A DNA stretch of 64,000 nucleotides from an uncultured Candidatus Saccharibacteria bacterium. GTDB taxonomy: Bacteria > Patescibacteriota > Minisyncoccia > Phycocordibacterales > UBA918. The notes beneath the pieces were generated by a model. It made no database searches, was not told the DNA's origin, and worked only from the letters and a program-made list of their open reading frames with translations. The translations under genes and the position numbers were made by a program. This document shows, piece after piece, positions 1 through 64,000 of this stretch. The first letter of the stretch is position 1. Every line of letters starts with the position of its first letter. The stretch spans positions 182,578-246,577 of the forward strand of contig CAYGKO010000001.1 in assembly GCA_964350735.1 (NCBI GenBank), written 5' to 3'.

Positions 1-113
1 ACTGTTTCACCTACAACTGATCGGGCGTGGAAGAAAAGTTCCTTGTCACCTTCAGCTGGCTTGATAAAACCAAATCCTCGATCGTCTACTACTTTAACAA
101 TTGATCCTGTCAT
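1..113 (-). CDS. cold-shock domain protein, partial (C-terminus lies outside the window)
   Basis: Minus-strand translation from ATG at 111-113 gives MTGSIVKVVDDRGFGFIKPAEGDKELFFHARSVVGE, a cold-shock domain with RNP-like GFGFI. An AT-rich leader lies upstream. Confidence 0.6.
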   Translation of the reverse strand, partial: MTGSIVKVVDDRGFGFIKPAEGDKELFFHARSVVGET

Positions 114-242
114 CTTGATATATTTTTTGTTTTGAATAAACACAAAACCTTCTTCGCCTGAACCTTCTACTTTAGCGTCGAAACACTACGTGGAGAACGA
201 GCTCCAGAGGAGAACTGCTTTGCTTACGTGCATTAAAGCACG

Positions 243-274
243 ATGAGCGGAAAACACAAGTGTTTTCCGCTCAT
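243..274. terminator. hairpin terminator: perfect 15-bp inverted repeat ATGAGCGGAAAACAC/GTGTTTTCCGCTCAT
   Basis: Seen directly. It sits at the 3' end of the minus-strand gene 279..641. Confidence 0.5.
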
Positions 275-278
275 TGTT

Positions 279-641
279 CTACTCCCTCGTGGCTAATCGT
301 ACTGAGCGTAAGGCTACTGCGTGCGCAACTGCCTGTTCGTCGGTGGGAGCAGAGAAAGTCTCATACCCATCAACGTAAAACCAGGCTTCGTCGATAGTGA
401 ACTTTTGTAACCGAATATCTACGTCGGTGGCTACATTGATTTGGCTAAATTGTTTCCCGCTAGCCGTGAGGCCAGTGATAGTACCATCATTCTGTACAGT
501 GAAACTGACGGGCATATCGTGGGTGGTGCTCCAGAGGTTATCGTTCGTGTATGTCTGCGGTACTGCGGCTTCTGCGGTTGGGAGGAAGCTTACGAATAAT
601 CCGAAGCAGAGTAGCATAACAAAGCTACCAAATGTTCTCAT
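279..641 (-). CDS. small secreted hypothetical protein with N-terminal signal peptide
   Basis: The N-terminus MRTFGSFVMLLCFGLFVSFLPTAEA is hydrophobic with an AxA-like cleavage site. No family recognised. Confidence 0.4.
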   Translation of the reverse strand: MRTFGSFVMLLCFGLFVSFLPTAEAAVPQTYTNDNLWSTTHDMPVSFTVQNDGTITGLTASGKQFSQINVATDVDIRLQKFTIDEAWFYVDGYETFSAPTDEQAVAHAVALRSVRLATRE

Positions 642-755
642 GAACCCGCTCAGTATAGTCCTCCTATACTTCCTTGCAACAAAATCTCCGTATTCAAAAA
701 CAGCTTTGACGAACTGTCACCGCAGTGGCACGACCACACAAATTACAAAAAAATA

Positions 756-798
756 GGGCTGGCTACAAAAGGCGTATCACGCCTTTTGTAGCCAGCCC
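756..798. terminator. strong GC hairpin GGGCTGGCTACAAAAGGCG/CGCCTTTTGTAGCCAGCCC
   Basis: Perfect long inverted repeat downstream of the minus-strand gene 804..1244. Confidence 0.55.
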
Positions 799-803
799 GT
801 CAG

Positions 804-1244
804 TCACGGTGCTGAATCAACTTCCGTCACTTCCCCATTAATAAAGGTGAAGTGACGTAGAGATGTGTCTTCTGGTTCCCAAAGCTGTACGTAGTTTTTT
901 ATAACCCTGACTTCGTCAGTCACGGCGATCAGTACGCTCAGACGCATTTCTCTAAAGAGAGTGTCGGTGGCAATTCCATCAATACGGAAATAGCCTTCTT
1001 TCGTCAGGGCACTGGCCGGTTGATAATGAATTTCTACGCGCGCTCGGTCATTTATTGGTTGAACGATAGTGCAACGGCTGCTCCCTCCGATGGAAAGTCC
1101 GGTAGATTCAATTTCAAACCCAAATGCTGTAGCAACAACTGCACAAAATGCCGTGTCAGCTGCCTCCCAGGCTCGTTCTGCCATTCTTCGATTATTGTTT
1201 CCCGCTTCCCGCTTAAGGGCGGCTTCGTATGCCTTCCAGTTCAT
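804..1244 (-). CDS. hypothetical protein
   Basis: 146-aa ORF with no recognisable motif. Confidence 0.35.
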   Translation of the reverse strand: MNWKAYEAALKREAGNNNRRMAERAWEAADTAFCAVVATAFGFEIESTGLSIGGSSRCTIVQPINDRARVEIHYQPASALTKEGYFRIDGIATDTLFREMRLSVLIAVTDEVRVIKNYVQLWEPEDTSLRHFTFINGEVTEVDSAP

Positions 1245-1313
1245 GAGTCACCTCCCTTTTCAAATAGCAGATTGTCCTACTCGCTAATCTACCCCACTAC
1301 ACTCAAAAAGCAA

Positions 1314-1955
1314 CTAGAATTCTTTTTGTTCGTCATTTCTTAGCCGGACAAACTCAATTTCGTTCACGGTGAGCTGTGATTCAAACAGTCCATGAGTCAG
1401 TGCGATGCCGTCTTCGTTTAAAAGCCAGTCATGCACGGGGAAGGCTTTCTTTGGTTTTACTTTGAGGGCATAGTTGATAGCGTCAGCAGTCTTACACCAC
1501 GGGCCTGCGACCGGGAGAGCCAAGATAGGCACCTCTTTCCCTGGTTCGGTGTACGCATCACCGGGGTAGAACAGCTCCTCAGCAATAAAATAGCCGGTGT
1601 TTTGCACTTGTCCATATTCTTCAAAGATTTCGGCGTGTTTGCCGTCGTAGGCTTCTATTGCTACTCCGGTGTGTTCGCCTCTCTCACGCCCTTCCAGAAT
1701 CTCATACGTGACCCTAAGCTCGGTGAGTACCTTCCCTACGCTCGTATTAGTCACTACTTTCGCTTCTGGGTTCTTGGCCAGAATTGTTTCGAGTGATTCA
1801 CTGTGTAAATGATCGGCGTGCTCGTGCGTGATCAGAATAAGATCAATAGCAGTCACCTCATTTTGTGACACCGAAAACTTCCCCGGATCAGTCAAAATCC
1901 GCTTCCCCGCCACTTCTATAAGTAAACAACACTGTCCAAATTTAGTAATTTTCAT
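1314..1955 (-). CDS. MBL-fold metallo-hydrolase
   Basis: THEHADH matches the metallo-beta-lactamase HxHxDH motif. 213 aa. Confidence 0.6.
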   Translation of the reverse strand: MKITKFGQCCLLIEVAGKRILTDPGKFSVSQNEVTAIDLILITHEHADHLHSESLETILAKNPEAKVVTNTSVGKVLTELRVTYEILEGRERGEHTGVAIEAYDGKHAEIFEEYGQVQNTGYFIAEELFYPGDAYTEPGKEVPILALPVAGPWCKTADAINYALKVKPKKAFPVHDWLLNEDGIALTHGLFESQLTVNEIEFVRLRNDEQKEF

Positions 1956-1957
1956 AT

Positions 1958-2401
1958 TTATGCAAAATCTTCTGGATTAAAATATGTAAGTAAGTCTTTC
2001 ATCTGACCATCTAGATCTAATGTTTTAATTTCGTCAGGGGTGAAAAATGCAATCTCAGCACACTCCTCACTCGGAGTGAAGTTGAGGTCTTTAAACGAAA
2101 CCTTATAGGCAAGAACCATAGAGTAAAACCAATCCAAGCCACGGTTGTTTGAGTATTTGTGAGGCCAGGCATAAAGGGGGTCTTTAGACATGCTAGACAC
2201 CTCGAGCCCCATTTCTTCCTGCACTTCACGGTGAAAGGCAGTTTGAATGTCTTCACCAAAGTCTAATCCCCCGCCCGGAAGCTCCCATTTCCCGCTCAGA
2301 GACTCAGCCTCGCGCATCATCAGTAACTTCCCGTCTTCTACACACATACCTTTTATTGTGACGCGATAGAAACTATCGGGGAAATGAGGTGATTGATTCA
2401 T
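1958..2401 (-). CDS. NUDIX hydrolase
   Basis: Nudix box GGGLDFGEDIQTAFHREVQEEMGLEV fits Gx5Ex7REUxEExGU. Confidence 0.65.
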   Translation of the reverse strand: MNQSPHFPDSFYRVTIKGMCVEDGKLLMMREAESLSGKWELPGGGLDFGEDIQTAFHREVQEEMGLEVSSMSKDPLYAWPHKYSNNRGLDWFYSMVLAYKVSFKDLNFTPSEECAEIAFFTPDEIKTLDLDGQMKDLLTYFNPEDFA

Positions 2402-2403
2402 GA

Positions 2404-2952
2404 TTATTTAGTCTTAGTTTCTAAATGCTGCTTTACTTTAGCTAAAGCGAGCTTGCGCATTGAGGTTTTGGTTTCACCAGCAGGGTCCATTTCACCCCAG
2501 GTTTTATCATACCCTTCAGGAATAAAAATTGGATCCCAACCAAATCCTCGTTCACCTCGAGGGGTATCTGCCACATGACCTGTAACCGAAGCATTAAATA
2601 GCTTTACTCCAGTCTCATCACAAAGCGCAAAACAAACCTGAGCGGTGCAACTTCGATTGTTATAGTCAGTAAGAAGCTGGGCTAGTCCCATATTATCTAA
2701 TGATTCTAAAAACCATTTGATCAGCGGTCCCGGTAAACCTCCCAGTGCATGGAATACTAATGACGTATCTTCAACTAAGACTGGCGTGCCAATCTGCGCG
2801 TACGCAGCTTCCGCTTTTTTGGTGGCAATCTCTTCCAGGTCGAGTGACTGAATTTCAGGAATATCGAGTTTTTGGTGTTGCACTTCGTAATCTAAGTGCA
2901 GACTGAGTTGCTTGGCTTTTTCAATATTTCCGGTAATGAAAGTGAGATTCAT
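2404..2952 (-). CDS. rdgB: non-canonical purine NTP pyrophosphatase (RdgB/Ham1 family)
   Basis: N-terminus FITGNIEKAKQ and overall similarity to Ham1/RdgB dITP/XTP pyrophosphatases. 182 aa. Confidence 0.6.
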   Translation of the reverse strand: MNLTFITGNIEKAKQLSLHLDYEVQHQKLDIPEIQSLDLEEIATKKAEAAYAQIGTPVLVEDTSLVFHALGGLPGPLIKWFLESLDNMGLAQLLTDYNNRSCTAQVCFALCDETGVKLFNASVTGHVADTPRGERGFGWDPIFIPEGYDKTWGEMDPAGETKTSMRKLALAKVKQHLETKTK

Positions 2953-2971
2953 CTAGGCAGTGTATCATTTT

Positions 2972-3495
2972 CTATAAGTCTGTAGTCGACTGAATACTTG
3001 CTCGTATTGCATTCAGGGTTCCCTCTGCTGTCTGGGTAGAGGTGTCGATGACTGTAGCGCTTGGACGTTTTTTAATTTGTTCTTGAGTCAGCTGCCATAC
3101 TCGTAGTGCTAATTCCTCAGAAGCCATTACATCTTTAAAGCCCCGTTTCTTTATACGTTCAAGTAGCACTTCTTGAGGGATATTTAAAATGAATTCGTGT
3201 ACTTCTACACCAGCTATTTCACCAAGGTTTATGAAACGATCCAAAATATCATCTGGTTCAGCGAGGGTCTTATCGACAACTACGTCTCTACCAGCGTTTA
3301 AATATGCAGCCACGGCCGGTAGGGCAGCAGTATAGGTAAGTTCGATTACTGTTAATCTTTCTCCCTCCCCTTCATTTACAAGTGATCGCCACGAGTCGAT
3401 ATCAGCATAAAGACCTAAAGGAAAATCCTTATACAGTTGTTCGCGATGGTGCTTTTTCCAGCCAGCGGGCAACCATTGAGAATAATAAGTTTCAT
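2972..3495 (-). pseudogene. P-loop kinase (AAA_33/CPT-like) disrupted by a frameshift just after the Walker A motif
   Basis: ATG at 3495 reads MKLIILNGCPLAGKSTIA (Walker A) and then hits a stop. The body continues in another frame as the tracked ORF 2972..3472 (REQLYKDFPLGLYADID...). Confidence 0.45.
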
Positions 3496-3580
3496 ATTTT
3501 GAGTATAGAAAAAAAGAGCTGTACGTCTTTTTCTCGCGGTTCCTTTTCGTCCTTGTGTGGTAGCTGCTGTTCCGTTTTCC

Positions 3581-4045
3581 TTATTTAGGTGACACTACGG
3601 TCTGTCGGTAGGTTTCTAGGTCTGTTACTAGCGCTTTGTGGTGGCGCTTCGCTACTGCTATTGTGACAGTGCTAACAAATGGTTTAGTTGAGGACTCTGT
3701 TGTGTAGATTTCTAGTATTAAACCATCACTCAGTCCACCAATCGGGAGGTCCCATTGATGTGCTGCGATGATCTTAAGGGCCGTAATCTGTTCCCAAGGA
3801 ATAATTTTTTTGGTCCATAGGTTTTTTATAGTCAATTCGTCATTATTACCAGACACTCTTGTTCGAGGAATAGCCATAAGCCATGTTACAAGTGCTACGA
3901 TCCACCACCAAATTGCAGATGAATCTGCCGCAGTATTTGATTCAGTTGGAATAGTGATAAAAATCGCAATGATGGTTAATAAGATTGCGAGCGTAATCCA
4001 GATAAATCCTCCTCGCCAGCGAACGAATATTTTTTCTTGTTCCAT
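3581..4045 (-). CDS. membrane protein with two N-terminal TM helices and a bacterial PH-like domain
   Basis: Two hydrophobic segments followed by a soluble domain of YdbS/bPH_2-like architecture. Confidence 0.35.
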   Translation of the reverse strand: MEQEKIFVRWRGGFIWITLAILLTIIAIFITIPTESNTAADSSAIWWWIVALVTWLMAIPRTRVSGNNDELTIKNLWTKKIIPWEQITALKIIAAHQWDLPIGGLSDGLILEIYTTESSTKPFVSTVTIAVAKRHHKALVTDLETYRQTVVSPK

Positions 4046-4118
4046 GATTCTAAGTTAGCATCATTGAGCTTGTTAAACCAGCTTTTCAATTTTGGAGTAA
4101 TTTGTGTACACTTATGTG

Positions 4119-4925
4119 ATGAAAATCTACTCGTGGAACATGAATGGGGTGCGGGCGGTGCAGAAGAAGGAGTTATTTGAGCCTTTTATTGCGAAACATG
4201 CACCCGATGTGCTCTGTATTCAGGAAACCAAGGCCCAGCCAGAGCAAGTTGAAGAGATGTTTGCTGAATTATTCCCCGAATATGAGCAATACTGGCACTC
4301 AGCGGAGAAGAAAGGCTACTCCGGGACGGCTATTTTCACTAAAATACCGCCAGAAGACGTGCTATTTGGCTTGCCAGAGGAGATCGTGAAACAATTCAAG
4401 CTTGAGGACAACTATGGCGATACCAGCAAAGAAGGTCGTGTACTGGTGGCCGAATACGAGCATTTTTACCTCTCTACCGTCTATACCCCCAATGCTAAAG
4501 ATGATCTCAGCCGGATCCCGATGCGGCAGCAGTGGGATCCAGCCTACTTGGCGTACATGAAACAACTCAAAAGTGAGAAACCAGTCGTCTTCTGCGGCGA
4601 CTTCAACGTGGCACACACTGAACTCGACCTCGCCCGACCGAAGCCGAACGTCGGGAAGAAGGGTTTCACCACCGAAGAACGAGCCGGGTTTGATGCCATG
4701 CTTGAAGCTGACTTCGTTGATTCGCTCCGAGTGAAGTATCCAGAAGTGCCCGACCTCTATACTTGGTGGAGCCACTTCGGTGGTGCGCGCGAGCGAAACG
4801 TCGGCTGGCGGATCGACTACGTGATGGTCGATACCGATCTAAAAGAGCTCATCAAGCGAGCTGAGATTCACCCAGATGTACTCGGCAGTGATCACTGCCC
4901 AGTTTCAATTGAATTGACAATTTAG
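4119..4925 (+). CDS. xth: exodeoxyribonuclease III / AP endonuclease
   Basis: MKIYSWNMNGVRA...CIQETKA...SDHCPV are typical ExoIII/EEP family motifs. The gene ends in TAG, so TAG is a stop codon in this genome. Confidence 0.75.
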   Translation: MKIYSWNMNGVRAVQKKELFEPFIAKHAPDVLCIQETKAQPEQVEEMFAELFPEYEQYWHSAEKKGYSGTAIFTKIPPEDVLFGLPEEIVKQFKLEDNYGDTSKEGRVLVAEYEHFYLSTVYTPNAKDDLSRIPMRQQWDPAYLAYMKQLKSEKPVVFCGDFNVAHTELDLARPKPNVGKKGFTTEERAGFDAMLEADFVDSLRVKYPEVPDLYTWWSHFGGARERNVGWRIDYVMVDTDLKELIKRAEIHPDVLGSDHCPVSIELTI

Positions 4926-5569
4926 ACAATCACACGAAAACTATGAATGTCAAGTTTTAAAAGGGCTCTGTTGAGCCATTTTTTAATGTCTTTTATAAAA
5001 GACATTGTTGAAAAGTTTTCCCCAGTTATCCCCAAGCTTTGTCCTTTACATAACGCTATAAAGGACATAGTATATGCGTAGGCCCAGAAAGGGCAAGCAG
5101 ATAACTCTGAAGTCTTGCGAAGAATCACTTCCTCGAAAGACTTCAGAGCTATCCCTTCAAGAGCACGTTCCACAACAAATTAGATACCTCCAAATCTAAA
5201 AAAACGTTCATAACATTCCCACCTTAGTGGACAAATGTGTAACGCGATGAGCCGCGAAGAGTACCGAAGTAGTAGAGCGCTTCGTTACTCCTCCCGGCTC
5301 AACGTAGAGCACGGACAGTATAAGTTAACTAAACTAATATTGTGACATAAAGTCCACAAACAAAAGTTGAGCTCCAACAAGCGGGTAAAATGCTTAAGAA
5401 GTATAAGCAACCCACATTACGGGGCTAAGTAGCTCCAAATAAGTGGGCTCACAAGAAGATAGGTAGTAGAAGAGACGCAAAGGCCTGAAGGCTCCGGCAG
5501 CAAATCACCACACCACTGATTAGCTTCCGAATCCTTCAGGCCTTTTTTTATTTTGCTATACTCATAAAT

Positions 5570-6004
5570 ATGAATCAGAAATTTACCTACATTGGATCAT
5601 CCTACTTGTTCTTAATTACAGACGGGAAGATTCTTTTGCAACGTAGAGCCAATACCGGGTTTGAAGATGGGAACTACGGGGTTCCGGCTGGGCATTTAGA
5701 TGGTAACGAAACAGCAACTGAGGGCTGCATCCGAGAAATACGCGAAGAAATAGGGGTTATTTTAAATCAAGAAGATCTCAGTGTCGTCCATGTAATGCAT
5801 CGCAAAGCCGAAACAGATGAACGAATCGACTTCTTTTTCACCGCCACTAGCTATGAGGGAGAGATTATTAATGCTGAACCAAACAAATGTGATGATTTAA
5901 GTTGGTTTTTACTTGATGATCTGCCAGTAAATACGATTGATTACGTAAAAAGTGCCATTGAGCACTATAAAAACGGTGTTACGTACTCAGAGTACGGTTG
6001 GTAA
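5570..6004 (+). CDS. NUDIX hydrolase
   Basis: Nudix box GHLDGNETATEGCIREIREEIGV. Confidence 0.65.
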   Translation: MNQKFTYIGSSYLFLITDGKILLQRRANTGFEDGNYGVPAGHLDGNETATEGCIREIREEIGVILNQEDLSVVHVMHRKAETDERIDFFFTATSYEGEIINAEPNKCDDLSWFLLDDLPVNTIDYVKSAIEHYKNGVTYSEYGW

Positions 6005-6086
6005 GCATGCCTGAGGGTTATCCCCAGTAAAAGGACTAACGCACACAGTGCGTTAGTCCTTTTGTGGTTTTTGGTGTGGTCAAAGA

Positions 6087-7565
6087 CTATCCGACGCGGT
6101 GTTCACGCTCGATGGCTTTGATCTCAGCCGCTTCTTCAGCTTGCTGCTTTTCCTTCCCTTTTTCAGCCAGTGCCTGCAGCTCTGAAATATCCATAGCTAA
6201 CAACGCTTTTGTACGGTTATCCAGGTATTCCGCAGTGTTTGTACTAGGGTCTTCCAACACCTCTTCCAACAGTGCATGCAGCAGATATCCCAGTCTTTTC
6301 CCCGGCTTTTCCCCAAACTTGTCCATTATATGGTCACCATTGGTCTTAAGCATCTTGACCGAGATAGGGTCACGTAGCGCTTGGTCCACCATCGCTTTGT
6401 ACTTCCGGAAGCGAAACGGCTGTTCTTTCGGTCGCCCGGTCCCAATCCGGTCGCAGACCCGGAGATTTAGTAAGTCTTCGATATTATCTTCCCCAATCCG
6501 CACTATGGTCCGTCGGACGGCTGCGAGGGTGATTTCATCTGGATCAGCAAAAAACATGTGCCAACGAACCAGATTCTCTACTTTTTCAGCTAGTTCACGG
6601 GGCATCTTCAGACGTTTCATGATTTTGCGCGTCATACGGGCCCCTACGACCTCATGGCCAAAGAAGGTGTATTTCTTGTTCTTCCCGCCTTCCCGCCTCG
6701 TCGCTGGTTTACCAATATCATGCAGAAGGGCCGCTAGGCGCATCTCGGTCGAGAATTCTTTATCCGCCGCCCCTTGTAGGGTCCGCAGTAGGTGTTCGTA
6801 GACGTCGTAGGCGTGGATACCGCCCTGCTCGCAACCAATCGAGTCTTTAATCTCTGGCAGGATGTAGTCGATCAGCCCGAGGCGCTCTAGTAGCGCCATT
6901 CCCTGCATGGGGGTGGCAGAATTAATGATCCGGAGCCACTCAGCTTGGATACGTTCAACCGATATGCGGCTCAAAAGCTGGTTATTTCGGGTAATTGCAG
7001 CCATAGTGTCGCCCTCGATAGCGAAGTTAAGCTCGGCTGCCAAGCGAATCGCTCGCATCATACGTAAGGCATCTTCTCCGAAGCGTTCGTTCGGATCACC
7101 GACAGTTTTAAGGCGTTTTTTAGTGATATCCGCTTCCCCGTCAAACAAATCAACAATCGTTTCATCTTTAAGGCGGTACGCAACGGCATTGATGGTGAAA
7201 TCGCGGCGTTTTAGGTCTTCTTCCAGTGACACGCCAAATTGCACGCTGTCAGGCCGACGATTATCAGAGTAGCCATGTTCGGTCCGGTAGGGAGTCACTT
7301 CAATCACTTTTAGACGCTCATCTTCCGTTTCCTCATTTTTCACCCCAACGGTGCCGTAGTCATTATTACAAAAGGTCTCGTCTTCTCCCCAGAGCGCTTG
7401 GATTTGTTCAGGATGGGCATTGGTAGTGAGATCCCAGTCTTTGGGAGTCCGGCCGAGGAGTAAGTCGCGGGTACAGCCGCCAACCAAATACGCTTCAAAA
7501 CCAGCGTTTTCTAAAGTGTCAGCCACTGTTTGGACTTCGGTGGGGATTTGAGCGCGAGTAATCAT
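6087..7565 (-). CDS. cca: CCA-adding tRNA nucleotidyltransferase with C-terminal HD domain
   Basis: GGCTRDLLLGRTPKDWDLTT is the poly(A) polymerase head domain. HD motif LLHDIGK. The start was reset to MITRAQIP because the tracked N-terminal extension runs antisense across a tRNA gene (it translates as LPGLEPGT). Confidence 0.75.
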   Translation of the reverse strand: MITRAQIPTEVQTVADTLENAGFEAYLVGGCTRDLLLGRTPKDWDLTTNAHPEQIQALWGEDETFCNNDYGTVGVKNEETEDERLKVIEVTPYRTEHGYSDNRRPDSVQFGVSLEEDLKRRDFTINAVAYRLKDETIVDLFDGEADITKKRLKTVGDPNERFGEDALRMMRAIRLAAELNFAIEGDTMAAITRNNQLLSRISVERIQAEWLRIINSATPMQGMALLERLGLIDYILPEIKDSIGCEQGGIHAYDVYEHLLRTLQGAADKEFSTEMRLAALLHDIGKPATRREGGKNKKYTFFGHEVVGARMTRKIMKRLKMPRELAEKVENLVRWHMFFADPDEITLAAVRRTIVRIGEDNIEDLLNLRVCDRIGTGRPKEQPFRFRKYKAMVDQALRDPISVKMLKTNGDHIMDKFGEKPGKRLGYLLHALLEEVLEDPSTNTAEYLDNRTKALLAMDISELQALAEKGKEKQQAEEAAEIKAIEREHRVG

Positions 7566-7636
7566 TGGGGTAATTGTAGCAGAAAGCCGTTGCGTTTTTC
7601 TTACAAGCGACGTATAGTATTGGCCACGCAGTGATT

Positions 7637-7708
7637 GCACCTGTAGTGAAATGGATATCATAACTGACTTCGGATCAGTCGTTCCAGGTTCGAGTCCTGG
7701 CAGGTGCA
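7637..7708 (+). tRNA. tRNA-Arg(UCG); no encoded CCA (3' ...AGGTGC-A then CAAAA)
   Basis: Hand-folded: 7-bp acceptor GCACCTG/CAGGTGC, U8, D loop with GG, anticodon stem ACTGA/TCAGT, loop CTTCGGA, T arm CCAGG-TTCGAGT-CCTGG. A hairpin terminator follows at about 7739-7762. Confidence 0.7.
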
Positions 7709-7796
7709 CAAAAGAGTCCAGACAGGGGCTAGACAACAAAATCGCTCTATTGAGCGGTTTTGTTAACTCTAAATGGGGACTAATTCGCAAAAAAGC

Positions 7797-7940
7797 TCAT
7801 GAGTCTTTAGAGGAGTCGAACTTTTTCCGATCTAGCTCTGCCATTACCTCATGGAAGCGACCAGACCGCTGTAAATCGTGGAATAGTTTAACGCAGATTT
7901 CTACGTAGCGTTCACTACATGGATGTAGGGGTTCTTTCAT
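7797..7940 (-). CDS. small hypothetical protein (47 aa)
   Basis: Untracked minus-strand ORF MKEPLHPCSERYVEICVKLFHDLQRSGRFHEVMAELDRKKFDSSKDS. No homology recognised. Confidence 0.2.
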   Translation of the reverse strand: MKEPLHPCSERYVEICVKLFHDLQRSGRFHEVMAELDRKKFDSSKDS

Positions 7941-8013
7941 AATTATTTGGTTATTTGGTAAGAGAAAAGGGCCGGATTTGGGTCCGGCCCTTTCGATGAT
8001 CGACTTGAACGTT

Positions 8014-8664
8014 TTATGCGTCTGCCAACTCTTTCACTGGCGCTGCACTCTTCGATGCGTTCAGTGCCTCTGTGATTGAAGTAGGAAGATCTGGATGCCC
8101 GCCGAGAACCGGACTGTTCGCCTTCTGAGCATTCACAGCGACGCTGAGGGCATGGACGTTATAGCCGTACTCGAACGCGAAGAGTAGGACACTCATCGTC
8201 AGGAGATTGCAATTGTGCGCGGCCCTCACGCGACGGCGGCGTGTCCGCTTGCGACCCGGAGAACCATACGGAAGCTCGATGCCATGTTCAGTGGCCAGTT
8301 TCCGAAACTCCGGGTAATAGGCTTTGCTGCACGCCCGACGATAGTGGTCGTAATGGCCACCAACGATGTAAACATCAGCTGGTCGCGTGTGCACCATCTT
8401 CGCCAATTCGGGCAGGTTGAAGATGAGCACGTCGCCGACGCGAACGGCTTCACGGATGTTTGCCCGACGGCGTTTGTCCATCGTGCAACTAAGGGCAAAG
8501 TCATCGACATGCGGTCGTTCATGAAGTGTGAGTGTTTCATAACCCATCACATCCTTCTGTTCAGCTCGCGGCAAGCAAGCTTCGCAATGGTTCATTCCTT
8601 GACACATGTACGTGTCCTCCTCTGTAGCCACGCACCAGTTCAAATTACTGGCACTCCATGGCAT
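8014..8664 (-). CDS. hypothetical protein with N-terminal Cys cluster (C-x9-C-x5-C-x2-C), higher GC than neighbours
   Basis: 216-aa ORF at roughly 55% GC. It has an arginine-rich stretch RKRTRRRRVR. No family recognised. Confidence 0.4.
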   Translation of the reverse strand: MPWSASNLNWCVATEEDTYMCQGMNHCEACLPRAEQKDVMGYETLTLHERPHVDDFALSCTMDKRRRANIREAVRVGDVLIFNLPELAKMVHTRPADVYIVGGHYDHYRRACSKAYYPEFRKLATEHGIELPYGSPGRKRTRRRRVRAAHNCNLLTMSVLLFAFEYGYNVHALSVAVNAQKANSPVLGGHPDLPTSITEALNASKSAAPVKELADA

Positions 8665-8837
8665 GCAGAGGACGACGTCTGTTTACTAGTAAAGCAGAAT
8701 AGTAAATATAATCAAATATTTAGATCCTGATTTTCAAGTGTACTCTGGTCAAGAATTCGATTTCTGACCCACTCCTGAGCACAGATGCAAAACGTTGCAG
8801 AGCCTTTAGCTCTGCGACGTTTTGCTATACTGAAGCT

Positions 8838-9122
8838 ATGGAATTATCTGAACGCTACCTGCAAAAGTTTGAAGCTGAAGGCTTTACTTCGGTGTATGAA
8901 TGGCAAGATCCAGCGGGGACAGTGTATGAAGAACATGCTCACCAAGGAAAAGTATCACTGTTTGTGACTGATGGCTCAGCCACTTTTGATATTGCTGGTG
9001 AAAAGAAAGAATTAGTGGCTGGTCAGCGTCTTGATGTGCCTGTAGGTGTTATACATTCAGCGGTAGTTGGTCCAGAAGGTTGGATTGTGATTGTGGGTGA
9101 AGAGATAGAGGGTGATTCGTAA
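8838..9122 (+). CDS. cupin domain protein
   Basis: 94 aa. Contains HAHQGKVSLFVTDGSATFDIAGEKKELVAGQRL, a cupin beta-barrel motif. Confidence 0.55.
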   Translation: MELSERYLQKFEAEGFTSVYEWQDPAGTVYEEHAHQGKVSLFVTDGSATFDIAGEKKELVAGQRLDVPVGVIHSAVVGPEGWIVIVGEEIEGDS

Positions 9123-9133
9123 AAATAAAATAC

Positions 9134-9157
9134 GGGCGGCTGTGTAAACAGCCGCCC
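9134..9157. terminator. bidirectional hairpin GGGCGGCTG-TGTAAA-CAGCCGCCC flanked by A/T runs
   Basis: Seen directly between the convergent cupin gene and the small peptide gene. Confidence 0.55.
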
Positions 9158-9169
9158 GATTTCGTGCAC

Positions 9170-9262
9170 TTACTTTTTTTGTTTGTTGCGGTAGTACCAG
9201 TATAGATACCAAAGTGCCGGGACTGGTACCAGTAAAAGAGCAATCAAATCGAGCGTTTGCAT
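9170..9262 (-). CDS. 30-aa hydrophobic membrane peptide
   Basis: MQTLDLIALLLVPVPALWYLYWYYRNKQKK is preceded by a strong SD, AAGGAGGTGA, 8 nt upstream. A terminator lies downstream. It is not in the ORF track because it is under 60 aa. Confidence 0.35.
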   Translation of the reverse strand: MQTLDLIALLLVPVPALWYLYWYYRNKQKK

Positions 9263-9422
9263 TCTGTTCTTCACCTCCTTTTTTACTGAGGGTAATTTAA
9301 CCCGATCACTATTTTATTCAAAAATAACGTGTATTTATATTGAATATAACTATATTTATCAACCTATAAATATAGTCTACAAAATTATTGAACATTTAGG
9401 GTAAAAGTGCTACTGTACATAA

Positions 9423-10178
9423 ATGGAAGATATTAAAGCTAAACTCATCCAGGTTGGTCTCACTGACAAAGAAGCTGCGGTGTATATTGCGCTTTTAGCC
9501 ACTGGCAAAACCACTGCTTATAATCTGGCTAAAAAAGCGGGATTGAAGATCTCTACGTCGTACGTCGTCTTGGAGTCACTGCGTGAGAAAGATTTAGTCA
9601 GCAAGATCCCAGACTCCAAACGTCAGCTATTTTTAGCCACTGATCCGACCTACTTCTTCGAACGACTGAATAGCAATGTGCATGCCTTGGAGACTGTCCT
9701 CCCCAAGCTGCAGTCACTCAGCCGGCGTAAAGAAGAGTCGAGTGTGTTGGTATATGAAGGCTACGCTGGGATAAAGGACGCTTTGGAGTATAAGTTCAGC
9801 GCGATGCGCGGCAAGACCTTCAAGGGTTTGTACTCTAGTTTGCCCGACCCAGACGAGAAATTACTGCGGGTAATGACTCGCTGGAGCGACAAATGTGTGA
9901 AAGCTGGCGTGGATACCCAAGTAATTGCTCCTGATACCGCAGACTCTAAGCGGTGGGTGCAAGATACTTTAGAAAAATACACGAAAGGACTTAAGCTCAT
10001 ACCAGAGAAACTATGGTCGCCAGAGATTTCAATTGAAGTTGGTGATGGGTTTGTGCGAATTATTGATACCAAAGAACTACAGGCTGTCGTAGTAGACAAC
10101 CCAAAGGTAGCTATGGCTTTAGAGCAGTTGTTTGCGATAGTGTGGGACGGGGTTGAGGGTAATGAGGTGACTAGTTAA
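9423..10178 (+). CDS. TrmB-family transcriptional regulator
   Basis: N-terminal wHTH LTDKEAAVYIALLATGKTTAYNLAKKAGLKISTSYVVLESLREKDLV is typical of TrmB. Confidence 0.6.
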   Translation: MEDIKAKLIQVGLTDKEAAVYIALLATGKTTAYNLAKKAGLKISTSYVVLESLREKDLVSKIPDSKRQLFLATDPTYFFERLNSNVHALETVLPKLQSLSRRKEESSVLVYEGYAGIKDALEYKFSAMRGKTFKGLYSSLPDPDEKLLRVMTRWSDKCVKAGVDTQVIAPDTADSKRWVQDTLEKYTKGLKLIPEKLWSPEISIEVGDGFVRIIDTKELQAVVVDNPKVAMALEQLFAIVWDGVEGNEVTS

Positions 10179-10180
10179 GT

Positions 10181-10840
10181 ATGGAACATTTTTTACAAAC
10201 GCTGGTATTCATCGGAGCAAAATGTATGGCTGCCGTCATGGATTTTGGGATTGGAGCGCTGATTGCAGTCTCTACACTTCTTTATTTTGATCAAGAAGTG
10301 GCCTGGTATACCTTTATTATTGGCGGTTTTATGGCGCTGATACCTGATATGGACGTATTGCCAAGCATGATGCGAGGTAAAAGTTTGGAGTTTGACCATC
10401 ATCAAACACTATTCCATCATCCGCTAGTGATACTACCAATTGCGGTCATTGGTGCGTACCTGTTGGGAGGTTTTGTCTGGGCGCTTATCGCTGCAATAAG
10501 TATCACCTACCATTTCCTTCATGACACCGGCTGGTTTACAGACACCACCGGTATTAGTTGGCTATGGCCGTTTTCTAAGCGTTGCTGGACTTGGCATGGC
10601 TCTTACCCGGTGCCTGGCCACATTGACCAGCATGTGTGGCTTGGTCGGCACTGGCTTCGGCCCACCACTAAAGGCATGATTGAGATTGGGGTTGGGGTGA
10701 CCGCGCTTGGAATCGTGGTGTATCTGCAAAACTTCACTTCCCTCCTGCCCGTATTGCTAGCAAATCTCATCTTGCTCGGCACAGCCTTTGTCTGGCTTAC
10801 CGCTCGCCAACTTTCCAAAAGTAGACAAACAGAGACTTAA
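10181..10840 (+). CDS. polytopic membrane protein, putative membrane-bound metal-dependent hydrolase (YdjM/DUF457-like)
   Basis: Multiple TM segments with His-rich motifs DHHQTLFHHP and HFLHDTG. Confidence 0.35.
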   Translation: MEHFLQTLVFIGAKCMAAVMDFGIGALIAVSTLLYFDQEVAWYTFIIGGFMALIPDMDVLPSMMRGKSLEFDHHQTLFHHPLVILPIAVIGAYLLGGFVWALIAAISITYHFLHDTGWFTDTTGISWLWPFSKRCWTWHGSYPVPGHIDQHVWLGRHWLRPTTKGMIEIGVGVTALGIVVYLQNFTSLLPVLLANLILLGTAFVWLTARQLSKSRQTET

Positions 10841-10938
10841 GGAATTTAGTAATGCCTTCACTTTCAAGCACTGCTGCGCATTAGTTGTGCATTACTACTA
10901 AACTCAACTAATAAAAAAGTATATAATATACATACTTT

Positions 10939-11601
10939 ATGGTTCGGAATGAAGAAAAGTACCAATTAGCAACACATTATCGCAAACAGGGTTTTACCTA
11001 TGCTGAAATAGCTAAGATCTGTGGGGTGAGTAAGAGTACGGTGAGTGCCTGGCTCGCTGGTAAGCGTTTTTCGAAGCAGGTGAAGCAGGATAACCAGGTA
11101 CGCGCCGGTAAAGCCAATGCTAAGCGAGTGGCTTTAGTTCAGAAAGCCCGGCAGACAGAACGGACTACTCGCTATAAAGAAGCAGTTCGTTCCGCTGAGA
11201 CTGAATACAAGCACTATAAGAGTAACCCGCAGTTTATCGCTGGCTTGATGTTGTACTTGGCTAAGGGTGATCACAATGATCCGTCACAAATTCGCCTGAC
11301 AGGGCAAGATATAACCACTCACCGCATCTTCCGAACGTTCCTAATGGAGTATTTAGGAGTAGAAAAGCAAGCGGTGCGATTTTGGCTCTTGTTGCCGAGT
11401 AATGTTTCAGAAAAGGCCACTCAAAATAGCTGGAGTAAAGTACTAAAGCTCCCTGCTGGCCAGTTCGGCAAGACGCAGGTTTTAAAACAGGAGGCCAAAA
11501 GATTGCACAATGGCACGGGAAATACTATAATCGGCAACACTGTTTTGAAGCACAAGCTCATCAAATGGATCGAGTTGGCAACAAAAGAGCTAAGTAAATA
11601 G
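10939..11601 (+). CDS. HTH domain protein
   Basis: N-terminal GFTYAEIAKICGVSKSTVSAWLAG is an HTH. The rest is basic and unassigned. Confidence 0.4.
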   Translation: MVRNEEKYQLATHYRKQGFTYAEIAKICGVSKSTVSAWLAGKRFSKQVKQDNQVRAGKANAKRVALVQKARQTERTTRYKEAVRSAETEYKHYKSNPQFIAGLMLYLAKGDHNDPSQIRLTGQDITTHRIFRTFLMEYLGVEKQAVRFWLLLPSNVSEKATQNSWSKVLKLPAGQFGKTQVLKQEAKRLHNGTGNTIIGNTVLKHKLIKWIELATKELSK

Positions 11602-11607
11602 TCATTG

Positions 11608-11678
11608 CGGCCTTGGTTAAGTGGTATAATGGGTCCTTGCCAAGGATCAGTCGGGGTTTCGATTACCCCAGGCCGCAC
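11608..11678 (+). tRNA. tRNA-Gly(GCC); no encoded CCA
   Basis: Hand-folded: acceptor GCGGCCT/AGGCCGC, anticodon stem GGTCC/GGATC, loop TTGCCAA, T arm GGGGT-TTCGATT-ACCCC. A hairpin terminator, CCCCCAGTAGGGGG plus a T-run, follows. Confidence 0.75.
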
Positions 11679-11802
11679 AAAACTTCCCCCAGTAGGGGGA
11701 TTTTGTGTGTTTAGAGACAGGGTGTTTGTACTCGTTGCCCCAAATTGAAAATTTGTCTATTTTGTAACCTTCAGCTCTGCAATCTGGTATCATAGGGTAC
11801 TT

Positions 11803-12954
11803 ATGGCACGAGTTGCGATTACGGAGTATGCGGCTAAAAAATTAGTCTTTGGTGATAGGTATCACGGGCTGACCGTTACGCCACAGAGTCTAGCTGATTT
11901 TTCGGTCCCCGCTGGTGATTACATTGTAAAAATTGACGTTGGGATCAAAAAACGAGGTAAACAAAGCTTAGTTCGACTTAACGTAGCTGCAAAAGATGTG
12001 CCTTCAGCAGCTAATGAGCTTTTTGCGCTTGGCTACGGTCGTTGTGTCGTGGAGGTGATGGTGCCACATAAAACAGATGCGGAGCGATATCTTTCACTCG
12101 ATGTACACCGCACTGGCTTGCAGTTGATCCACTCTGAAAAAGGCGGGGTGGAGATTGAGGCGGCGGCTGAAGCTGATATCAAGCGGACACTCGTACCTTT
12201 GCAGGAATTCTTGAGTGACACACCGTTGATCGAGATCGACGGTGTGTCACTCCCCTACTTACTCGAGCAGATGGCGCGGTATCACTTTTCGTTTATGGAG
12301 ATAAATCCCTATATTATCGCTGATAATACGTTGATTGCTCTTGATATGGCGGTTGAGATTGATTCAACTAAAGAAAATAAGCTGCCAGCGTGGGTACATG
12401 AACATATTTTGCATAAAAAAGCGGCCAGTGAGCAAGAGGCGCGGGTGCTTGAACAAGATGCGCGCACTCAAGCCGCCCTTAATTTACATACCCTTAATCC
12501 AGACGGTTCGATCTTGACCCTTTTGTCTGGGGGTGGCGCCAGTTTAGTCGGTCTCGATTCTCTCGTCACTGCTGGTTTACAAGCAGAGGTGATTAATTAT
12601 AGTGAGTATAGTGGCGCTCCGACACGCGACGAAACGGCTGCGTATGTCAGCACCCTCCTTGAAGTGTTGTTTAATTCTACCGCTAATACTAAAGTTATTT
12701 TGATCGCCGGTGGGGTGGCAAATTTTACTGACGTCCTGGCTACCTTCCAGGGAATTGTTGATGCGTTTACTGACAATCTTGAACAATTACAGGCGCAAAA
12801 CGTGTATGTCTGCGTCCGGCGTGGTGGTCCGAACCAAGAGAATGGCTTGGCCCACCTGCGTAACTGGCTTGATGAGCATGATATTCCTAATGATGTCCAC
12901 GACCCTTCCCTGTCGCTTGGTGAAGTTGGTAACTTGGTAAAAGCACATATATGA
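11803..12954 (+). CDS. aclB: ATP-citrate lyase beta-like subunit (ATP-grasp, SucC-like)
   Basis: Long collinear similarity to the ACLY N-terminal region: FMEINPY, LNPDGSILTLLSGGGASLV, NYSEYSGAPT, ILIAGGVANFTDVLATFQGIV, VCVRRGGPNQENGL. Confidence 0.7.
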   Translation: MARVAITEYAAKKLVFGDRYHGLTVTPQSLADFSVPAGDYIVKIDVGIKKRGKQSLVRLNVAAKDVPSAANELFALGYGRCVVEVMVPHKTDAERYLSLDVHRTGLQLIHSEKGGVEIEAAAEADIKRTLVPLQEFLSDTPLIEIDGVSLPYLLEQMARYHFSFMEINPYIIADNTLIALDMAVEIDSTKENKLPAWVHEHILHKKAASEQEARVLEQDARTQAALNLHTLNPDGSILTLLSGGGASLVGLDSLVTAGLQAEVINYSEYSGAPTRDETAAYVSTLLEVLFNSTANTKVILIAGGVANFTDVLATFQGIVDAFTDNLEQLQAQNVYVCVRRGGPNQENGLAHLRNWLDEHDIPNDVHDPSLSLGEVGNLVKAHI

Positions 12955-14675
12955 TAAACGAGATTCGAAATGGTGAGCCGAAGATTTTAGTAGCGGGTAA
13001 TCACGTGAAGATTATCCAGTCTATTCTTGATTTTGACTACGCAGCGGGGAAAGAATCACCGAGTGTGGTGGGGATTATTTCGGCCGGTCGCAAAAGCCAG
13101 AAGCTTTTCTGGGGTGATGGCGAGGTCTTGGTGCCGGTAGTGCCCGACGTTGAGGCAGCAAAAAAGTCTGCATTTGAGCCAGATTTCCTGCTTTGTATCA
13201 CTTCAGCTTCAAGTACACCACGGATGGCCAAAGCCTTTTTTACCGCCTTTCCGGCGGCTGTCGGCGCCCATCTCTTTGCTGAAGGGGTGGCCGAGCGCGA
13301 TGCCCTTCAGTTGATCGAAGCGTATGGCGAAGAGAAGCTTATTCTCGGTGCTTCGGGGGTTGGTCTTTGTGTACCAGGCAGCCTTAAACTAGGCGCTATT
13401 GGCGGTGTTTTAGGGGCTCGTCTTGCTGAGCTCGGTCGGACACGAGGTCACACGGCGGTGATCTGTAGTTCTGGAGGCATGGTCAACGAACTCATGTACC
13501 AAGTAGTGACGGCTGGTAGTGGAATTAGTTTCGCTGCCTGCTATGGTGGTGACCGTTTCCCGGTCACTTCCCCGCTACAATGGCTCATGCACGCTCAAAA
13601 TGACCCAGAGACTAAAGATATTGTCTATTTCGGTGAACTAGGTGGTGATGATGAATATACGCTCCGAGGCGCCATTACAGCTGGCGATATCACTAAGCCA
13701 GTCTATGCCTATATTGCTGGCCGCTACGAAAGTCAGGATGAAACCATCCAATTTGGCCATGCCAAAGCCCTCGCTAAAGCTGAATCTGAGACAGCAGCGG
13801 CTAAAATGGCTGCTTTGGCTGCTGTTGGAGTGAACGTCAGTGATACTTTTAATGATTTTATGGCAGCTTTTACTTTGCTTTCACGTGAAACCAGTGTTGG
13901 CGAGTCAGTTCGGGACTGGAGTGAACGCCCGGCTCATCTACAGCCGACCGCCTACTCAGCTCCGGCTTATACGGGTGCCCATTCGGCCAGCTTTACCGAA
14001 GGTATTTTGGCTCGCATTCTCGGTCGCAGCAGTGTTTCACGGGAAACCGCTGCCTTTGCTGAACTAATCTTTGCGCAGTTGATCGATCATGGACCACATG
14101 TGTCAGGAGCGGTAAATACCATGATCACTACACGAGCTGGCCGTGACCTTAGCTCAGCCCTGGCTACAGGTGTTCTGACGGTTGGTGATCGCTTTGGTGG
14201 CGCTATCAACGGTGCTGCTCAGATTTGGCACGATGCTGTTTCACGTGGCATCACTGCCGATGATCTGGTGACAGACTACAGCCAGCAGCGCCGTTATATT
14301 TTAGGTATCGGACACCGAAAATACTCAGTGTATAAGCCAGATCCGCGCGTACAAGCCTTGATTGAGCATGGTAAAAATGTTCTACGTGAAACACCGCACC
14401 TTGATTTTGCCTTGTCAGTTGAGACAATCACCGCTAAAAAGCGCGCTAACCTGATTTTGAATGTGGACGGTGTTATTTCGGCTCTATTTACAGACTATTT
14501 GATTGCCAAAGAAGACTTTACAGCGAAAGACATCGCTGAACTTATTGATATTGAATTCTACAATGCCTTGTTTCTCATTCCTCGTTCAGTAGGGTTTGTT
14601 GGAAATTACCTGGATCAAAAGCGGATTGACGAGGGATTATTCCGTTTGGGCGACAAAGATAGCTATAATTTTTAG
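12951..14675 (+). CDS. aclA: ATP-citrate lyase alpha-like subunit (CoA-binding SucD-like plus citrate-synthase-like domain)
   Basis: LDFDYAAGKESPSVV, catalytic-His motif QFGHAKA, and citrate-synthase-like HGPHVSGAVNTMITTRAGRDL...VGDRFGGA...ILGIGHR...ILNVDG...GFVGNYLDQKR. A 4-nt overlap with aclB suggests translational coupling. Confidence 0.7.
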   Translation: MINEIRNGEPKILVAGNHVKIIQSILDFDYAAGKESPSVVGIISAGRKSQKLFWGDGEVLVPVVPDVEAAKKSAFEPDFLLCITSASSTPRMAKAFFTAFPAAVGAHLFAEGVAERDALQLIEAYGEEKLILGASGVGLCVPGSLKLGAIGGVLGARLAELGRTRGHTAVICSSGGMVNELMYQVVTAGSGISFAACYGGDRFPVTSPLQWLMHAQNDPETKDIVYFGELGGDDEYTLRGAITAGDITKPVYAYIAGRYESQDETIQFGHAKALAKAESETAAAKMAALAAVGVNVSDTFNDFMAAFTLLSRETSVGESVRDWSERPAHLQPTAYSAPAYTGAHSASFTEGILARILGRSSVSRETAAFAELIFAQLIDHGPHVSGAVNTMITTRAGRDLSSALATGVLTVGDRFGGAINGAAQIWHDAVSRGITADDLVTDYSQQRRYILGIGHRKYSVYKPDPRVQALIEHGKNVLRETPHLDFALSVETITAKKRANLILNVDGVISALFTDYLIAKEDFTAKDIAELIDIEFYNALFLIPRSVGFVGNYLDQKRIDEGLFRLGDKDSYNF

Positions 14676-15922
14676 CCATGGAGTTTCCTGGTAGGAACTA
14701 AATACCCAGCCAGGGCGTTTGTTTATCATAAAAAGGCGTGTACCATGGTTCCACATGGAACAGATACTTCTGGCAGCTGGTATTTTCTCGTTTATTTTCG
14801 GATTAGACTATTTACGCTACCTGCTCTTCCCCGCTACCTACCGGTATGTTTCATATGAAACATATATTTTGTATATCATTGGCGTAGTGGCCACGTTTGT
14901 AGTATTTATCGATGAAATCAGTCTTTTTATCGGTGATCGGTTACACGTGGAACTGATTTACTTGTTCATTCTCTTTTTTACGGCCCTGGGGTGTTCAATT
15001 GCCATGAAACGCCACGGTGTGAACATTTGTACGACAATACTTCGATCATATAAGTGTATTTCCCCACTGTACGTACTTATAAAGACCAAAGAGCTTTTAC
15101 TCCAACAGACCTTATTTGTAGTACTAGCTGTGGGTGTTTCACGTGAAATCGGAACTGGTTTTTGGGCAGTACTCACCTTTATATTAGTTTCACTCTTGGT
15201 TCAAATACCGATAATGTTGCATGTGAAACACTTTTGGCGCTACTTATACCTAGGAATAATGGGGTTTGCTAGTGTTATTTTCTTTTATACCTATGTTTCT
15301 CTAGAATTATTCTGGCCAGCAATGTATGTACATGCGGTTATCTATACGTTTATCTGGCTTTCACTGGCTGATCCATCCGATGATTGGGGGTAACTGTGGA
15401 AAACTAAGTGGATAGGTGGATAAAGGACAGGTATTTAAAATATTTAAAAATTATGAATATGCCTATAAATAAGGGTTTAAGTAAAATATGTGTCTTTTTA
15501 TCGAAATAAGAACCAATATGTTTCACGTGGCACATACATATATTGTTCCATATGAAACAAAGTGATAAAAAAGGCTCTAAGAACCAAGTGGGTGCATATG
15601 GTGAGGAGATCTGTGTACAGTACCTGAAGAATAAAGGGTTTAAGATCCTCGGTGTTAATTACCTTAAAAAATGGGGTGAAATTGATGTAATTGCGAAACA
15701 AGGAAAAGTGGTTCATTTTGTGGAAGTGAAGACTGTTTCATATGAAACTAAAGTGACACTAGAAGAAGCAGTTTCACGTGGAAACTGGCGTCCGGAAGAA
15801 CAAGTACATGCCTTTAAGCTCAAGAAGCTTAGTCGGGTGATAGAAATTTGGCTGCTAGAACAAGCTTGGGAAGGAGAGTGGCAGATTGATGTCGCTGCAG
15901 TACGTATTGTGCCACGTGAAAC
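13878..15922. repeat. cluster of 11 parS-like palindromes (consensus GTTYCAYRTGRAAC, matching the ParB/Spo0J site tGTTtCAcGTGAAAcA)
   Basis: Hand-located sites: 13878-13891, 14034-14047, 14748-14761, 14848-14861 (perfect), 15136-15149, 15216-15229, 15520-15533, 15545-15558, 15735-15748 (perfect), 15771-15785, 15909-15922. Confidence 0.65.
14755..15393 (+). CDS. polytopic membrane protein, hypothetical
   Basis: Highly hydrophobic ORF. The tracked start is TTG at 14719, and the ATG start MEQILLAAG at 14755 is preferred. It contains several parS-like sites. Confidence 0.4.
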   Translation: MEQILLAAGIFSFIFGLDYLRYLLFPATYRYVSYETYILYIIGVVATFVVFIDEISLFIGDRLHVELIYLFILFFTALGCSIAMKRHGVNICTTILRSYKCISPLYVLIKTKELLLQQTLFVVLAVGVSREIGTGFWAVLTFILVSLLVQIPIMLHVKHFWRYLYLGIMGFASVIFFYTYVSLELFWPAMYVHAVIYTFIWLSLADPSDDWG

Positions 15923-15965
15923 ATACGCCACGATGAAATATATCCCTAATATTATAGCTGATTAG
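15543..15965 (+). CDS. YraN/UPF0102-family endonuclease-like protein
   Basis: GEEICVQYLKNKGFKILGVNYL..GEIDVIAKQGKVVHFVEVKT matches the YraN consensus. Four parS-like sites are embedded. Confidence 0.55.
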   Translation: MFHMKQSDKKGSKNQVGAYGEEICVQYLKNKGFKILGVNYLKKWGEIDVIAKQGKVVHFVEVKTVSYETKVTLEEAVSRGNWRPEEQVHAFKLKKLSRVIEIWLLEQAWEGEWQIDVAAVRIVPRETYATMKYIPNIIAD

Positions 15966-15999
15966 TGATATCTGGGCATAAAAGACAAGGTGTCTTTTA

Positions 16000-16300
16000 T
16001 TACTTAGTCACTGCTGTAATCCAAGCTTCATAGCTATCGTTTGTAAGGGTAGCGATTTTAATGACGCAGGGTGTTTTATATGGATGCAGCTCAAGTATGC
16101 GAGTCTCTAATTCAGTCCAGAGAGAGCTTTTTGTTTTATATAGAGCAACTATCTTAGTTTCAGTAGTTGTTTGACCATTCCAGACCAAACAAGCCTAAAT
16201 TGAGGAGTAATTAACACAAGCAATCAATTTCTCTTCTGGGAGGATCTCTGTTATTTTTTGTGCCTGAGTTTTGTTCTCAGGGTTGTATATACGAGTATCA
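16000..16300 (-). pseudogene. cutA: divalent-cation tolerance protein CutA interrupted by an in-frame TAG
   Basis: Upstream part ...IYNPENKTQAQKITEILPEEKLIACVNYSSI-TAG(16195-16197). Same-frame continuation ACLVWNGQTTTETKIVALYKT...ELHPYKTPCVIKIA...YEAWI. Collinear with the CutA1 consensus (AACVN...YRWKGE...ELHPYEVPE). Confidence 0.5.
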
Positions 16301-16427
16301 CATCTATGAGTGTACGACTCGCTTTTTTGTAAGTGAAGTGGTATGATTTGGCCCACGAAATTAGTGTCAACGGAGTTTGTTATCTTTGTGTACTTTGTAC
16401 TCAACGAAACAATCTCCCAGATTGTTT

Positions 16428-16498
16428 CGGGGTGTAGCATAGTGGTAGTGTACGCGCTTTGGGAGCGTGTGGTCCGGGTTCGATTCCCGGCTCCCCGA
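16428..16498 (+). tRNA. tRNA-Pro(UGG); no encoded CCA
   Basis: Acceptor CGGGGTG/CTCCCCG with one T-T mismatch. Anticodon stem CGCGC/GCGTG with loop TTTGGGA. T arm CCGGG-TTCGATT-CCCGG. Resembles E. coli tRNA-Pro. An 11-bp-arm hairpin (16404-16429) abuts the 5' end, and a terminator hairpin lies at about 16510-16535. Confidence 0.65.
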
Positions 16499-16556
16499 CA
16501 AATTAAGCAAAAGAAAAGCACCGTTAGGTGCTTTTCTTTTGGTATACTGGAGCGAT

Positions 16557-17438
16557 ATGGAACTATGGTTTTGGGCGGCGGTAGCAACCACTGTTTTAGC
16601 AGGACTAAGTAACTTTTATTTTAAGGTGGCAGCAAGTCGTGGTTATGATGCGGAACTGTTTGGTCTGTACGGTGGAGGGTTATCACTCGTTTTGGTGCTA
16701 ATAGGCTGGTTAACCTTCCCGGCTCCTTTGCTAGCGCAAGGGTTTATGTATGCTGCCTTGGCGTTTGGAGGTGGTTTATTAATTTCAGGCAATAACATTG
16801 GTAAAATCTATGCCTTGAGACATATTGATGCCACGGTGTATTATCCACTGTATAAGCTTCTCGCACCTTTATTGGCGATTGTAGCCGGTGTTACGTTCTT
16901 CAGTGAAAGATTCAGTACTTTTGAATGGTTCGGTATGACATTAAGTTTGTTAGTGCCTTTGATGCTTATTACAAAATCAGAGAATGGGCGTCAGAATAAT
17001 TTAATTAGTGGACTGCTACTTGTTCTAATGACAGGTATATTTTCAGCAGGAGGGGCTTTTTTATATAAATTAGCTAGTGATGCTGGTATGGCGACAGTAG
17101 CGATACTTTTGTATTCCTCAACAGGACTACTAATCGGTTCTTTGTTGACTATGTGGTACAAGTCAGGTATTAAAAATATCAAATTGAGAATTTTTGAAAA
17201 TACTAGTGTGGGCTTATTAATTGCAGCTAGTATGCGAGCGACATTAATTACGCTGGCCTTTGTTTGTACATTGTTTGCTTTTAAATCAAATGGGCCATTT
17301 GCTGTAGTGATGACAATTCAATCAATGTATATTTTGATCCCGATTGTGTTAGCAATTATTTTCTACAACGAACACTGGAATGCTCAAAAGGTTGCAGCGA
17401 TACTATTGTCGGTAGCCGCTTTGGCTCTTTTGGGATAA
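16557..17438 (+). CDS. EamA/DMT-superfamily transporter
   Basis: About 10 TM segments with duplicated EamA-like halves. Start reset to MELWFW because the tracked N-terminus runs over the tRNA and its terminator. Confidence 0.5.
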   Translation: MELWFWAAVATTVLAGLSNFYFKVAASRGYDAELFGLYGGGLSLVLVLIGWLTFPAPLLAQGFMYAALAFGGGLLISGNNIGKIYALRHIDATVYYPLYKLLAPLLAIVAGVTFFSERFSTFEWFGMTLSLLVPLMLITKSENGRQNNLISGLLLVLMTGIFSAGGAFLYKLASDAGMATVAILLYSSTGLLIGSLLTMWYKSGIKNIKLRIFENTSVGLLIAASMRATLITLAFVCTLFAFKSNGPFAVVMTIQSMYILIPIVLAIIFYNEHWNAQKVAAILLSVAALALLG

Positions 17439-17482
17439 GGAAGTGGGGTTTGCTATACTGATACAAATTAAAATGCAGATCT

Positions 17483-18406
17483 ATGATCACCCACTATTTC
17501 CGAACTATAAAAGATGCTGAGCTTAAGGTGCTGGATGAGGCGCGGGCGGGGGTGTGGACACATGTGGTGAGGCCAACAGACGAAGAGCTGGCCGAGTTGG
17601 TGTCGCTGTATGCACTAGATGAGGCGATCTTAGAAGATGCTAAAGACTTCTTTGAAGTCCCACGTATGGAGCGTAGTCAGGGATCAACGTACTTCTTTAC
17701 CCGCTATCCGTATGATGAACAAGAAGAAGATGCTGAAACAGCACCGCTACTGATCATTATGGGGGAGTCGTTTGTACTGACCATCACGCTTCGGGATGTG
17801 CCACAATTTAAGAAGTTTGTGACGGGGAAGGAGGTGGTGCATACAACCCAGAAAGCAAAGTTTTTCATTCAGCTAATGACCGCCGTCACTACTTCCTTTG
17901 AGCAAAAGCTGGTGCGACTACGACGTTCGGTGCATCGTGATCGAGCGAAGCTGCGCGTGATCAGTAACCGTGATATCAAACGATTGGTTGATTATGAGCA
18001 CGAACTAAACGACATGATTAGTGCCGTGGTACCGACCAACGTGTGGTTGCAAACGGTAACCAAAGGGAACTACATGCAGCTTTATAATGACGATGTGGAG
18101 CTGATGGAAGACTTGATGATCGCCAACTCACAGCTAGTGGAGTCGGCCCGGTCGCTTTTGAAGACGATTCAAAATGTGCGTAATGCCACTGAGGCAATTT
18201 TGACGAACAATCTGAACGGCACGATTCGAACGCTGACCATTTTGACCATCTTGCTAACGATCCCAACAATTATTTCTTCACTCTACGGCATGAATGTTGC
18301 GTTGCCGCTCATGGATAACCCGCTAGCGTTTTGGTTGGTGATTGTACTGATCTTAGTGGTGGTGTCAGCGACCGTGTATTTCTTTAAACGTAATCAGTGG
18401 TTATAG
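17483..18406 (+). CDS. corA: CorA-family magnesium/cobalt transporter
   Basis: C-terminal two TM helices with the signature YGMNV (GMN motif). Confidence 0.7.
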   Translation: MITHYFRTIKDAELKVLDEARAGVWTHVVRPTDEELAELVSLYALDEAILEDAKDFFEVPRMERSQGSTYFFTRYPYDEQEEDAETAPLLIIMGESFVLTITLRDVPQFKKFVTGKEVVHTTQKAKFFIQLMTAVTTSFEQKLVRLRRSVHRDRAKLRVISNRDIKRLVDYEHELNDMISAVVPTNVWLQTVTKGNYMQLYNDDVELMEDLMIANSQLVESARSLLKTIQNVRNATEAILTNNLNGTIRTLTILTILLTIPTIISSLYGMNVALPLMDNPLAFWLVIVLILVVVSATVYFFKRNQWL

Positions 18407-18407
18407 T

Positions 18408-19028
18408 ATGAAAAAGCAGATATTTTATATCCATGGTGGGAGCTCCTACCGCAATCAAGATGACTACATTCACGATCTGACTCATAAGAAATTATGGAGC
18501 CGGTCTGATACAGAGCCAACCATAAAGTGGCCGAGTACGTTGCGGGCGGCACTCGGTGAAGGATATCAAGTATTCTCACCATCAATGCCAAATAGCGATA
18601 ATTCGCAATACGAAGAGTGGAAAATTTGGTTTGAGCGGCACTTTGAGTTTTTGCACGATGATCTGACCTTAGTCTGCTGGTCGCAAGGTGGCATGTTCAT
18701 TATGCGTTATTTGAGTGAGCATGAGACGCCGTTTTCTATTAAAGCCCTTTTTATCCTGGCCGCACCAGTTGACTATTATGTGTCTGAAGATTCAAAAGAA
18801 GATGGCGGATATTTTTATGCTACACCAGAGAAGATTCCAGCTATTACTGAGAAAGTAGGGGAGGTGCACATCTTGCATAGCACTGATGATTTTGTGGTGC
18901 CCTATGAGCACGCCGAGAAATTAGCCGCTGCGCTGCCGGCAGCCACGCTCCATACCTTCACCGACAAGAATCATTTCTTGGTCCCCGAGCTGCCGGAACT
19001 GATTGACCTGATTAAAAAAGTATCGTGA
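18408..19028 (+). CDS. alpha/beta hydrolase, RBBP9/YdeN-like serine hydrolase
   Basis: N-terminal YIHGG, nucleophile elbow CWSQGG, C-terminal DKNHF. Confidence 0.45.
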   Translation: MKKQIFYIHGGSSYRNQDDYIHDLTHKKLWSRSDTEPTIKWPSTLRAALGEGYQVFSPSMPNSDNSQYEEWKIWFERHFEFLHDDLTLVCWSQGGMFIMRYLSEHETPFSIKALFILAAPVDYYVSEDSKEDGGYFYATPEKIPAITEKVGEVHILHSTDDFVVPYEHAEKLAAALPAATLHTFTDKNHFLVPELPELIDLIKKVS

Positions 19029-19039
19029 AATCGGGAAAA

Positions 19040-19075
19040 AGGGGGCGAAAACGCAGTTTTCGCCCCCTTTTTCAC
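19040..19075. terminator. hairpin GGGGGCGAAAAC-GCA-GTTTTCGCCCCC followed by a T-run
   Basis: Seen directly. Confidence 0.6.
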
Positions 19076-19130
19076 ACCCCCTTAGAAAGAAATACCCCCT
19101 TCGGCCGTCTTCACGTATAATGGTTCCCAC

Positions 19131-19727
19131 ATGGCAACTGGTAAACAGTCAAGCAAAATAGGTGAGAGCCACGAAGACCGTTTTTTGAAAGCGTTTGAAG
19201 AATATAGCGATGCGCTTTTTCGTCACGCTAGTCTTCGCATCAATGATCGAGAACGAGCCATCGATGTCGTGCACGACACATACACCAAGGTGTGGATGTA
19301 TGTGCGCAAAGGACACGACATCGAACAATTTCGCCCGTTCTTGTATAAGGTGCTCAATAACCTCATTATCGATGAATACCGCAAGAAGCGGGAAACTTCA
19401 CTCGATGCGTTGTTTGAGGTTGATGGAGTGGATGAAGGAACGTTTGACGATCTTTCAGAAAACACCGTTGAGCAGCTGGCAGCGACCATTGATGGCAAGA
19501 AGGCTTTCAAAGAACTCGAGCGATTACCGGATGAATACCGTGAGGTGATCATTCTACGCTTTATCGATGAACTTGGTCCTAAAGAGATCAGCGAACTCAT
19601 TGAAGAATCGGAGAACGTCATTTCGGTTCGACTGCACCGTGGTCTGGCCATGTTGCGGAAACTAATGCAACAAGAGGAAGCCAGTATCGAAGATCGCCGG
19701 CAGCTCAAAAGCCAAAAACAAAATTAA
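19131..19727 (+). CDS. ECF-type RNA polymerase sigma-70 family factor
   Basis: Region 2 (FRHASLRINDRERAIDVVHDTYTKVW) and region 4 HTH (EVIILRFIDELGPKEISELIEESENVISVRLHRG). Confidence 0.65.
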   Translation: MATGKQSSKIGESHEDRFLKAFEEYSDALFRHASLRINDRERAIDVVHDTYTKVWMYVRKGHDIEQFRPFLYKVLNNLIIDEYRKKRETSLDALFEVDGVDEGTFDDLSENTVEQLAATIDGKKAFKELERLPDEYREVIILRFIDELGPKEISELIEESENVISVRLHRGLAMLRKLMQQEEASIEDRRQLKSQKQN

Positions 19728-19732
19728 AATTT

Positions 19733-21151
19733 ATGAAACGTTTTTCAGAACAACTTAAGAAGCAATCAAACCAGACTCGAATGAGTGTGGCTGAAAAGCG
19801 TGATCTGACTGAGCGTCTGACTGCGTACATGGAATATCATCCGTTACCAAAAGAACGAGCCGAGATGACTGTTGCAGCACCGACTGAGGTGGTGAGTGAG
19901 TCATTTACGTTGGTTCGATTTAATACACCGCAGGTACGGAGTTTCTTGGGGGTGTTTACCGTGCTGCTCATTATTGTTGTGCCAATTGTGGCGGAACGAT
20001 CAGTACCTGGTGATGTGCTGTACCCAGTGAAAGTGCAATTTAATGAAGAGGTACGATCAAGCTTGTCATTATCACCGTACCAAAAAGTAGAGTGGGAAAC
20101 CGAGCGACTAGAACGACGAATTTCTGAAGCGCGACTATTGGCGAGTGAAGGAAAGCTCACCGAAGCCGTACAGGCTGAAGTAGCTAAAGCAGTAAAAGGA
20201 CATTCGGATGCAGCCCAAGCTGAGATCGCAGCGATCACTGCAAGCGATAGTGACGAAGGAGCCCTCGCGGGTATTACCTTTAATGCGGCTCTGGAGGTGC
20301 AGTCAGAAGTGCTCGAACGAGATAGTGAGAATGGAGTTGGTAATGACGGACTCTCATTAGTAGTAGATGAAGCGATCGCAGCTGCTGGACCAGATAAACC
20401 AGCTGCACCATCATACGAAAAGACCTTGGCTCGACTCGAAGAAGAAACCACCCGTGCGACCGAATTTTTTAATAGTATTACTGATGTCGCTTCGGCAGCT
20501 CAGAAAGCAGACGTTGAACGTCGCCTAGCGGATATCGGACGGAAGGTAGATGAAGCAATTGCATTACGAGCTAATGAATCAGAAACTGATAAAGCGGCAG
20601 CAGTGACACTACTGACCCAGTCTCTCTCTGATACGCGCAAGCTCATCAGCTTTATGACGGCTATTGATGTAAAAAATACGGTAGAAGTAGAAGACTTAGT
20701 GCCGGTAGTATTCACATTAGAAGAACGCATTACAGCAGTGCGATTGCAGATTACTGATGCTGAAGAGGCGATCAAGACAGTTGAAGGACAGATCTCTTCT
20801 ACTGAAGATGCGGCGCTCGTCGAGAAGGCTACCTTTGGTTTGGAGACGGTTGTAGTCGCTATTGCGACTGCGAGTAGTAGCGTAGCGAGCACCACCGCTC
20901 CCGACATTGAGACAGCTGAAGTAGCAGCGCAAGAAGCTACCGACGCATTGGCAGATCTCACGAAGACACTTTCTTTAGCGCCAAGTACTCCAGTAGTACC
21001 AGAAGAGGCGCTAGCGAGTAGTACTCTAGAAGTGGTGGAAGAAAAAGCTACTAGTACTGAAGAAATAGCTGAAACAGAGCCAGTAGCGGTAGAAGAAACT
21101 GAAGTGGTACCAGCAGTTGAAGCAACTACTACTGTAGAAGCTGAAGTGTAG
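19733..21151 (+). CDS. single-pass membrane protein, putative anti-sigma factor (DUF5667-like) with acidic low-complexity C-terminus
   Basis: Lies immediately downstream of the ECF sigma gene. One TM helix (FLGVFTVLLIIVVPIVA) followed by a coiled region. The C-terminal Ala/Glu/Thr/Val-rich tail explains the long spurious antisense ORFs. Confidence 0.45.
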   Translation: MKRFSEQLKKQSNQTRMSVAEKRDLTERLTAYMEYHPLPKERAEMTVAAPTEVVSESFTLVRFNTPQVRSFLGVFTVLLIIVVPIVAERSVPGDVLYPVKVQFNEEVRSSLSLSPYQKVEWETERLERRISEARLLASEGKLTEAVQAEVAKAVKGHSDAAQAEIAAITASDSDEGALAGITFNAALEVQSEVLERDSENGVGNDGLSLVVDEAIAAAGPDKPAAPSYEKTLARLEEETTRATEFFNSITDVASAAQKADVERRLADIGRKVDEAIALRANESETDKAAAVTLLTQSLSDTRKLISFMTAIDVKNTVEVEDLVPVVFTLEERITAVRLQITDAEEAIKTVEGQISSTEDAALVEKATFGLETVVVAIATASSSVASTTAPDIETAEVAAQEATDALADLTKTLSLAPSTPVVPEEALASSTLEVVEEKATSTEEIAETEPVAVEETEVVPAVEATTTVEAEV

Positions 21152-21167
21152 AAAGAATACACAATGA

Positions 21168-21210
21168 CAAAACCGGGTGGGTTCCTAAAAGGAATCCACC
21201 CGGTTTTGCT
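21168..21210. terminator. hairpin AAACCGGGTGG...CCACCCGGTTTT
   Basis: Seen directly after the anti-sigma gene. Confidence 0.55.
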
Positions 21211-21362
21211 CTAAACACTTTAAATATAAAAAGAAAGAACCCGCTGAACACTAGGTCCAGTCGGGAACGCCTACCAAAAGGTAGAAAGTAGATACGCAAA
21301 CAAACACTTGTTCGCACGGGCCGTCCTAGGACGGCCCGTGCTGGTTTCGCAGGCTCAGAACC

Positions 21363-22079
21363 TTACTGCGCGCGGAAGTGACCGCGCCGACGGGCCTGAC
21401 GCGCAGCTTCGGCGGTGCCCGGCTGGCCGAGGCGACGAAGCGCGCCGGTCCCACGTTTCTTCGGCATCGCGTGGCGGCTGACGAAATCTGTCGTGGAACC
21501 GCGCTTGATGTTGAACGCCTGGTCTGTTGAAACGACCTGGCCCATTTCACCGTGGAACTTGCCTGCGGCGTTCTTCGAAGCCGAACTCACCGCCGCGCCT
21601 ATGTCCTTGAGGGTGCGCGCGGCGACCGTCGCGAAGTTTTCAATGTCCAGGCATTCGCCTGCGACGATCGCGTTGTAAGCGGCGAGCAGGGAAGGACAGT
21701 CGGTCCGGCAGGTCATCGTTTCGACCACATCGGTGGAAGCGCCGATCAGCGGGTTAATGGCGATGATGTCGAACAGCGCTTCGGCACGGGTTTCATCGAC
21801 GACCGCGAACAGGTTCACGATGGTGCCCCGATGGAGAATCAGCACGTCGTCTTCGACAAAGGCGATCAGCGTCGGCGTGCTGGCTTCAGCGATGATCAGC
21901 GCGGGGGCGCCGTCGTTCTTGAAGAGGTAGGCGGTGCCGCCATCGATGTCGATCTGATCGAAGTCGTTGAAGCTCATTTCGGAGCCGCCGAGCAGATTGG
22001 GACGCGCCAAGGCTGTGGTCGCGGCCATTGCGGAAACGGCGAGCGCAGCGGGAGCGGTCGTCTGATGCAGATGTTTCAT
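21363..22079 (-). CDS. secreted hypothetical protein encoded in a GC-rich (~62%) island
   Basis: Start reset to MKHLHQTTAPAALAVSAMAATTALA, a signal peptide. The composition differs sharply from flanking DNA. Confidence 0.4.
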   Translation of the reverse strand: MKHLHQTTAPAALAVSAMAATTALARPNLLGGSEMSFNDFDQIDIDGGTAYLFKNDGAPALIIAEASTPTLIAFVEDDVLILHRGTIVNLFAVVDETRAEALFDIIAINPLIGASTDVVETMTCRTDCPSLLAAYNAIVAGECLDIENFATVAARTLKDIGAAVSSASKNAAGKFHGEMGQVVSTDQAFNIKRGSTTDFVSRHAMPKKRGTGALRRLGQPGTAEAARQARRRGHFRAQ

Positions 22080-22407
22080 TTTGGTCTCTTTCGTTTGTAG
22101 AAACACCGGTCTGGGGCCGGTTTGTTTGGTTTGCGTGTCTTTCAAATAACAATCCATCCAACCGGATGGATGTCACAAGAATGACAACCACCTCCAGCTG
22201 GTGATCTTCTAAATATAAACCTAATTTCACATTCAACAACCTAAAAATGTGGTGTAATTTGAATAGTAATGATTTTCCCAAGTTGTCAAATTTTGTCGTA
22301 TCTTTCCCGTATAAAAATGAAAAACCGTATGACGGTTTGTCATACGGCTCAAATGTGAAAAAGAGCGGTGTCCTACGCGGCGACGAACCGCCGCGTAGGG
22401 TTGGGCG

Positions 22408-22845
22408 CTACAGCGCCCCTTGCATCCGGTCCAGCCTATCGGCCAGCGAGGCGCCCGGCGGAACGCCGATGCTGCCGCCGACCATGCTGCGACCGCGCTG
22501 CATGAAGATCATATCACGATCGTGGCTGTAGACGCCGACCCCCATCATGCCAACGGTCGTGTTGAATTCAAGCAGACCATCTTCCGCGACATTGTCGCAT
22601 GAATCATCATTCGTGATGTCAAAATCGAACGGCATGGGATGAAACGGGCTACGCTGCGCGGCTCTGAAGCCGATCGCATTGAGTAACTCCAGTATTTCGA
22701 GCTTGCGCCCACAGATGGAAATTTCTTCGGTCACAAAACCGACCACCATGATGGGGCCAATGGGCATCATGATTGGGGTTTCAACGACCGCATTAATGGC
22801 GAACGGGCAGCCTGCGCAGGCTGCGATAGACTTGATGGGACCCAT
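22408..22845 (-). CDS. hypothetical protein (145 aa) in the GC-rich island
   Basis: Start reset to MGPIKSIAACAGCPF, preceded by a strong SD, AGGAGGT. Tandem hairpin terminators lie downstream at 22318-22395. Confidence 0.4.
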   Translation of the reverse strand: MGPIKSIAACAGCPFAINAVVETPIMMPIGPIMVVGFVTEEISICGRKLEILELLNAIGFRAAQRSPFHPMPFDFDITNDDSCDNVAEDGLLEFNTTVGMMGVGVYSHDRDMIFMQRGRSMVGGSIGVPPGASLADRLDRMQGAL

Positions 22846-23029
22846 GGCGGGAACCTCCTGTTGATATTCCGGACGTTGCCGGTACTGCTCAATTGCCTTG
22901 CAAACCCTTCTGGCTGCAATAAAAAACAAATGAGTGGCGATATTGTACGTATGAATTTACGATTGTCAATTAATTACATACCACATAATTACTTGACGGT
23001 TTTCTCACTTAGCGCTATATTCTAAATAC

Positions 23030-23149
23030 ATGCAATTAGCATATACAACAACCGTACCAGGAGTCTCGGAAGCTGCGCACCAAGTGCTGCTGGCTCTCCT
23101 CCTGATTCTCGCCTTGATGAGCGGGCCGGTTGGAGTATATGCCCAGTAA
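23030..23149 (+). CDS. 39-aa hydrophobic peptide, leaderless, behind a sigma70-like promoter
   Basis: TTGACG-17 nt-TATATT promoter at about 22995-23023. The ORF MQLAYTTTVPGVSEAAHQVLLALLLILALMSGPVGVYAQ is followed by hairpin AAAACCGGTTC...GAACCGGTTTT at 23168-23205. Confidence 0.2.
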   Translation: MQLAYTTTVPGVSEAAHQVLLALLLILALMSGPVGVYAQ

Positions 23150-23395
23150 GTTGCACTACTTCGAAAATAAAACCGGTTCGTTCTCACAAGGAATGAACCG
23201 GTTTTGTTTACGGAGCTTTGTAAGCGGATAGCGATTCGCTGCTGGTGGCCAACCGGTATTTGGCCATCATCAGCGGATCGTACAGGTTGTCCAATAGGGC
23301 CACAAGATCCGTATCGAGCAGGGCCTCTTGAGGACAGCCTGTAGATCGTTGAAACGAGACTGACAACATCAGTCATGAGAGGGTGAGGAAGTAAA

Positions 23396-24511
23396 ATGGG
23401 ATTTATGCTTACGCGTGCGAATGAATTGTCGTTGCGGGACCTGGCAGTCTTACATCAGGCAGGAACATCAGTAATGAGAACGGCTCATGCTGGTAATATC
23501 TATCCAGCGAATCTGGCTGTGGCAGCAATGGGTATCCCGATGGTACTCCATGATCGGGTGAATGGCATGAAAGATCTTGCCAGCCATCCACACTTGATGA
23601 TCGAAAATGGTCAATCGCTGAAGATTGGTGATCAATCCTGTATGGTACTTCGGGCAAAAACTATACCACAAGTATGTCCATCTGGCTGTACCTTGGGTGA
23701 AGAACATGCTGCCGCGCTGCGGCTTGCATTACCTCAAGCAGAAGTTCAGACGATGACCGACTATCTGGAAAATCATCAGGAGTTGGCATGGAGTATCTTG
23801 GAAGAGGTTGGGAAAATGTCTCCCAAACATTTCTATCGGTACATGGATGCTGACGGAAGGATCAGCAAGTCACTACCACTGGGCGAGGCTCTTGATTGGG
23901 TCGAACTGTCCCAAAACGTGTATGGTTTTACCAACCTAAACGAAGGTTGGATTCCAGGTAATGTGGCTTACATTTTGCTGTGTGCAATCATCGAGTCCGT
24001 CAGAACAGGAGAACCGTTCGTCTATCACACTTCGGGTGTTGATATGGACGGCTATATGGACAGTCTATTGTCTGAGCTTAATCTCCTGTACTGTCATTTG
24101 CACAAGCGGGGTATTGCTCCGTTTGAGACACTTGATTTTCGGCTGGTCACCATTACTTCGATGCGCTTTTGTGGTCCAGACGCGACTGCGTCAGCACGTA
24201 AGGAGTTGTTTGAGAAGCTTGTTGCCTATAAAGCGTTTGAGGCGTCAGTAGGTGCCCGGATACAGGCTGTACCAAAGAATCAGCGGAGAACGGTCGTCGA
24301 AGCCATTGACGAAGAGCGTCGGCCACGCCAGCGATTGATTATGGAGATACGCTCTGAGTGCCCGGGGTTTGACTATGATCCTGCAACACCAACGTTCTTC
24401 TCTCAGTATGATGTTCCGACAAGAGGATTCTGTTTGGTCGAAGAGGCGGCGGCTACGTCGTTTGCTGACTTGGCTACCTTGAATACCATGATGGGTCGAT
24501 TTGACCCTTAA
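23396..24511 (+). CDS. hypothetical protein (371 aa)
   Basis: SD GAGGGTGAGGAAG lies upstream of the ATG. No family recognised. Confidence 0.4.
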   Translation: MGFMLTRANELSLRDLAVLHQAGTSVMRTAHAGNIYPANLAVAAMGIPMVLHDRVNGMKDLASHPHLMIENGQSLKIGDQSCMVLRAKTIPQVCPSGCTLGEEHAAALRLALPQAEVQTMTDYLENHQELAWSILEEVGKMSPKHFYRYMDADGRISKSLPLGEALDWVELSQNVYGFTNLNEGWIPGNVAYILLCAIIESVRTGEPFVYHTSGVDMDGYMDSLLSELNLLYCHLHKRGIAPFETLDFRLVTITSMRFCGPDATASARKELFEKLVAYKAFEASVGARIQAVPKNQRRTVVEAIDEERRPRQRLIMEIRSECPGFDYDPATPTFFSQYDVPTRGFCLVEEAAATSFADLATLNTMMGRFDP

Positions 24512-24577
24512 GGGTCAGGTCTCAAAGAAACTTTCGCTCGCTGGGTTTTACTGGCGAGCGATTTATTTTATACTCAA

Positions 24578-25535
24578 CTATATGAAAATTATTGACTTGC
24601 ACCAAGATCTGAAACTATCGTTACTCCGACCGGAATTATTAGATGTTGCTCATCGGGCTAGTCCGCAGACTAATTTCTCCCAGTTAGCATCTTCAGATGT
24701 TGCCATGTTGTTATGTACTGGTTTTCCGGTACCAAATGATGGAGACTATTTTAAGAAAGAAAATTATACAGATTTGTTTGCTGATATTGAATGGTATAGA
24801 TCTTATACAGAAGTGAATTCGGAGTGGATGATGGTTGAGGATCGTGACGATCTTGAGGCTTGCATTAACGGCGAGCATCGCGGCCTACTGTTTCATTTAG
24901 AAGGCATTAATATGTTTACCGGGGAAGCCGATGATTGGGACAAGTTAGCAGCACTTCATGAATCAGGTTTAAGATCGATTGCACTTACGTGGACTAAACA
25001 GAATTCCTTGGCAGGAGGAAATGACACTCCTGAAATTGGCATTACTACATTGGGGCACGAAGTGATTAAATGGGCGCTCGATAACAAGTTAATTATTGAC
25101 TTGGCTCATTTAAGCCATGCTGGCTTTGCCGACTTTAGTAATAAGTATGATTTACCAATTTTAGTTTCACATGGAGCGGCGCAAAAATACTGCACTGATC
25201 CGCGAAATTATTCTGATGAAGAATTGAAGGCGATTGGAAATTCCGGCGGTTGTTTTGGGATGTTCTTTTCTAAAAAGTTTGTTACCAGTACACAATCCTG
25301 TGCCATAGAGGACGTGATCCGGCAGATTAATCACGTGAGGGATACTGCAGGCATCGATGCGGTCGCTGTAGGTAGTGATTTTGGTGGAATTGTGAGTGGT
25401 ACTCCAAAAGATTTGTCGTCAGTAACAGCGTTGCCCAAATTGCTTGATTGTTTGCAGCAACAAGGGTGGACGGTGGAAGAGTGTGAGAAGTTTGCCTACA
25501 AAAATGCTTTACGGGTACTCCAAGCATATTTATAG
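24578..25535 (+). CDS. membrane dipeptidase (peptidase family M19)
   Basis: IIDLHQDL, IALTWTKQNSLAGG, DLAHLSHAGF, ILVSHGAAQKYCTDPRN and AVGSDFGG match the renal-dipeptidase family. Confidence 0.6.
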
Positions 25536-25547
25536 ACACAAAGATAA

Positions 25548-26456
25548 TTAATCCAGATATTTCAGCCAATCGGCGTACTTAGAATTTTCACCCTGCACAA
25601 TTTTGAAAAAAGCGTCTTTGATTTCATTGGCAGGGGAGAGATCGAAGGTTTTGAGTGGAGTGCCGTCTTGGTCAATATTACTAATAGGGGAGACTTCAGC
25701 GGCGGTGCCAGTGAAGAAGGCACTGTCGAAGTCGGCTAGTTCGATGGGGGCAATATCGCGCTCGATGGTGGTGTAGCCGAGGTCTTTGGTGAATTCGATT
25801 ACAGCGTCGCGGGTGATGCCAGCGAGAATCTTGCCAAGCTTAGGGGTGTGTAGCTCTTTGCCTTTGATAAAGAAAATGTTTTCACCCGGGCCTTCGGCGA
25901 TATTGCCAGCGTGGTCGAGCAGCACGGCTTCAAGGTAGCCGTTTTTCTTGGCGAGCATAGTGGCTAGGATGGAGTTTACATAATGGCCACTGACTTTAGC
26001 GTCAGCTACGACACTGTGTTCAGAAATACGGCGGTAGGGAGAAATTTCAGCTGAGACGGCGTCGGCTAAGTACTGACCCCAGGCCCAGGCTGCGATGAGT
26101 ACTTGGGGCTTGTTGTTAGTAACGCCAACCCCAAGGGCAGAGCTGTCTTGGTAGACCAACGGTCGGATATAGGCAGAGGTGAGGTTATTCTCACGCAAGA
26201 CTGCTTTAACGGCTTCAGTTAGTTCTTCCTTGGTATAAGGAATCTCAAGATAGAGAGTACTGGCAGAATAAAAGAGGCGGTCGATATGTTCTTCGAGGCG
26301 GAAGATTTGAGTTTGTCCGTCGGTTGTTTTGTACGCGCGGATGCCTTCAAAGACACCAGAGCCATAGTGTAGCGAATGAGTAAGGGGAGAAACGCCACTA
26401 TTTTCTAGCGTTTGTAGCTGGCCGTTTAGCCAGACTGGCATGGTTGGTTCAAACAT
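25548..26456 (-). CDS. ilvE: branched-chain amino acid aminotransferase (class IV PLP enzyme)
   Basis: SLHYGSGVFEGIRAY and collinear similarity to IlvE. Confidence 0.65.
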   Translation of the reverse strand: MFEPTMPVWLNGQLQTLENSGVSPLTHSLHYGSGVFEGIRAYKTTDGQTQIFRLEEHIDRLFYSASTLYLEIPYTKEELTEAVKAVLRENNLTSAYIRPLVYQDSSALGVGVTNNKPQVLIAAWAWGQYLADAVSAEISPYRRISEHSVVADAKVSGHYVNSILATMLAKKNGYLEAVLLDHAGNIAEGPGENIFFIKGKELHTPKLGKILAGITRDAVIEFTKDLGYTTIERDIAPIELADFDSAFFTGTAAEVSPISNIDQDGTPLKTFDLSPANEIKDAFFKIVQGENSKYADWLKYLD

Positions 26457-26730
26457 AATGAGAGCAGTGTAGCATTTTTAGACCCGCCTTACATACAGCT
26501 CAGATAATGAGAAAACCGCCCAATTCATGAAAAGGGCGGCATTTCTCACACTGATCAAGTGTTGAAAGAAGAACTATTTCCGTTACATAAGCACCTGTAC
26601 TCATTTGGCGGAAGCTCTATCCTACTAGAGCATCAAAGGTTCTTCTAATTTTTGCTGTGTATAAGTACTTACTTAAGTATATTGCTAGAATTTGGTAGAG
26701 TAGGAGGGTTATTTAACTAAGTATACGACT

Positions 26731-27840
26731 ATGGATAGTTGGTTTATTACGTACATTAGTACGCAGGTACCGGAGCTGACGGTGACGTTGCCTATAGTAG
26801 GATTGGTTGATCTGACGGCCCCGGTAGTGTCACTACTTGTGTTCACACTACTTACGATTGCATTTATTATAGTACAGTCAGTAGTGTTGGTGCGTCTGCG
26901 GGCCTTATCAGCAAAGACGAGTAGTGATGTTGATGATGTGTTAATTGGAGCAGTGTCAGGGATTCGACCCTTTGTCTACATTTTGGTGGCAGGCTATGTG
27001 GCCTTACAGTTGTTTGCACTACCGACGGCAGCTGATCTGGCTGTAACGGGGGTCGTGTACTTTGTAGTAGTGTGGCAGATAGTTGAAATGGCGGTGAAGT
27101 TTGTTGATTATGGGGCTAAGCGATTCTTAGAAAAGGATGAAGATGGTGATGGTGAGGTTGACCCTGGTTCTGCTACGGCCTCTAACATGGTGGGGCTGAT
27201 GGCACGGATTGTGCTGTGGGCACTCGGTGGATTGTTTGTACTGTCGAATTTAGGAATTGAAGTGACGTCCTTGATTGCTGGACTCGGAATTGGTGGTATT
27301 GCCGTAGCGTTTGCGCTGCAGGGGATCTTATCTGACTTGTTTGCGTCGTTTTCAATTTACTTCGACCGGCCATTTCGGATTGGAGATTATATTGTGATTG
27401 GTGCAGATTCGGGAACGGTAGAAAAGATTGGGATCAAGAGTACCCGCATCCGCACCTTGCAGGGAGAAGAGTTGGTCGTGAGTAACGCCGAGCTGACTAC
27501 CGCCCGGGTGCAGAACTTTAAGAAGATGCAAGAGCGCCGGATTGTAACGCAGATTGGGGTGACCTATGACACTGATCAAGAGAATGTAGAGCTGATCCCT
27601 AAGATGGTGACGGAGATCTTCGGTACTCTGACCGGAGGACGACTAGATCGAGTACACTTCACGACGTTTGGTGATTCAGCGTTAATTTTCGACATTGTGT
27701 ACTACGTGGAGTCATCAGAGTACTCGGTATTCTTAGATATCCAGCAGGCGTTTAATGTCGCTCTACTGAAGCAATTCGCGCAAAAAGGAATCGAGTTTGC
27801 GTACCCAAGCCAAACTATTTATCACAAGCAGGTGGGCTAA
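26731..27840 (+). CDS. mechanosensitive ion channel (MscS family)
   Basis: Three TM helices followed by MscS beta-domain motifs GIAVAFALQGILSDLFAS and RIGDYIVIGADSGTVEKIG. Confidence 0.65.
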   Translation: MDSWFITYISTQVPELTVTLPIVGLVDLTAPVVSLLVFTLLTIAFIIVQSVVLVRLRALSAKTSSDVDDVLIGAVSGIRPFVYILVAGYVALQLFALPTAADLAVTGVVYFVVVWQIVEMAVKFVDYGAKRFLEKDEDGDGEVDPGSATASNMVGLMARIVLWALGGLFVLSNLGIEVTSLIAGLGIGGIAVAFALQGILSDLFASFSIYFDRPFRIGDYIVIGADSGTVEKIGIKSTRIRTLQGEELVVSNAELTTARVQNFKKMQERRIVTQIGVTYDTDQENVELIPKMVTEIFGTLTGGRLDRVHFTTFGDSALIFDIVYYVESSEYSVFLDIQQAFNVALLKQFAQKGIEFAYPSQTIYHKQVG

Positions 27841-27885
27841 AAGAATAAAAAAGCGGCGGGCCAGTTGGCCCGCCGCTTTTTTATT

Positions 27886-28968
27886 TTACTCAAGTTCGCG
27901 TTCTAGTAGTTCTGCCAAGAAGGGGATCAGCGTATCTTTAAAGATTTTTGCCTTGCGGGGAAGATCGCCCGTAATGCTCTCAGCTAGACTGAGGCCAGTT
28001 TCTTCTTTGATGGTGCGATCGACGTATGAAATAGTAATAGCATTGAGACTGCCATCACCTTGAGTGCTGTCGTCCCCTCGAGTTACGATAATGCCGATCG
28101 CGTCACCATCAGTATTGAGGACAGGCCCTCCCGATACACCAGACACACCAATGGCAGTGCCAGTGAGACTAAAGAGATCGGCGTAGTTAGAGCCGAAGGT
28201 AAAGAGATCAAAGATACTTGAAGTAGCGACACGTTGTTGCGGGGTGAAGGTGAGATCACCAGCAATGATGGTGTTGCTCGGGTAGCCACCGATAGTGACG
28301 GGGTCGCCATAGAGACTGCGCGGAGGCAGAGATACATTAGGTTGGATAGCGGGTATGACATTAAACATTGGTTGATTATCAATACGTCTAGTGGCATACA
28401 AAAGAGCATAGTCGCGTTCACCCGTACCACGCGGCTTGGCTGCAGTGACCAAGTCAGCGTGTTCATATACCCAAGCGGGTGAGATGTATAAGAGTTCAGC
28501 TTCGTAGGTAGGGGAGGCAGGACTGCCGGTGCGAACAATACATTCGGTTGTAGCGTTGTCTGACATGTCTTCCAGCAGTAGGAACTGCGCGACGTGTGCA
28601 TTAGTAAGGATTACTCCATCAGTCCCAATAAAAAATCCAGAGCCAGTAGTGCTGCGCACGAGAGCATCAGTAGTATATTCACAAAAAATGTTCACTAACG
28701 TTTCTTTGATTGGGGCGCTAGCAGGTCGAACTGGTTCGACACTGCCCAGTACCGCTGCTTGTTGGTAGAAAGCATTAGTAATGAGGATATCAGGGATATT
28801 GCCGCCGTATTCGTACTCAGAGGGAAGCCGAGTGAGTGTACCGTCAGTCACTTCAGCTGTTGGTTCATCCACTCCCTCGATCAGCTGGTTCAGTTGATCC
28901 GCTAGGCTGTTGGTGAGCCCAAGATATCCGATTAGGATGCTGGTAAATATATCGCTTAAGAATTGCAT
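27886..28968 (-). CDS. secreted trypsin-like serine protease (S1 family)
   Basis: GSGFFIGTDGVILTNAHV contains the His and GVSGGPVL the Ser of the catalytic triad. Confidence 0.6.
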   Translation of the reverse strand: MQFLSDIFTSILIGYLGLTNSLADQLNQLIEGVDEPTAEVTDGTLTRLPSEYEYGGNIPDILITNAFYQQAAVLGSVEPVRPASAPIKETLVNIFCEYTTDALVRSTTGSGFFIGTDGVILTNAHVAQFLLLEDMSDNATTECIVRTGSPASPTYEAELLYISPAWVYEHADLVTAAKPRGTGERDYALLYATRRIDNQPMFNVIPAIQPNVSLPPRSLYGDPVTIGGYPSNTIIAGDLTFTPQQRVATSSIFDLFTFGSNYADLFSLTGTAIGVSGVSGGPVLNTDGDAIGIIVTRGDDSTQGDGSLNAITISYVDRTIKEETGLSLAESITGDLPRKAKIFKDTLIPFLAELLERELE

Positions 28969-29040
28969 AGATTTCTCTCAAGTATAGCAAGCAGGGCTAG
29001 AAATCGAACAGGATAAGTGCTAGAATATCGCCCACAGAAA

Positions 29041-29111
29041 CGCGGGATTAGTTAAATGGTATAACATCTGCCTTCCAAGCAGAGGTCAGGAGTTCGATTC
29101 CCCTATCCCGC
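29041..29111 (+). tRNA. tRNA-Gly(UCC); no encoded CCA; integration target
   Basis: Acceptor GCGGGAT/ATCCCGC, anticodon stem TCTGC/GCAGA with loop CTTCCAA, T arm AGGAG-TTCGATT-CCCCT. The 3' 26 nt overlap the integrase ORF. Confidence 0.75.
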
Positions 29112-30567
29112 ACATAGTTGAAAAATCAGCATTCTTAGGGGTCCTTGCGAGCATATCGTAAGGACTTTTAAGTTGTGGTTGAGCCATTTTCTTATCTTTG
29201 AGCAAGGAGTTCGAAAGTACCTCATAGGCCATTTCTCGTTTACGCTCTGGAATTGCTTTCAAATACCTAGATTTGGCTCTACTACTGGCTATAAATAGCT
29301 TTTTTGTACGTTCGAGAGTAACTAAAGGGTCTTGGGTATTTTGTTTGAGATTGTTGAGGGATTTTGTCAGTGCGATACGGCTATGTTTAATTTCTGCCTG
29401 CTTTGCCTCATACGTTTCTTTGTTGATGCTCTCAGCTAGATACGTATCAAGTAGTTTATTTTCACGGACTTTGAGTATATCCAATTCACGCTGTGTGTTT
29501 TCAAGATGAGTTGTGTCTAATTCTCCCTCATGCTCAAGTTTTTCCAAAGCTGCTTGGTACATGATTTCTATCAGCTCCTCATCAAAAGCAATATCATCAA
29601 AGATTGAGACAAATTGCTCTTCTAATTTCTCTTGGCGCAAGAATAGCCGTTTTTGGTCGCAGATACCTTTTCCATTAGTGCAGTGGTAGTAGATGTACGT
29701 TTTTTGTTTTTCAGCAGTGACAGCGCAGCCACAGACACCACAGGTGTATAAACCAGTAAGAGGGAAGACGTGTTTTTGAGTCCGTGGCTTAGAACCGCCG
29801 GTCATGACCGTTTGGCATTGGTCGTAGAGGTCTTTAGTGACGATGGTATCAAAGCTCGCTTCGTAGTATTTTCCTGAATACAGTATCACACCGTGATAAA
29901 TAGGATTCTTGAGAATGCGTTGAATCGGCCCACAGTGTACTTTCTTGCCAGAGCGGGTGCGCATGCCTTTGTCATACATGTGGCCAGCTAATTCACGGAT
30001 GCTGTAGAGACCAGTAGCGTAATGCTCATACATCATGCGGACATACTCACCACGTACAGGGTCAATGTATAAAGTCTTGTCTACTTTGTTATTGAGATAG
30101 CCAAAGGGTGCGTTACAAGGCCAACCACCCTGACTGAGTTTTTGACGATTACCCCGCTTCACGTTTTCGGATAAATCACGAGAGTATTGGTTAGCCATAC
30201 CAAGCTCCACCGCCATCATAAGGACGTTGTCTGAGGGTAGGTATTCTTTCTCGTAGGTCTGGATGCTTTTGAGAACGTTGCGTTGTAGTAGGTCAATGAT
30301 TAGTCCGCCATCAATAAAGTTGCGAGCCAGTCTGTCTAGTTTCCAGCAGAGAAGACCGTCAGCTTTGCCAGCTTGAATTTGCTGCATAACGTTATTGAAT
30401 ACTGGACGCCCGACAGTCTTGGCGGACATACTTTCATGGTAGACGGCGGTAATTTCAATACCAAGGAGAGCAGCTGTTTCTGTTAGCTCACGCTCTTGTG
30501 CATCGAGGGACTGGATTTGTCTGTCCTCAGACTCTTGTGACTTTCGGCAGTAGAGGATGTATTTCAT
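29086..30567 (-). CDS. large serine recombinase (integrase)
   Basis: N-terminal resolvase catalytic domain (YCRKSQESED...SLDAQ...DRLARN), recombinase domain, Cys-rich zinc ribbon (CGVCGC...HC) and coiled-coil tail. 493 aa. Confidence 0.8.
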   Translation of the reverse strand: MKYILYCRKSQESEDRQIQSLDAQERELTETAALLGIEITAVYHESMSAKTVGRPVFNNVMQQIQAGKADGLLCWKLDRLARNFIDGGLIIDLLQRNVLKSIQTYEKEYLPSDNVLMMAVELGMANQYSRDLSENVKRGNRQKLSQGGWPCNAPFGYLNNKVDKTLYIDPVRGEYVRMMYEHYATGLYSIRELAGHMYDKGMRTRSGKKVHCGPIQRILKNPIYHGVILYSGKYYEASFDTIVTKDLYDQCQTVMTGGSKPRTQKHVFPLTGLYTCGVCGCAVTAEKQKTYIYYHCTNGKGICDQKRLFLRQEKLEEQFVSIFDDIAFDEELIEIMYQAALEKLEHEGELDTTHLENTQRELDILKVRENKLLDTYLAESINKETYEAKQAEIKHSRIALTKSLNNLKQNTQDPLVTLERTKKLFIASSRAKSRYLKAIPERKREMAYEVLSNSLLKDKKMAQPQLKSPYDMLARTPKNADFSTMCGIGESNS

Positions 30568-30580
30568 ATGCTATTCATAG

Positions 30581-31413
30581 TTAGCGTGTCTTTAGACTAT
30601 ACAAACTCCGCATTTCAGACAACTGTTCAGGACTCAGATTGTATGTTGCACAAAAAGTTGGGTTTTCTATAACAGGACGTTTTTTTGATGGTTTGGTAAT
30701 GTATGCGTATAGTGATTTATGGTCAGCGAGATAGTCCATAATCTCTCCCGCTATGTGTTCATGAGAAATAACCTCTGGTTTGTATAGACCTCGACTGGAG
30801 AAATATTTCTTCCTACCGACCAATCGTTTATCGAGCGCATCCTTAGTCATGTATTTTGTCATATATCTACCTACGTTCGGTATTTTGCTGACATTCTTTT
30901 TCTTGATATGGCCATGCTCCCAAATAGAAGCAAATTCTCCAGTATTAAATTCATGCCTAGCGTTAATCTTCGGGAGATTAAAGAAGACTGCATGATAGTG
31001 GACTGCTCCACGTTTTTGAAACTCTGGGACTGCAACATATTTTACAATTGATTCTTTAGTGCCGTACGTATGATAATTCAAGCGTTTAATATAATTTGTG
31101 AAGAGAGTATTTGCAGTCGCTATATCTTTAATGTTTTCATGAATCGTGTAGGTTAGAAATTGAGGTTGAATTATTACTTCAAACTCATCCAGCCACATAC
31201 GAGAATTAGCGTTTATTAGCCTAATGAGTGCATTTCTTGTACGACTCAAAGAACTTTCACTGGTGACTTGTTCAGCCAACATTCTCCTTTTACGGTATGG
31301 TGCCTGTTTTTTACTTGAAAGAAGGTCGTAGCCGATTGCTTTAGTAAACTGCTGGGCCTCAACAATGTGACCTGAAATAATTATTTTGTAGTGACTGACT
31401 CGTGGTTTTGCCA
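30581..31413 (-). CDS. rep: rolling-circle replication initiator (HUH endonuclease, phage CRI/Rep-type)
   Basis: HUH motif HYHAVFF and catalytic-tyrosine motif VGRYMTKYMTK (YxxKYxxK). Start reset to MAKPRV. Confidence 0.6.
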
Positions 31414-31746
31414 TAAATAGTTTCGAATTATGTGTATATAAAATCAAGTCACTTTCTGCTCCGCAGAAAGGCCGGCATCGGCCTTTCGCCTCACCCCACG
31501 AGGGGGCGAGGGCGAGACGAAAGCCGCTCCCGACCCACCCCAACCGTTTGAGGAAAAGAAAAAGATATATATAGTTGCGAGAACGAGGCTAGGTGTAGCT
31601 GCGCTTGTTCGCAGGAAATAGACACCGCATGTGTATCTAACATGTACCGCTTATACCGTGTGACTAATTCATTACTAAATTCCATTAACTACAGAATACA
31701 AAAAGACCCCGAGCTAACTCGGGTCAAAGTAGGGTTAGTTTTAACA

Positions 31747-32430
31747 CTAATTTAGGTACTTAGGATTAACCTTTATCGCACCATTCTCAGTGCTTCCAAA
31801 ATCTAGAAATGCACTAATCTTGTCTTCAGTATGTTTCTGTACAGCTTTATTTAAATTTTTACACGCGTTGATATATGTACTAGCTTCAACGTCTGAGTCA
31901 TAAACACCTTCGTTACGAAGTTCAGCATAAGAATATTCATTTTCTGTACCGTTTTCAAAAATATGTTTCAAAATAAAGTGGTGGACAGGTTTATTTTGTC
32001 TTCGAGAAACTGGAATAGTGAGACCTCTCACACTTAGTACGCTGTTTTCAATATCATACTCAAGCTCTTTGGTACTAATCTCCTTGAGAGGTACACCATT
32101 ACTTAGCTCACGATAAATTTTCCAAGGGTTGCCTAAAACCCACAACTCAAAACGTAAGTCTGGCTCTTCTAGCTGTCTAGGTGTAATTTCACCGTGCTCA
32201 ATTAGCTGCATTTCATTCTCGTGATCAACTGGTTCTGATGAGTACCGAAACTCAAATACTTCTAAGGGAGCCAATTCAGCTAGAGTAGTATTGAAGCTGT
32301 GGAAGTTCATACCAACACCTTGAATATCTAGGTCCCTAATGTAAATCACTGGAAAATCAGACTCCTCCTTTTCATTTTGATATAGCTTGCTGATGATTAC
32401 CTCAAGCACTTTGATGAGTTTTTCACCCAT
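31747..32430 (-). CDS. hypothetical protein, co-directional downstream of the XRE regulator
   Basis: 227 aa and AT-rich. A terminator hairpin lies downstream at about 31705-31730. Confidence 0.4.
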   Translation of the reverse strand: MGEKLIKVLEVIISKLYQNEKEESDFPVIYIRDLDIQGVGMNFHSFNTTLAELAPLEVFEFRYSSEPVDHENEMQLIEHGEITPRQLEEPDLRFELWVLGNPWKIYRELSNGVPLKEISTKELEYDIENSVLSVRGLTIPVSRRQNKPVHHFILKHIFENGTENEYSYAELRNEGVYDSDVEASTYINACKNLNKAVQKHTEDKISAFLDFGSTENGAIKVNPKYLN

Positions 32431-32435
32431 AGTGT

Positions 32436-32642
32436 CTATACTAAATCTTTAATATCAACTTTTAAGGCTTTGGCGAATTTCTCCATACTAGTAAGAGTGA
32501 TGTTTTTCTCACCACGCTCAATCATTCCAACATAGGTGCGGTGTACTTTCGCTAGCTCGCCAAGACGTTCTTGAGACAGGTCACGCTCATCACGTAAACA
32601 TCGAACGCGCTTACCAAACTTTTTGAGTAGAGGTGATTTCAT
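32436..32642 (-). CDS. XRE-family HTH transcriptional regulator (Cro/CI-like)
   Basis: LRDERDLSQERLGELAKVHRTYVGMIERGEKNITLTSMEKFAKAL is a canonical HTH_XRE. Confidence 0.7.
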   Translation of the reverse strand: MKSPLLKKFGKRVRCLRDERDLSQERLGELAKVHRTYVGMIERGEKNITLTSMEKFAKALKVDIKDLV

Positions 32643-32697
32643 TACATACAGCGTATGTAATTGCTAACTTTGATTCTACATACTATAGTTAGCACAT
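32643..32697. promoter_or_regulatory. divergent promoter/operator region with inverted repeats TACATAC-AGC-GTATGTA and TGCTAACT...AGTTAGCA
   Basis: Seen directly between the XRE gene and the GIY-YIG gene. Confidence 0.35.
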
Positions 32698-32976
32698 ATG
32701 CATTGCTACGTGTACATAGTTGAGTGCTCAAATGGAGGACTCTATACTGGAATAACTAAGAATTTACGTAAGAGATTAAACCAACACAATGGTTTTCTGA
32801 AAGGTGGAGCGTATTACACGCGTATGCATCGACCGGTTAAATTTGTTCATATTGAGCGTTATTCAAGTAGGAAATTATCAAGAGAGCGTGAATTGGAGAT
32901 ACAATCATGGGAGCATGATGCAAAAATTGGCCTGATTGCAGGAACATCAAAAGAGCAAATCATCTCGTCTATTTAA
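32698..32976 (+). CDS. GIY-YIG nuclease family protein (small, UPF0213-like)
   Basis: CYVYIVECSNGGLYTGITKNLRKRLNQHN carries the GIY...YIG motifs. 92 aa. Confidence 0.6.
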   Translation: MHCYVYIVECSNGGLYTGITKNLRKRLNQHNGFLKGGAYYTRMHRPVKFVHIERYSSRKLSRERELEIQSWEHDAKIGLIAGTSKEQIISSI

Positions 32977-33001
32977 TATTGTTGACAGCGAAGGCACATA
33001 G

Positions 33002-34252
33002 TTGCAATATATCTATATGGCAACAGGCTCTATTGAAAAAAATGAAACTAGAAAGGGAGTGACGGAATTTTTTTATGTACTAAAAGAAGGGGATTCTGAG
33101 TTGCACAGGAATAAGATATTTATCGTAGATACAGTAAAATCACAAGTAAGGATGTTTCCGACAAATGCCGGCATCCCAGAAGTTGTTTTTGAAAACAGAA
33201 CTAAAGTGCCTCTAGCGCTTGTTACCGATAAGGCAAAATTTATAGCTGGTAGTTTTATTCAATATAGATTGACTAAGGAAAATATAACAATAAAAAAGAT
33301 TGTTATTGATAAAGGAATTAAAGATAGGATTGATAAGAAAACAGGAGTTTTATACCTAGAATATGAAAAACTTTTAAAGTTTAAAAAAAGACTTGCAAGA
33401 ATAACCCAGGATGCAAAGGATGATAAGTCACTAGAAGCTGATTTCTATGTTCATGATATTTTGCCTGAACACTTTAATGATCCCGATGGTGTAGGAAATT
33501 CAGTTTCAAAAAAGTTATCGAGTATATTCGACAATCTAACAGAAGATATTATTGAACATATTCCCAGAAAAAATGTCGACGAGTTATTTGAGTTTGTTAG
33601 CACTATCTTGGATAAACGGTACAAAACAGCTAAAGATAAAAAACGCCTATTGGAGTTTGTAAGAATTAAAGTTAATGAAAAACCCATTGAAGAACTAATA
33701 GGTGAATTTGAGAAAAACATTAAGGATGTTGTATCTGAAAGTGATTGGTCTAAGTTTATTAAACGTAATCTATTTTTGATTGACCCTAATTACGTTAAGC
33801 ATTACCCAGAACTTGGTGTGACTCTTGGTATTAAAATTCGTAAGGTTGATTTTGGATTGCTCGATGTTCAATCAAACTTAGATATTTTCGAAATAAAGAC
33901 AGACAGGACTCAATTGCTTGCAACAGGAGAAGACAGGGGTAATCATTATTGGAGTACGGCTGCTATAAAGGCAATTACCCAGGCAGAAAAGTATTTGTAT
34001 AATGCTGAAAGAAATGCAGACTCGTTAGAGAAGGCTCTTTTAAGAGAGACAGCTGATGAGGTTAATGTTGTAAGGCCTAGAGTTATACTTTTAATGGGTA
34101 ATAGCAGGCAACTTAAAACAAAAAATCAGAAAGAAGATTTTAGGGTTTTAAGAAAATCGCTAAAAAATATTGAGATTGTCTTGTATGACGAATTATTAAG
34201 TAAACTAACTGGTCTGAAAGATAAAAAATCTTTGTTTGGAAGTAATGAGTAA
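33002..34252 (+). CDS. Shedu-like (DUF4263) putative PD-(D/E)xK nuclease with a unique N-terminal domain
   Basis: C-terminal VDFGLLDVQSNLDIFEIK (D...E-x-K core) and the terminal NIEIVLYDELL motif are recalled as typical of DUF4263. About 32% GC. Lies 26 bp downstream of the GIY-YIG gene. Confidence 0.4.
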   Translation: MQYIYMATGSIEKNETRKGVTEFFYVLKEGDSELHRNKIFIVDTVKSQVRMFPTNAGIPEVVFENRTKVPLALVTDKAKFIAGSFIQYRLTKENITIKKIVIDKGIKDRIDKKTGVLYLEYEKLLKFKKRLARITQDAKDDKSLEADFYVHDILPEHFNDPDGVGNSVSKKLSSIFDNLTEDIIEHIPRKNVDELFEFVSTILDKRYKTAKDKKRLLEFVRIKVNEKPIEELIGEFEKNIKDVVSESDWSKFIKRNLFLIDPNYVKHYPELGVTLGIKIRKVDFGLLDVQSNLDIFEIKTDRTQLLATGEDRGNHYWSTAAIKAITQAEKYLYNAERNADSLEKALLRETADEVNVVRPRVILLMGNSRQLKTKNQKEDFRVLRKSLKNIEIVLYDELLSKLTGLKDKKSLFGSNE

Positions 34253-34275
34253 ACTTATAATAATGTACTGAAAAT

Positions 34276-34923
34276 ATGAATATAAACGACATCTACCTTA
34301 AATATAGAATTAATAAAGGTTTACGAGAGCATATGGTCCGAGTGGCTGCTGTTGCTCAGCTTATCTGTGATAAGTCCACCGTTGAGCTTGATGCCAAAAA
34401 CATAGTTACTGCGTGTCTTCTGCATGATATGGGTAACTTAATTAAAGCTAAGATGGACAGCATGCCAGAATTGTATGAGCCGGAAGGTGTAGCTTACTGG
34501 ACACAAGTGCAAGCTGAGATGATAGAGAAATATGGTGCTGATGAGCATACAGCCACTGTAGATATTGTAAACGAGATTGCTCCAGGAGATGAAGTTTTGC
34601 ATTATGTTTTTGACGCTATCGGTACAGAAAATACTGCCAAGGTCCACGTAGATGAGTCATTGGGTGCTAAAATTGCTACATACAGTGATATGCGCGTTGG
34701 TCCTTTTGGAATCATCAGTATAAAAGAGAGAATGGATGACCTTAGAGTCAGATATATTTCTCGGAATAAGCCTGGATTTTCAGCAGAAGATATCGACCAA
34801 AGAGAACAAATGCTCGAAGATATCGAAAATGTAATATTTGCCAGCTCTACTATTACCGCAAGCGATGTGACAGATGAGTCAACGCAGTTGCTACAAGAAA
34901 ACCTTCTCAATTGGGAGATCTAA
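34276..34923 (+). CDS. HD-domain phosphohydrolase
   Basis: H..H (HMVRVAAVAQ) and HD (ACLLHDMG) motifs. Confidence 0.55.
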   Translation: MNINDIYLKYRINKGLREHMVRVAAVAQLICDKSTVELDAKNIVTACLLHDMGNLIKAKMDSMPELYEPEGVAYWTQVQAEMIEKYGADEHTATVDIVNEIAPGDEVLHYVFDAIGTENTAKVHVDESLGAKIATYSDMRVGPFGIISIKERMDDLRVRYISRNKPGFSAEDIDQREQMLEDIENVIFASSTITASDVTDESTQLLQENLLNWEI

Positions 34924-34934
34924 CGCTGTAAATA

Positions 34935-34963
34935 GGTTCAAACATCGTCCCGCAAACCGCACA
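34935..34963 (+). repeat. repeat R1 (GGTTCAAACATCGTCCCGCAAACCGCACA), tRNA-3'-end-like, plus downstream hairpin
   Basis: Copy 1 of 3 direct repeats. It begins 12 nt after the HD gene stop. Confidence 0.5.
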
Positions 34964-35082
34964 CGAGATTTAAGCGCCAGCAATGGCGCTTTTGCTGTTT
35001 GAGAGTTGAGAATAATATTGACTACACAGCAATATTATGCTATAATCCTATTCAGGAATTCATCAAGACATAGGAGGTTCTG

Positions 35083-35643
35083 ATGAAAGTAATGTCAATC
35101 ACTGGCGCTTCTGGTGTTGGTAAATCGACTCTTGAAAAAGCATTAGTCGCGCACTTTGGAGGCGGGAGAGTCAGGACAATTACGACTCGACCACCAAGGG
35201 AAGGTGAAACTTCGTCAGATTATGATTTCCAGACCAGGGAATCATTGATTGGCCGCACCGACTTACTCTGGAATGTTGAAATTCATGGAAATCTTTACTC
35301 TGTGGCTGAATCTGAATTTGATAAAGCCGCGAGCGAAACAGGTGGATTTGCATTTGTTTGCATAACGCCTGAACGCCATGATTTTCTGTCTGATTACTTC
35401 AGGCCTAAAGGTGTGCGTACTATTCCAGTTCATTTGGTTAGCCCAGGTAATGTGGAATTAGAACGTAGACTAAGAGCTCGCGGTGAATCTGAAGAGGCGA
35501 TTCTGAAGAGAATCGACGATTCTAGAGAGTTTGAAGCAAACGCTTCTAAGGTTGAAAGATTGAACTTTGTTCAGCCTGATACCCCGGAGGTTGTGTTTGC
35601 TGAAGTTGTACGACTGTACCATGACGCCAACACCCTGAAATGA
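35083..35643 (+). CDS. guanylate kinase-like nucleoside monophosphate kinase
   Basis: P-loop ITGASGVGKST, the TTRPPREGE..DYDF motif of Gmk, and RRLRARGESEEAI. Confidence 0.55.
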   Translation: MKVMSITGASGVGKSTLEKALVAHFGGGRVRTITTRPPREGETSSDYDFQTRESLIGRTDLLWNVEIHGNLYSVAESEFDKAASETGGFAFVCITPERHDFLSDYFRPKGVRTIPVHLVSPGNVELERRLRARGESEEAILKRIDDSREFEANASKVERLNFVQPDTPEVVFAEVVRLYHDANTLK

Positions 35644-35699
35644 AGACATCCTGTCTGAATTTGGGGTGTTTTCTTTTGTATTTGAGTTATTATTGATAC

Positions 35700-36107
35700 A
35701 TGGAAAAAATACCAAGAATAGGGGTTGGTGTCATCATTACAAAAGACAATAAGGTTTTATTAGGGCAGCGTAAGAATGCACACGGCACCGGTAGCTGGTG
35801 CCCACCGGGGGGACATTTAGAGTTTATGGAGACCATCGAAGACTGCGCTCGTCGAGAAACTATGGAAGAGGTGGGAGTGAAAATTAAAAATATTCAGAAA
35901 CCTGTTTTTACGGAAGACTTCTTTAAAGAAGAAGATAGACACTACATAACCATGGTTGTGACAACCGAATGGGATTCAGGCGAACCAAAATTAATGGAGC
36001 CAGATAAATGTGAACAATGGGATTGGTTTAATTGGGATGAGTTGCCGTCACCACTCTTTTTACCTATGCAGAATCATATTGACCAAGGCTATAATCCTTT
36101 TCAATAA
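35700..36107 (+). CDS. NUDIX hydrolase
   Basis: Nudix box GGHLEFMETIEDCARRETMEEVGV. Confidence 0.6.
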   Translation: MEKIPRIGVGVIITKDNKVLLGQRKNAHGTGSWCPPGGHLEFMETIEDCARRETMEEVGVKIKNIQKPVFTEDFFKEEDRHYITMVVTTEWDSGEPKLMEPDKCEQWDWFNWDELPSPLFLPMQNHIDQGYNPFQ

Positions 36108-36109
36108 AA

Positions 36110-36137
36110 GTTCGAACATCGTCCCACAACCCGCACA
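36110..36137 (+). repeat. repeat R2 (GTTCGAACATCGTCCCACAACCCGCACA) running into a 14-bp-stem hairpin
   Basis: Copy 2. It starts 3 nt after the NUDIX stop. The hairpin's 3' arm, TGCGGGATAGGGG, is a 13-nt reverse-complement match to the tRNA-Gly(UCC) 3' end. Confidence 0.5.
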
Positions 36138-36327
36138 ATACAATTTGCCGCCTTCGGGCGGCTTTTGTATTGTGCGGGATAGGGGTGCAGCTTTTCGGAG
36201 AAAAGCGTTGCACGAATCGAAAAGCTTTTGAGACAGATTCGACCAAAGGGAGAATATGTCCAAAAGGTGTACTGCTCCTGTAAGGAGAGATTCTCCAATC
36301 TCAAAATATAATGATATTCTTACAATT

Positions 36328-36954
36328 ATGATTTCAGTAGCCATACAAGGTGCAGGTGGAAAATTAGGTTCAAAAATTGCGGAACATTTAGAACGTTCTG
36401 ATAATTTTAAGTACGTTGGTCCAATCACACGAGAATCAGATGTTCCTGACTGCGATGTGGTTGTTGATGTTTCTGGGGCTGAAGGCACTAAAGCTCTTAT
36501 TTCTAAACTGAATGGGCAAAAATTACTTATAGGGTCTACCGGTGATTTACCCGTAGACATGTTGGAAAGTTACGCACATCAGGCAGCAGTGCTGACCGCA
36601 CCAAATTTTTCAATTGGTATGAGGATTTTATATAAACTTTTACAAAATATTGAACCCTCAAAGTGTAGTGGATTTGAGAAGGTGATTGATGATGTTCACC
36701 ATATTCATAAAATAGACTCCCCAAGTGGTACAGCCTTAAAGATGCAAACTATTCTGAAGGAGAACAATATCGATGTATGTATAAAAAGTGAACGTTCCGC
36801 AGAGGTGTTAGGAGATCACTCATTAGTGCTTCAAAATAAAAATGAGCGAATCAGGTTGTCTCATGAAGTTTTGAACAGAGATGTCTATGCGGAAGGTTGT
36901 TTAGAATTAATTTCTGAATTAGTCACTTTGGACAAGGGTCTACACATTAGATAA
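36328..36954 (+). CDS. dapB: 4-hydroxy-tetrahydrodipicolinate reductase-like (DapB family)
   Basis: MISVAIQGAGGKLGSKI (NAD-binding), DDVHHIHKIDSPSGTAL (the HHxxK-DAPSGTA signature) and a C-terminal match to DapB. About 37% GC. Confidence 0.55.
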   Translation: MISVAIQGAGGKLGSKIAEHLERSDNFKYVGPITRESDVPDCDVVVDVSGAEGTKALISKLNGQKLLIGSTGDLPVDMLESYAHQAAVLTAPNFSIGMRILYKLLQNIEPSKCSGFEKVIDDVHHIHKIDSPSGTALKMQTILKENNIDVCIKSERSAEVLGDHSLVLQNKNERIRLSHEVLNRDVYAEGCLELISELVTLDKGLHIR

Positions 36955-36958
36955 AAAA

Positions 36959-36986
36959 GTTCGAACATCGTCCCGCAAGGCACACA
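36959..36986 (+). repeat. repeat R3 (GTTCGAACATCGTCCCGCAAGGCACACA)
   Basis: Copy 3. It starts 5 nt after the dapB-like stop. Confidence 0.5.
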
Positions 36987-37309
36987 ACTTAATTTGACAA
37001 AAAATATAGAACCTGATATTTTCAAGTCATGCAACGAACTGCAATACAAATGAATTGGCGCCACACTCGATATTCTCGTCGAGCGGCCTTTGTGTTGTAG
37101 TTTGTAACTCCTTCCCCATATCATTCTAAATTCTAGAAGACAAGATCCGCTCCCTGAGGAGCGGTTTTTGTTGCCCAAGGTTGGGAAGAACAATCATAGA
37201 ACCTTGAAAGGAATTGAAGATATCTACGATCAAAGTCATCTAGAATGACTTACACGGCTTTCGTATAGCTCGCAAAAATCGGGCTTCAAAAACCCAAAGG
37301 AGAAAGATC

Positions 37310-37663
37310 ATGTCAGTTATCCAATGTTACGACTTTAAATTTTTGGGGACAGTAATAAATCTACTAAACCAGAAATCAACTGATCAGTCATCTGTGACAA
37401 CGACTTTACTAGTTACAGATGAGGAGATAGAAAGAAGTGCAAACATATGGAGCGGTTTGGATTACTGGGTCTACACGCTACAGTCACAGACTGGTGGTTC
37501 AGTAAAATTTCATTCTGAAAGGCGCTTCTTGCGTAAAGGAGATAAGATTAAAGTCACGTGTCAGCAAATACAGGTTGATCAAGGAGCGATCTACACAACA
37601 GTCATAACGCATATCAGCGGAGAAGGAGAAAACAATGACTTACCAACCTACGTTCACCACTAA
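37310..37663 (+). CDS. hypothetical protein (117 aa)
   Basis: Overlaps the next gene by 29 nt in another frame. Confidence 0.3.
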   Translation: MSVIQCYDFKFLGTVINLLNQKSTDQSSVTTTLLVTDEEIERSANIWSGLDYWVYTLQSQTGGSVKFHSERRFLRKGDKIKVTCQQIQVDQGAIYTTVITHISGEGENNDLPTYVHH

Positions 37664-38417
37664 GTTCAAATTTCGTCCCGATTTGGCATTCCATATCGGG
37701 GTGGAGCGAGAATTTTTTGTTGCGAACAAACAGGGTCTCATTGTCCCTGAAGCACACCGCGTTTTGGAGCGGATAACCAACCCACTTCCAGATGCAGGAT
37801 CGTTCAGTTACGAATTGTCTGCGTGTCAGATTGAATCACAATCATTGCCGACAGATTCGTTAGATGCAGTATGGTCACAGCAAGTAAAGCTTGAAGATGA
37901 GCTTGATAGTGCACTAGCTGCTTGTGACTTACAGCGACTATGTCAGGAAGTCGCGCCAGACGATATGTCACTAGCGGTTTATTCGGATCCAGCTGGTCGG
38001 TATCAGCGGATTGCTACCGAAATGCCTCGTGAAGTGTTGCAGGCGGCCTGCCAGGTGGCTGGCACGCATTTCCACATTGGCATGCCGAGTGCAGAAATTG
38101 CACTCCAGGTGTACAACCGAGTTATCGCCCATTGTGACGAGCTTTGTCACATTGGTGATAATAGTAACGGTAAGCGAATGCGATTGTATGGAATCGTGGC
38201 ACCTGGCTATCGACCGGTGGCGCATGAGTCGTGGAATGCATTTGAAGTGTATGCAAAACAGCACGGATTCTATGAGAACCCACGTGATTGCTGGCACATG
38301 ATTCGTCTCACACTCCACGGCACAATCGAGTTTCGTAACTTTGGTGTCACCGAGTCGGTAGACGATATCATTAAGTGGGCTTATCGTTGTCGTGAACTAT
38401 GTCTTCACTATTCCTAA
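37635..38417 (+). CDS. carboxylate-amine ligase, glutamate-cysteine ligase family 2 (YbdK-like), short form
   Basis: HIGVEREFFV and GTHFHIGM match GCS2 signatures. 260 aa. Confidence 0.45.
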   Translation: MTYQPTFTTKFKFRPDLAFHIGVEREFFVANKQGLIVPEAHRVLERITNPLPDAGSFSYELSACQIESQSLPTDSLDAVWSQQVKLEDELDSALAACDLQRLCQEVAPDDMSLAVYSDPAGRYQRIATEMPREVLQAACQVAGTHFHIGMPSAEIALQVYNRVIAHCDELCHIGDNSNGKRMRLYGIVAPGYRPVAHESWNAFEVYAKQHGFYENPRDCWHMIRLTLHGTIEFRNFGVTESVDDIIKWAYRCRELCLHYS

Positions 38418-38450
38418 ACAAAACAAACACGGGGATGTGTAAACTTTCCC

Positions 38451-39299
38451 GTGTTATCTATACTAAAAAATAACCCTATGACTAACTCAATCACTACATT
38501 ACAAACAGATGCTCCTGGTCCAGCAGTTGCTATATTTGCCGGCGTACACGGTAATGAAAAAGCAGGGATTAGAACCATCGACTATTTACGACAAAATTTA
38601 AAACTCATAAACGGTACGGTGTATCTTGTCTATGCGAATCCTCGTGCGATAAAACAAGATGTGCGATTTACTGAAAAGAACTTGAATCGTTGTTTTCAAC
38701 TATCAGCCGAAGTGGGTGATACCTATGAAGAAAAGCGCGCAGTTGCGTTGATGAAATTGCTTGATTCTTGCGATGCTCTTTTAGATTTACACGCATACAA
38801 TGAACCTTATGGAGAGGCAACACCATTCGTGATTAGCGAGCCGAACGCAAAAGATATCGTTAAAACATTTGACGTATCCTATGTGATCAATGGTATTGAT
38901 GCTATTGAAAAAGGAGGTACTGACGGGTATATGTCGAACCAGAATAAGATTGGTATTTGTGTTGAGTTGGGCGCCATCGGAAAACCAGAGGAGTATGTGG
39001 ATTTAGGTATTCAAACCTCATATCAATTTCTCCAATATTTTGGAATGGTTGATAACACATACAAACCTTCAAATACACCACAAACTATCTTACAAGTCCA
39101 AAGTAAGTATGTTCGAAAATATGAAAACTTTTCCTTTGCAGCAAACTTTATGACGTTTGATGAAGTGTCAGCGGGACAGCTTATTTGTACTGATGGTGGA
39201 AAAGAAGTGCGGGCAGAAACGGACGCTTATTTGTTGTTTCCCGGGGGAAATAATCCGGTCGGAGTAGAAGCGTATGTAACCGCAGTAGGCGTAATATAA
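38451..39299 (+). CDS. succinylglutamate desuccinylase/aspartoacylase (AstE/AspA) family zinc hydrolase
   Basis: AIFAGVHGNEKAG is the HGNE motif. A DLH motif follows. Confidence 0.5.
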   Translation: MLSILKNNPMTNSITTLQTDAPGPAVAIFAGVHGNEKAGIRTIDYLRQNLKLINGTVYLVYANPRAIKQDVRFTEKNLNRCFQLSAEVGDTYEEKRAVALMKLLDSCDALLDLHAYNEPYGEATPFVISEPNAKDIVKTFDVSYVINGIDAIEKGGTDGYMSNQNKIGICVELGAIGKPEEYVDLGIQTSYQFLQYFGMVDNTYKPSNTPQTILQVQSKYVRKYENFSFAANFMTFDEVSAGQLICTDGGKEVRAETDAYLLFPGGNNPVGVEAYVTAVGVI

Positions 39300-39332
39300 T
39301 GATTGATTTTAGGCATTTGCTACAATATTCCT

Positions 39333-39911
39333 ATGGCTAAACTTTACTTTTCTTACGCAGCTATGAATGCTGGCAAATCAACAGCATTACTGCAGGTGGC
39401 ATATAACTACGAAGAGCGGGGGATGCGCGCATACTTACTAACCTCGGCGGTGGATGATCGGGCTGGAACGGGAGTGATTTGGTCTCGGATTGGTGCAAAG
39501 CGTGAAGCAGAGGTTTTTACTGACGAGGATAATCTATTCGCGAAAATTTCTGAGGAACACAAGCTGTCACCGATTGCCTGTGTCTTGATTGATGAAGCCA
39601 ACTGGTTAACGAAAGAGCAGGTAGAGCAGTTAGCAGTAGTGGTAGATACTTTGCGGATTCCGGTGATGTGCTATGGCTTACGGACTGATTTCCAGGGGAA
39701 TACCTTTACTGGTTCGCAGCGGCTGCTGGCGATCGCTGACGAATTACGGGAGATCCGTACGATTTGTCACTGTGGCCGCAAAGCCACCATGATTCTGCGG
39801 TACAACGAAGCCGGCGAGGCCGTAGTTGATGGACCACAGCTTTTAATTGGAGATAATGATACTTACACGTCAGTGTGTCGAAATCATTGGAAGGAAGCGC
39901 TTCAAAAGTAA
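39333..39911 (+). CDS. tdk: thymidine kinase
   Basis: MAKLYFSYAAMNAGKSTALLQ and a C-terminal zinc ribbon CHCG...CRNHW. Confidence 0.75.
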   Translation: MAKLYFSYAAMNAGKSTALLQVAYNYEERGMRAYLLTSAVDDRAGTGVIWSRIGAKREAEVFTDEDNLFAKISEEHKLSPIACVLIDEANWLTKEQVEQLAVVVDTLRIPVMCYGLRTDFQGNTFTGSQRLLAIADELREIRTICHCGRKATMILRYNEAGEAVVDGPQLLIGDNDTYTSVCRNHWKEALQK

Positions 39912-39924
39912 AATAGTACACAAA

Positions 39925-40130
39925 CAAAAAGAGCCCGGCTGGGGCTCTCTTTGTTTGTGTGATGGGAAATAGCGGGTGTATCCCTTTATATTTCCACATA
40001 GCGCTTACCAGATAAATCTGGTAGATACCTCCGCTACTCCTATATTTTAGCACGACAGTTCTGAAAGCCCCTGTGGAAAAGAAACAGCCGGCCCCGTAGG
40101 GGCCGGCTGTTTCTTTTAGAAGAAAATATT
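39925..40130. terminator. two hairpin terminators (CACAAACAAAGAGAGCCCCAGCCGGGCTCTTTTTGTTTGTG; GAAACAGCCGGCCCCGTAGGGGCCGGCTGTTTC) between convergent tdk and hup
   Basis: Seen directly. These coordinates are approximate. Confidence 0.5.
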
Positions 40131-40206
40131 TATTACTTCACTATTGATCGAACGAGGAGGCGAAAATATTTATATTTTCAGTTCCGAGTGAGTGAAAATA
40201 GCAAAT

Positions 40207-40479
40207 TTACTTTACTGCGTCTTTTAGAGCCTTAGCAGCACGGAACTTTGGTACGCGCATAGCTGGTACTTCGATTGGTTCACCAGTTCGTGGGTTACGA
40301 GCAGTACGAGCGTTTCGCATCTTGGCTGAGAAGATACCGAGACCTGCGATTGATACTTCATTACCTTCCTTAAGTGTATCAACGATACAGCTCATCATTG
40401 TTTCCACTGCGCGTTCTGCGTCAGCTTTGGTTCCTCCGAGCACTTCGTGTACCTTGTTGATGATATCTGCCTTGTTCAT
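40207..40479 (-). CDS. hup: HU-family DNA-binding protein
   Basis: 90 aa. GLGIFSAKMRNARTARNPRTGEPIEVPAMRVPKFRA is the HU arm. Confidence 0.8.
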   Translation of the reverse strand: MNKADIINKVHEVLGGTKADAERAVETMMSCIVDTLKEGNEVSIAGLGIFSAKMRNARTARNPRTGEPIEVPAMRVPKFRAAKALKDAVK

Positions 40480-40681
40480 ATTTTTCAGAAAATTATTCTA
40501 AGTGGCGTGTAATGTGTGTCGCTTGAGACACAGGCCGTAATAAATGGCTAGAAACATTATATAGCAAGGTATTTTACCTGCAACGACTGGTAATAGAATA
40601 AATGTGTGTTGTAGTTAGATTACCTTTTTTCTTGGTTTTAGCTTGTGGTATTATGCAAGCCTATTTTTAATTGATAATGAC

Positions 40682-41248
40682 ATGGTACGAGTTGGAGTAA
40701 TGGGGGCAAAAGGAAGTTTCACTGAACAGGCTGCCCTTAAATATATAGCTGATAATAATCTCACTGAGACTGAGATGGTGTTATTAGTTGAGATTAATGC
40801 TGTGCTTGAGGCGGTTACGAGTGATGCGATAGATATAGCGGTGTTTCCAATCCAGAACTCAGTGAGTGGGATCGTAGAGTCTTCGATGCATGGTATGTCA
40901 CAACACATTTTTACGATTACAGATTTTTTTGAGATGGAGATCGACCAGACGCTGTTAGTGCTTCCGGGCACAACTGCTGCCCAAGTCACGGAGATCACTT
41001 CGCAGCGCCCCGCTTTGGGACAATGTACTTCGTACCTGGAGCGAGTTTGGAAAGATACTCCAATTACTGAGTATGTAGATACCGCCAAGTCAGCCGCTGA
41101 TTTGGCCAACGGAACGCTGTCAGCTGGAACAGCAGTGATTGCTTCACCACTTTGTGCTGAGATCTATGGCCTAGAAATCCTAGAGCCATCGATTCAAGAT
41201 TTGAAGCACAATATGACGACGTTTGTAGCGGCAGTGAAAGGGAAGTAG
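40682..41248 (+). CDS. pheA: prephenate dehydratase (PDT domain only, no ACT domain)
   Basis: VGVMGAKGSFTEQAA...VFPIQNSVSGIV...matches the PDT domain. Confidence 0.5.
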   Translation: MVRVGVMGAKGSFTEQAALKYIADNNLTETEMVLLVEINAVLEAVTSDAIDIAVFPIQNSVSGIVESSMHGMSQHIFTITDFFEMEIDQTLLVLPGTTAAQVTEITSQRPALGQCTSYLERVWKDTPITEYVDTAKSAADLANGTLSAGTAVIASPLCAEIYGLEILEPSIQDLKHNMTTFVAAVKGK

Positions 41249-41304
41249 TACATAACAAAAGGCCGGCGCCAAGGGCGCCGGCCTTTTGTTATGTAGAGCA
41301 CGGC

Positions 41305-42834
41305 TTACCTTGCGTAGCTTACTACTCGGGTTTCTCTAATGACGTGCACTTTAATTTCACCTGGATAGCGAAGTTGGGATTCGATGTTCATCGCGATAGT
41401 ACGCGCCAGGTCGTGGGTTTGGATTTCGCTGAGGGATTCAGGGTTTACCAACACGCGGATCTCGCGACCGGCGGCGATAGCAAAGGCTTTCTCTACTCCA
41501 AGGAGCCCAGTCGCAATCGCTTCTAGTTCGGTTAGTCGCTTGATGTAGTTCTCCATTGAATCGCGTCGGGCTCCCGGTCGAGAGCCTGAGATAGAGTCGG
41601 CTACCTGGACGATAATTGATTCAGGGGTTTCGTATGGATACTCTTCGTGATGGGCGCGCATAGCGAGGATTACTTTCTGATCCACGCCATACTTCTCTAG
41701 GATCCGAATACCAATCTCGACGTGCGTCCCTTGGACTTCGTGACTGACAGTCTTACCAATGTCATGCAAGAGGGCCCCAGCCCGAGCAATTGCAACGTTA
41801 GCCCCCACTTCTTCAGCAATGATAGCGGCAATGTGAGCCATTTCGACTGAGTGCCAAAGCACGTTTTGTCCATAACTGGTGCGGAAGTGCAGACGACCGA
41901 TGATGGAGATAAGCTCTGGGTGTAAGTTGGGTACGCCGGCTTCGTAGGTGGCTTTTTCACCCATCTTTTTAACGATCGTCGCTACTTCTTTGCGAGCAGT
42001 TTCATATGCCTCCTCGATTTTAGCTGGTTGGATACGACCGTCTTTCACCAAGATCTCTAAGGCTACTCGAGCAATCTCACGGCGGATTGGGTCAAATGAA
42101 GAGAGGACGATGTAGCCCGGAGTTTCATCAACCAGTACATCAACCCCAGTGATTTGTTCGAACGCTCGAACGTTACGACCTTCACGGCCGATTACCTTAC
42201 CCTTAATGTCTTCGCTCGGTATTTCGACTGAAGTAGTCATGATATTAGTCGGCATCTGGTTGCCAACTCGGTGGATGGCCGCTAGTAGGATATTACGCGC
42301 TTTTTCTTCAACGTGTTCTTCCCCTAATCGGTCGATTTTTTGGATGTGCGCTACAATATCTTCTTCTCGCTCCTTTTCCATTTTAGTGACCACTTGGGTA
42401 AAAGCGTCGTCTTTTGAAACACCAGCGACTTCTTCGAGTTTAGCGTCGAGTTCACCAGCGCGGCCATCAAGCTGGGCTTTTAAGCCCTTAACTTGATCGA
42501 TCTTGTTGCGGACGTTTTCAGTTTGTGAGTCAAGGTCGATTTGGCGGGTATCAAGAAGCTCCTCCTTTTTTTCCAGGCGGTCTTCTTTGTGTTTTAACTT
42601 CGCTTCGCGCTCGCGCAGTTCTGCTTTGGTCTCTTTTTCTAACGTATCAGCTTTGGCTTCCGCTTTGTCGATAATGTGCCGAGCTTTTTCTTCCGCCTTC
42701 AATGTCTGTTCTTTCAGTTCTAATTCCAGCGAAGATCCTTTTGATAGAGCGTGGAGGTACCGTAAGTAGTATCCAGCGCCGATTCCCAAAGCGAGTGCTG
42801 CCCCAACGGCGCCCAAAAACATGAGTGGTGGCAT
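41305..42834 (-). CDS. rny: ribonuclease Y
   Basis: N-terminal TM helix, coiled coil, KH domain (GREGRNVRAFEQITGVDV) and HD domain (LLHDIGK). Confidence 0.8.
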   Translation of the reverse strand: MPPLMFLGAVGAALALGIGAGYYLRYLHALSKGSSLELELKEQTLKAEEKARHIIDKAEAKADTLEKETKAELREREAKLKHKEDRLEKKEELLDTRQIDLDSQTENVRNKIDQVKGLKAQLDGRAGELDAKLEEVAGVSKDDAFTQVVTKMEKEREEDIVAHIQKIDRLGEEHVEEKARNILLAAIHRVGNQMPTNIMTTSVEIPSEDIKGKVIGREGRNVRAFEQITGVDVLVDETPGYIVLSSFDPIRREIARVALEILVKDGRIQPAKIEEAYETARKEVATIVKKMGEKATYEAGVPNLHPELISIIGRLHFRTSYGQNVLWHSVEMAHIAAIIAEEVGANVAIARAGALLHDIGKTVSHEVQGTHVEIGIRILEKYGVDQKVILAMRAHHEEYPYETPESIIVQVADSISGSRPGARRDSMENYIKRLTELEAIATGLLGVEKAFAIAAGREIRVLVNPESLSEIQTHDLARTIAMNIESQLRYPGEIKVHVIRETRVVSYAR

Positions 42835-42992
42835 AGTCGCATCGTTATATTTCTAATTATCCAGTCGTTACAGTCGTACGGATTTATTCCAACATAGCAA
42901 ATATGCAGCTGGTTGTCGATCAGTACCACAAACCAACAAAAAACCTTTCGATATATCGAAAGGTTATTTGTTGGTTTCCGGCAGCTTTATCT

Positions 42993-43601
42993 CTATTTGT
43001 GCACTTCGTCGACTAAGCCATATTTCTTGGCATCAATGGCGTCCATAAAGAAGTCGCGGTCGGTGTCTTTCTCAATCTGACTTAGCGGCTTCCCAGAGGC
43101 TTTCGCCAGCATTTTATTAAGCCGTTCACGCGTCTTGATGATGTGTCGCGCAGTGATCTCAATATCACTGGCTTGCCCTTGCGCGCCACCCCACGGTTGA
43201 TGGATCATTACTTCAGCATTCTGGAGCGCATAACGCTTACCTTTGGTTCCTTGGGAAAGAATAATCGATCCCATTGAGGCGGCCATTCCAACCACTACGG
43301 TCGAGATGTCTGGCTTGATGTGGTGCATGGTGTCGACGATCCCCAGACCAGCTGACACGCTTCCCCCTGGTGAGTTGATGTAGAGCGAGATGTCTTTCTT
43401 GGGGTCTTCTGCCTCAAGGAAAAGCAGCTGCGCTACGACCAAGTTCGCCATATGATCTTCAATCGGTCCGGTCACGAAGATAATCCGCTCTTTCAAGAGA
43501 CGAGAATAAATATCGAAGGCTCGTTCACCGCCTTGGGTTTTCTCAATTACCATCGGGACTAAAAAGTCCTGGATTGCTTCTGTCTTGTGTTTCATACTCA
43601 A
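42993..43601 (-). CDS. clpP: ATP-dependent Clp protease proteolytic subunit
   Basis: [19 protein letters not shown] carries the active Ser and HQPWGG the His. Confidence 0.85.
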
Positions 43602-43715
43602 ATTCCAAATTCCTAATACTACCGACGTATCGTAGCAGACTTTTTATGAAGACAAAAGAAAAAGCGACGGTCCCTCAAGGTGAGGGGCCGCCGCGTCGCA
43701 GAGGTCAGGCTGAAC

Positions 43716-43817
43716 TTACCAGCCTTCGGGGTAGACAGTGATCGGGAAGAAAGGATATTCGCCGTTTTGCCAATCTTCAGGGTGTGGATCAGTAATGCTT
43801 GAAAAAATGTCGCCCAT
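43716..43817 (-). CDS. 33-aa hypothetical peptide
   Basis: MGDIFSSITDPHPEDWQNGEYPFFPITVYPEGW with a GGAGA SD 8 nt upstream. Untracked because it is under 60 aa. Confidence 0.2.
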   Translation of the reverse strand: MGDIFSSITDPHPEDWQNGEYPFFPITVYPEGW

Positions 43818-44015
43818 AATCTTGTCTCCGGTTAGTTGCGAGTAATTTCAGCATATATATATTCATTTAATGTGTCAATAAAAAACCAGACCGAAACGCT
43901 TTGTGTTCCGGTCTGGTTTTCTCCAGAGTAAGTAAATCTGATGGCGATGTTAGTGACTAAGACTTGGGCCAGCGCCCCGGAGCGGTCACTAAGATTGTCA
44001 TCAATTTACGAACGG

Positions 44016-45164
44016 TTATTTCTGCTCCTCGAGCATCTTCATCACGGCTTCGTTGGTCATTACTGAGGCCACATAGACGCGGACACGCATTTCGTCGGCG
44101 TCTTTGTACTGCGTGAGGAGTTCTTTGACTTGGGCATCAAGGGCGTCTTTTTCTGGTTCGATGTTCTCGAGCTTGGCGATTTCATTCAAGACCAGCTGGA
44201 GCTGTGCGCGCTTTTCGGCGGCTGGGGCCCAGTCTTTAATGAGTTCGTCTTGGGTTTTCTTGATGTGCGCGAGATACTCTTCCATCTTCATGTTGGCCCG
44301 CTTGAGGTCTTCTTCCATTTGACTGAACATTTGTCCAATCTCTGAGTCGATCAGAATCTGCGGTAGTTCCATTTCAGTGCCAGCGATGATAGCGTCGGTT
44401 ACTTTGGCGCGGTGAGCGGCAGTGGCTTCTTGAGCTTTTTGGATGCCGAGGTGTTCACGGATCTTAGCCTTGAAGTCGTCGACGGTTTCAAATTGTCCCG
44501 GCTGTCCGAGCGTCTTCACGACTTCGTCGGTTAGTTCGGGTACTTTGATGTTTTCAGGATCGAAAGCTTCTTCTTCTGCTTTCTCGGCTTCTGACTCAGG
44601 AGTTGGTAATTCAGTCGCGTCGCTAGCTTCGTCTGACTTCTCGGCTTGCTTAGCAGCGTTAGCTTGCATTCGTTCGTAGGCAACTTTTTGCTTAAGGATC
44701 TCTTCGATTTGCTTCGCAACGTCTTCGTCAGTCACTTCAGTTGAATCCTTTGTTTCGTTGGTAGTTTTAGCCAGGACCTTGTAGTCAGGCAGCTTGATTT
44801 CAGGTACGACCGCTACGGTAGCAGTGAAACCTAGTGGGTTGTCAGGAGCGATTTTAGTGATTTGGATTTGCGGATGGCCAATCGCATCGATCTCATGATG
44901 CTTGAGCGCTTCAGGGTACACTTTTGCTAGAGCTCGCTCTGACATCTCAGTGAGAATAGCCATCTCACCGACTTTTTCTACGATCATTGCTTCAGGCACT
45001 TTGCCTTCACGGAAACCGTCGATTTTAACGTTCTTCCCCAAAGCCTTAACAGCACTGCCTCGATGGGCAGCCAGTACTTCAAATGGTACTTCACCTGTGA
45101 TTTTCACCTGTGATTTCTCTTCTGGTTCGATAGTAAAGTCTTTTACAAAATCCATAATTTTCAA
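44016..45164 (-). CDS. tig: trigger factor
   Basis: N-terminal ribosome-binding motif GFREGKVP and overall TF architecture. 382 aa. Confidence 0.7.
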   Translation of the reverse strand: MKIMDFVKDFTIEPEEKSQVKITGEVPFEVLAAHRGSAVKALGKNVKIDGFREGKVPEAMIVEKVGEMAILTEMSERALAKVYPEALKHHEIDAIGHPQIQITKIAPDNPLGFTATVAVVPEIKLPDYKVLAKTTNETKDSTEVTDEDVAKQIEEILKQKVAYERMQANAAKQAEKSDEASDATELPTPESEAEKAEEEAFDPENIKVPELTDEVVKTLGQPGQFETVDDFKAKIREHLGIQKAQEATAAHRAKVTDAIIAGTEMELPQILIDSEIGQMFSQMEEDLKRANMKMEEYLAHIKKTQDELIKDWAPAAEKRAQLQLVLNEIAKLENIEPEKDALDAQVKELLTQYKDADEMRVRVYVASVMTNEAVMKMLEEQK

Positions 45165-45275
45165 GTCAAAATAATACCGGGGTAGTGTACCGATATGAGC
45201 TTAAATTGCAAGAACGGGAGTAACAAAAAGACCGACACATATTCGTGTCGGTCTTTTTGCTAGATTGGTGGGTAT

Positions 45276-45698
45276 TTAGTTTGCTTCTACGTCAGTCCCA
45301 AATTCTGCATCTAACTCAGCCTCGATAGCTTGTAGTTCAGCATCAAGAGTATCAAGATCAGTGGCCTCGAGATCGGCCTCAATCGCGGCTAGTTCATCCG
45401 AAGAGCTGACAGTCTGAAGGGTTTCAACGTCAGCTTCGGCGTTGGTTGATTCAGGCTCGTTGTTTTCTGCAGCGGTAGGTCGTTCTATTGCTGCCGGTTC
45501 GGTATTATTTTGAAGTGTCGTCCCCCAAAGATATAGTCCGCCTAAGATAAGTACGAGAATGACAATAAGTACTCCTAAGATGATACCCATTGATGATTTC
45601 TCCTCAGCGACAACTTCGGTGCCGGCTGGCATTTTCATTTCGCTTTCAGGAATTGAATCAATATCGACTGATTCTGGATTGTGTTGTTCTTCGTTCAT
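45276..45698 (-). CDS. single-TM acidic hypothetical protein
   Basis: One TM helix (ILGVLIVILVLILGGLYLW) with acidic flanks. Confidence 0.35.
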   Translation of the reverse strand: MNEEQHNPESVDIDSIPESEMKMPAGTEVVAEEKSSMGIILGVLIVILVLILGGLYLWGTTLQNNTEPAAIERPTAAENNEPESTNAEADVETLQTVSSSDELAAIEADLEATDLDTLDAELQAIEAELDAEFGTDVEAN

Positions 45699-45724
45699 AA
45701 GATGATTGTAGATTAGAGGATTGA

Positions 45725-46351
45725 TTAGTCGGTGACTGGTGGAAGCGCGGTAGTTGCTTCTTTAAGTCCGGCAACAGCAGCGCGAATATGAACTCGGGCG
45801 TCCATTAGGTGCGTTTTCACCATTTGGAATTTTGATTTTCCTGCTTGCCAAGCATCACGAGGTGATTCGGAACTGACAATGTTTGCGACTACAGTGTCAA
45901 TATCTACAATAACTGCTTCTGCACTAGCAATATCAGCTCGTGCGGCTTCTAGCTCACTCGAAGCGGCTGTAGTATCAGCTCCTTTTTCAGACATTTTCTC
46001 TACTCGTGATTCGATCCGATCAATTATTTGATTCATTCGAGCAATCACAGCGTCAGCTCGATTTGAGATATTTGCAGCTAAGTTGGTTACACGAGTAGAC
46101 ATTTGCTCACTGATGACAGCACGCCGTTCTTCTTTTTCAATTACGCGCTCAGCTTGCATTTCAACACGTTCCGCCTGCGCTTGGACCCGCTCAGCTTGTA
46201 TCTCAGCCTGCGCAGCTTCACGCTCAACTTGAGCTTCCGCTGGTTCCATCTCAGTTTCTTGAGCATTTGCAATTGTAGCTACACTACAAACTGCTAAAAG
46301 AATGGCTAAACTTATAAACGAAAATGATACTTTTAAACTTTTCATATGCAT
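45725..46351 (-). CDS. secreted coiled-coil protein with QAERV repeats
   Basis: Signal peptide plus repeated AQAE(R/I)V heptad-like units. Confidence 0.35.
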   Translation of the reverse strand: MHMKSLKVSFSFISLAILLAVCSVATIANAQETEMEPAEAQVEREAAQAEIQAERVQAQAERVEMQAERVIEKEERRAVISEQMSTRVTNLAANISNRADAVIARMNQIIDRIESRVEKMSEKGADTTAASSELEAARADIASAEAVIVDIDTVVANIVSSESPRDAWQAGKSKFQMVKTHLMDARVHIRAAVAGLKEATTALPPVTD

Positions 46352-46459
46352 ATACTAATTAATACCTCCACCAGATGTGGTACATCTGTCGTATCTATAA
46401 GTATAGCGGGGCGACACCCGAGATGCCGCCCCGCTTATACACAACTGAGATCGTGTTCT

Positions 46460-47380
46460 TTACACTTTCAGTACCGGGATGATCTGTTTTTTGCGAGATA
46501 CGATGCCTGGTAATACTTCAGTATCAGATTCTACCGTCACCCCAAAGGATTTTTCGATCACCGCTTTTGTGAGGTCGTTGTAGGTCAGTACAGTCGCTTC
46601 TTCTTGTAAGATATCAACAATGAAGAAGAGAACGTCATCCACGTCGTTTTCTTCTGCTACACACTCAGAGATAGCAGTCACCAGTCCTTCTTTTCGGGCC
46701 AGAATAGTCTCTGGAGTAGTAGTCTCAATCACTGAAATACGGAAGTTTTTGTCACCGACTTCGTATTTCTTGCTATCAAGCTTGATTAGTCCAGCGTCAG
46801 TGAAGCTCGAGACGTCTGACTTGGCTGCAAACATAGCGGTGGCGTATTCTGCAATAGCAACGTCGATTTGTTTTGCCAGTCGCTCCGCCACGTCTTTATC
46901 ATGAGGGGTGGTGGTTGGGCTCCGGAATTCTAAGGTGTCAGAGATGATACATGACAACATCAGTCCAGCGATATGACGAGGGAGTTCAATATTCTCCCCG
47001 TCCATGAGTTCGTATAGAATGGTAGCCGTGCAGGCCCAGGGTCGAATGGTGATGTCAGCTGGAGCACTGGTTTCTAAGCCCCCTACTAATTTATGGTGGT
47101 CGATGATTTGAAGGATATTGGCTTGGTTGATGTTTTCAGGGAGTTCTTGGGGGTTATTGGTGTCAACAATCGCCACATCATCACCCGCAGCGAGCGATTC
47201 CAAAAGTGCTGGCGTTGCCACTTCAAACTGATTGAGCACAAAGCTGGTTTCGGTATTAAGTTCACCCAGTACATACGGTACTGCCTCATCACTACCGTGC
47301 TCATTTAAATACCAGGCCCACACAATGGCAGAACAAACGGTATCAGTATCAGGAGCCAAATGGCCAAAAACTTTTGTCAT
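46460..47380 (-). CDS. ppaC: manganese-dependent inorganic pyrophosphatase (family II, DHH/DHHA2)
   Basis: HLAPDTDTVCSAI and IIDHHKL motifs. 306 aa. Confidence 0.65.
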   Translation of the reverse strand: MTKVFGHLAPDTDTVCSAIVWAWYLNEHGSDEAVPYVLGELNTETSFVLNQFEVATPALLESLAAGDDVAIVDTNNPQELPENINQANILQIIDHHKLVGGLETSAPADITIRPWACTATILYELMDGENIELPRHIAGLMLSCIISDTLEFRSPTTTPHDKDVAERLAKQIDVAIAEYATAMFAAKSDVSSFTDAGLIKLDSKKYEVGDKNFRISVIETTTPETILARKEGLVTAISECVAEENDVDDVLFFIVDILQEEATVLTYNDLTKAVIEKSFGVTVESDTEVLPGIVSRKKQIIPVLKV

Positions 47381-47490
47381 ATATCAATTGAAATTACACA
47401 GTAAATAATCGCCCATATCCTAGCGTATTTAACGAAAACATAAAAGGCAGTAGGTTAAGCCTGCTGCCTTTTATGTTTTGGCTCAGTAAA

Positions 47491-48963
47491 TTAAGCCTTC
47501 TTCTCTTCTTTTGTTTCAGTCTCTGCAGCTTCTACTTCAGCCTCACTCTTTGCTTCTTCTTCAGCCATTTGGCCTTCGAAGTTTTCTGGGGTTTCTACCA
47601 CGTTGTCTTCCTTGCGGTCTTCGCTCACCACGTCGCGAGCGTCAGTCGCTTGGTCGGCGTTATCAAGCGGATTGCTGTCCGGCTTACTGGTGACGCCTTC
47701 GTCATTTTCGATTGCTTCGACTTCAGTTGCTTCTGGCGTACCTTCTGGCGCTGTGATGTTGGTTGGCTTGTCACCTGCTGCTTCAGCGAGTTCATCACCA
47801 CCAACTGACATGATGTCGATCTTCCAGCCAGTTAGCTTGGCAGCCAGTCGAACATTTTGTCCGCCCCGTCCGATAGCCAGTGACTGTTGGTCAGGTGCAA
47901 CTTCCACGATAGCGTGTCCACGTTCATTTTCTTCAGCATTTGCTTCTGATTCAATTCGTACTTCCATTACTTGAGCTGGTGAAAGTGCATCTTCGATAAA
48001 TTCAGCTGGGTCCTCACTCCATTCGATGATATCGATTTTTTCACCACCCAGTTCACTCATAACGGTCGATACTCGTACTCCTCTCTGTCCCACCATTGAT
48101 CCGACGGGATCAATATGTTGGTCATGAGCAAAGACAGCAATCTTTGAGCGACTTCCGGCTTCCCGCGCTACGGCCTTCACTTCTACCGCTCCACTCTGGA
48201 GCTCTGGAGCTTCAATCGCAAAGAGGTTCTCTAGGAATTCACCGTGTGACCGAGAAAGTTTTAGGAAAATTCCTCGTGGTGTTTCTTCCACGGCAAGGAG
48301 GAGACAGCGGATTCGTTCTCCTGGTCGGTATCGTTCGCCCGGGATTTGTTCGTCGTATGGCATTACACCCGTTACTCGTCCGAGATCAACGTATAAGTTA
48401 CCACGTTCGAAGCGCTGTACGTGTCCCATCACAATATCGCCTTCTTTCTGACCAAATTCTTTCAAAGCGGAAGTCTTTTCTGCTTCTCGGATCTTCTGGA
48501 TGATTACTTGCTTGGCCGTTTGGGCTGCAATCCGACCGAAGTCGTCTTTTGGTTCAAGGGGGAAGACGAGTTCTTCTCCTACTTCCACGTCCTTTTTAAT
48601 GAGTCGGGCAGTTTCGATCATGATGTGCTTTTCAGCATCAAAGCGGACTTTTTCACCTTCAACCAGTACTTCTTCTGGCTCAATGTAATGTCGTCGATGG
48701 TTTTCTTCGGGTACTTCTTCGATTTCTTCTTCCGTTTCTTCTTTCAGCATGCTCTCATCGAGCACTACTTTGATCTGGTTAAAGATCGTGGTTCCGGTAT
48801 TGATATCAAATTCTGCTCGGATGATTTGGCCCCGCTTACCGAATTCTTTCTTGTAGGCAGTGGCAAGTGATGACGCAATGGCATCAAGCATGGTGTCACG
48901 GGGAATCCCGCGCTCTTCTTCCATCTCGGCTAACACCGAGTTAATTACTTTAAGGTCAAACAT
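47491..48963 (-). CDS. nusA: transcription termination/antitermination factor NusA with acidic C-terminal tail
   Basis: NusA N-terminal domain, S1 domain and KH domains (LAIGRGGQNVRLAAKLTGWKI). Confidence 0.8.
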   Translation of the reverse strand: MFDLKVINSVLAEMEEERGIPRDTMLDAIASSLATAYKKEFGKRGQIIRAEFDINTGTTIFNQIKVVLDESMLKEETEEEIEEVPEENHRRHYIEPEEVLVEGEKVRFDAEKHIMIETARLIKKDVEVGEELVFPLEPKDDFGRIAAQTAKQVIIQKIREAEKTSALKEFGQKEGDIVMGHVQRFERGNLYVDLGRVTGVMPYDEQIPGERYRPGERIRCLLLAVEETPRGIFLKLSRSHGEFLENLFAIEAPELQSGAVEVKAVAREAGSRSKIAVFAHDQHIDPVGSMVGQRGVRVSTVMSELGGEKIDIIEWSEDPAEFIEDALSPAQVMEVRIESEANAEENERGHAIVEVAPDQQSLAIGRGGQNVRLAAKLTGWKIDIMSVGGDELAEAAGDKPTNITAPEGTPEATEVEAIENDEGVTSKPDSNPLDNADQATDARDVVSEDRKEDNVVETPENFEGQMAEEEAKSEAEVEAAETETKEEKKA

Positions 48964-49186
48964 AATTCTTTAATTACTATATAAAGGAGTATTCTCCGTG
49001 TGTGTAATGTATTACTAACAATGCGCGGCCGAGGGCCGCGCATGTCAGTCAATGAACCTACTCTACTGGTTTTGGTGGTACTTGTCAAAATGTGCAAAGC
49101 CGGAGCGTTATGGTTGAGTGGCAATGGTACAATGTAGTCACGACAAAGCTCTACAGTTCTTTGGTTCGTTTATTTTTTGGAGAATC

Positions 49187-50935
49187 GTGCGTATTCAAGA
49201 TGCACAACTAAAACGGTTTGTTACTGATTCTGGTCTGGTGACCAAGAAGGATTTAAGTGCGGCCGAGAAAGTAGCTAAAGAAGAAAAACGAACCTTAGCT
49301 GAAGCCCTGGTAGCTGCCGGTTACATGAGTGAAGATGATATGCGCCGAGTGGAGTCATACGTACTTGGGATCCCGTTTGTATCACTTAAAGACATCAAGA
49401 TTGATTTTGAAATCCTTTCGATGATCCCGGAACCAGTGGCTCGTAATCACAATATTATTGCCTTCAAGAAGCATGATGATGCACTTGAGGTAGCAATGCT
49501 CGATACCGCTGACTTGCCAGCCATTGATTTTGTGAAGAAGAAAGTAGGATTAAAGATCCAGCCGCGCCTGACTGACACTGAATCGATGCGAAGTGCGTTG
49601 CAGCAGTACCAAAAGACACTCAAAGATGAGTTTGGTGACATCATCATGAAGGAGACCTCAGCCTTGAAGGTGATTGCAGAAGAAAATGGTGAAGAAGCGA
49701 GTGAAGAAGATCTAAAAAAGATGGCTGAAGATCTCCCGGTAGTACGTATCGTTGATACGCTGCTGCGGCACGCTATTATTCAAGGTGCCTCTGACATTCA
49801 TATCGAACCGATGGAGAACGAAGTGTTAGTGCGGTATCGAATCGACGGTATTTTACATGACGCGATGACGCTTCCGAAGCATGCGTCAGGGACTATCGTG
49901 GCCCGTCTCAAAGTCCTCTCCAACCTAAAGCTTGACCAAAAGCGCCTTCCGCAAGACGGTCGATTTAAGATGGAAATGGATGGGCAGAAGGTATCGTTTC
50001 GAGTCTCAATGCTGCCAATTTACTACGGCGAAAAAGTAGTAATGCGTCTGCTGCGCGAAAATCGATCTGGTTTTAACCTAGAAGGCATTGGCTTTCATGG
50101 TAGTACACTCGAACGAGTACATGGTGCGATGAAGCAAACTACCGGCATTATTTTAGTAACGGGACCAACCGGGTCGGGTAAAACTACTACGCTCTATACT
50201 ATTCTTGATCTTTTAAATACCCCTGAGGTAAATATTTCTACGATTGAGGATCCAATCGAGTACCAAATGCCCCGCATCAACCAGACGCAAGTAAAGTCTG
50301 ATATTGGTTTTACGTTTTCTTCTGGACTACGTTCCCTGATGCGACAAGATCCAGACATTATTATGGTGGGAGAAATTCGTGATCAAGAAACTGCCGCGTT
50401 AGCAATTAATGCTGCCCTGACTGGGCACTTGGTGCTCGCGACTGTGCACACCAACTCGGCGGCAGGAACCGTAGCCCGTTTGATGGACATGGGGGTGGAG
50501 TCATTCTTGCTGGTATCAACCCTGCGGGTGGCTGTTGGGCAACGACTCGTGCGAAAATTAGGTGATTCACGAGAGACCTATACGTTGTCTCCAGCAGAAC
50601 AAGCTGAGTTGGCAAAGCACGCTGATCTTGATGCCGTGCTCGAAGCGATGAAAGAAGAAAAAATTGTAAAAGGTAATGCCACCTGGAATTCAATTCCGTT
50701 TTATCGACCAACTGCAGATGCTGGCGATGATGCGTATAAAGGACGGTCAGGTATTCATGAGGTTTTGACCGTGACTCCAACAATCAAAGATATGGTGATG
50801 AAGAAAGCGACAGCTGATGATATTGAGGATCAGTGTCGCAAGGAGGGGATGCTTACTATGCTTGAGGACGGCATTTATAAAGCTGCGCGCGGGGTTACTT
50901 CGGTTGAAGAGGTGCTTAGAGTCATTAATGAATAG
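49187..50935 (+). CDS. pilB: type IV pilus assembly ATPase PilB / GspE family
   Basis: T2SSE N-domain, Walker A VTGPTGSGKTTT, Asp box and His box. GTG start with a GGAGAA SD is preferred over the tracked upstream ATG. Confidence 0.8.
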   Translation: MRIQDAQLKRFVTDSGLVTKKDLSAAEKVAKEEKRTLAEALVAAGYMSEDDMRRVESYVLGIPFVSLKDIKIDFEILSMIPEPVARNHNIIAFKKHDDALEVAMLDTADLPAIDFVKKKVGLKIQPRLTDTESMRSALQQYQKTLKDEFGDIIMKETSALKVIAEENGEEASEEDLKKMAEDLPVVRIVDTLLRHAIIQGASDIHIEPMENEVLVRYRIDGILHDAMTLPKHASGTIVARLKVLSNLKLDQKRLPQDGRFKMEMDGQKVSFRVSMLPIYYGEKVVMRLLRENRSGFNLEGIGFHGSTLERVHGAMKQTTGIILVTGPTGSGKTTTLYTILDLLNTPEVNISTIEDPIEYQMPRINQTQVKSDIGFTFSSGLRSLMRQDPDIIMVGEIRDQETAALAINAALTGHLVLATVHTNSAAGTVARLMDMGVESFLLVSTLRVAVGQRLVRKLGDSRETYTLSPAEQAELAKHADLDAVLEAMKEEKIVKGNATWNSIPFYRPTADAGDDAYKGRSGIHEVLTVTPTIKDMVMKKATADDIEDQCRKEGMLTMLEDGIYKAARGVTSVEEVLRVINE

Positions 50936-50937
50936 TT

Positions 50938-52167
50938 ATGTCTAAATTCACGTATACAGGCGAAGATACAGCGGGTAACAAAGTAACCGAAACAGTAGAA
51001 GCGGCAGACCGTTACGCAGTATATGAGGTGGCGCGTAAAAGTGGTCACAGTGTGGCTAGCATTACTGATGCTGGAGGTGGGGGCCTGAAGCAATTTTTGA
51101 ATGTTGAAAAGATCGAGTACATGATCAGTCGGGTGAAAGATGATGAGGTAGTAATGACGACTCGAAATCTTGGCTCAATGCTTGTCGCTGGACTGCCACT
51201 TTCGCGGGCGCTTTCTGTGATTGAGCGACAGAGTACAAACCCTAAGCTAAAAGGGGTGCTTAAAGATGTGCGAGAACAAATTGAGAAAGGAGAGCAGTTT
51301 AACGCGTCGTTGGCAAAGTATCCTAAGATTTTTAGTGATCTCTACGTATCGATGGTCAAAGCAGGAGAGGAAAGTGGAATGTTGGCAGAGTCTCTAAGCA
51401 CACTCGCATTGCAGATGGAGAAAGCCTCTAATTTAAAAAAGAAGATTAAAGGAGCGATGATGTACCCAGCCATAGTGATTGTGATCATGGCAGTAATTGG
51501 GGTATTGATGATGATTTATGTGATGCCATCTATTACTGGTACGTTTACAAAGATTGGAGTTGATCTGCCGACGACGACAAAGATCTTGATCGCTACTAGT
51601 AATTTTATGGTAGAGCACACCTTCTTAGTGATTGCGGGAATGATTGGCTCGGTAGTAGGATTTTTGTACGCCCTACGTACAAAATATGGCAAGATTGTCT
51701 TTCATTGGATCATTATCCATTTACCGGTGATTGGGACGTTGGTAAAAGAAACTAACGCTGCCCGAACAGCGCGAACGCTTTCGTCACTCCTTCATTCAGG
51801 GGTAGATGTAATTCGCTCATTAAATATTACTGAAGAGGTAATTCAAAATGTGTATTACAAACCAATTATTAAAGAAGCCGCCACTCGAGTGGAGAAAGGG
51901 ACGGCTTTGTCTGAAACGTTTATTGAAAACAATAAACTTTTCCCTGTATTGGTAGGAGAAATGATTTTAGTAGGAGAAGAAACCGGCCAGATTGCCCAAA
52001 TGCTTGAGCAGCTGGCGACATTTTATGAAACCGAAGTGGAGAATAAAACCAAGGACCTTTCGACAATTATCGAGCCACTGTTGATGGTGGTGATTGGAGG
52101 TACGGTTGGATTCTTTGCGCTCGCTATGATCGCGCCGATTTATTCGATTGGTGACAGTATTGGGTAA
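50938..52167 (+). CDS. pilC: type IV pilus platform protein PilC / GspF family
   Basis: Duplicated T2SSF domains with three TM segments. Confidence 0.75.
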   Translation: MSKFTYTGEDTAGNKVTETVEAADRYAVYEVARKSGHSVASITDAGGGGLKQFLNVEKIEYMISRVKDDEVVMTTRNLGSMLVAGLPLSRALSVIERQSTNPKLKGVLKDVREQIEKGEQFNASLAKYPKIFSDLYVSMVKAGEESGMLAESLSTLALQMEKASNLKKKIKGAMMYPAIVIVIMAVIGVLMMIYVMPSITGTFTKIGVDLPTTTKILIATSNFMVEHTFLVIAGMIGSVVGFLYALRTKYGKIVFHWIIIHLPVIGTLVKETNAARTARTLSSLLHSGVDVIRSLNITEEVIQNVYYKPIIKEAATRVEKGTALSETFIENNKLFPVLVGEMILVGEETGQIAQMLEQLATFYETEVENKTKDLSTIIEPLLMVVIGGTVGFFALAMIAPIYSIGDSIG

Positions 52168-52171
52168 AACT

Positions 52172-55087
52172 ATGAACAGACATTCTTTGGAGACGCAGTC
52201 GAAACCAGCAGCGCTATTTTCGACTGTTTCAACCAAGCGTGGAGTGTCGCTGGTAGAAGTTATTGTGGTGTCAGCTCTGTCAGCTATTGTGTTTTCTGGT
52301 TTATTCTCAGGATTACAACTAATGATTAATATCATTAGTAATTCTAAAGCCGAAGCTGGCGCGCGTTCATTGGCGGTTGAACGGATGGAGTATATTCGGT
52401 CGCTGCCGTATAACGATGTGGGAACAGTGTTAGGTATTCCAGCCGGTTTGATCCCGCAGACATCCACTACCTCACTGAATGGTATTCAGTACACCGAGCG
52501 AGTATTAGTCCAATTCCTTGACCGACCAGAAGATGGTTTTGCCGGGGCTGATAGTAATGGTATTACTGAAGACAGTAAGGTGGTTAAAGTGCAGTACACC
52601 TGGGATCAGCGTGGTGAAACGCGTACAACAACGCTGATTTCAGACTTAGTTCCAAAGGGGATCGAGTCGACAGCTGGCGGCGGAACACTGCTCATTAATG
52701 TATTTGATGCAGCGGTGCAGCCAGTAGTGGGTGCTCAAGTGCATGTGTTTAATGACACACTAGCCACCTCGACAGATGTGACGGTAACAACTAACGCCAA
52801 CGGTATTGCAAACTTCCCCGGAGCACCAGCCGGTGCCGGGTATCAAATCACCGTCACCAATCCAGGCTATTCAAGTGACCAGACGTATTCAGCTACTGCG
52901 ACTAATACCAGTCCAAATCCTCCCCACGTAGCAGTAGTAGAGGGTGACGTGTCAACGGTGAATTTTGCCATCGACCGGTTGAGTGACTTAACGTTACGCA
53001 CCATCAGTACACCAATCACGGGTGTCTTTTCAGATACATTTTCCTCTGACGCGCAGGTTGCAACCAGAACGGCTACAGTAGTATCAGGTGGAGGAATTAT
53101 CCTGGCCGGGGGAGCAGGTTCATATGAAAGTACCGGGACTGCATTTTCCTCTACGACAGAGCCAACCACCATTGATTCGTGGCAGTCAATAGATTTTAAC
53201 GGTACGACTACAGCTAATTCACTCTTCCGCGTGCGGTTGTACGAAGTAACCGGAGTCGGGACTTCTTCTATATACACTCTGATTCCAGATGCAGAGTTAT
53301 CTTCAAATAGTGTTGGGTTTATTGCTGGGCCGGTAGATATTACCTCGATCGATGCGAGCGTATATGATCGGATTGCACTCGGAGTCACTCTTACGTCTAG
53401 TAGTAGTAGTGAAACAGCGGAGTTGTTTGACTGGTCGCTGACACACGTTGAGTCAGAAACGCCTATTAGCGGATTAACTTTTGATATTGCGGGTAGTAAA
53501 ACTATTGGTGACAACGGTGGTGTGCCGGTGTTGAAATACAGCAACGTTGTAACAACGAACGGTAGCGGAGAATCGGCTCTCACTGATCTAGAGTGGGATT
53601 CCTATAGTATTACTTTAGACGGTGTAACAGAGGGCTACAACATCAAAGAAGCCTATGCCCCATTGCCGTACGCTCTATCACCAAATGTAATAGACGAGCT
53701 GACTCTTGTAATGGAGCCACACTCGGCGCAGTCACTCCGAACTACAGTAATCGATACGCTAGGGGTAGCAATTCCAGGGGCAGACGTCCGGCTATCAAAC
53801 GGTAGCTTTGATCAAACTTTGGAGACATCCATTTATGGACAAGTATTTTTTACCGGCATGTCTGCGGCGAGTGATTTTGCCCTTGATGTGACTGCGGGTG
53901 GATATGAAACTGATAATCAAACCAACTTTAGTGTTACCGGAACTACTGAAACTCTGGTTATTTTAAGTACGGCCGGCAGTGGTGGTGGAGGAGGGTCAAC
54001 TTCAACCCCAACTACAAGCACGAGTACATTCTTAGTCGGGTATGACACTCGGTTGCCGCTCAGTATTAGTGGTACCTCATTATTTGGTAGCGTGAATGAC
54101 TTCCCGGTCTATGTTGACCTGAGTGATCTTCCAAGCGCCTTCTTTAGTACCGTTCAAGCCAGCGGAGCTGATATTCGTATTACTACTGGTGATGGCTTAA
54201 CTGAAGTGCCGCGAGAAGTGGTAGCAATCGATACGGGAGCAGAAACCGGTCAACTGCACTTCAAAGCGCCGTCATTAGATACTGGCACAACAAGTGTTTT
54301 CTATCTCTACTACGGCAGTTCCACTGCACCTGCGTACGCAGCTAATGACACGTATGGTGCCCAAAATGTATGGACTAATGGTTATTTAGCGGTATACCAC
54401 ATGGAGGAAAGCGCTGCTGGTAGCGGCAACAGTGATGTGTACCGGGATGCAACGGTAAATGCAGCCCATGGAGATGACTTTGTGGCTGAGACTAATAAGA
54501 GTGGATTCCTTGGTCTGGGACAACGATTTGAAGAGAATACTACTGACTACATGGAACTTCCCCATACTGTACTTGATGGTGAAACTGATGTGACCTTGAG
54601 CTTCTGGTATGCGTCTAATAACAGTAACCGTCGGGCAGTTTTGAGCGGGGCATCAGCGTATGATACAAACGAAAACGCTAACGAATACTTGTTCTGGTTT
54701 GAAGATAATAACGAGATTGAATTGTTTTCACACGGAGACCGAGTTAATTACGGCACTTCAAATTTGAACGACTTTAATTGGCGTTACTACACAGCAGTAC
54801 GTGATGATGTAAATGATGAAATGCGCCTGTATATTAATGGTGCCGCCGATAATGAAAATCCGGAGTCGCTCACTATGACAGCTCTCGATATCACCTCCGG
54901 TGGTTTGGTGTTTGGCGCTGACCAAGATCGTAACGTCACTTCGCCAAATGATTCGTGGCTTGATGATGACATTGATGAAATTCGAATCTCAAGTACGGTG
55001 CGTGACGCTGGCTGGATCAGTAATGAGTATTCAAACCAGAACTCTTCGTCATTATTCTATACAATTGGAAGTGAAGAAACAGAATAA
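52172..55087 (+). CDS. giant prepilin-type protein with DUF2341 and LamG-like C-terminal domains
   Basis: Prepilin N-terminus KRG|VSLVEVIVVSALSAIVF with Glu at +5. Ig-like and carboxypeptidase-regulatory-like repeats. The C-terminus carries DUF2341 and concanavalin-like lectin signatures. Confidence 0.6.
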   Translation: MNRHSLETQSKPAALFSTVSTKRGVSLVEVIVVSALSAIVFSGLFSGLQLMINIISNSKAEAGARSLAVERMEYIRSLPYNDVGTVLGIPAGLIPQTSTTSLNGIQYTERVLVQFLDRPEDGFAGADSNGITEDSKVVKVQYTWDQRGETRTTTLISDLVPKGIESTAGGGTLLINVFDAAVQPVVGAQVHVFNDTLATSTDVTVTTNANGIANFPGAPAGAGYQITVTNPGYSSDQTYSATATNTSPNPPHVAVVEGDVSTVNFAIDRLSDLTLRTISTPITGVFSDTFSSDAQVATRTATVVSGGGIILAGGAGSYESTGTAFSSTTEPTTIDSWQSIDFNGTTTANSLFRVRLYEVTGVGTSSIYTLIPDAELSSNSVGFIAGPVDITSIDASVYDRIALGVTLTSSSSSETAELFDWSLTHVESETPISGLTFDIAGSKTIGDNGGVPVLKYSNVVTTNGSGESALTDLEWDSYSITLDGVTEGYNIKEAYAPLPYALSPNVIDELTLVMEPHSAQSLRTTVIDTLGVAIPGADVRLSNGSFDQTLETSIYGQVFFTGMSAASDFALDVTAGGYETDNQTNFSVTGTTETLVILSTAGSGGGGGSTSTPTTSTSTFLVGYDTRLPLSISGTSLFGSVNDFPVYVDLSDLPSAFFSTVQASGADIRITTGDGLTEVPREVVAIDTGAETGQLHFKAPSLDTGTTSVFYLYYGSSTAPAYAANDTYGAQNVWTNGYLAVYHMEESAAGSGNSDVYRDATVNAAHGDDFVAETNKSGFLGLGQRFEENTTDYMELPHTVLDGETDVTLSFWYASNNSNRRAVLSGASAYDTNENANEYLFWFEDNNEIELFSHGDRVNYGTSNLNDFNWRYYTAVRDDVNDEMRLYINGAADNENPESLTMTALDITSGGLVFGADQDRNVTSPNDSWLDDDIDEIRISSTVRDAGWISNEYSNQNSSSLFYTIGSEETE

Positions 55088-55089
55088 CT

Positions 55090-55704
55090 ATGAAAAATTT
55101 TTACTCATCAGTTATGAAGAAGGGAATGTCACTCGTTGAGATGTTAGTGGTGGTGGCTCTGTTTACTATTCTGTCACTGGCGATTACAAATTCGATTGAT
55201 TCATTTTATAAATTTAATTCATACACCATTGCTCAGTCCTATCAAGTGAGCGAGGCGAGGCGAGGGTTACAAAACTTGATTCGCGACATTAGAGAAATGA
55301 CGTATGCAGATGACGGAGCGTTTCCGCTTATATCTCGTGGAAGCACAACCATTTCTTTTTATAGTGATATTGACCGTGATGATAGTGTGGAATTAATCGA
55401 GTATGAGCTGGCAACCACAACACTCTATAAGAACATTTATGACGCCGTTGGTTCGCCACCAATTTACAACACGTCACCCAGTGAGACGATTATCATTTCT
55501 CGGTATGTACAAAATAATTTACAAGGAACCGAAATATTTAATTATTTTAATGAGGGTGGTTTACAGGCTACATCCACAACGCTCGTGACTGACATTAGAT
55601 ACGTTGGTGTTAATCTGATTATAAACATTGATCCAGTTCGAGATCCCGGAGAATTCTCACTACGTTCTAGCGCGTCACTCCGTAACTTGATTGAAAATTT
55701 ATGA
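55090..55704 (+). CDS. minor pilin / pseudopilin with prepilin-type N-terminal domain
   Basis: KKGMSLVEMLVVVALFTILSLAI. Confidence 0.6.
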   Translation: MKNFYSSVMKKGMSLVEMLVVVALFTILSLAITNSIDSFYKFNSYTIAQSYQVSEARRGLQNLIRDIREMTYADDGAFPLISRGSTTISFYSDIDRDDSVELIEYELATTTLYKNIYDAVGSPPIYNTSPSETIIISRYVQNNLQGTEIFNYFNEGGLQATSTTLVTDIRYVGVNLIINIDPVRDPGEFSLRSSASLRNLIENL

Positions 55705-57116
55705 TGCAGCAAAAATCACAGAAAGGATATCTCGTTGTTTTAGTTCTTGTTTTTGGAGGTATCTTTTTCCTTTTGCTGGTTTCTTTTATGGGGTTTGTCC
55801 TACAACAAAAAATTACCCAAGACGCATTGCGTAATGAAGAGCGGGCGTTAGCAATCGCAGAAGCCGGCTTAAATTACTACAAGTGGTATCTCGCCCATAA
55901 CCCAGCGGATATCACAAACGGCACCGGTGCGCCTGGACCATATACAATTTCATATTCTGACCCAGAGGGTAGTGCAATTGGTGAATACGATTTAGATATC
56001 TCTAGTACTGAAGCTTGTGGAGCTATTCAGTCGATTGATATTGTTTCAACGGGGCGTACCTTTGAAGATCCTGATCGAGAGCGAACTATTTATGCTCGCT
56101 ACGCGCAGCCAACAGTATCTGAGTACGCGTACATTATTAATTCCAACGTTTGGGCTGGAGCTGACCGTACTATTATTGGCCCGTATCATTCTAATGGGGG
56201 CGTTCGAATGGATGGCACTAATAATTCGACCGTGACGAGCGGTCTTGAAGACTGGGCGTGTACCAGCACTTTTGGGTGTAATCCTAATAGTACTGAAGCA
56301 GGAGTATTTGGATCAGGGCCAAATAGTGATCTGTGGACGTATCCATCAACACCAATTAATTTTGCCGGCCTTACGCTAGACTTATCTGCGATGCAGACTA
56401 GTGCAATAGCAAACGGTCGACACTTCGGCTCGTCAGGAGATTTTGGATATTTGGTGCAATTTCTGAGTAACAACACCTTCAACATATCAACCGTTACGGG
56501 AACTCAGAGCTACGCAGCATACAATAGTTCTGATGGGTGGCATACAGAACGTAATGTCGTCACTGCCTCAACCTTTTTAGGAAACTATTCGATTCCACCA
56601 GATTGCTCATTAATTTTCATTGAAGACAAAGTATGGCTTGAAGGTACATTGAGCTCTAAAGTATCGTTAGCGGCAGCCGATATCGATACGGTAGGAGTAG
56701 ATCCTAGTATCATTATTAATGATGACATCATCTACTCTGGCAGTGATGCTGGATTACTGGCTCTGGCAGAAGAAGATGTTTTGATAGGGCTTGAGGTGCC
56801 AGACAATATGGACATTAGCGGTATCTTCATTGCCCAGGATGGTCGTTTTGGTCGTAATCGATATATAGCTGATGGTGGCAACGGGTTGCCCAGCTCACTT
56901 GATCAGTATGTATTTAGAAATTCACTAACGATGCACGGTACGATTGTTTCAAATGGTCGGGTTGGAACAAAATGGAGTTCTGGCGGAGTGTGGGTGTCGG
57001 GCTTTAACACGCGGTTTAATTCATACGATAGAGATTTAGTAGAAGATCCACCACCACTAACACCACAAGTGTCTGACTCGTATCAGTTTATTGATTGGCG
57101 CGAAGAAGAAGATTAA
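55701..57116 (+). CDS. pilus-associated protein with N-terminal TM anchor (PilX-N-like)
   Basis: N-terminal hydrophobic anchor followed by a large Thr/Ser/Gly/Asn-rich extracellular domain. Sits in the pilus operon. Confidence 0.35.
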   Translation: MMQQKSQKGYLVVLVLVFGGIFFLLLVSFMGFVLQQKITQDALRNEERALAIAEAGLNYYKWYLAHNPADITNGTGAPGPYTISYSDPEGSAIGEYDLDISSTEACGAIQSIDIVSTGRTFEDPDRERTIYARYAQPTVSEYAYIINSNVWAGADRTIIGPYHSNGGVRMDGTNNSTVTSGLEDWACTSTFGCNPNSTEAGVFGSGPNSDLWTYPSTPINFAGLTLDLSAMQTSAIANGRHFGSSGDFGYLVQFLSNNTFNISTVTGTQSYAAYNSSDGWHTERNVVTASTFLGNYSIPPDCSLIFIEDKVWLEGTLSSKVSLAAADIDTVGVDPSIIINDDIIYSGSDAGLLALAEEDVLIGLEVPDNMDISGIFIAQDGRFGRNRYIADGGNGLPSSLDQYVFRNSLTMHGTIVSNGRVGTKWSSGGVWVSGFNTRFNSYDRDLVEDPPPLTPQVSDSYQFIDWREEED

Positions 57117-57178
57117 GGATGAAAAAGGGCGGGGAGCTTTGCTCCCCGCCCTTTTTCATCATGGTACAATGCCCCAAT

Positions 57179-57961
57179 ATGAAACCATACGTACCACTTA
57201 TCGTCGGCAACTGGAAGATGAATCCTAACACCGTTGATAAAGCCAAGCGATTATTTATTGATATTAGAGCAGCCCTTAAGGGTAGTAAGACAGCCGAGGT
57301 TGTAATCGCGCCACCGTTCCCGTATTTAGCAGATACTAATCGACTATCGCCGAGTGGTCGAATTGGGATTGGGGCCCAAGATGTCTTTTTTGAAGCTAGT
57401 GGAGCTTATACCGGGGAAGTATCGATGCCAATGCTCAGGAGTGTCGGGGTGAAATACGTGATTATTGGACATTCAGAGCGTCGCGCATTGGGTGAGACCG
57501 ATGAAGATATTTATAAGGATACCCAAGCAGCCTTGAGTCAGAAGGTTACCGCAATTGTATGTGTTGGAGAAAAGCATCGTGATAGCCATGGTAATTATTT
57601 TAGTGTGGTAGAAGCCCAATTACGGGCCGTACTTCGGGATGTAAAACCAAATCAATTGAAGAATTTAGTGATCGCATACGAACCAATTTGGGCTATTGGT
57701 ACTGGGAATACCGCTACAGCACAAGATGCTAGTGAAATGAAAATCTTCATTCAGAAAATTATTGCTGATCGATTTGACCGTAAGGCAATCAATAAAGTTC
57801 GTATTTTATATGGAGGATCAGTGAAAAAAGCTAACGCAGAAACGCTTTTACGGGGTAGTGGTGTGGATGGATTTTTGATTGGAGGGGCTAGTCTGAAGGC
57901 CAAAGAATTTGCCAGTATTGTAAAGACCGCTGAATCATATGCAAAAACACACACTACCTAA
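57179..57961 (+). CDS. tpiA: triosephosphate isomerase
   Basis: VGNWKMN, IIGHSERR and YEPIWAIGTG. Confidence 0.85.
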   Translation: MKPYVPLIVGNWKMNPNTVDKAKRLFIDIRAALKGSKTAEVVIAPPFPYLADTNRLSPSGRIGIGAQDVFFEASGAYTGEVSMPMLRSVGVKYVIIGHSERRALGETDEDIYKDTQAALSQKVTAIVCVGEKHRDSHGNYFSVVEAQLRAVLRDVKPNQLKNLVIAYEPIWAIGTGNTATAQDASEMKIFIQKIIADRFDRKAINKVRILYGGSVKKANAETLLRGSGVDGFLIGGASLKAKEFASIVKTAESYAKTHTT

Positions 57962-59075
57962 GATTACTGATATCACTGATTTACGTGATAAGTACGTACT
58001 GGTGCGCACATCACTCAATGTTCCTATCGCAGATGGAGAGGTGACGAACCAGTTCCGGATTGCACGAGCATTGCCCACCATTAACTATCTTGTGCATCAA
58101 GGTGCGAAAGTACTACTTATAGCGCACATCGGTCGAGAAAAAACAGATACGCTGAAACCAGTGTTTGATGTCCTTGATGATATGCTCCCAATTCAGTGGT
58201 CTACTGAAACGATCGGCGAGTCAGTTCGACTACAGCGTGATAACTTGAAGTCTGGTGAAGTATTATTATTGGAAAACGTTCGTCAAAATGAAGGTGAAAA
58301 GTCAAACGACAAAAACTTTGCTGCAGATCTAGCAGCACTCGCTGATATGTATGTAAACGATGCTTTTGCGGCCTCCCATCGAGCGCACGCTTCGCTAGTA
58401 GGCGTGCCCAATCATCTTCCTTCGTACTTCGGCATGAACTTTATTCATGAGTATGAAGAGCAATGTCGGGTGATGCAGCCAGAGTCACCGTCGCTGTTCA
58501 TTTTAGGTGGAGCGAAGTTCGATACTAAGATGCCGTTGGTAGAAGAGTATATTGAAAAGTACGACCAGGTATTTATTGGCGGCGCCCTGGCAAATGATGT
58601 GTTTAAGGCTCAGGGATTTGAAGTGGGTACCTCGCTTGTTTCAGACGTTGATCTAACCGGAAATTCGTTTCTGAAGAGTGAAAAATTGTTGTTACCAGTC
58701 GATGTGACAGTACAGGGACCAAACGGCGTTCGTGTTTGTGCACCAGACGTTGTTGCGGCAGACGAAGCGATTCTGGATGCCGGTCCAGCCACAATTGAAA
58801 TGCTGACTCCATATGTAGGGTCAGCGAAGACTATTCTTTGGAATGGTCCACTTGGTAATTACGAAGCAGGCTATGGAAAAGAAACGGAGAGCCTCGGACG
58901 ACTAATCGCTGCTAGTGATGGCTATGCTGTCCTTGGCGGGGGAGACACCATTGCGGCAATTGAAGGGATTGGCCTGCAAGAAAAATTTGGCTTCCTTTCT
59001 ACTGCTGGCGGCGCCATGTTGACCTTTATGGAGAATGGCACCTTGCCCGCAATTGATGCTGTGATGAATAAGTAA
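57939..59075 (+). CDS. pgk: phosphoglycerate kinase
   Basis: N-terminal RTSLNVP and collinear Pgk signatures. Confidence 0.8.
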   Translation: MQKHTLPKITDITDLRDKYVLVRTSLNVPIADGEVTNQFRIARALPTINYLVHQGAKVLLIAHIGREKTDTLKPVFDVLDDMLPIQWSTETIGESVRLQRDNLKSGEVLLLENVRQNEGEKSNDKNFAADLAALADMYVNDAFAASHRAHASLVGVPNHLPSYFGMNFIHEYEEQCRVMQPESPSLFILGGAKFDTKMPLVEEYIEKYDQVFIGGALANDVFKAQGFEVGTSLVSDVDLTGNSFLKSEKLLLPVDVTVQGPNGVRVCAPDVVAADEAILDAGPATIEMLTPYVGSAKTILWNGPLGNYEAGYGKETESLGRLIAASDGYAVLGGGDTIAAIEGIGLQEKFGFLSTAGGAMLTFMENGTLPAIDAVMNK

Positions 59076-59077
59076 AT

Positions 59078-59581
59078 ATGTCGGAGTTCCACCCTGTCGT
59101 CCAAAAGATCAGAGATCTTTTGGACGTCCACCAGATTGCATACAAAACGTTTGAGCATGAAGCCGTCCGCACTAGTGAAGAGGCAGCAGCATTGCGACCA
59201 GAATATTCACTCAGCCAAGGGACCAAAGCGTTAATTGTGCGGATTAAGAAAAAGGGTGTGCCAAAAGACGCAGAAAAACAGTTTGTGCAACTAGTAGTGC
59301 CTGGTGATGCAAAGTTTCAACCACAAAAAGCCCGGGTCGCGCTTGCTGCTAAAGACATTCGATTTGCTACTCCTGAGGAAGTGGCAGAAATCACTGGTGG
59401 AGTCCAGCCGGGCGGTGTACCACCGTTTGGAAATCTATTTGGCTTGCCGGTTTTTATGGATACACAATGCTTAGAGCATGAAGAATCAATTTTCAATGCT
59501 GGTGATCGCCGTTATTCTATTGCTCTTAAAAACGCAGATTTGCTACAAGTAGTACAGCCCAAAATTGTAGAAATAACATAA
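59078..59581 (+). CDS. YbaK/ProX-like aminoacyl-tRNA deacylase domain protein
   Basis: Size and KALIV...GGV.PFG pattern of the YbaK editing domain. Confidence 0.4.
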   Translation: MSEFHPVVQKIRDLLDVHQIAYKTFEHEAVRTSEEAAALRPEYSLSQGTKALIVRIKKKGVPKDAEKQFVQLVVPGDAKFQPQKARVALAAKDIRFATPEEVAEITGGVQPGGVPPFGNLFGLPVFMDTQCLEHEESIFNAGDRRYSIALKNADLLQVVQPKIVEIT

Positions 59582-59622
59582 TCAAAAAAGCCGCCAGCAC
59601 TGCTGGCGGCTTTTTATGTTGG

Positions 59623-60030
59623 TTAGTCTTCGAGCGCAGCAATGATTTGGGTGGCGGTCAGGGCTAGTTCAGCATCATCTGCTTCTGCACTTTCGTGCAT
59701 GATAGCACCGAGCGCTTTCTCGGTATTTTGCATCGGGAACACCTTGATGTGGACATGAGGGACGTCAAATCCTTCTACGACGAGACAGGTGCGCTCAGCA
59801 TTAAGGGCAGCGTCACACGCTTTGCCCACCTTCTTGGCAATTTGGAAAAGATGCAGATAGGTTTCATCATCGAGGTCAAAGGCGTAGTCGACGTCTTTTT
59901 TAGGGATGATCAGCGTTTGGCCTTTGACGGCTGGGAATTTATCTAAGATTGCAACACAGTGTTCGTCCTCATAGAGAAAGTGTCCGGGGATCTCACGATT
60001 AATGATTTGGGTGAAAATTGATGCAGCCAT
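59623..60030 (-). CDS. HIT-family hydrolase
   Basis: Histidine triad VPHVHIKVFP. Start reset to MAASIFTQII. Confidence 0.65.
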   Translation of the reverse strand: MAASIFTQIINREIPGHFLYEDEHCVAILDKFPAVKGQTLIIPKKDVDYAFDLDDETYLHLFQIAKKVGKACDAALNAERTCLVVEGFDVPHVHIKVFPMQNTEKALGAIMHESAEADDAELALTATQIIAALED

Positions 60031-60096
60031 AATATATATAAAGTTGTATGCGCAGATTGTACCACGCAATTTTTGTTTGGTTCATAGGTACGCTTA

Positions 60097-61818
60097 GTGG
60101 TCGATGGTAAAATGAACTCAATGACTACTTACCGTGTGGCGGACACTGTTCCAACTGATGTGCAAGCCAGCTTAGCTGCTCATTCGCTGCACTTAGTTCA
60201 GCTCTTATACAACCGGTCTCTTACCGATGCGGCAGTAATCGATACATTCCTAGAACCCTCGTATGATGACCATCTTCACGATCCGATGTTGCTGCCAGAT
60301 ATGCAGGTTGCAGTAGAGCGGATTTTGAGAGCAATTACAAATGAAGAGAAGATTATTGTCTATAGTGATTATGATTGTGATGGTATCCCTGGTGGGGTGA
60401 TTTTGCACGATTTTTTAGTGGCTGCCGGTCACACAAACTTTGAGAACTACATTCCGCACCGTCACTTTGAAGGGTTTGGTTTTAACGAATCAGCTGCAGA
60501 GAAGTTGGCAGTAGCTGGTGCACAGCTGATCATTACAATTGATTGTGGAACCACAGATGTGACGGCCGTAGCGAAAGCCAAGGAACTTGGTGTTGATGTC
60601 ATCGTTACCGACCATCACCAACCAGGAGAAGTATTGCCAGCAGCGCTGGCAATTGTGAATCCACAGCTCGGTGACTCGTATCCCTTTAAAGGTCTATGTG
60701 GCGCGGCGGTGGTGTACAAGCTGGCACAGGCGTTGCTAGAGGCTGGAGATTTTGACATCGCTCCCGGGAAAGAAAAGTGGTGGCTTGATATGGTGGGGAT
60801 TGCAACCATCGCTGACATGGTTCCGCTTGTTGATGAGAACCGCGTACTGGCGAGCTATGGCTTGCGGGTTCTGCGGAAGTCTCGGCGACCAGGCTTGCAG
60901 CTGCTGCTGCGCAAGCAACGTGCCAATCAAGCGTATCTAACCGAAGACGATATCGGTTTCACGATTGGGCCGCGCATTAATGCGGCGTCTCGGATGGATA
61001 CGCCGCTCGAAGCCTTTACTCTGCTTGCGACTACTGACGAAGGTGAAGCCGGTGTGTCTGTCGATCGCCTCGAAGCGCTCAATAATGAACGCAAAGGCAT
61101 GGTCGCTAGTATGACTAAAGAGATTAATAAACGCATGAAGGAGTTATCCGAAGTCCCTGACGTGCTGGTGCTTGGTAATCCTGACTGGCGGCCGTCTTTA
61201 GTTGGTCTGGCTGCGAACAAACTCGCCGAGGAATACAAACGCCCAGCCTTCTTGTGGGGACGCGATGGTAATGGAGTAATCAAGGGATCGTGTCGGAGTG
61301 ATGGGCGAGTGAGTGTGGTGAAACTGATGCAGGCGATCCCCGAAGCCTTCCTTGAAGCCGGCGGTCATCACATGGCTGGTGGGTTCGCCGTACATGATGA
61401 TCAAGTATTTGATCTACCTAGTCGCTTTAACGAAGCGTTTGTAACCCTTGGGAATGAAGCGTTGGTTGATGAAGAGGTGGTACTTGATGCCAGTCTGCAA
61501 CTCACCGATATTAATCGAGATCTCCTCGCGACCCACAAGCGGATGGCTCCTTTCGGTGAAGCTAACCCAAAACCCCTGTATGAATTTGCCGGGGTCACAC
61601 CAAGTGAGGTGCAGTTGTTTGGAAAAGGGAAAGAACACTTGAAGCTTTTATTTGAAACGCCAAAGGGAAAGGTAGAAGCCATCGCCTTTTTTAAAACAGC
61701 CAAAGATTGGCAGCGAGAACCCTTGGCTGGCGCTGCCCTCTGCCTTATCGGTCACGTCGAAGAATCATTTTTTATGGGCCGGATGCAAACGAGAATTCGA
61801 ATAGTAGACATTGTCTAA
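60097..61818 (+). CDS. recJ: single-stranded-DNA-specific exonuclease RecJ
   Basis: DHH motifs YSDYDCDGIPG and IVTDHHQP, plus a DHHA1 domain. Confidence 0.75.
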   Translation: MVDGKMNSMTTYRVADTVPTDVQASLAAHSLHLVQLLYNRSLTDAAVIDTFLEPSYDDHLHDPMLLPDMQVAVERILRAITNEEKIIVYSDYDCDGIPGGVILHDFLVAAGHTNFENYIPHRHFEGFGFNESAAEKLAVAGAQLIITIDCGTTDVTAVAKAKELGVDVIVTDHHQPGEVLPAALAIVNPQLGDSYPFKGLCGAAVVYKLAQALLEAGDFDIAPGKEKWWLDMVGIATIADMVPLVDENRVLASYGLRVLRKSRRPGLQLLLRKQRANQAYLTEDDIGFTIGPRINAASRMDTPLEAFTLLATTDEGEAGVSVDRLEALNNERKGMVASMTKEINKRMKELSEVPDVLVLGNPDWRPSLVGLAANKLAEEYKRPAFLWGRDGNGVIKGSCRSDGRVSVVKLMQAIPEAFLEAGGHHMAGGFAVHDDQVFDLPSRFNEAFVTLGNEALVDEEVVLDASLQLTDINRDLLATHKRMAPFGEANPKPLYEFAGVTPSEVQLFGKGKEHLKLLFETPKGKVEAIAFFKTAKDWQREPLAGAALCLIGHVEESFFMGRMQTRIRIVDIV

Positions 61819-61880
61819 ACGTCGCAGACCACCAACTGATACGCGCCACCCAAAATTTTCACCCTCCCACCTGATATAAT

Positions 61881-61902
61881 TTAGTACGATATATCGTACT
61901 AA
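61881..61902. promoter_or_regulatory. perfect 22-bp palindrome TTAGTACGATATATCGTACTAA overlapping a TATAAT -10 box upstream of the yerC-like gene
   Basis: Seen directly. A second extended copy lies downstream. Confidence 0.5.
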
Positions 61903-61914
61903 CATATTACGAGT

Positions 61915-62313
61915 ATGCCTCATCTTTCTACAAAAAAATTATCGCAGGAATTGCAGACCGAGCTTTTTACACAACTGCAATCAGTAGTAGCAAGTGCCCG
62001 ATCTGAAACGGCTGGAAAAATTATCGATGAACTGCTAACTGAAACTGAGTATCAGATGTTATCAAAGCGTTTAGCCGCGGCAGTCATGTTTGACGTGGGA
62101 TGCTCCGCATATCAAGTATGGAATACGCTAGCTATCAGTCCATCAACGGCTGCTCGACTGCAGGTGGCGTATGAAGCGGGAGCGTATAGACAAACACTCA
62201 AGTCGCTACACAAATCACAGCGGCATGAAATCTGGCTTTTCTTAGAAAAACTATCTCGCGGCGGGTTGCCAGAAATGGGTAAAAACCGCTGGTCTGGTAT
62301 TACGAAAAACTAG
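61915..62313 (+). CDS. TrpR-like DNA-binding protein (YerC/YecD family)
   Basis: LLTETEYQMLSKRLAAAVM...ISPSTAAR matches the TrpR-like fold family. Confidence 0.5.
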   Translation: MPHLSTKKLSQELQTELFTQLQSVVASARSETAGKIIDELLTETEYQMLSKRLAAAVMFDVGCSAYQVWNTLAISPSTAARLQVAYEAGAYRQTLKSLHKSQRHEIWLFLEKLSRGGLPEMGKNRWSGITKN

Positions 62314-62316
62314 CAT

Positions 62317-62358
62317 CAGCCTCAATTTAGTACGATATATCGTACTAAATTGAGGCTG
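62317..62358. promoter_or_regulatory. perfect 42-bp palindrome CAGCCTCAATTTAGTACGATATATCGTACTAAATTGAGGCTG (contains the same 22-bp core)
   Basis: Seen directly between yerC-like and rnhA. It may serve as terminator and/or operator. Confidence 0.5.
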
Positions 62359-62390
62359 ATTGGTGATTTTGCTGTATAGTAAAAAGAATT

Positions 62391-62810
62391 ATGGAAAAAA
62401 TCATTGCTTATGCAGCAGGGAGAGCTAACGGTAATCCGGGGCCAGCGGCCGTTGGGGTATACGTGACTGATGAGTCAGGGGCCGTGGTGACTGAAGCAAA
62501 ATTATCGATTGGAAACAGTAACGATAATTATGCAGAGTATCACGGCGTGCTGCTAGCATTGCAAACCTTGCAGGAACACTACGGCCAAGTGACGGCAGAT
62601 ATGGCGTTTGAGATCCGACTCGATTCAGAATTTGTCTACAAGCAACTCAAGCATGTCGCCCCGGTCACTCACCCTGGCCTGGTCCCAATGTTTGTTGAGA
62701 TCCACAATATGCGGGTAGCCAGTTTCCCCCAGCTGACTGTAGTGCTTGTGCCTGAAGGAGAAAATAAAGAGGCTAAACTGTTAGTAAATGAAGTTTTGGA
62801 CGGGAAGTAG
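62391..62810 (+). CDS. rnhA: ribonuclease HI
   Basis: GNPGPAAVGVYV and a DEDD-type RNase H fold pattern. Confidence 0.6.
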   Translation: MEKIIAYAAGRANGNPGPAAVGVYVTDESGAVVTEAKLSIGNSNDNYAEYHGVLLALQTLQEHYGQVTADMAFEIRLDSEFVYKQLKHVAPVTHPGLVPMFVEIHNMRVASFPQLTVVLVPEGENKEAKLLVNEVLDGK

Positions 62811-62928
62811 AAATAAAACCAACTGAATCGGGAGTTTTAACTTGACGTCGGAACAGATTCGGAGTATTTTCGTACTATTCTCCGAGAACCCAACCAAGAA
62901 AGGGCGGGAATGGAGATGGGAGTGTTCT

Positions 62929-63123
62929 ATGAAAAATTATGAAGGACGGATGGTTTCCTTGTGTCGCCAGCACGCGGATCTCGCTGCTGAAATTGAAGAG
63001 AAGCAGCGTCAGCCTGGCGCTGACCATCTTGTGATTCAGAAACTCAAGAGAGAAAAACTCAGGCTCAAGGACGAAATCACTCGTCTGAGTGTCCAAGCCG
63101 CTGCAGCCATCGCTGCCGAATGA
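62929..63123 (+). CDS. DUF465/YdcH-like small protein
   Basis: LKREKLRLKDEI motif. Start reset to MKNY. Confidence 0.4.
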   Translation: MKNYEGRMVSLCRQHADLAAEIEEKQRQPGADHLVIQKLKREKLRLKDEITRLSVQAAAAIAAE

Positions 63124-63646
63124 GGGCGCGGCGAAGTTCGCCCCCTCAGATGCGTCCTCCCCCTGCCAAGAAAAAGAAAATAGCGCGGGGAAAAAACGGA
63201 AGTCGACGTGGAGGTATAAAGGCCTTGCGACGGCAGCAGCGCCGCTGAAAATGTTCGTTCGGGGTGGCGGTTTCCGCCACCCGCCCAGGGAAAGGTGTTA
63301 TCCAATTCGGGATGACGCCTATTTTTTTTGCGCAGTGGATTTATTTGACGGAGAAGTTATTTCTAGGTATTGTGTGATTAGGTTGGTTCTTTCTATAGGA
63401 GCCGACCGTCTTTGTTTGCATGAGGCAACGAAGAAAAGAACTCTTTCAGGAGACCGACATGACCGATGCTCGCAAACGAACACCAAACTACATGAGCGCC
63501 AAGAAAGGGGGTGAGCCCCGGTCCGTGGTTTAACGGCACGCAGCGATGCGTAAATTGTCGACATGATGTCGATTATATCTTGGCGCATATGCGCCGTGGC
63601 GCGGTCTAGCAAACCGCGCCTTTAACTTTTCTGCTACACTCATTCT

Positions 63647-64000
63647 ATGGGTGGTTTTTTATTTTATATAGGGACCTTGAGCTTTTTGTTGGGGGTGGGG
63701 GTGCGGACGGTGATTGGTTTTGATATTACGGTTGGGGTTTTGGGGTTGGTGGTATCGGTTGGGTTGGCACTATTGTGGCGGCGGGTGGAGGGACGAGAGG
63801 AAGGGGTTGGTAGGTGGATAGTGTTGGCTGCGGCCATTAGTCTTTTTTGTTTTTCACTCGGTCTCTTCCGGGTAGAGTGGGCCGATCAACACACCGAGCC
63901 GGTTATCTGGGAACAGTACGTGGAGAGTGAAGTAGTGCTCGAAGGTAGGGTGGTACGCGAACCAGACGTACGGGCTAACACACAACATTTGTATACTAAG
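63647..64000 (+). CDS. comEC: ComEC/Rec2 competence channel, N-terminal part (partial at window end)
   Basis: Hydrophobic N-terminal MGGFLFYIGTLSFLLGVGVRTVIGFDITVGVLGLVVSVGLALLWRR is typical of the ComEC N-terminal domain. The ORF runs off the window. Confidence 0.4.
   Translation, partial: MGGFLFYIGTLSFLLGVGVRTVIGFDITVGVLGLVVSVGLALLWRRVEGREEGVGRWIVLAAAISLFCFSLGLFRVEWADQHTEPVIWEQYVESEVVLEGRVVREPDVRANTQHLYTK

Follow-up and report, generated by a model that had tools for sequence, protein, structure and literature searches.

Why does an uncultured Candidatus Saccharibacteria bacterium carry the two genes of an ATP-citrate lyase (ACL), an enzyme whose genes are routinely counted in metagenome surveys as evidence of carbon fixation by the reductive TCA (rTCA) cycle? 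The gene pair lies on contig CAYGKO010000001.1, in a stretch of 64,000 nucleotides that was analysed as a whole (hereafter the window), and both products are labelled 'hypothetical protein' in NCBI records. Here we report whether the pair encodes a genuine ACL, where it belongs among known ACLs, and which role fits its genomic surroundings.

Both genes lie on the forward strand, aclB at 11803–12954 (383 aa) and aclA at 12951–14675 (574 aa), exactly at the coordinates given in the initial annotation. The former encodes the beta subunit, with an ATP-grasp and a citrate-binding domain, and the latter the alpha subunit, in which CoA-binding/ligase domains are fused to a citryl-CoA-lyase (CCL)/citrate-synthase-homology (CSH) module. 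According to the ORF coordinates, a 4-base ATGA overlap joins the end of aclB to the start of aclA, by which aclA is predicted to be translationally coupled to aclB. In Pfam searches, AclB matched PF16114 (Citrate_bind) at 160 bits and PF24948 (Citrate_synth_N, the ACL ATP-grasp family) at 68.6 bits, which is under the 83-bit cut-off of that family; the nucleotide site of the ATP-grasp domain is nonetheless intact, with K43, R51, E94, N168 and D181 invariant. AclA contains Ligase_CoA, Succ_CoA_lig and a C-terminal Citrate_synt domain, the last of which comprises residues 338–557 and aligns with residues 871–1086 of human ACLY. As an ACL requires, the beta-subunit gene adjoins the alpha-subunit gene and the lyase module stands at the C-terminus of the alpha subunit. 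Domains and alignments also bore out the earlier claim of collinearity with ACLY and the two-subunit ACLs.

Among the protein chains in the PDB, AclA matched human ACLY (E 2e-95, 324 bits), the ACL of Methanosaeta (Methanothrix) concilii (E 8.5e-86, 292 bits) and that of Chlorobium limicola (E 8.8e-53, 183 bits), and AclB matched ACLY-A of M. concilii (5e-42), human ACLY (9e-41) and C. limicola (3e-31). The solved CCS, CCL and SCS chains scored 52–72 bits with AclA, against 183–324 bits for the ACLs. NCBIfam held no model that names AclB or AclA, and its SCS, CCL and citrate-synthase matches were all sub-threshold. The identity as SucCD was ruled out by the NCBIfam/TIGRFAM scores (58 bits for the beta subunit, where 370 are required, and 96 for the alpha subunit, where 336 are required) and by the presence of the lyase module. 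The CcsAB and Ccl proteins of Hydrogenobacter thermophilus (PDB 6hxq, 6hxp) have homologous domains and carry out the same two chemical steps, but their lyase is a separate protein, whereas that of the window is fused to the alpha subunit; this identity was ruled out by the fusion, by scores of only 56–65 bits and by the position of AclA in the phylogenetic tree. By family membership, the pair is confirmed as a predicted intact two-subunit ATP-citrate lyase (EC 2.3.3.8).

The phosphohistidine loop QFGHAKA, already pointed out in the initial annotation, was located at AclA residues 267–273 (13749–13769, forward strand), and its His270 aligns with His760 of human ACLY. Q267, G269, H270, A271, K272 and A273 are invariant among 53 sequences; GHAKA is a clade-specific variant of the usual GHAGA, and K272 is invariant in the clade. 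A loss of catalytic residues, which had been named as evidence against an ACL, was not observed: H270, H380, H455, R466, D506 and R545 are invariant in 120 of 120 homologues, and E111 is kept in 119 of them. In the alignment, E111, H380, H455, D506 and R545 correspond to human E599, H900, H975, D1026 and R1065. The equivalent of human R976 varies in the clade (R, K or L), and that of Y364 is Asn and variable. In AclB, K43, R51, E94, EINP (166–169), D181, G271, N307-F308-T309 and R339-R340 are invariant in 51 homologues. The citrate ligands among these residues (G271, N307, F308, T309 and R340) are aligned to the human citrate ligands G309, N346, F347, T348 and R379 (PDB 3MWD). The roles of H760, E599, D1026, H900, R1065 and F347 in human ACLY have been described (PMC10115795).

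The predicted structure of AclB (pLDDT 92.9) had the ADP-bound human ACLY 5tdm_A as its top fold match (E 3.6e-35). In the model of AclA (pLDDT 86.6), the ligase half fits 5tdm_B at 2.0 A, and the CCL module fits human 6hxl at 3.0 A with 44% identity; the stretch around the catalytic histidine (259–274) was modelled at low confidence, which is in keeping with a mobile loop. Compared with human ACLY and the ACL of M. concilii (PDB 6hxh, 6hxi, 6znw), the window's enzyme has the same domain order, a subunit split as in M. concilii, and identical catalytic His, Glu, CSH and citrate-ligand residues, and the models superpose domain by domain. It differs from both in its low identity (only about 31–33% over the full AclA chain and about 27% in AclB), in its shorter subunits (about 420 and 615 aa in the others), in the GHAKA loop and the unconserved R976 and Y364 equivalents, and in belonging to a separate CPR clade. 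With AclBA of Chlorobium limicola (PDB 6hxj) it shares the two-gene aclB–aclA layout and the chemistry, but that enzyme is more distant than ACLY (183 against 324 bits), falls into a separate clade (100% bootstrap) and works in a full rTCA cycle, of which there is no sign in the window.

A neighbour-joining (NJ) tree with 100 bootstraps, rooted with SCS-alpha/CCL-type fusions as outgroup, placed AclA in a CPR-specific clade (100% bootstrap), which joins ACLY-like sequences to the exclusion of the Chlorobium-type ACLs (96% bootstrap). AclA thus falls inside the ACLs and not with SCS or CCS, the position that had been named as evidence against an ACL, in a tree from which true CcsAB and SCS sequences were left out. 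Such a compact and divergent ACL, for which eukaryotic ACLY is a nearer relative than the Chlorobium-type enzyme, bears on the history of the enzyme. Most of the closest genomic relatives (94% to 66% identity) carry the label of Candidatus Saccharibacteria MAGs, which bears out the earlier description of the host as CPR-like, and JGI metagenome contigs alone contain 275 relatives. The two genes stay together: aclB is directly upstream of aclA in 15 of 15 loci checked by tblastn, and both are present in all 82 non-duplicate loci of the neighbour survey. In one clade of Saccharibacteria and in other CPR, the pair occurs widely and is stably inherited by vertical descent.

The occurrence of ACL in CPR is not new at the level of annotation, with a report on Gracilibacterium in 2019 and one of an enrichment in Saccharimonadia in 2025. 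The genome of a Gracilibacterium (BD1-5) encodes aclAB without a TCA cycle, and its ACL, which has the canonical GHAGA motif and is reported to be closest to archaeal proteins, was predicted to split external citrate into acetyl-CoA and oxaloacetate (Sieber et al. 2019; PMC6851277). The same study termed ACL 'rarely detected in CPR', in contrast to the abundance of the present clade; the Gracilibacterium sequence, which differs from the window's in its histidine loop, is absent from the NJ tree. Among groundwater MAGs, aclAB was reported for 3 of 11 Candidatus Saccharimonadia, as against 0.5–5% of other CPR classes (PMC12577380); both the pair and the class agree with those of the window, and the figures are a KEGG-level tally under 'Arnon-Buchanan cycle' without analysis of sequence, context or function. 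The initial annotation had called an ACL unexpected in such an organism, a view that has to be tempered in the light of the wide distribution of the pair in CPR and of these two reports.

A Pfam scan of 60 ORFs around the pair, each 94 aa or longer, detected no other TCA or rTCA enzyme, in agreement with what had been claimed from the sequence at the outset; among these 60 ORFs there was no citrate synthase, aconitase, isocitrate dehydrogenase or oxaloacetate-forming enzyme. The glycolytic genes TIM and PGK are present (Pfam). No recognisable citrate transporter was found in the window, where the only candidate is a generic EamA/DMT gene (16467–17438). The type IV pilus noted earlier is there as a cluster at 49118–57116; the competence genes noted with it did not appear in the Pfam scans, which recovered only RecJ.

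Directly upstream of the pair, the intergenic region (11679–11802, forward strand) was read directly and scanned for terminators. It contains a terminator-like hairpin (11684–11700) after a tRNA-Gly and, read by eye, a weak and possible extended -10 element (TGgTATCAT, 11785–11793), 9 nt before the ATG of aclB; a sigma-70 promoter scan around the operon performed no better on the sequence than on shuffles. A gene farther upstream (10939–11601, forward strand) encodes a 220-aa protein with a Pfam HTH_23 domain, a conserved neighbour of aclBA in the clade that precedes aclB in nine related loci with 52–70% identity and is a possible regulator of aclBA.

Gene neighbourhoods of the related loci point to the use of acetyl-CoA. 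In 21 of 82 non-duplicate loci, aclBA has as its immediate neighbour an acetyl-CoA-dependent acetyltransferase of the GNAT or the AT3-SGNH (OatA-like) type; these arrangements represent at least six distinct wider contexts and both orientations. Including loci with GlmS at a distance of up to three genes brings the total to 28. In the deeper loci of the Saccharibacteria family, aclBA lies within clusters of NeuB, CMP-sugar synthetase, Wzy_C and MurB, and in one locus (L015) a phosphohexomutase overlaps the start of aclB, with GlmS 5.8 kb away. Many of these neighbourhoods are inherited and hence do not represent independent counts. The best NCBIfam match of the GNAT neighbours was RimI, with every match below cut-off, and the HAD-like neighbours had no NCBIfam match. 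The neighbours in the crown clade, to which the window belongs, are the HTH protein, UPF0102 and CorA and not acetyltransferases, so that the argument for an acetyl-CoA sink is borrowed from relatives that are 42–59% identical. In the literature, we found nothing relevant on a link between ACL, TM7 or peptidoglycan O-acetylation in Saccharibacteria.

Taken together, we consider it most likely, with a probability of about 0.6, that the pair is a functional AclBA of a CPR-specific clade that cleaves citrate from the host or the environment to acetyl-CoA for acetylation. Participation in an rTCA cycle is unlikely, given that no other TCA enzyme was detected among the 60 ORFs scanned in the window. 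By homology to ACLY, the ATP-grasp domain of AclB would bind ATP, and His270 of AclA would become phosphorylated; the phosphate would then move to a citrate held by G271, N307, T309 and R340 of AclB. Attack by CoA would yield citryl-CoA, which would be split into acetyl-CoA and oxaloacetate with the help of E111 and the C-terminal CSH module (H380, H455, D506, R545). The citrate would come from the host or the surroundings, and the enzyme would run in the direction of cleavage. The acetyl-CoA would serve the acetylation of amino sugars, nonulosonic acids, peptidoglycan and GNAT targets, with oxaloacetate as co-product. We infer enzyme activity, flux direction, citrate import and acetyl-CoA sink alike, and ACL may not be the sole source of acetyl-CoA, as PDH, PFOR, ACS or PTA-ACK are possible elsewhere in the genome. 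The physiological logic, in which citrate delivers acetyl units to acetylation and biosynthetic reactions, is likely shared with eukaryotic ACLY and the enzyme of M. concilii.

More tentatively, the ACL of CPR could be, instead of an enzyme of carbon fixation, the supply half of a conserved module leading from citrate to an acetyl donor, coupled genomically to small GNATs, OatA-like AT3-SGNH proteins and the pathways of amino sugars and nonulosonic acids; these ultra-small episymbionts would rely on citrate of the host or community to carry the acetyl units that go into the construction and decoration of the envelope. We regard this wider proposal as worth entertaining but, on balance, doubtful. 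If it holds, the logic would be that of the cytosolic eukaryotic ACLY, which is nearer to the CPR clade than are the enzymes of autotrophs.

Of the two roles that the initial annotation had offered, the genomic surroundings lend support to the cleavage of citrate to acetyl-CoA, and the rTCA cycle found no support. Fixation of CO2 by that cycle is the textbook role of a bacterial AclBA, and ACL is its usual marker gene, filed by pipelines under 'Arnon-Buchanan cycle' (PMC12577380, supplementary table). Here, however, no partner enzyme was detected among the 60 ORFs of the window, and none in those flanks of related loci that were annotated with Pfam; the bacteria that carry the pair are small-genome CPR, Saccharibacteria among them, and the CPR clade is phylogenetically apart from the Chlorobium-type enzymes of autotrophs; we consider this role very improbable. 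A reaction in the opposite direction, from acetyl-CoA and oxaloacetate to citrate and ATP, deserves more weight, although we judge it unlikely. In Desulfobacter postgatei, ACL takes the place of citrate synthase and conserves ATP; the enzyme of the window could do likewise, or could supply a short oxidative branch that leads to 2-oxoglutarate and glutamate. The reaction is reversible, and in vitro ACLY can combine acetyl-CoA with oxaloacetate to form citryl-CoA (PMC10115795). Neither citrate synthase nor a citrate transporter was detected in the window, and TIM and PGK could feed pyruvate into such a route. Aconitase, isocitrate dehydrogenase and any oxaloacetate-forming enzyme are equally missing from the window, however, and oxaloacetate would be required in stoichiometric amounts without a cycle to regenerate it; the repeated adjacency to acetyl-CoA-consuming enzymes suits the production of acetyl-CoA better.

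The substrate could also have drifted to another hydroxy-tricarboxylate or dicarboxylate, yielding a different acyl-CoA that decorates surface glycans. The clade-specific GHAKA loop, the variable Asn in place of Y364 and the variable R976 equivalent would fit such a change, as would the location of the genes in clusters for nonulosonic acids and glycans, a setting in which unusual acyl donors occur frequently. The invariance of all five citrate ligands and of the citryl-CoA-lyase residues H380, H455, D506 and R545, together with the 44% identity of the CCL module to the human one, speaks against it and makes it quite improbable. Contamination, recent transfer or decaying pseudogenes without a role in this organism would be suggested by a gammaproteobacterial label on one related contig (L003) and by a G + C content of 0.50 at 12–14 kb, compared with roughly 0.45 for the window. 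Both ORFs are intact, however, the order HTH–aclB–aclA–UPF0102–CorA is kept across loci with 64–94% AclA identity on contigs of up to 450 kb, and a clade-conserved parS-like array within the coding sequence is a sign that the genes have long been part of the chromosome. On the basis of the conserved synteny and the invariant active sites, we rejected this explanation as hardly credible.

Citrate cleavage for the supply of acetyl-CoA, the reading that we prefer, would name citrate as a metabolite that CPR and Saccharibacteria draw from their hosts or neighbours, tie it to acetylation of the envelope, and could guide cultivation. With a large ACL clade in non-autotrophic CPR of small genome size, gene counts taken as evidence of the rTCA cycle would be inflated, and such genes need a different reading.

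The 3' end of aclA had also been described as hosting the first parS-like sites. The pattern search located four parS-like 16-mers inside the coding sequence (starting at 13877, 14033, 14237 and 14378; range 13877–14393), where the in-frame peptides are LSRET, VSRET, VSRGI and VLRET, and these are indeed the first of about 14 sites that extend from the last third of aclA to 1.25 kb downstream. The other ten (14747–15923) lie in a region (14719–15965) that spans two downstream genes, a 224-aa membrane ORF (14719–15393) and a UPF0102/YraN-like gene (15543–15965). The whole window has 27 strand matches to the pattern, compared with 2.4 expected by chance. At about 4 kb, the orientation of the genes switches and so does the trend of the cumulative GC skew. 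A search for DnaA boxes yielded no cluster (11 matches, with 14.5 expected), so that an origin near the array is not supported despite this turn. Related loci of the crown clade carry parS-like sites at the same offsets in aclA; the sites are absent from the deeper loci, where the peptide is different. In 17 of 20 loci with an AclA identity of 59% or more to the protein of the window, the array was located inside aclBA or at most 2 kb downstream, and no such array was present elsewhere in the flanks.

The two open reading frames that the initial annotation had assigned to ATP-citrate lyase (ACL) lie at precisely the positions claimed, 11803-12954 (aclB, 383 aa) and 12951-14675 (aclA, 574 aa); both are on the plus strand and are joined by an ATGA overlap. 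In Pfam searches, AclB matched two ACL domains, citrate-binding PF16114 with 160 bits and ATP-grasp PF24948 with 68.6 bits, the latter below its cut-off of 83 bits, and AclA matched Ligase_CoA, Succ_CoA_lig and, at its C-terminus, a citrate-synthase domain. NCBIfam named neither protein; its succinyl-CoA synthetase (SCS) models reached 58 bits (cut-off 370) and 96 bits (cut-off 336), and an identity as SCS was rejected. Comparison with all PDB sequences yielded E-values for AclA and AclB, respectively, of 2e-95 (324 bits) and 9e-41 with human ACLY, 8.5e-86 and 5e-42 with the two-subunit ACLY of Methanosaeta concilii, 8.8e-53 and 3e-31 with Chlorobium limicola ACL, and 2e-14 each with citryl-CoA synthetase (CCS; small subunit for AclA, large for AclB); matches to citryl-CoA lyase (7e-17) and SCS alpha (1e-11 to 4e-19) were obtained with AclA.

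The phosphohistidine motif QFGHAKA noted earlier is present in AclA, and its H270 aligns with H760 of human ACLY. The same alignment pairs E111, H380, H455, R466, D506 and R545 with human E599, H900, H975, R986, D1026 and R1065; roles for H760, E599, D1026, H900, R1065 and F347 of ACLY are given in PMC10115795. Across 120 full-length homologues, all of these AclA residues were without variation except E111 (kept in 119), and the equivalent of human R976 was variable. Among 51 AclB sequences, the ATP-grasp Lys/Arg residues K43 and R51, E94, the Mg/ATP motifs EINP and LD, and the citrate ligands G271, N307, F308, T309 and R340 (human G309, N346, F347, T348 and R379) were invariant; the position of human Y364 is Asn in the window and variable across the clade. 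AlphaFold models made from family alignments were confident for AclB (pLDDT 92.9) and reached 86.6 for AclA, in which only the mobile His loop and C-terminal end scored low. The best Foldseek match of both models was ACLY, with CCS and SCS at least ten orders of magnitude worse. Judged from sequence, AclB and AclA are a genuine ACL.

The phylogeny proposed as a check also placed the window enzyme in ACL. In a neighbour-joining (not maximum-likelihood) tree of 586 trimmed columns with 100 bootstraps and without true CcsAB or SCS sequences, the CPR clade grouped with ACLY-like sequences, excluding the Chlorobium type and the outgroup, at 96%, which places the enzyme between ACLs established by experiment. 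Bootstrap values were 100% for the wider CPR clade, the Chlorobium type, the Saccharibacteria family, and this family's crown subclade, which holds the window, and deep subclade. Among genomic sequences, the nearest relatives were MAG contigs, most of which carry the label Candidatus Saccharibacteria; their AclA identities run from 94%, on a contig of 450 kb, to 66%. An identical AclA (P0001) is on record from a 408 kb NCBI contig. Such proteins are called 'hypothetical protein' at NCBI and 'ATP citrate (pro-S)-lyase' at JGI. With more than 100 clusters at 46-100% identity, the family is a large one, and 275 relatives bearing the clade motif were found on JGI metagenome contigs. In a 50%-identity representative library, a protein from Candidatus Dojkabacteria is among the next relatives, with one from a DPANN archaeon at a greater distance. 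Unlike AclA, AclB had no identical counterpart in the protein collection (best match 88%), and in the closest relative it has diverged further than AclA (88% vs 94% identity). The library also contains numerous ACLY-like proteins fused into a single chain of about 920-1130 aa, very AT-rich and rich in Asn, Lys and Ile (P0145, P0147, P0150, P0157, P0162, P0166, P0174-P0176, P0185, P0209), which make their own groups in the tree.

In the deep subclade, whose AclA sequences share 46-51% identity with that of the window and 51-67% with one another, aclB is directly flanked by an OatA-like gene (Acyl_transf_3 + SGNH, about 650 aa), co-directional at some loci and divergent at others, with Wzy_C and MurB downstream and NeuB, a CMP-sugar synthetase and a HAD gene upstream. 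At locus L014, aclBA lies between a CMP-sugar synthetase and a NeuB-cupin gene; at L015, whose surroundings include GlmS, a GT4 gene and Bac_transf, the start of aclB overlaps with a phosphohexomutase gene. For 82 non-duplicate loci, the ORFs flanking aclBA (three per side) were clustered and representatives scanned. The commonest immediate neighbour was a HAD-like hydrolase (16 loci), followed by a GNAT acetyltransferase of about 145 aa (14), UPF0102 (10, solely in the crown clade), AT3-SGNH (8), GlmS (7) and Wzy_C (7). GNAT or AT3-SGNH adjoins aclBA in 21 of the 82 loci, in at least six wider gene orders; the two are unrelated superfamilies whose common property is the use of acetyl-CoA. If genes of these kinds account for about 1% of a CPR genome, as a rough estimate has it, this adjacency is far above chance, although part of it is inherited. 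The GNAT neighbours, from metagenomic CPR loci with several differing outer contexts (L031, L034, L044, L045, L053, L057, L064, L066, L068, L076, L084, L085, L093, L095), are 140-172 aa long and best match RimI, below every NCBIfam cut-off. The HAD-like hydrolases (L035, L036, L042, L043, L047-L051, L062, L073, L077, L078, L082, L087, L091) are about 200 aa long, without NCBIfam match, and at times take GNAT's place within otherwise identical gene orders.

Most probably, the window ACL cleaves citrate, supplying acetyl-CoA for acetylations along with oxaloacetate; the same cleavage was predicted for a Gracilibacterium ACL (PMC6851277). The weakest link of this reading is the loss of the acetyltransferase neighbours in the clade to which the window itself belongs. 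A role in the reductive TCA cycle has no support: the 60 neighbouring ORFs (Pfam) hold, as the initial annotation had stated, a type IV pilus cluster and no other TCA enzymes, and include the glycolytic TIM and PGK and housekeeping genes. Operation in reverse, yielding ATP, is a less likely alternative. ACL has been reported in CPR as 'rarely detected in CPR' (PMC6851277, 2019), a 2025 table lists aclAB as enriched in Saccharimonadia (3/11 MAGs; PMC12577380), and a 2022 preprint pointed out mis-annotation of citrate-cleavage genes in CPR and DPANN. What appears to be new here is the size and coherence of the clade of CPR ACLs with the GHAKA loop variant, its placement relative to ACLY, and its coupling with acetyltransferase and glycan genes.

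In the window, aclBA is preceded by an HTH_23 protein and tRNA-Gly and followed by a 224-aa membrane ORF, UPF0102, tRNA-Pro, an EamA transporter and CorA. The crown clade keeps the order HTH - aclB - aclA - UPF0102 - CorA, which argues for stable vertical inheritance.

The parS-like sites reported at the 3' end of aclA were recovered. A search of the window with the consensus TGTTNCACGTGAAACA (up to 3 mismatches) returned 27 strand matches against 2.4 expected, all within 13877-15923 except a single 3-mismatch match at position 3. The dense array comprises about 14 sites in 2 kb, running from the 3' third of aclA through the membrane ORF and the UPF0102 gene; in some relatives the array starts in aclB. 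It also occurs in the related loci L001-L008, L011, L013, L019, L020, L022-L024 and L026. Of the 20 loci with an AclA of at least 59% identity to that of the window, 17 had sites with up to 2 mismatches, confined to aclBA or the 2 kb downstream, with none in the remaining flanks of about 10 kb; more distant loci had 5 in 1.18 Mb. Within aclA, the sites lie at fixed offsets and encode the in-frame peptides VSRET, VSHET or VLRET, so that a putative DNA-binding site would shape the sequence of the protein. At these offsets, the peptides of deeper homologues are unrelated. Such clade-conserved, in-frame sites point to a centromere-like array of the chromosome written into a metabolic operon. The window showed no ParB gene. 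Near 4.1 kb (window 1-8800), where cumulative GC skew reaches its minimum, genes change from minus-strand to plus-strand orientation; both features would be consistent with a replication origin lying a few kb upstream of the array, but neither a DnaA-box cluster nor dnaA was found.

A probable integrated mobile element (29042-35000) lies beside tRNA-Gly(tcc), with a local GC drop to 0.36-0.41, and carries genes for a large serine recombinase (29086-30567, minus strand), a Rep protein (30581-31543, minus) and a Shedu SduA-type nuclease (33002-34252, plus).

Follow-up and report, generated by a model that had tools for sequence, protein, structure and literature searches.

A dense array of putative parS sites, carried mostly within codons, as the candidate chromosomal centromere of a Patescibacteria (CPR) genome

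The ultra-small Patescibacteria (CPR) have for the most part not been grown in culture, and next to nothing is known of their cell cycle. In the literature that we searched, no paper links parS or ParB with these bacteria. One stretch of their DNA (64 kb, analysed as a whole and called here the window) carries a crowd of palindromes resembling the ParB-binding site parS, most of them inside genes, and raises the question of whether they constitute a centromere, the target of another protein or a by-product of the proteins that they encode. A sequence-only reading had counted 11 copies in about 2 kb, and this count proved exact: GTTTCACGTGAAAC with at most 2 mismatches has 11 matches in 64 kb, every one within 13878-15922, for 0.25 expected and a maximum of 2 in 100 shuffles. 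The two copies that it quoted are present, ATGTTTCATATGAAACAT at 14846 and CTGTTTCATATGAAACTA at 15733. Searching with the 16-mer TGTTTCACGTGAAACA at up to 3 mismatches gave 10 matches, 10/10 inside the array, whereas the remaining 62 kb had none at this threshold; at 4 mismatches, four further sites of the array were recovered (14237, 14747, 14939, 15770), together with five scattered matches outside it, which is the chance level. A pattern derived from the clade, GTTNCAYRTGNAAC with at most 1 mismatch allowed, matched 14 times in the 64-kb window against 0.55 expected, 13 times in the array and once at 25164. The interval 13877-15923 thus holds 13-14 parS-like palindromes, about one per 146 bp, among the following genes and elements:

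10939..11601, plus strand, HTH23, a conserved 220-aa HTH protein, bounding the array interval on its upstream side in every relative
11607-11678, tRNA-Gly, downstream of HTH23
12951..14675, plus strand, ATP-citrate-lyase alpha-like gene (aclA; Pfam Ligase_CoA, Citrate_synt), with sites 1-4 in its 3' half
14719..15393, plus strand, 224-aa ORF without a family match, with sites 5-9
15395..15429, plus strand, three DnaA-box-like 9-mers, TGTGGAAAA, AGTGGATAG and GGTGGATAA, fused to TAAAGGACA
15432-15518, A+T-rich stretch (82%) after the DnaA-box-like cluster, including 23 nt of pure A/T
15552..15965, plus strand, yraN (UPF0102; Pfam PF02021 5.5e-17, NCBIfam YraN), the conserved core host

The sites themselves are:

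13877..13892, parS-like site 1, GCTTTCACGTGAAACC, in aclA, read L-L-S-R-E-T
14033..14048, parS-like site 2, TGTTTCACGGGAAACC, in aclA, read S-V-S-R-E-T
14237..14252, degenerate parS-like site 3 (4 mismatches), TGTTTCACGTGGCATC, in aclA, read A-V-S-R-G-I
14378..14393, parS-like site 4, TGTTCTACGTGAAACA, in aclA, read N-V-L-R-E-T
14747..14762, parS-like site 5, GGTTCCACATGGAACA, in the no-family ORF, read W-F-H-M-E-Q, an exact match to the clade core pattern
14847..14862, parS-like site 6, TGTTTCATATGAAACA, perfectly palindromic around CATATG, in the no-family ORF, read Y-V-S-Y-E-T
14939..14954, parS-like site 7, GGTTACACGTGGAACT, in the no-family ORF, read R-L-H-V-E-L
15135..15150, parS-like site 8, TGTTTCACGTGAAATC, in the no-family ORF, read G-V-S-R-E-I
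15215..15230, parS-like site 9, TGTTGCATGTGAAACA, in the no-family ORF, read M-L-H-V-K-H
15519..15534, parS-like site 10, TGTTTCACGTGGCACA, intergenic, directly upstream of yraN
15544..15559, parS-like site 11, TGTTCCATATGAAACA, spanning the ATG start codon of yraN, read M-K-Q
15734..15749, parS-like site 12, TGTTTCATATGAAACT, in yraN, read T-V-S-Y-E-T
15770..15785, parS-like site 13, AGTTTCACGTGGAAAC, in yraN, read A-V-S-R-G-N
15908..15923, parS-like site 14, TGTGCCACGTGAAACA, in yraN, read I-V-P-R-E-T

The host genes agree with those named by the sequence-only reading, namely an aclA-like gene, a YraN-like gene and a 'membrane protein' ORF, the last being the 224-aa ORF, which evolves fast (33% identity to its homologue in L008). 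A single small gene, yraN, can hold up to five sites, one of them across its own start codon. The earlier statement that YraN shows no insertion was not confirmed: no indels occur at the sites within the clade, but the Pfam UPF0102 match spans 101 residues for 80 profile positions, so that extra residues must lie somewhere in that stretch. Around the array, the order of housekeeping genes (exonuclease, CCA enzyme, HTH23, yraN, CorA, sigma factor) is common to dozens of species. The window also encodes NusA, trigger factor, ClpP, PGK, TIM and RecJ; its non-coding block at 4.9-5.6 kb matched no Rfam family at the gathering and E-value thresholds, and a mobile element lies elsewhere, at 29-35 kb.

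The type of the palindrome was established from the clade. The logo of 88 clade sites reads tGTTyCAYRTGrAACa, which is the canonical ParB site TGTTNCACGTGAAACA, as the parS-type assignment made from the window had proposed. Positions G2, T3, T4, C6 and A7 are conserved at 93-99%, the central pyrimidine-purine step is retained, and position 5/12 is degenerate, likewise in TGTTNCACGTGAAACA; over these 88 sites, the 16-bp palindrome agrees with tGTTNCACGTGAAACa at all informative positions. G2 and A7 are of the parS type and not of the Noc-NBS type, and relatives hold perfect copies of TGTTTCACGTGAAACA. Degeneracy is nevertheless the rule: the 54 arrays compared total 350 sites, of which only 35 have at most 1 mismatch and 195 have 3 mismatches. 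The CATATG-centred variant is common in the array, and we know of no report of it as a ParB substrate.

Comparison between species showed how individual sites are kept. In aclA, the orthologue of site 1 is found in four relatives (L008, L003, L010, L014) and that of site 2 in 8/10 clade species and 0 outgroups, and 6 species with AclA identities of 69-100% share the 16-mer of site 4 unchanged, even at synonymous positions. Only the left half of site 3 is perfect; it looks like a decaying copy, because the orthologous sites are better in all nine relatives. Upstream of yraN, most relatives have sites at a position equivalent to that of site 10. Among 47 distinct yraN genes, site 12 is the most conserved of the family (about 70%); site 14 has an orthologue in about 50% and site 11, at the start codon, in about 30%. 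Synonymous codons of aclA are identical at a rate of 0.70 inside three orthologous sites and 0.42 elsewhere, a difference reached by 3/5000 permutations, which supports the earlier proposal that the motif is maintained within normal codons. Outgroup proteins have neither the site residues nor the site codons. At one position of aclA, V-S-x-E is in part older than the sites. The array is a DNA element that is conserved and under selection, and it is selection on the DNA which makes the host proteins read V-S-R-E-T or F-H-V-K.

At the level of the locus, all distinct loci having both HTH23 and yraN (48/48) carry 3-13 sites in the interval between these two genes. This interval totals 299 sites, or 2.46 per kb, versus 15 sites in 518 kb of flanking DNA, or 0.029 per kb, an 85-fold enrichment; the sites, confined to a single stretch of at most 2 kb, mark one conserved chromosomal locus, as had been suspected from the window. 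In the circular contig ctg321093_13x_c of a relative (ENA ERZ25072999, 1,083,307 bp), the array is at about 533.4-533.9 kb. The ACL locus behaves differently according to the divergence of AclA: at an identity of at least 66%, 8/8 GTDB species, plus L003, have 4-13 sites there, versus 0/72 species at an identity of 59% or less. An anchoring of the array on aclA was considered and rejected, since relatives without ACL carry the array on yraN. The distribution indicates that yraN and its flanks are the ancestral core of the array, which in the clade of the window has spread also into aclA/aclB and the membrane-protein ORF. More generally, individual sites are gained and lost, and the array grows into any genes present in the interval (aclA/aclB and the unannotated ORF in the window and, in a sister species, def).

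We conclude that the array is very probably the chromosomal centromere, a putative parS array, of this Patescibacteria genome, which is probably of the Paceibacteria/Parcubacteria type. It is a known kind of element in a new lineage setting, and not a new kind. Against this reading stand the mismatches of most sites, the common CATATG centre and the lack of partition genes in the DNA covered: the absence of parAB from the window, claimed earlier, was confirmed, no window ORF of at least 120 aa matching the ParA, ParB or DnaA families, and no parA, parB or dnaA was detected in 171 related loci (2.27 Mb) by motif regular expressions and by tblastn, for which Spo0J, Soj and DnaA of B. subtilis, in sequences not taken from a database, were the queries. 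We infer that the cognate binder would be a canonical ParB whose gene lies outside the DNA covered. The mechanism that we propose is taken from established ParABS biology: ParB dimers would recognise each 16-bp palindrome, and bound ParB would take CTP, close into a clamp and slide onto the adjoining DNA, so that many close loading sites could give rise to one large ParB-DNA partition complex, segregated by ParA and loading SMC/condensin. The high density of sites may offset the weakness of degenerate ones, or else maximise ParB loading. The sequence-only reading had also offered a novel site for condensin loading; this does not amount to a separate idea, ParB-parS being the known SMC loader.

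The same reading had suggested that the array could lie near the replication origin, and an origin-proximal position, at or next to oriC, is plausible in view of a conserved DnaA-box-like cluster in the array and of the switch of GC skew and gene orientation, although no dnaA lies nearby (neither in window ORFs of at least 120 aa nor in the 171 related loci). In 46 related loci the cluster precedes yraN by 50-200 bp, with a constant orientation. It came to light only through conservation between loci; over the whole window, DnaA boxes with 1 mismatch show no overall enrichment (11 versus 14.5 expected). The TAAAGGACA inverted repeats fused to it are a rarer second motif, with only 3 copies in 64 kb, all beside DnaA-box-like clusters. 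At the locus, GC skew turns from negative to positive and gene orientation becomes divergent, both in 12/13 relatives and in the window, with about 10 kb covered on the left side; in 12/13 loci the cumulative skew reaches its minimum upstream of HTH23, at a distance of 0-4 kb.

Other explanations have to be weighed against a parS centromere. The reader of the palindromes might not be ParB but HTH23, in which case the array would be a lineage-specific centromere, or a system organising the origin, with no more than a resemblance to parS. The gene for this protein bounds the array interval in 48/48 loci holding HTH23 and yraN, it is unusually well conserved (53-70% identity over the full length), no parAB is near the array in any locus, and its HTH plus LAGLIDADG fold resembles that of WhiA, a DNA-binding factor tied to cell division and chromosome segregation. 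We nevertheless hold this to be improbable: the logo agrees with the canonical ParB site wherever it is informative, and convergence by an unrelated HTH protein is unlikely; a more natural target for HTH23 would be the TAAAGGACA inverted repeats, whose GACA(C) is similar to the WhiA motif, GACAC; and the gene may be a mere syntenic neighbour. A related proposal, for this large group of Patescibacteria, fuses origin and centromere into one compact module unlinked to dnaA/parAB, comprising a DnaA-box cluster and unwinding region in the yraN parS array, the conserved HTH/LAGLIDADG (WhiA-like) protein and a conserved structured RNA of about 450 nt. The palindromes would then be recognised not by standard ParB alone but by a non-canonical partner, for example the WhiA-like protein, or with its help; we give this proposal a slim chance.

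The repeats could also be a centromere belonging to a plasmid or phage that has integrated here, plasmid centromeres being dense repeat arrays and a mobile element being present in the same window, or a dispersed repeat that happens to be dense locally. This is very improbable and largely refuted, because the array lies in the housekeeping synteny shared by dozens of species, adjoins no partition, replication or integration genes, and has irregularly spaced sites. A plasmid-type iterated centromere (sopC/parC-like) was rejected on the distances between sites in the window, which vary between 25 and 369 bp and follow no fixed period, and on the lack of adjacent par genes; a dispersed genomic repeat (uptake signal, REP-like) was rejected on the lack of copies with at most 3 mismatches in the other 62 kb, where the looser clade pattern adds only the one at 25164, and on the sparsity of sites in the flanks of the relatives. 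That the repeats only reflect a recurring peptide motif (V-S-R-E-T), or composition and chance, and do nothing at the DNA level has practically no chance of being right. It is true that 9/13 intragenic sites encode V-x-[RY]-[EG]-x (precisely V-[SLP]-[RY]-[EG]-x) and that one aclA position had V-S-x-E partly in place beforehand, but 4/13 use the second permitted frame, reading [FL]-H-[VM]-[KE], and further sites are intergenic or lie in def, a gene on the minus strand (L001/L008). The third frame of the palindrome, which gives a TGA stop, is used by 0 sites. The shuffles (observed count reached by 0/100), the use of frames, the conserved synonymous codons, the outgroup proteins and the enrichment in 48 loci refute this explanation.

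Comparison with known parS systems shows what is shared and what is particular. Known clusters had been described in the sequence-only reading as sparser, which is wrong for Myxococcus xanthus, where most of 24 parS sites lie within about 3 kb (bioRxiv 10.1101/2021.05.05.442810), a dense chromosomal array of canonical 16-bp sites comparable in density to the 13-14 in 2 kb found here. That cluster is near oriC but not at it (about 30 kb), nucleates one ParB complex (PMC3778016; bioRxiv 10.1101/2021.05.05.442810) and is directly upstream of parAB (PMC3778016). In our case, no parAB is found within 14 kb and 48 kb on the two sides of the array in the window, or within 10 kb in the relatives; the sites are almost all in codons, many are degenerate, and the array sits on a DnaA-box-like cluster. 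In Corynebacterium glutamicum, one cluster of B. subtilis-type parS in the ori region likewise organises ParB and SMC loading; its 10 sites, 9/10 of them intergenic, cover 35 kb and lie 73 kb from oriC, and sites with at least 3 mismatches failed to recruit ParB (PMC7083940), whereas most sites of the present array have 2-3 mismatches. That cluster is about 20-fold sparser than the present array. B. subtilis and Caulobacter crescentus share the consensus TGTTNCACGTGAAACA and tolerate intragenic sites (e.g., in spo0J), but the sites of B. subtilis extend over tens to hundreds of kb, those of C. crescentus are fewer, and no single small gene there is known to have up to five, with one across its start codon. 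In both species, parS functions through the clamp that ParB forms with CTP and through the loading of SMC. A very high density of sites for a ParB-family protein is also known from sopC of plasmid F, made of 12 tandem 43-bp repeats bound by SopB in under 1 kb; sopC is regular, non-coding and beside sopAB, whereas here the spacing is irregular and the sites sit inside unrelated genes without a neighbouring par operon.

What is known of the working of ParABS is left unchanged by this array, which offers a clean natural case of an array of binding sites imposing amino-acid sequence on its host proteins. Easily recognised and probably origin-proximal, it could serve as a sequence landmark for orienting and checking CPR assemblies and for growth-rate estimates based on coverage, and the parS sites plus the DnaA-box cluster are candidate cis-elements for stable vectors in the few cultivable members. 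Finally, with respect to helical phasing, the spacings between sites across arrays peak at 24-26, 34-36, 45-48 and 57 bp, peaks that have to be read with two facts in mind: many of the pairs are orthologous, and intragenic sites in the same frame are necessarily multiples of 3 bp apart.

With up to two mismatches, the 14-mer GTTTCACGTGAAAC gave 11 matches, all in 13878-15922 and none in the rest of the 64-kb window, against a chance expectation of 0.25 and a maximum of 2 among 100 shuffles, which agrees with the 11 copies counted in the sequence-only reading. All ten matches of the 16-mer TGTTTCACGTGAAACA at up to three mismatches also fell inside the array; at four mismatches, it gained four extra matches there and five scattered outside, which is chance level. 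The pattern derived from the logo of the clade (the close relatives by AclA), GTTNCAYRTGNAAC, gave 14 matches at up to one mismatch (0.55 expected by chance); 13 of these fell in the array, the other being at 25164. Combining the three counts, we retained 13-14 sites; the array spans 2,047 bp and averages one site per 146 bp or so. The sole clade-pattern match outside the array, GTTTCACATGGAGC (25164-25177, within a Peptidase_M19 gene), is probably due to chance or a weak accessory site. The host genes are those already named from the sequence alone:

12951-14675, ATP-citrate-lyase alpha-like gene (aclA), with sites in its 3' half
14719-15393, 224-aa ORF without family match, earlier called a membrane protein gene
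15552-15965, yraN/UPF0102 gene

Nine of the 13 intragenic sites translate as V-[SLP]-[RY]-[EG]-x and four as [FL]-H-[VM]-[KE]; the third reading frame, which would give TGA, is used by none, and the yraN start codon falls within one site. In same-amino-acid codon pairs of ten aclA orthologues, synonymous identity was 0.70 in three orthologous sites versus 0.42 elsewhere, a value reached by 3 of 5000 random placements, and TGTTCTACGTGAAACA was unchanged in six species with AclA identities of 69-100%. The sites occupy variable protein segments, without indels in aclA, and the outgroup AclA sequences are unrelated there in both residues and codons. These alignments show that the parS-like sites are selected as DNA.

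The conservation of the locus was studied by an AclA-alignment scan of GTDB species-representative genomes, in which relatives occurred in 404 stretches; the best 80 were used as loci. Among these 80, every species with an AclA identity of at least 66% (eight GTDB representatives, plus locus L003) carried 4-13 parS-like sites between aclB and yraN, and all 72 species at or below 59% had none at the ACL locus. Most of the clade shares orthologous sites at aclA alignment positions 1163, 1367 and 1508; other sites have shifted (968/980, 1508/1547), which indicates turnover. In the sister species L001 and L008, an opposite-strand peptide-deformylase gene inserted between aclA and yraN bears sites as well. 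The widely shared gene block runs: exonuclease, about 0.8 kb gene-free, CCA-adding enzyme, HTH23 (a conserved 220-aa HTH protein, at 10939-11601 in the window), variable insert, yraN, CorA, hydrolase, sigma factor, DUF5667 and MscS. Three genomes with an HTH23 homologue and no ACL genes here had yraN-centred arrays of 7 sites in 840 bp, 5 in 535 bp and 8 in 515 bp, which rules out ACL as the anchor.

An HTH23-alignment scan of metagenomes added 80 further loci. In all 48 distinct loci reaching both HTH23 and yraN, the interval from the HTH23 end to 300 bp beyond yraN contained 3-13 sites (median 6; median array span 660 bp), that is 299 sites or 2.46 per kb, versus 15 sites in 518 kb of flanks (0.029 per kb), an 85-fold difference. 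The yraN gene carries up to five orthologous site positions (start codon, IDIVAR-ET, VEVKTVSYETK, AVSRGTW and VRIVPRE(K/T)YA), the VEVKTVSYETK site being present in about 70% of yraN genes. Because compact yraN-centred arrays occur across these loci, we infer that the ancestral array was a compact one on yraN, of which the window array is an enlarged form. Two Patescibacteria lineages that are more distant, with exonuclease and CCA genes near ACL, have parS-like sites in or just past the CCA-adding-enzyme gene and not on yraN (L020, 1401-2516, 7 sites in 1.1 kb; L042, 220-561, at least 3 sites); other genes of this neighbourhood thus host intragenic parS arrays too.

From 88 clade sites, a symmetrised logo of tGTTyCAYRTGrAACa was obtained, with 93-99% conservation at G2, T3, T4, C6 and A7. 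Like the published TGTTNCACGTGAAACA, the logo is degenerate at position 5/12, and its centre retains a pyrimidine-purine step (CG, CA/TG or TA). G2 and A7 are parS-type bases, and not those of Noc-NBS. When the 48 intervals were screened without bias for enriched 8-mers, the words returned were parS sub-words, words of the tRNA-Gly gene adjoining HTH23, and GTGGATAA. The simplest reading is that of a predicted ParB loading array. By analogy with established ParABS biology, ParB clamps would load on the sites in a CTP-dependent manner and then slide, ParA would drive segregation of the ParB-bound array, and the latter would load SMC. Most sites are degenerate: among 350, 6 were perfect, 29 had one mismatch, 120 two and 195 three. 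In C. glutamicum, sites with at least three mismatches are unbound (PMC7083940). A ParB gene was found neither among the window ORFs of at least 120 aa nor in 2.27 Mb of related loci, and these ORFs gave no match to the ParA and DnaA families, in line with the earlier statement that the window holds no parAB. Centre-to-centre spacings of neighbouring sites (54 arrays, the window and loci L003-L170) peak at 24-26, 34-36, 45-48 and 57 bp, in steps of about 11 bp, which may not reflect helical phasing since many pairs are orthologous and intragenic sites sharing a frame fall multiples of 3 bp apart.

The GTGGATAA words make up a cluster that is conserved in 46 loci, where three to four DnaA-box-like 9-mers of the same orientation precede yraN by 50-200 bp; ACTGTGGATAACCAGGTGGATAGGTGGATAAAGGACA is a typical example of such a cluster. 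The elements concerned in the window and its relatives are:

15395-15429, DnaA-box-like cluster, between parS sites 9 and 10
5014-5034, second pair of DnaA-box-like 9-mers
4987-5072, promoter region of a structured-RNA candidate
5078-5549 (+), structured-RNA candidate, in the gene-free stretch from exonuclease to CCA-enzyme gene
L001 4899-5346, L089 6942-7379 and L090 6350-6731, homologues of this RNA

After the cluster at 15395-15429 comes a stretch with 82% A+T, including 23 pure A/T bases. The fused word TAAAGGACA has only three copies in 64 kb, one at 15395-15429 and two beside 5014-5034. Positions 5014-5072 and 15395-15429 are conserved composites of tandem DnaA-box-like 9-mers (TTATnCACA type) and TAAAGGACA / TGTCCTTTA inverted repeats.

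In 12 of 13 distinct 20-kb loci, where left arms are short and gene orientation confounds the skew, GC skew changed from negative on the upstream side to positive on the downstream side, and its cumulative minimum preceded the HTH23 gene by 0-4 kb; the window follows the same pattern, with its minimum near 7.5 kb. In the window and its relatives, genes point away from the locus on both sides. The skew switch, the diverging genes and the box cluster form the signature expected at an origin, and these sequence features make origin proximity plausible, not established; the composites could then be parts of oriC. The fact that dnaA is not nearby counts against such proximity, and the composites could instead be DnaA-regulated promoters of the structured RNA and yraN.

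The sequence-only reading held that known parS clusters are much sparser, a premise that proved wrong because the M. xanthus array is dense: most of its 24 parS sites lie within about 3 kb, in a stretch that precedes parAB and is some 30 kb away from oriC (bioRxiv 10.1101/2021.05.05.442810; PMC3778016). Dense chromosomal parS arrays are thus already known, and the 13-14 sites in 2,047 bp are a further example. Unlike the M. xanthus cluster, which adjoins parAB, the present array has no parAB in its neighbourhood, and its sites are almost all intragenic, whereas the 10 parS sites of C. glutamicum, spread over 35 kb, are nearly all intergenic (PMC7083940). Particular to the array are its Patescibacteria host, its near-wholly intragenic sites, one small gene as conserved host, a neighbourhood without parAB and a DnaA-box-like cluster embedded within it. 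No publication on parS in Patescibacteria/CPR was found in the literature searched.

The structured-RNA candidate is conserved, with a length of about 370-640 nt. Its 5' AGGCCCAGAGAGGGCGAGCAG is invariant, it also contains an anti-SD-like ATACCTCCAA, and its terminator stem is long and covarying. RNAalifold on 16 sequences predicted 44 pairs; compensatory double changes occur in 35 of these. An Rfam search of 5078-5549 returned no family, and the candidate is not a tmRNA.

The best 80 ACL loci came from Patescibacteria-type or unclassified MAG deposits, except a few labelled Gammaproteobacteria or Azotimanducaceae. The homologues and syntenic loci are all from MAGs of Patescibacteria (CPR), with depositor labels that comprised Pacebacteria, Nomurabacteria, Kaiserbacteria, Paceibacterota and Saccharibacteria. 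The window contains ordinary chromosomal genes (NusA, trigger factor, ClpP, RNase Y, PGK, TIM, RecJ and type IV pilus genes), and an ATP-citrate-lyase-like aclB/aclA pair (11803-14675) in a CPR genome. The mechanical ORF of the CCA-adding enzyme (6087-7790, minus strand, 567 aa, TTG start) overlaps tRNA-Arg(TCG) (7637-7709, plus strand); the proteins of relatives have only 490-492 aa, which makes a start downstream of this tRNA probable. Finally, the segment 29042-35000 beside tRNA-Gly(TCC), where GC falls to 0.35-0.41, is likely an integrated mobile element, with the following genes:

29086-30567, large serine recombinase
30581-31543, Rep protein
33002-34252, Shedu SduA defence gene

Follow-up and report, generated by a model that had tools for sequence, protein, structure and literature searches.

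Patescibacteria live in dependence on other cells and their genomes are tiny; any gene that such an organism gains is thus a candidate for a role in interaction with the host or in adaptation to a niche. Accessory genes that were gained horizontally can form genomic islets, which are told by an atypical GC content or codon usage together with their absence from relatives. Integron cassettes are built differently, as a promoterless ORF followed on its 3' side by an imperfect palindrome (attC, with the elements R''/L''/L'/R'), and the tyrosine recombinase IntI is encoded nearby. The phage 'morons' are additions that become visible by synteny, deviate in GC content and carry their own promoter and terminator (PMC3594210). 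Most transfers that were detected into Patescibacteria, 83%, came from other Patescibacteria (PMC12455944).

Here we describe a segment of ~1.85 kb from the chromosome of an uncultured, ultra-small member of the Patescibacteria (CPR), located within a window of 64,000 nucleotides (the whole stretch of DNA that was analysed). The segment is probably a lineage-specific insertion of two ORFan genes that were gained horizontally, and it looks like a real but fairly ordinary gene gain and not like an assembly error.

Insertion site and integrity of the segment

The gene order CorA, hydrolase, ECF sigma, DUF5667, 371/381-aa gene and M19 dipeptidase is common to the window and two related species; the fuller shared order reads tRNA-Pro/CorA/hydrolase/sigma/DUF5667/small ORF/leader/381-aa/M19. 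In the two related species 22-25 nt separate the DUF5667 stop codon from the ATG of the small ORF, the -35 box of the small ORF is embedded in the 3' end of DUF5667 and there is no gene at this site, whereas the window holds ~1.85 kb more. The comparison with relatives thus found the segment missing from the syntenic site in both, which argues for a lineage-specific insertion, and as read from the sequence the insertion point is mappable almost to a single nucleotide. The features of the locus are as follows.

21152-22992, no strand: approximate insertion extent; left limit, stop codon of DUF5667; right limit, -35 box of the native promoter of the small ORF
21168-21208, no strand: bidirectional hairpin terminator with A-run, 19-bp stem and T-run (-34.6 kcal/mol, z -8.7)
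21314-21341, minus: 28-bp perfect palindrome GCACGGGCCGTCCTAGGACGGCCCGTGC with a 12-bp GC stem and a CTAG loop (fold z -3.8)
21363-22079, minus: CDS of the 238-aa ORFan, GC 0.628, same call on the Logan contig
22080-22215, minus: structured 5' UTR of the 238-aa gene (-43.9 kcal/mol, z -4.0)
22152-22171, minus: inverted repeat ATCCATCC-AACC-GGATGGAT, tip of a long stem in the 5' UTR
22212-22289, minus: candidate weak promoters of the 238-aa gene, read from the sequence
22322-22350, minus: canonical intrinsic terminator of the 145-aa gene, a 12-bp stem followed by TTTTTCATTTTT (T-run)
22372-22399, minus: GC-rich 11-bp hairpin CCTACGCGGCG-N6-CGCCGCGTAGG, 8 nt past the 145-aa stop codon
22408-22845, minus: CDS of the 145-aa ORFan, GC1/2/3 0.58/0.43/0.70, same call on the Logan contig
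22859-22854, minus: Shine-Dalgarno sequence AGGAGG, ending 8 nt ahead of the 145-aa ATG
22942-22969, minus: sigma70-type promoter TTGACA-16-TACAAT of the 145-aa gene, near-consensus (11/12 matches)
22993-23215, plus: native right boundary outside the insertion; promoter, ORF and terminator kept in both related species
22993-23021, plus: promoter TTGACG-17-TATATT of the small ORF, conserved
23030-23149, plus: leaderless ORF of a 39-aa membrane peptide, conserved in both related species
23159-23215, plus: small-ORF terminator, conserved

The leaderless ORF, which the first-pass annotation had put at the island's right edge, is instead native and conserved and marks the boundary of the insertion. 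The two minus-strand genes of 238 and 145 aa, which that annotation had recognized, were called independently on the Logan contig. Between positions 21152 and 22992 we found no integrase, transposase or other mobility gene, and no clear target duplication or terminal repeats bound the insert. The sole candidate for the latter is a pair of terminators, 21169-21208 and the small-ORF terminator at 23169-23206, which are identical in 31 of 40 positions (alignment score 31, against 17.7 +/- 2.2 for shuffles). The nearest relatives are distant, as illustrated by the flanking 371-aa protein with only 43-45% identity, and the genes could therefore also have been lost in both of them. Among the GTDB species representatives the best match of the M19 protein was 35% identical and the 371-aa protein had no match.

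Sharp shifts in GC content within a metagenome-derived genome would also be seen if reads from a GC-rich organism had been misjoined into the contig, the chimeric join that had been put forward as the other reading of the island. Such a chimera would have to leave and re-enter one and the same syntenic intergenic spot, as the contig resumes at the exact site after 1.85 kb, and this makes a misassembly very unlikely. Moreover, the composition switches four times, and promoters of native type, a Shine-Dalgarno sequence and terminators are correctly placed at each CDS. Two assemblies carry the segment: the independent Logan contig ERR3534985_38895 (19.7 kb) is 100% identical to the window over 16.4 kb, island included, and the 408-kb NCBI contig encodes an identical 145-aa C-terminus. 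The gene calls for the NCBI contig missed the 238-aa gene and reduced the 145-aa gene to its C-terminal 75 aa, probably because of the atypical composition of the island genes, a practical warning that genes of this kind can be missed or shortened in such calls.

Composition and coding character

The window has a mean GC content of 0.455, and 790-bp windows outside the island showed a standard deviation of 0.040 with a maximum of 0.548. The island consists of two CDS-sized GC-rich blocks (21314-22100, GC 0.625, and 22361-22860, GC 0.588) with an AT-rich spacer in between (22101-22360, GC 0.381). The deviation from the genome that had been noted earlier was confirmed both by sliding-window and by gene-level composition (0.63 and 0.57 vs 0.455) and is beyond chance, but the picture of a single, sharply bounded block of 62% had to be given up, since a value of 0.625 is reached in the left block only. 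The non-coding DNA between and around the blocks has a GC content of 0.38-0.43, as compared to 0.416 +/- 0.052 for native intergenic DNA. It thus looks native in composition, and it is this DNA that contains hairpin terminators and promoters of the sigma70 type; GC-richness is confined to both coding sequences and the hairpins 3' of them. For an insert that consisted of one contiguous high-GC chunk, native-composition non-coding parts would be unexpected.

The deviation is strongest at third codon positions. The GC1/2/3 values were 0.63/0.49/0.77 for the 238-aa CDS (GC3 0.766, z = 4.1) and 0.58/0.43/0.70 for the 145-aa CDS (overall GC 0.57, GC3 0.699, z = 3.3), as compared to a GC3 of 0.437 +/- 0.080 (maximum 0.599) for the 62 other ORFs of the window. 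At these positions C/(C+T) was 0.67-0.77 and G/(G+A) 0.75-0.77 in the island genes, against 0.43 and 0.48 in native genes. The fact that T to C and A to G both shifted points to a mutational background and not to selection on particular codons. The codon-position GC of both CDSs equals the expectation for a genome of roughly 58-63% GC, without visible amelioration, and considering this the gain was most likely recent.

One could argue that the GC-rich DNA is non-coding and that its frames are open merely because stop codons are scarce. The two ORFs have no homologues, their AlphaFold models reached a pLDDT of only 47 and 37, the NCBI-derived gene calls lack the one and shorten the other, and an antisense ORF of 182 codons is present as well. 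We nevertheless regard spurious ORFs as extremely improbable. Three-base periodicity is strong (GC3 > GC1 > GC2, with a spread of 0.27-0.28) and occurs in the called frame only, and the frames fill the GC blocks exactly. They are accompanied by AGGAGG at the right spacing, by promoters upstream and by terminators downstream, and at island GC an open frame of 264 codons has a chance of ~5e-4, as computed from base composition.

The relatives add a complication. A related species (species A) has three genes with a GC3 of ~0.8 and an island-like profile of C and G at third positions. One of these is a conserved, syntenic 381-aa orthologue, in which the GC3 excess ends at the ends of the CDS while the leader is conserved. 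High GC3 alone is thus no proof of foreign origin in this clade, and the spikes suggest that a GC-based inference of a donor from a foreign phylum may mislead here. The island genes might then be native, old or formed in situ, under a gene-specific GC3-rich codon regime towards which some stand-alone genes of the clade drift or are driven, and both sampled relatives would have lost them. The native composition of the island promoters, the second terminator and the spacers would fit with this. We consider it unlikely, given that the 22-25 nt at the site in both relatives, with the -35 box inside the 3' end of DUF5667, look ancestral, and that a homologue of neither protein was found in the relatives or in the other data searched. 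Furthermore, GC3 is not raised in the window's housekeeping genes (0.41-0.53 for NusA, trigger factor, PGK, PilB and RNase Y), and we know of no process that yields a GC3 of 0.77 in single genes of a genome with a GC3 of 0.44.

Putative expression signals and products

The near-consensus promoter of the 145-aa gene lies back-to-back with the native promoter of the small ORF. The first-pass annotation had described GC-rich hairpin terminators in the island. Two hairpins are indeed found 3' of the 145-aa gene, and their fold is well beyond that of shuffled controls (z -6.9), as holds for all hairpins of the island; only 22372-22399 is GC-rich, and the terminator at 22322-22350 is recipient-like in composition. 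The 145-aa product would be an acidic (pI 4.6), cytoplasmic or membrane-associated protein with a hydrophobic N-terminal third and a CxxC motif at residues 10-13, and it has no signal peptide. A lipoprotein reading of its N-terminus (IAAC) was rejected because the 9 residues ahead of the Cys are too few for a signal peptide.

Two candidate promoters were read upstream of the 238-aa gene, TTGACA (22289-22284) -15- TACTAT and TTGTTG -16- TATATT (22217-22212). Both were missed by the consensus scan and are therefore put forward as tentative. A Sec signal peptide has a basic n-region, a hydrophobic h-region and an AXA cleavage motif. The N-terminus of the 238-aa protein is Ala-rich and its residues 1-25 (ALA/R) resemble such a peptide; by eye the stretch MKHLHQTTAPAALAVSAMAATTALA/R fits, with a mean Kyte-Doolittle hydropathy of ~1.5 over residues 9-25. 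Further along, the chain has a beta-rich part of acidic character and then a helical part containing three Cys, and it ends in a basic tail (net +8.6). Considering the signal-like N-terminus, the three Cys and the basic tail, the product is probably exported through Sec.

The 28-bp palindrome at the left edge is real and beyond chance, as had been noted, although it sits 2 nt from the coordinate given at the time. It lies 21 nt past the stop codon of the 238-aa gene and is probably a terminator or an mRNA-stabilising hairpin that has no U-tract; no copy of it was found in viral contigs. The bidirectional terminator at 21168-21208, located 3' of DUF5667, may in addition serve the 238-aa gene as a back-stop.

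The inverted repeat at 22152-22171 had been read as an operator. Where an operator is in control, a palindrome overlaps or adjoins the promoter, the gene of a cognate regulator is present and the site usually occurs more than once. The repeat, which lies 11 nt off the earlier coordinate, does not overlap any candidate promoter and follows both candidate -10 boxes at a distance of 34 nt or more, it is single-copy in the window even when up to 3 mismatches are allowed, and no regulator gene was found inside the insert or beside the repeat. Nor is it a feature beyond chance, as perfect 8-bp inverted repeats are common in native intergenic DNA (65 window counts in 7231 bp). The repeat would fit better as a 5'-UTR hairpin than as an operator. 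Control by the neighbouring ECF sigma factor was also considered and rejected, since its motif GWAAG-N16-CGTCT, which is conserved upstream of the sigma gene in three species, is missing from the island. Searches of the island spacers for known RNA families gave sub-threshold chance matches only.

Origin and comparison with known systems

That both proteins are unrecognised was borne out in all searches. Neither had a family match in Pfam, NCBIfam, PHROGs or PADLOC. In a word-seeded search of 5.8 billion clusters the 238-aa protein recovered only itself and the 145-aa protein nothing. When the 238-aa protein was run exhaustively with HMMER against 1.84 billion representatives, its only significant match was itself. 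Two weak partial matches came up besides; one of them, P0005, is repetitive, aligned in 7 stretches and is not meaningful. A PDB sequence search with both proteins, tblastn and blastn of the island genes against plasmids and phages, and pattern scans of metagenome and viral contigs were equally negative. The single-sequence AlphaFold2 models were poor (pLDDT 47 for the 238-aa and 37 for the 145-aa protein), and Foldseek with the 145-aa model returned noise (E > 0.1, TM < 0.4). The two proteins are related neither to each other nor to the GC-rich ORFans of species A. In all, no donor or homologue of either protein was found among about 15 billion public proteins, so that neither a donor lineage nor a function could be assigned by searching with them, and the two genes enlarge the pool of ORFans with an unexplained origin. 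Of the earlier proposal of a recent horizontal acquisition from a high-GC donor, the lineage-specific addition and the high-GC codon pattern stand. Because no donor or homologue was found, it is the composition and the phyletic absence that argue for transfer.

In the explanation that we prefer, the DNA would have been inserted past the stop codon of DUF5667, an anti-sigma-like gene, and ahead of the promoter that serves the conserved leaderless gene for a small membrane peptide. The insert would comprise two mutually unrelated ORFan genes on the strand opposite to their neighbours, each as a self-contained 'moron-like' expression unit with an AT-rich sigma70-type promoter, a GC-rich CDS, a GC-rich hairpin and a recipient-type terminator. 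The promoter of the 145-aa unit would be near-consensus and that of the 238-aa unit weak, and the mRNA of the latter may carry a long structured leader in which the inverted repeat forms a stem-loop. The donor would be unsampled and GC-richer and may belong to the same phylum; on the basis of the single-gene GC3 spikes in species A it may be a GC-rich relative.

A more far-reaching variant, for which we see a small chance, is that this rare clade has a 'second codon regime', recurrent and restricted to the CDS, of which the island is one case. It would concern stand-alone genes that have a common third-position profile and a GC3 of 0.7-0.8, at intergenic spots that differ between species around the same sigma/anti-sigma locus. 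In one species a conserved gene specific to the clade would have had its coding part replaced, while native promoters and leaders stay AT-rich. If true, an unsampled GC-rich sister lineage would donate ORFs that recombine precisely at the CDS level or, alternatively, an unknown mechanism would capture promoterless ORF-plus-hairpin units behind resident promoters.

The insert could also derive from a mobile element or phage, as a remnant or as cargo. A prophage may have left a moron behind, for instance, or the genes may be cargo connected with the element 6 kb to the right. The latter is integrated, encodes a serine recombinase, Rep, HTH and GIY-YIG proteins and abuts tRNA-Gly(tcc) at 29042-29113. 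The moron-like architecture and the similar terminators of roughly 40 nt on both sides of the insert plus the small ORF would agree with such an origin. We consider it quite improbable, as searches against PHROGs, viral contigs, phages and plasmids gave no match, the insert has no mobility gene, the relatives retain, in synteny, the genes from the island to the tRNA-Gly element, and this element, with a GC of 0.33-0.44, is AT-rich where the island is GC-rich.

The horizontally gained, lineage-specific insertion that we favour resembles several described systems in part. It shares with integron gene cassettes that each GC block is in essence a CDS with a GC-rich palindrome directly 3'. Unlike in cassettes, these palindromes (21314-21341 and 22372-22399) are short perfect hairpins that lack the R''/R' (GTTRRRY) core sites of attC, intI and attI are missing (the nearest recombinase, 6 kb off, is of the serine type) and the units are separated by promoter-bearing AT-rich DNA. 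An integron-cassette reading was thus rejected. Like the morons of Juhala and Hendrix (PMC3594210), the genes form independent transcription units with a GC content unlike that of their neighbours. Each would have a promoter and a terminator to itself, as judged from matches to the consensus and from hairpin stability, and the genes are 'more DNA' made visible by synteny with relatives. Unlike morons they lie at a conserved chromosomal locus and not in a prophage, without matches to phage families. The small genomic islet is likewise a partial parallel. It differs in that neither an integrase nor a tRNA lies at the ends of the insert and clear terminal repeats, direct or inverted, are missing, only the CDSs and 3' hairpins are foreign in composition while the regulatory DNA looks native, and the donor is untraced. 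Shared with it are an atypical GC content and GC3 (z 3-4) and third-position profile, an intergenic position between syntenic core genes, absence from that locus in two distant relatives and ORFan cargo. Finally, in the survey of horizontal transfer in Patescibacteria (PMC12455944) a donor within the data set was required, unlike here, where none of the searches returned a donor or homologue; common to both are a small streamlined CPR genome, compositionally deviant islands and singly transferred genes.

Insertion site and integrity of the assembly

To the left of the two GC-rich minus-strand genes, which encode proteins of 238 and 145 aa, lie tRNA-Pro, CorA, a serine hydrolase and an ECF-type sigma factor, and then a DUF5667 protein in the position usual for an anti-sigma factor. 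To the right, a 39-aa ORF and the gene of a 371-aa protein of unknown function are followed by genes for an M19 dipeptidase, an aminotransferase, MscS and a trypsin-like protease. Elsewhere in the window there are type IV pilus genes, PGK, RecJ, RNase Y, NusA and trigger factor, as well as two adjacent genes (11803-14675) with ATP-citrate-lyase/citryl-CoA-type domains (Citrate_bind, ATP-grasp, CoA-ligase and a C-terminal Citrate_synt), a module that is metabolically unusual in a Patescibacteria genome. Among GTDB species representatives the M19 protein is matched best by MAGs of Patescibacteria, Parcubacteria and Saccharibacteria, and at only 35% identity; the host is therefore a poorly sampled CPR/Patescibacteria lineage. 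The 371-aa protein had only two relatives (43-45% identity) in 5.8 billion clusters.

The gene order CorA, hydrolase, sigma factor, DUF5667, 381-aa gene (orthologue of the 371-aa gene) and M19 is kept in two related species recovered from Logan contigs, species A (L008-L011; GC 0.52) and species B (L012, L013 and L015; GC 0.44). In both, 22-25 nt separate the DUF5667 stop codon from the start (ATG) of a small ORF, a homologue of the 39-aa ORF, and in the window the same small-ORF promoter is found ~1.85 kb past that stop. Judged from this synteny, the stretch between DUF5667 stop and small-ORF promoter (21152-22992) is a lineage-specific insertion. Orthologues of the two genes at the same locus, which would have spoken against the suggested acquisition, were found in neither species.

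This small ORF, leaderless and of 34-39 aa, is conserved in all three species directly behind DUF5667 (window 22993-23215; L008 7629-7810; L012 2703-2915). Its homologues have in common an S/T-rich N-terminal portion, a single hydrophobic helix and SG(S/P)VGV at the C-terminus, and are preceded by a TTGACR-16/17-TATATT promoter, the -35 box of which falls within the last DUF5667 codons in the relatives. Since these relatives share the small ORF together with its terminator and the structured leader ahead of the 371-aa gene, all three elements are native and mark the right boundary. The first-pass annotation had rightly seen a leaderless ORF behind a consensus-like promoter at the edge of the island, but it is a native conserved gene outside the insert. 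The 5' end of its mRNA in the window (23039-23054) is complementary to the 3' end (23127-23142).

Two other conserved elements were observed at the locus. The leader of the 371/381-aa gene (window 23222-23345; L008 7962-8082; L012 3046-3160) comprises a long hairpin, conserved at its base (TCCGCTGC / CCAGCGGATC) and covarying at its top, followed by a CAGGTT...AACCTG helix. It shows compensatory changes in 9 of the 35 predicted pairs (three sequences only), has no match in Rfam and is a candidate for a new cis-regulatory RNA. Ahead of the ECF sigma gene, GWAAG-N16-CGTCT followed by TATAATGGTTC-N3-CATG is conserved in the three species (window 19085-19133; L008 about 5440-5485; L012 about 680-717), which suggests that the sigma gene is autoregulated from an ECF-type promoter and has a very short leader or none; the GWAAG-N16-CGTCT motif is absent from the island.

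A chimeric assembly join had been named as the alternative to horizontal gain. Such a chimera would have to exit and re-enter one and the same syntenic intergenic site with four composition switches, and would by accident have to place AGGAGG 8 nt before one ATG, an 11/12 promoter upstream and terminators after each CDS. Moreover, window 16474-32845, which includes every transition, recurs at 100% identity in a Logan contig from run ERR3534985, and a 408-kb NCBI contig on which the flanking genes lie also codes for the last 75 residues of the 145-aa protein. A chimera is therefore highly improbable. The gene calls on the 408-kb contig give the 145-aa gene only as this 75-aa fragment and miss the 238-aa product, while the Logan calls have both; the incompleteness is probably due to the atypical composition.

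Composition, products and predicted transcription of the two genes

Features of the insert and its right edge (window positions)
21314-21341: 28-bp palindrome, 21 nt after the stop codon of the 238-aa gene
21363-22079, minus: 238-aa ORF; GC1 0.63, GC2 0.49, GC3 0.77
22152-22171: inverted repeat in the leader of the 238-aa gene
22322-22350: canonical AT-rich intrinsic terminator with T-run, 145-aa unit
22372-22399: GC-rich 11-bp hairpin of the 145-aa unit, 8 nt after the stop
22408-22845, minus: 145-aa ORF; GC1 0.58, GC2 0.43, GC3 0.70
22969-22942: putative promoter of the 145-aa gene, TTGACA-16-TACAAT (11/12 consensus), divergent from the native small-ORF promoter, 24 bp apart
23030-23149, plus: leaderless 39-aa ORF behind TTGACG-17-TATATT

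Sliding-window GC (background 0.455) climbs to 0.60-0.65 at 21300-22050, falls to 0.40 at 22050-22350 and returns to 0.50-0.60 at 22350-22950, whereas the highest 790-bp window in the rest of the 64 kb reached 0.548 (sd 0.040). The island of ~62% GC described earlier thus is a real rise, but this value holds for the left block only (0.625 at 21314-22100), which an AT-rich dip (0.381 at 22101-22360) separates from the second block (0.588 at 22361-22860). Compared to the 62 other ORFs in the window (GC3 0.437 +/- 0.080, maximum 0.599), both genes are GC3 outliers (z = 4.1 for the 238-aa and 3.3 for the 145-aa gene). Both were also called independently on the public Logan contig, and the order GC3 > GC1 > GC2 in the called frame speaks for genuine coding sequence. 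At third positions T to C and A to G shifts are both present, as expected of a GC-rich mutational background. The non-coding parts of the insert have a GC of 0.38-0.43, like native intergenic DNA (0.416 +/- 0.052, n = 30); the GC-richness is limited to each CDS and the hairpin directly after it, and the promoters and one terminator of the insert are of recipient type.

The two proteins are unrelated to each other. Neither belongs to a family in Pfam, NCBIfam, PHROGs or PADLOC, neither has a sequence match in the PDB, and nothing was recovered from plasmids, phages, viral contigs or metagenome contigs. An exhaustive HMMER scan of 1.84 billion representatives with the 238-aa protein returned only itself and two spurious partial matches, so that their description as unrecognised stands, exhaustively for this protein. 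Single-sequence AlphaFold models of both were too poor for use. The N-terminus of the 238-aa protein is Ala-rich, resembles a signal peptide and ends in ALA|R. The protein also has an acidic, beta-rich region, a helical region containing three Cys and a strongly basic tail (net +8.6), and is probably exported. The 145-aa protein is acidic, with a hydrophobic first third, CxxC at residues 10-13 and no signal peptide.

According to the predicted signals, each gene is a separate transcription unit. The 145-aa unit has a leader of ~90 nt and a strong SD (AGGAGG, 8 nt before the ATG). The 238-aa unit has only weak candidate promoters (TTGACA-15-TACTAT or TTGTTG-16-TATATT) and a weak SD, and its CDS is followed by the palindrome and a bidirectional terminator that it shares with DUF5667. 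The palindrome, inverted repeat, hairpins and leaderless ORF noted in the first pass are all present, at slightly different coordinates, and every reported hairpin folds far better than shuffled controls. The inverted repeat had been taken for an operator belonging to the island. It occurs once in the window, lies downstream of each of the two candidate -10 boxes and has no regulator gene beside it; as perfect inverted repeats of 8 bp are frequent in native intergenic DNA of the window, it is unremarkable on its own. The 238-aa leader (125-175 nt) folds to -43.9 kcal/mol (z -4.0) with the repeat as the tip of its main stem, and a 5'-UTR stem-loop would be the more economical reading.

Origin of the genes and route of insertion

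The regressions of Lawrence and Ochman (1997) reportedly read GC1 = 0.615 GC + 26.9, GC2 = 0.270 GC + 26.7 and GC3 = 1.692 GC - 32.3.

Codon-position GC (GC1 / GC2 / GC3, %) by these regressions, and as observed
238-aa gene (GC 62.8%): regression 65.5 / 43.7 / 74.0; observed 63.2 / 48.5 / 76.6
145-aa gene (GC 57.1%): regression 62.0 / 42.1 / 64.3; observed 58.2 / 43.2 / 69.9

GC3 is undepressed in both genes, hence there is no sign of amelioration, which suggests that they were acquired recently, from a donor with a GC of roughly 58-63%. The suggested horizontal gain from a high-GC donor accordingly has in its favour the lineage specificity, the GC-rich codon pattern and the lack of amelioration, but no donor homologue was found and the native-like non-coding GC complicates the picture of a single chunk from such a donor. 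A second complication comes from species A, which shows the same phenomenon in the form of CDS-restricted GC3 spikes.

GC3-rich genes of species A (positions on L008)
4605-5336, minus: very acidic 243-aa ORFan, GC3 0.82, between the hydrolase and sigma genes, with a perfect AT-rich TTGACT-17-TATAAT promoter
8117-9262, plus: conserved 381-aa orthologue, GC3 0.77
14027-14578, minus: 183-aa membrane ORFan, GC3 0.82

These three genes, the neighbours of which have a GC3 of about 0.50-0.58, match the island genes in their third-position profile. The 381-aa gene has a GC3 of 0.48-0.50 in the window and species B; in species A the excess stays within the CDS and the leader is conserved. Considering that the 371/381 family is found only in this clade, its GC-rich version must have arisen within the clade, and the donor of the window ORFans may thus be an unsampled, GC-richer relative among the Patescibacteria rather than a foreign phylum. 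This agrees with a survey in which 83% of the transfers detected into Patescibacteria came from other Patescibacteria (PMC12455944). An expression-linked codon regime in the window genome is disfavoured, as NusA, trigger factor, PGK, PilB and RNase Y have a GC3 of 0.41-0.53.

The insert contains no mobility gene. A serine recombinase (29086-30567, minus) abuts tRNA-Gly(tcc) (29042-29113) and is followed by a RepSA/REP_ORF2-G2P-like replication protein, a 227-aa protein, an HTH protein and a GIY-YIG nuclease (GC 0.33-0.44), so that 29042 to about 33000 and beyond is probably an integrated mobile element. This element is AT-rich, and syntenic core genes stand between it and the island. In or beside it lies a 416-aa ORF (33002-34252; GC 0.32, GC3 0.26), the compositional opposite of the island.

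The terminator left of the insert (21169-21208) and the native small-ORF terminator (23169-23206), 2.0 kb apart, are identical at 31 of 40 positions (alignment score 31 versus 17.7 +/- 2.2 for shuffles, a score inflated by hairpin symmetry). They are the only two of the form AAAACCGG...CCGGTTTT in the window, bracket the insertion plus the small ORF, and may represent a duplication linked to the insertion event. In addition, a copy of the ancestral -35 box persists in decayed form at the 3' end of the window DUF5667 gene (GTAGAAGC versus GTTGACGC in species B). The similar terminators and the decayed box would fit, rather than prove, duplication-associated or homology-facilitated illegitimate recombination at the terminator/promoter junction.

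Comparison with known systems

The findings that stand are that the insertion is precisely mapped, that both genes are ORFans (shown exhaustively in the case of the 238-aa protein), that the leaderless ORF belongs to the native locus and that GC3 spikes restricted to the CDS recur within the clade. The defining features of a prophage location, an integron cassette array and an operator-controlled operon were looked for at the locus and were absent. The feature behaves like a small genomic islet of two 'moron-like' units. Morons carry their own promoter and terminator, deviate in GC and are visible as extra DNA by synteny (PMC3594210); although the island does not reside in a prophage, its units likewise have their own predicted promoter and terminator, a deviant GC and the appearance of extra DNA in a syntenic context.
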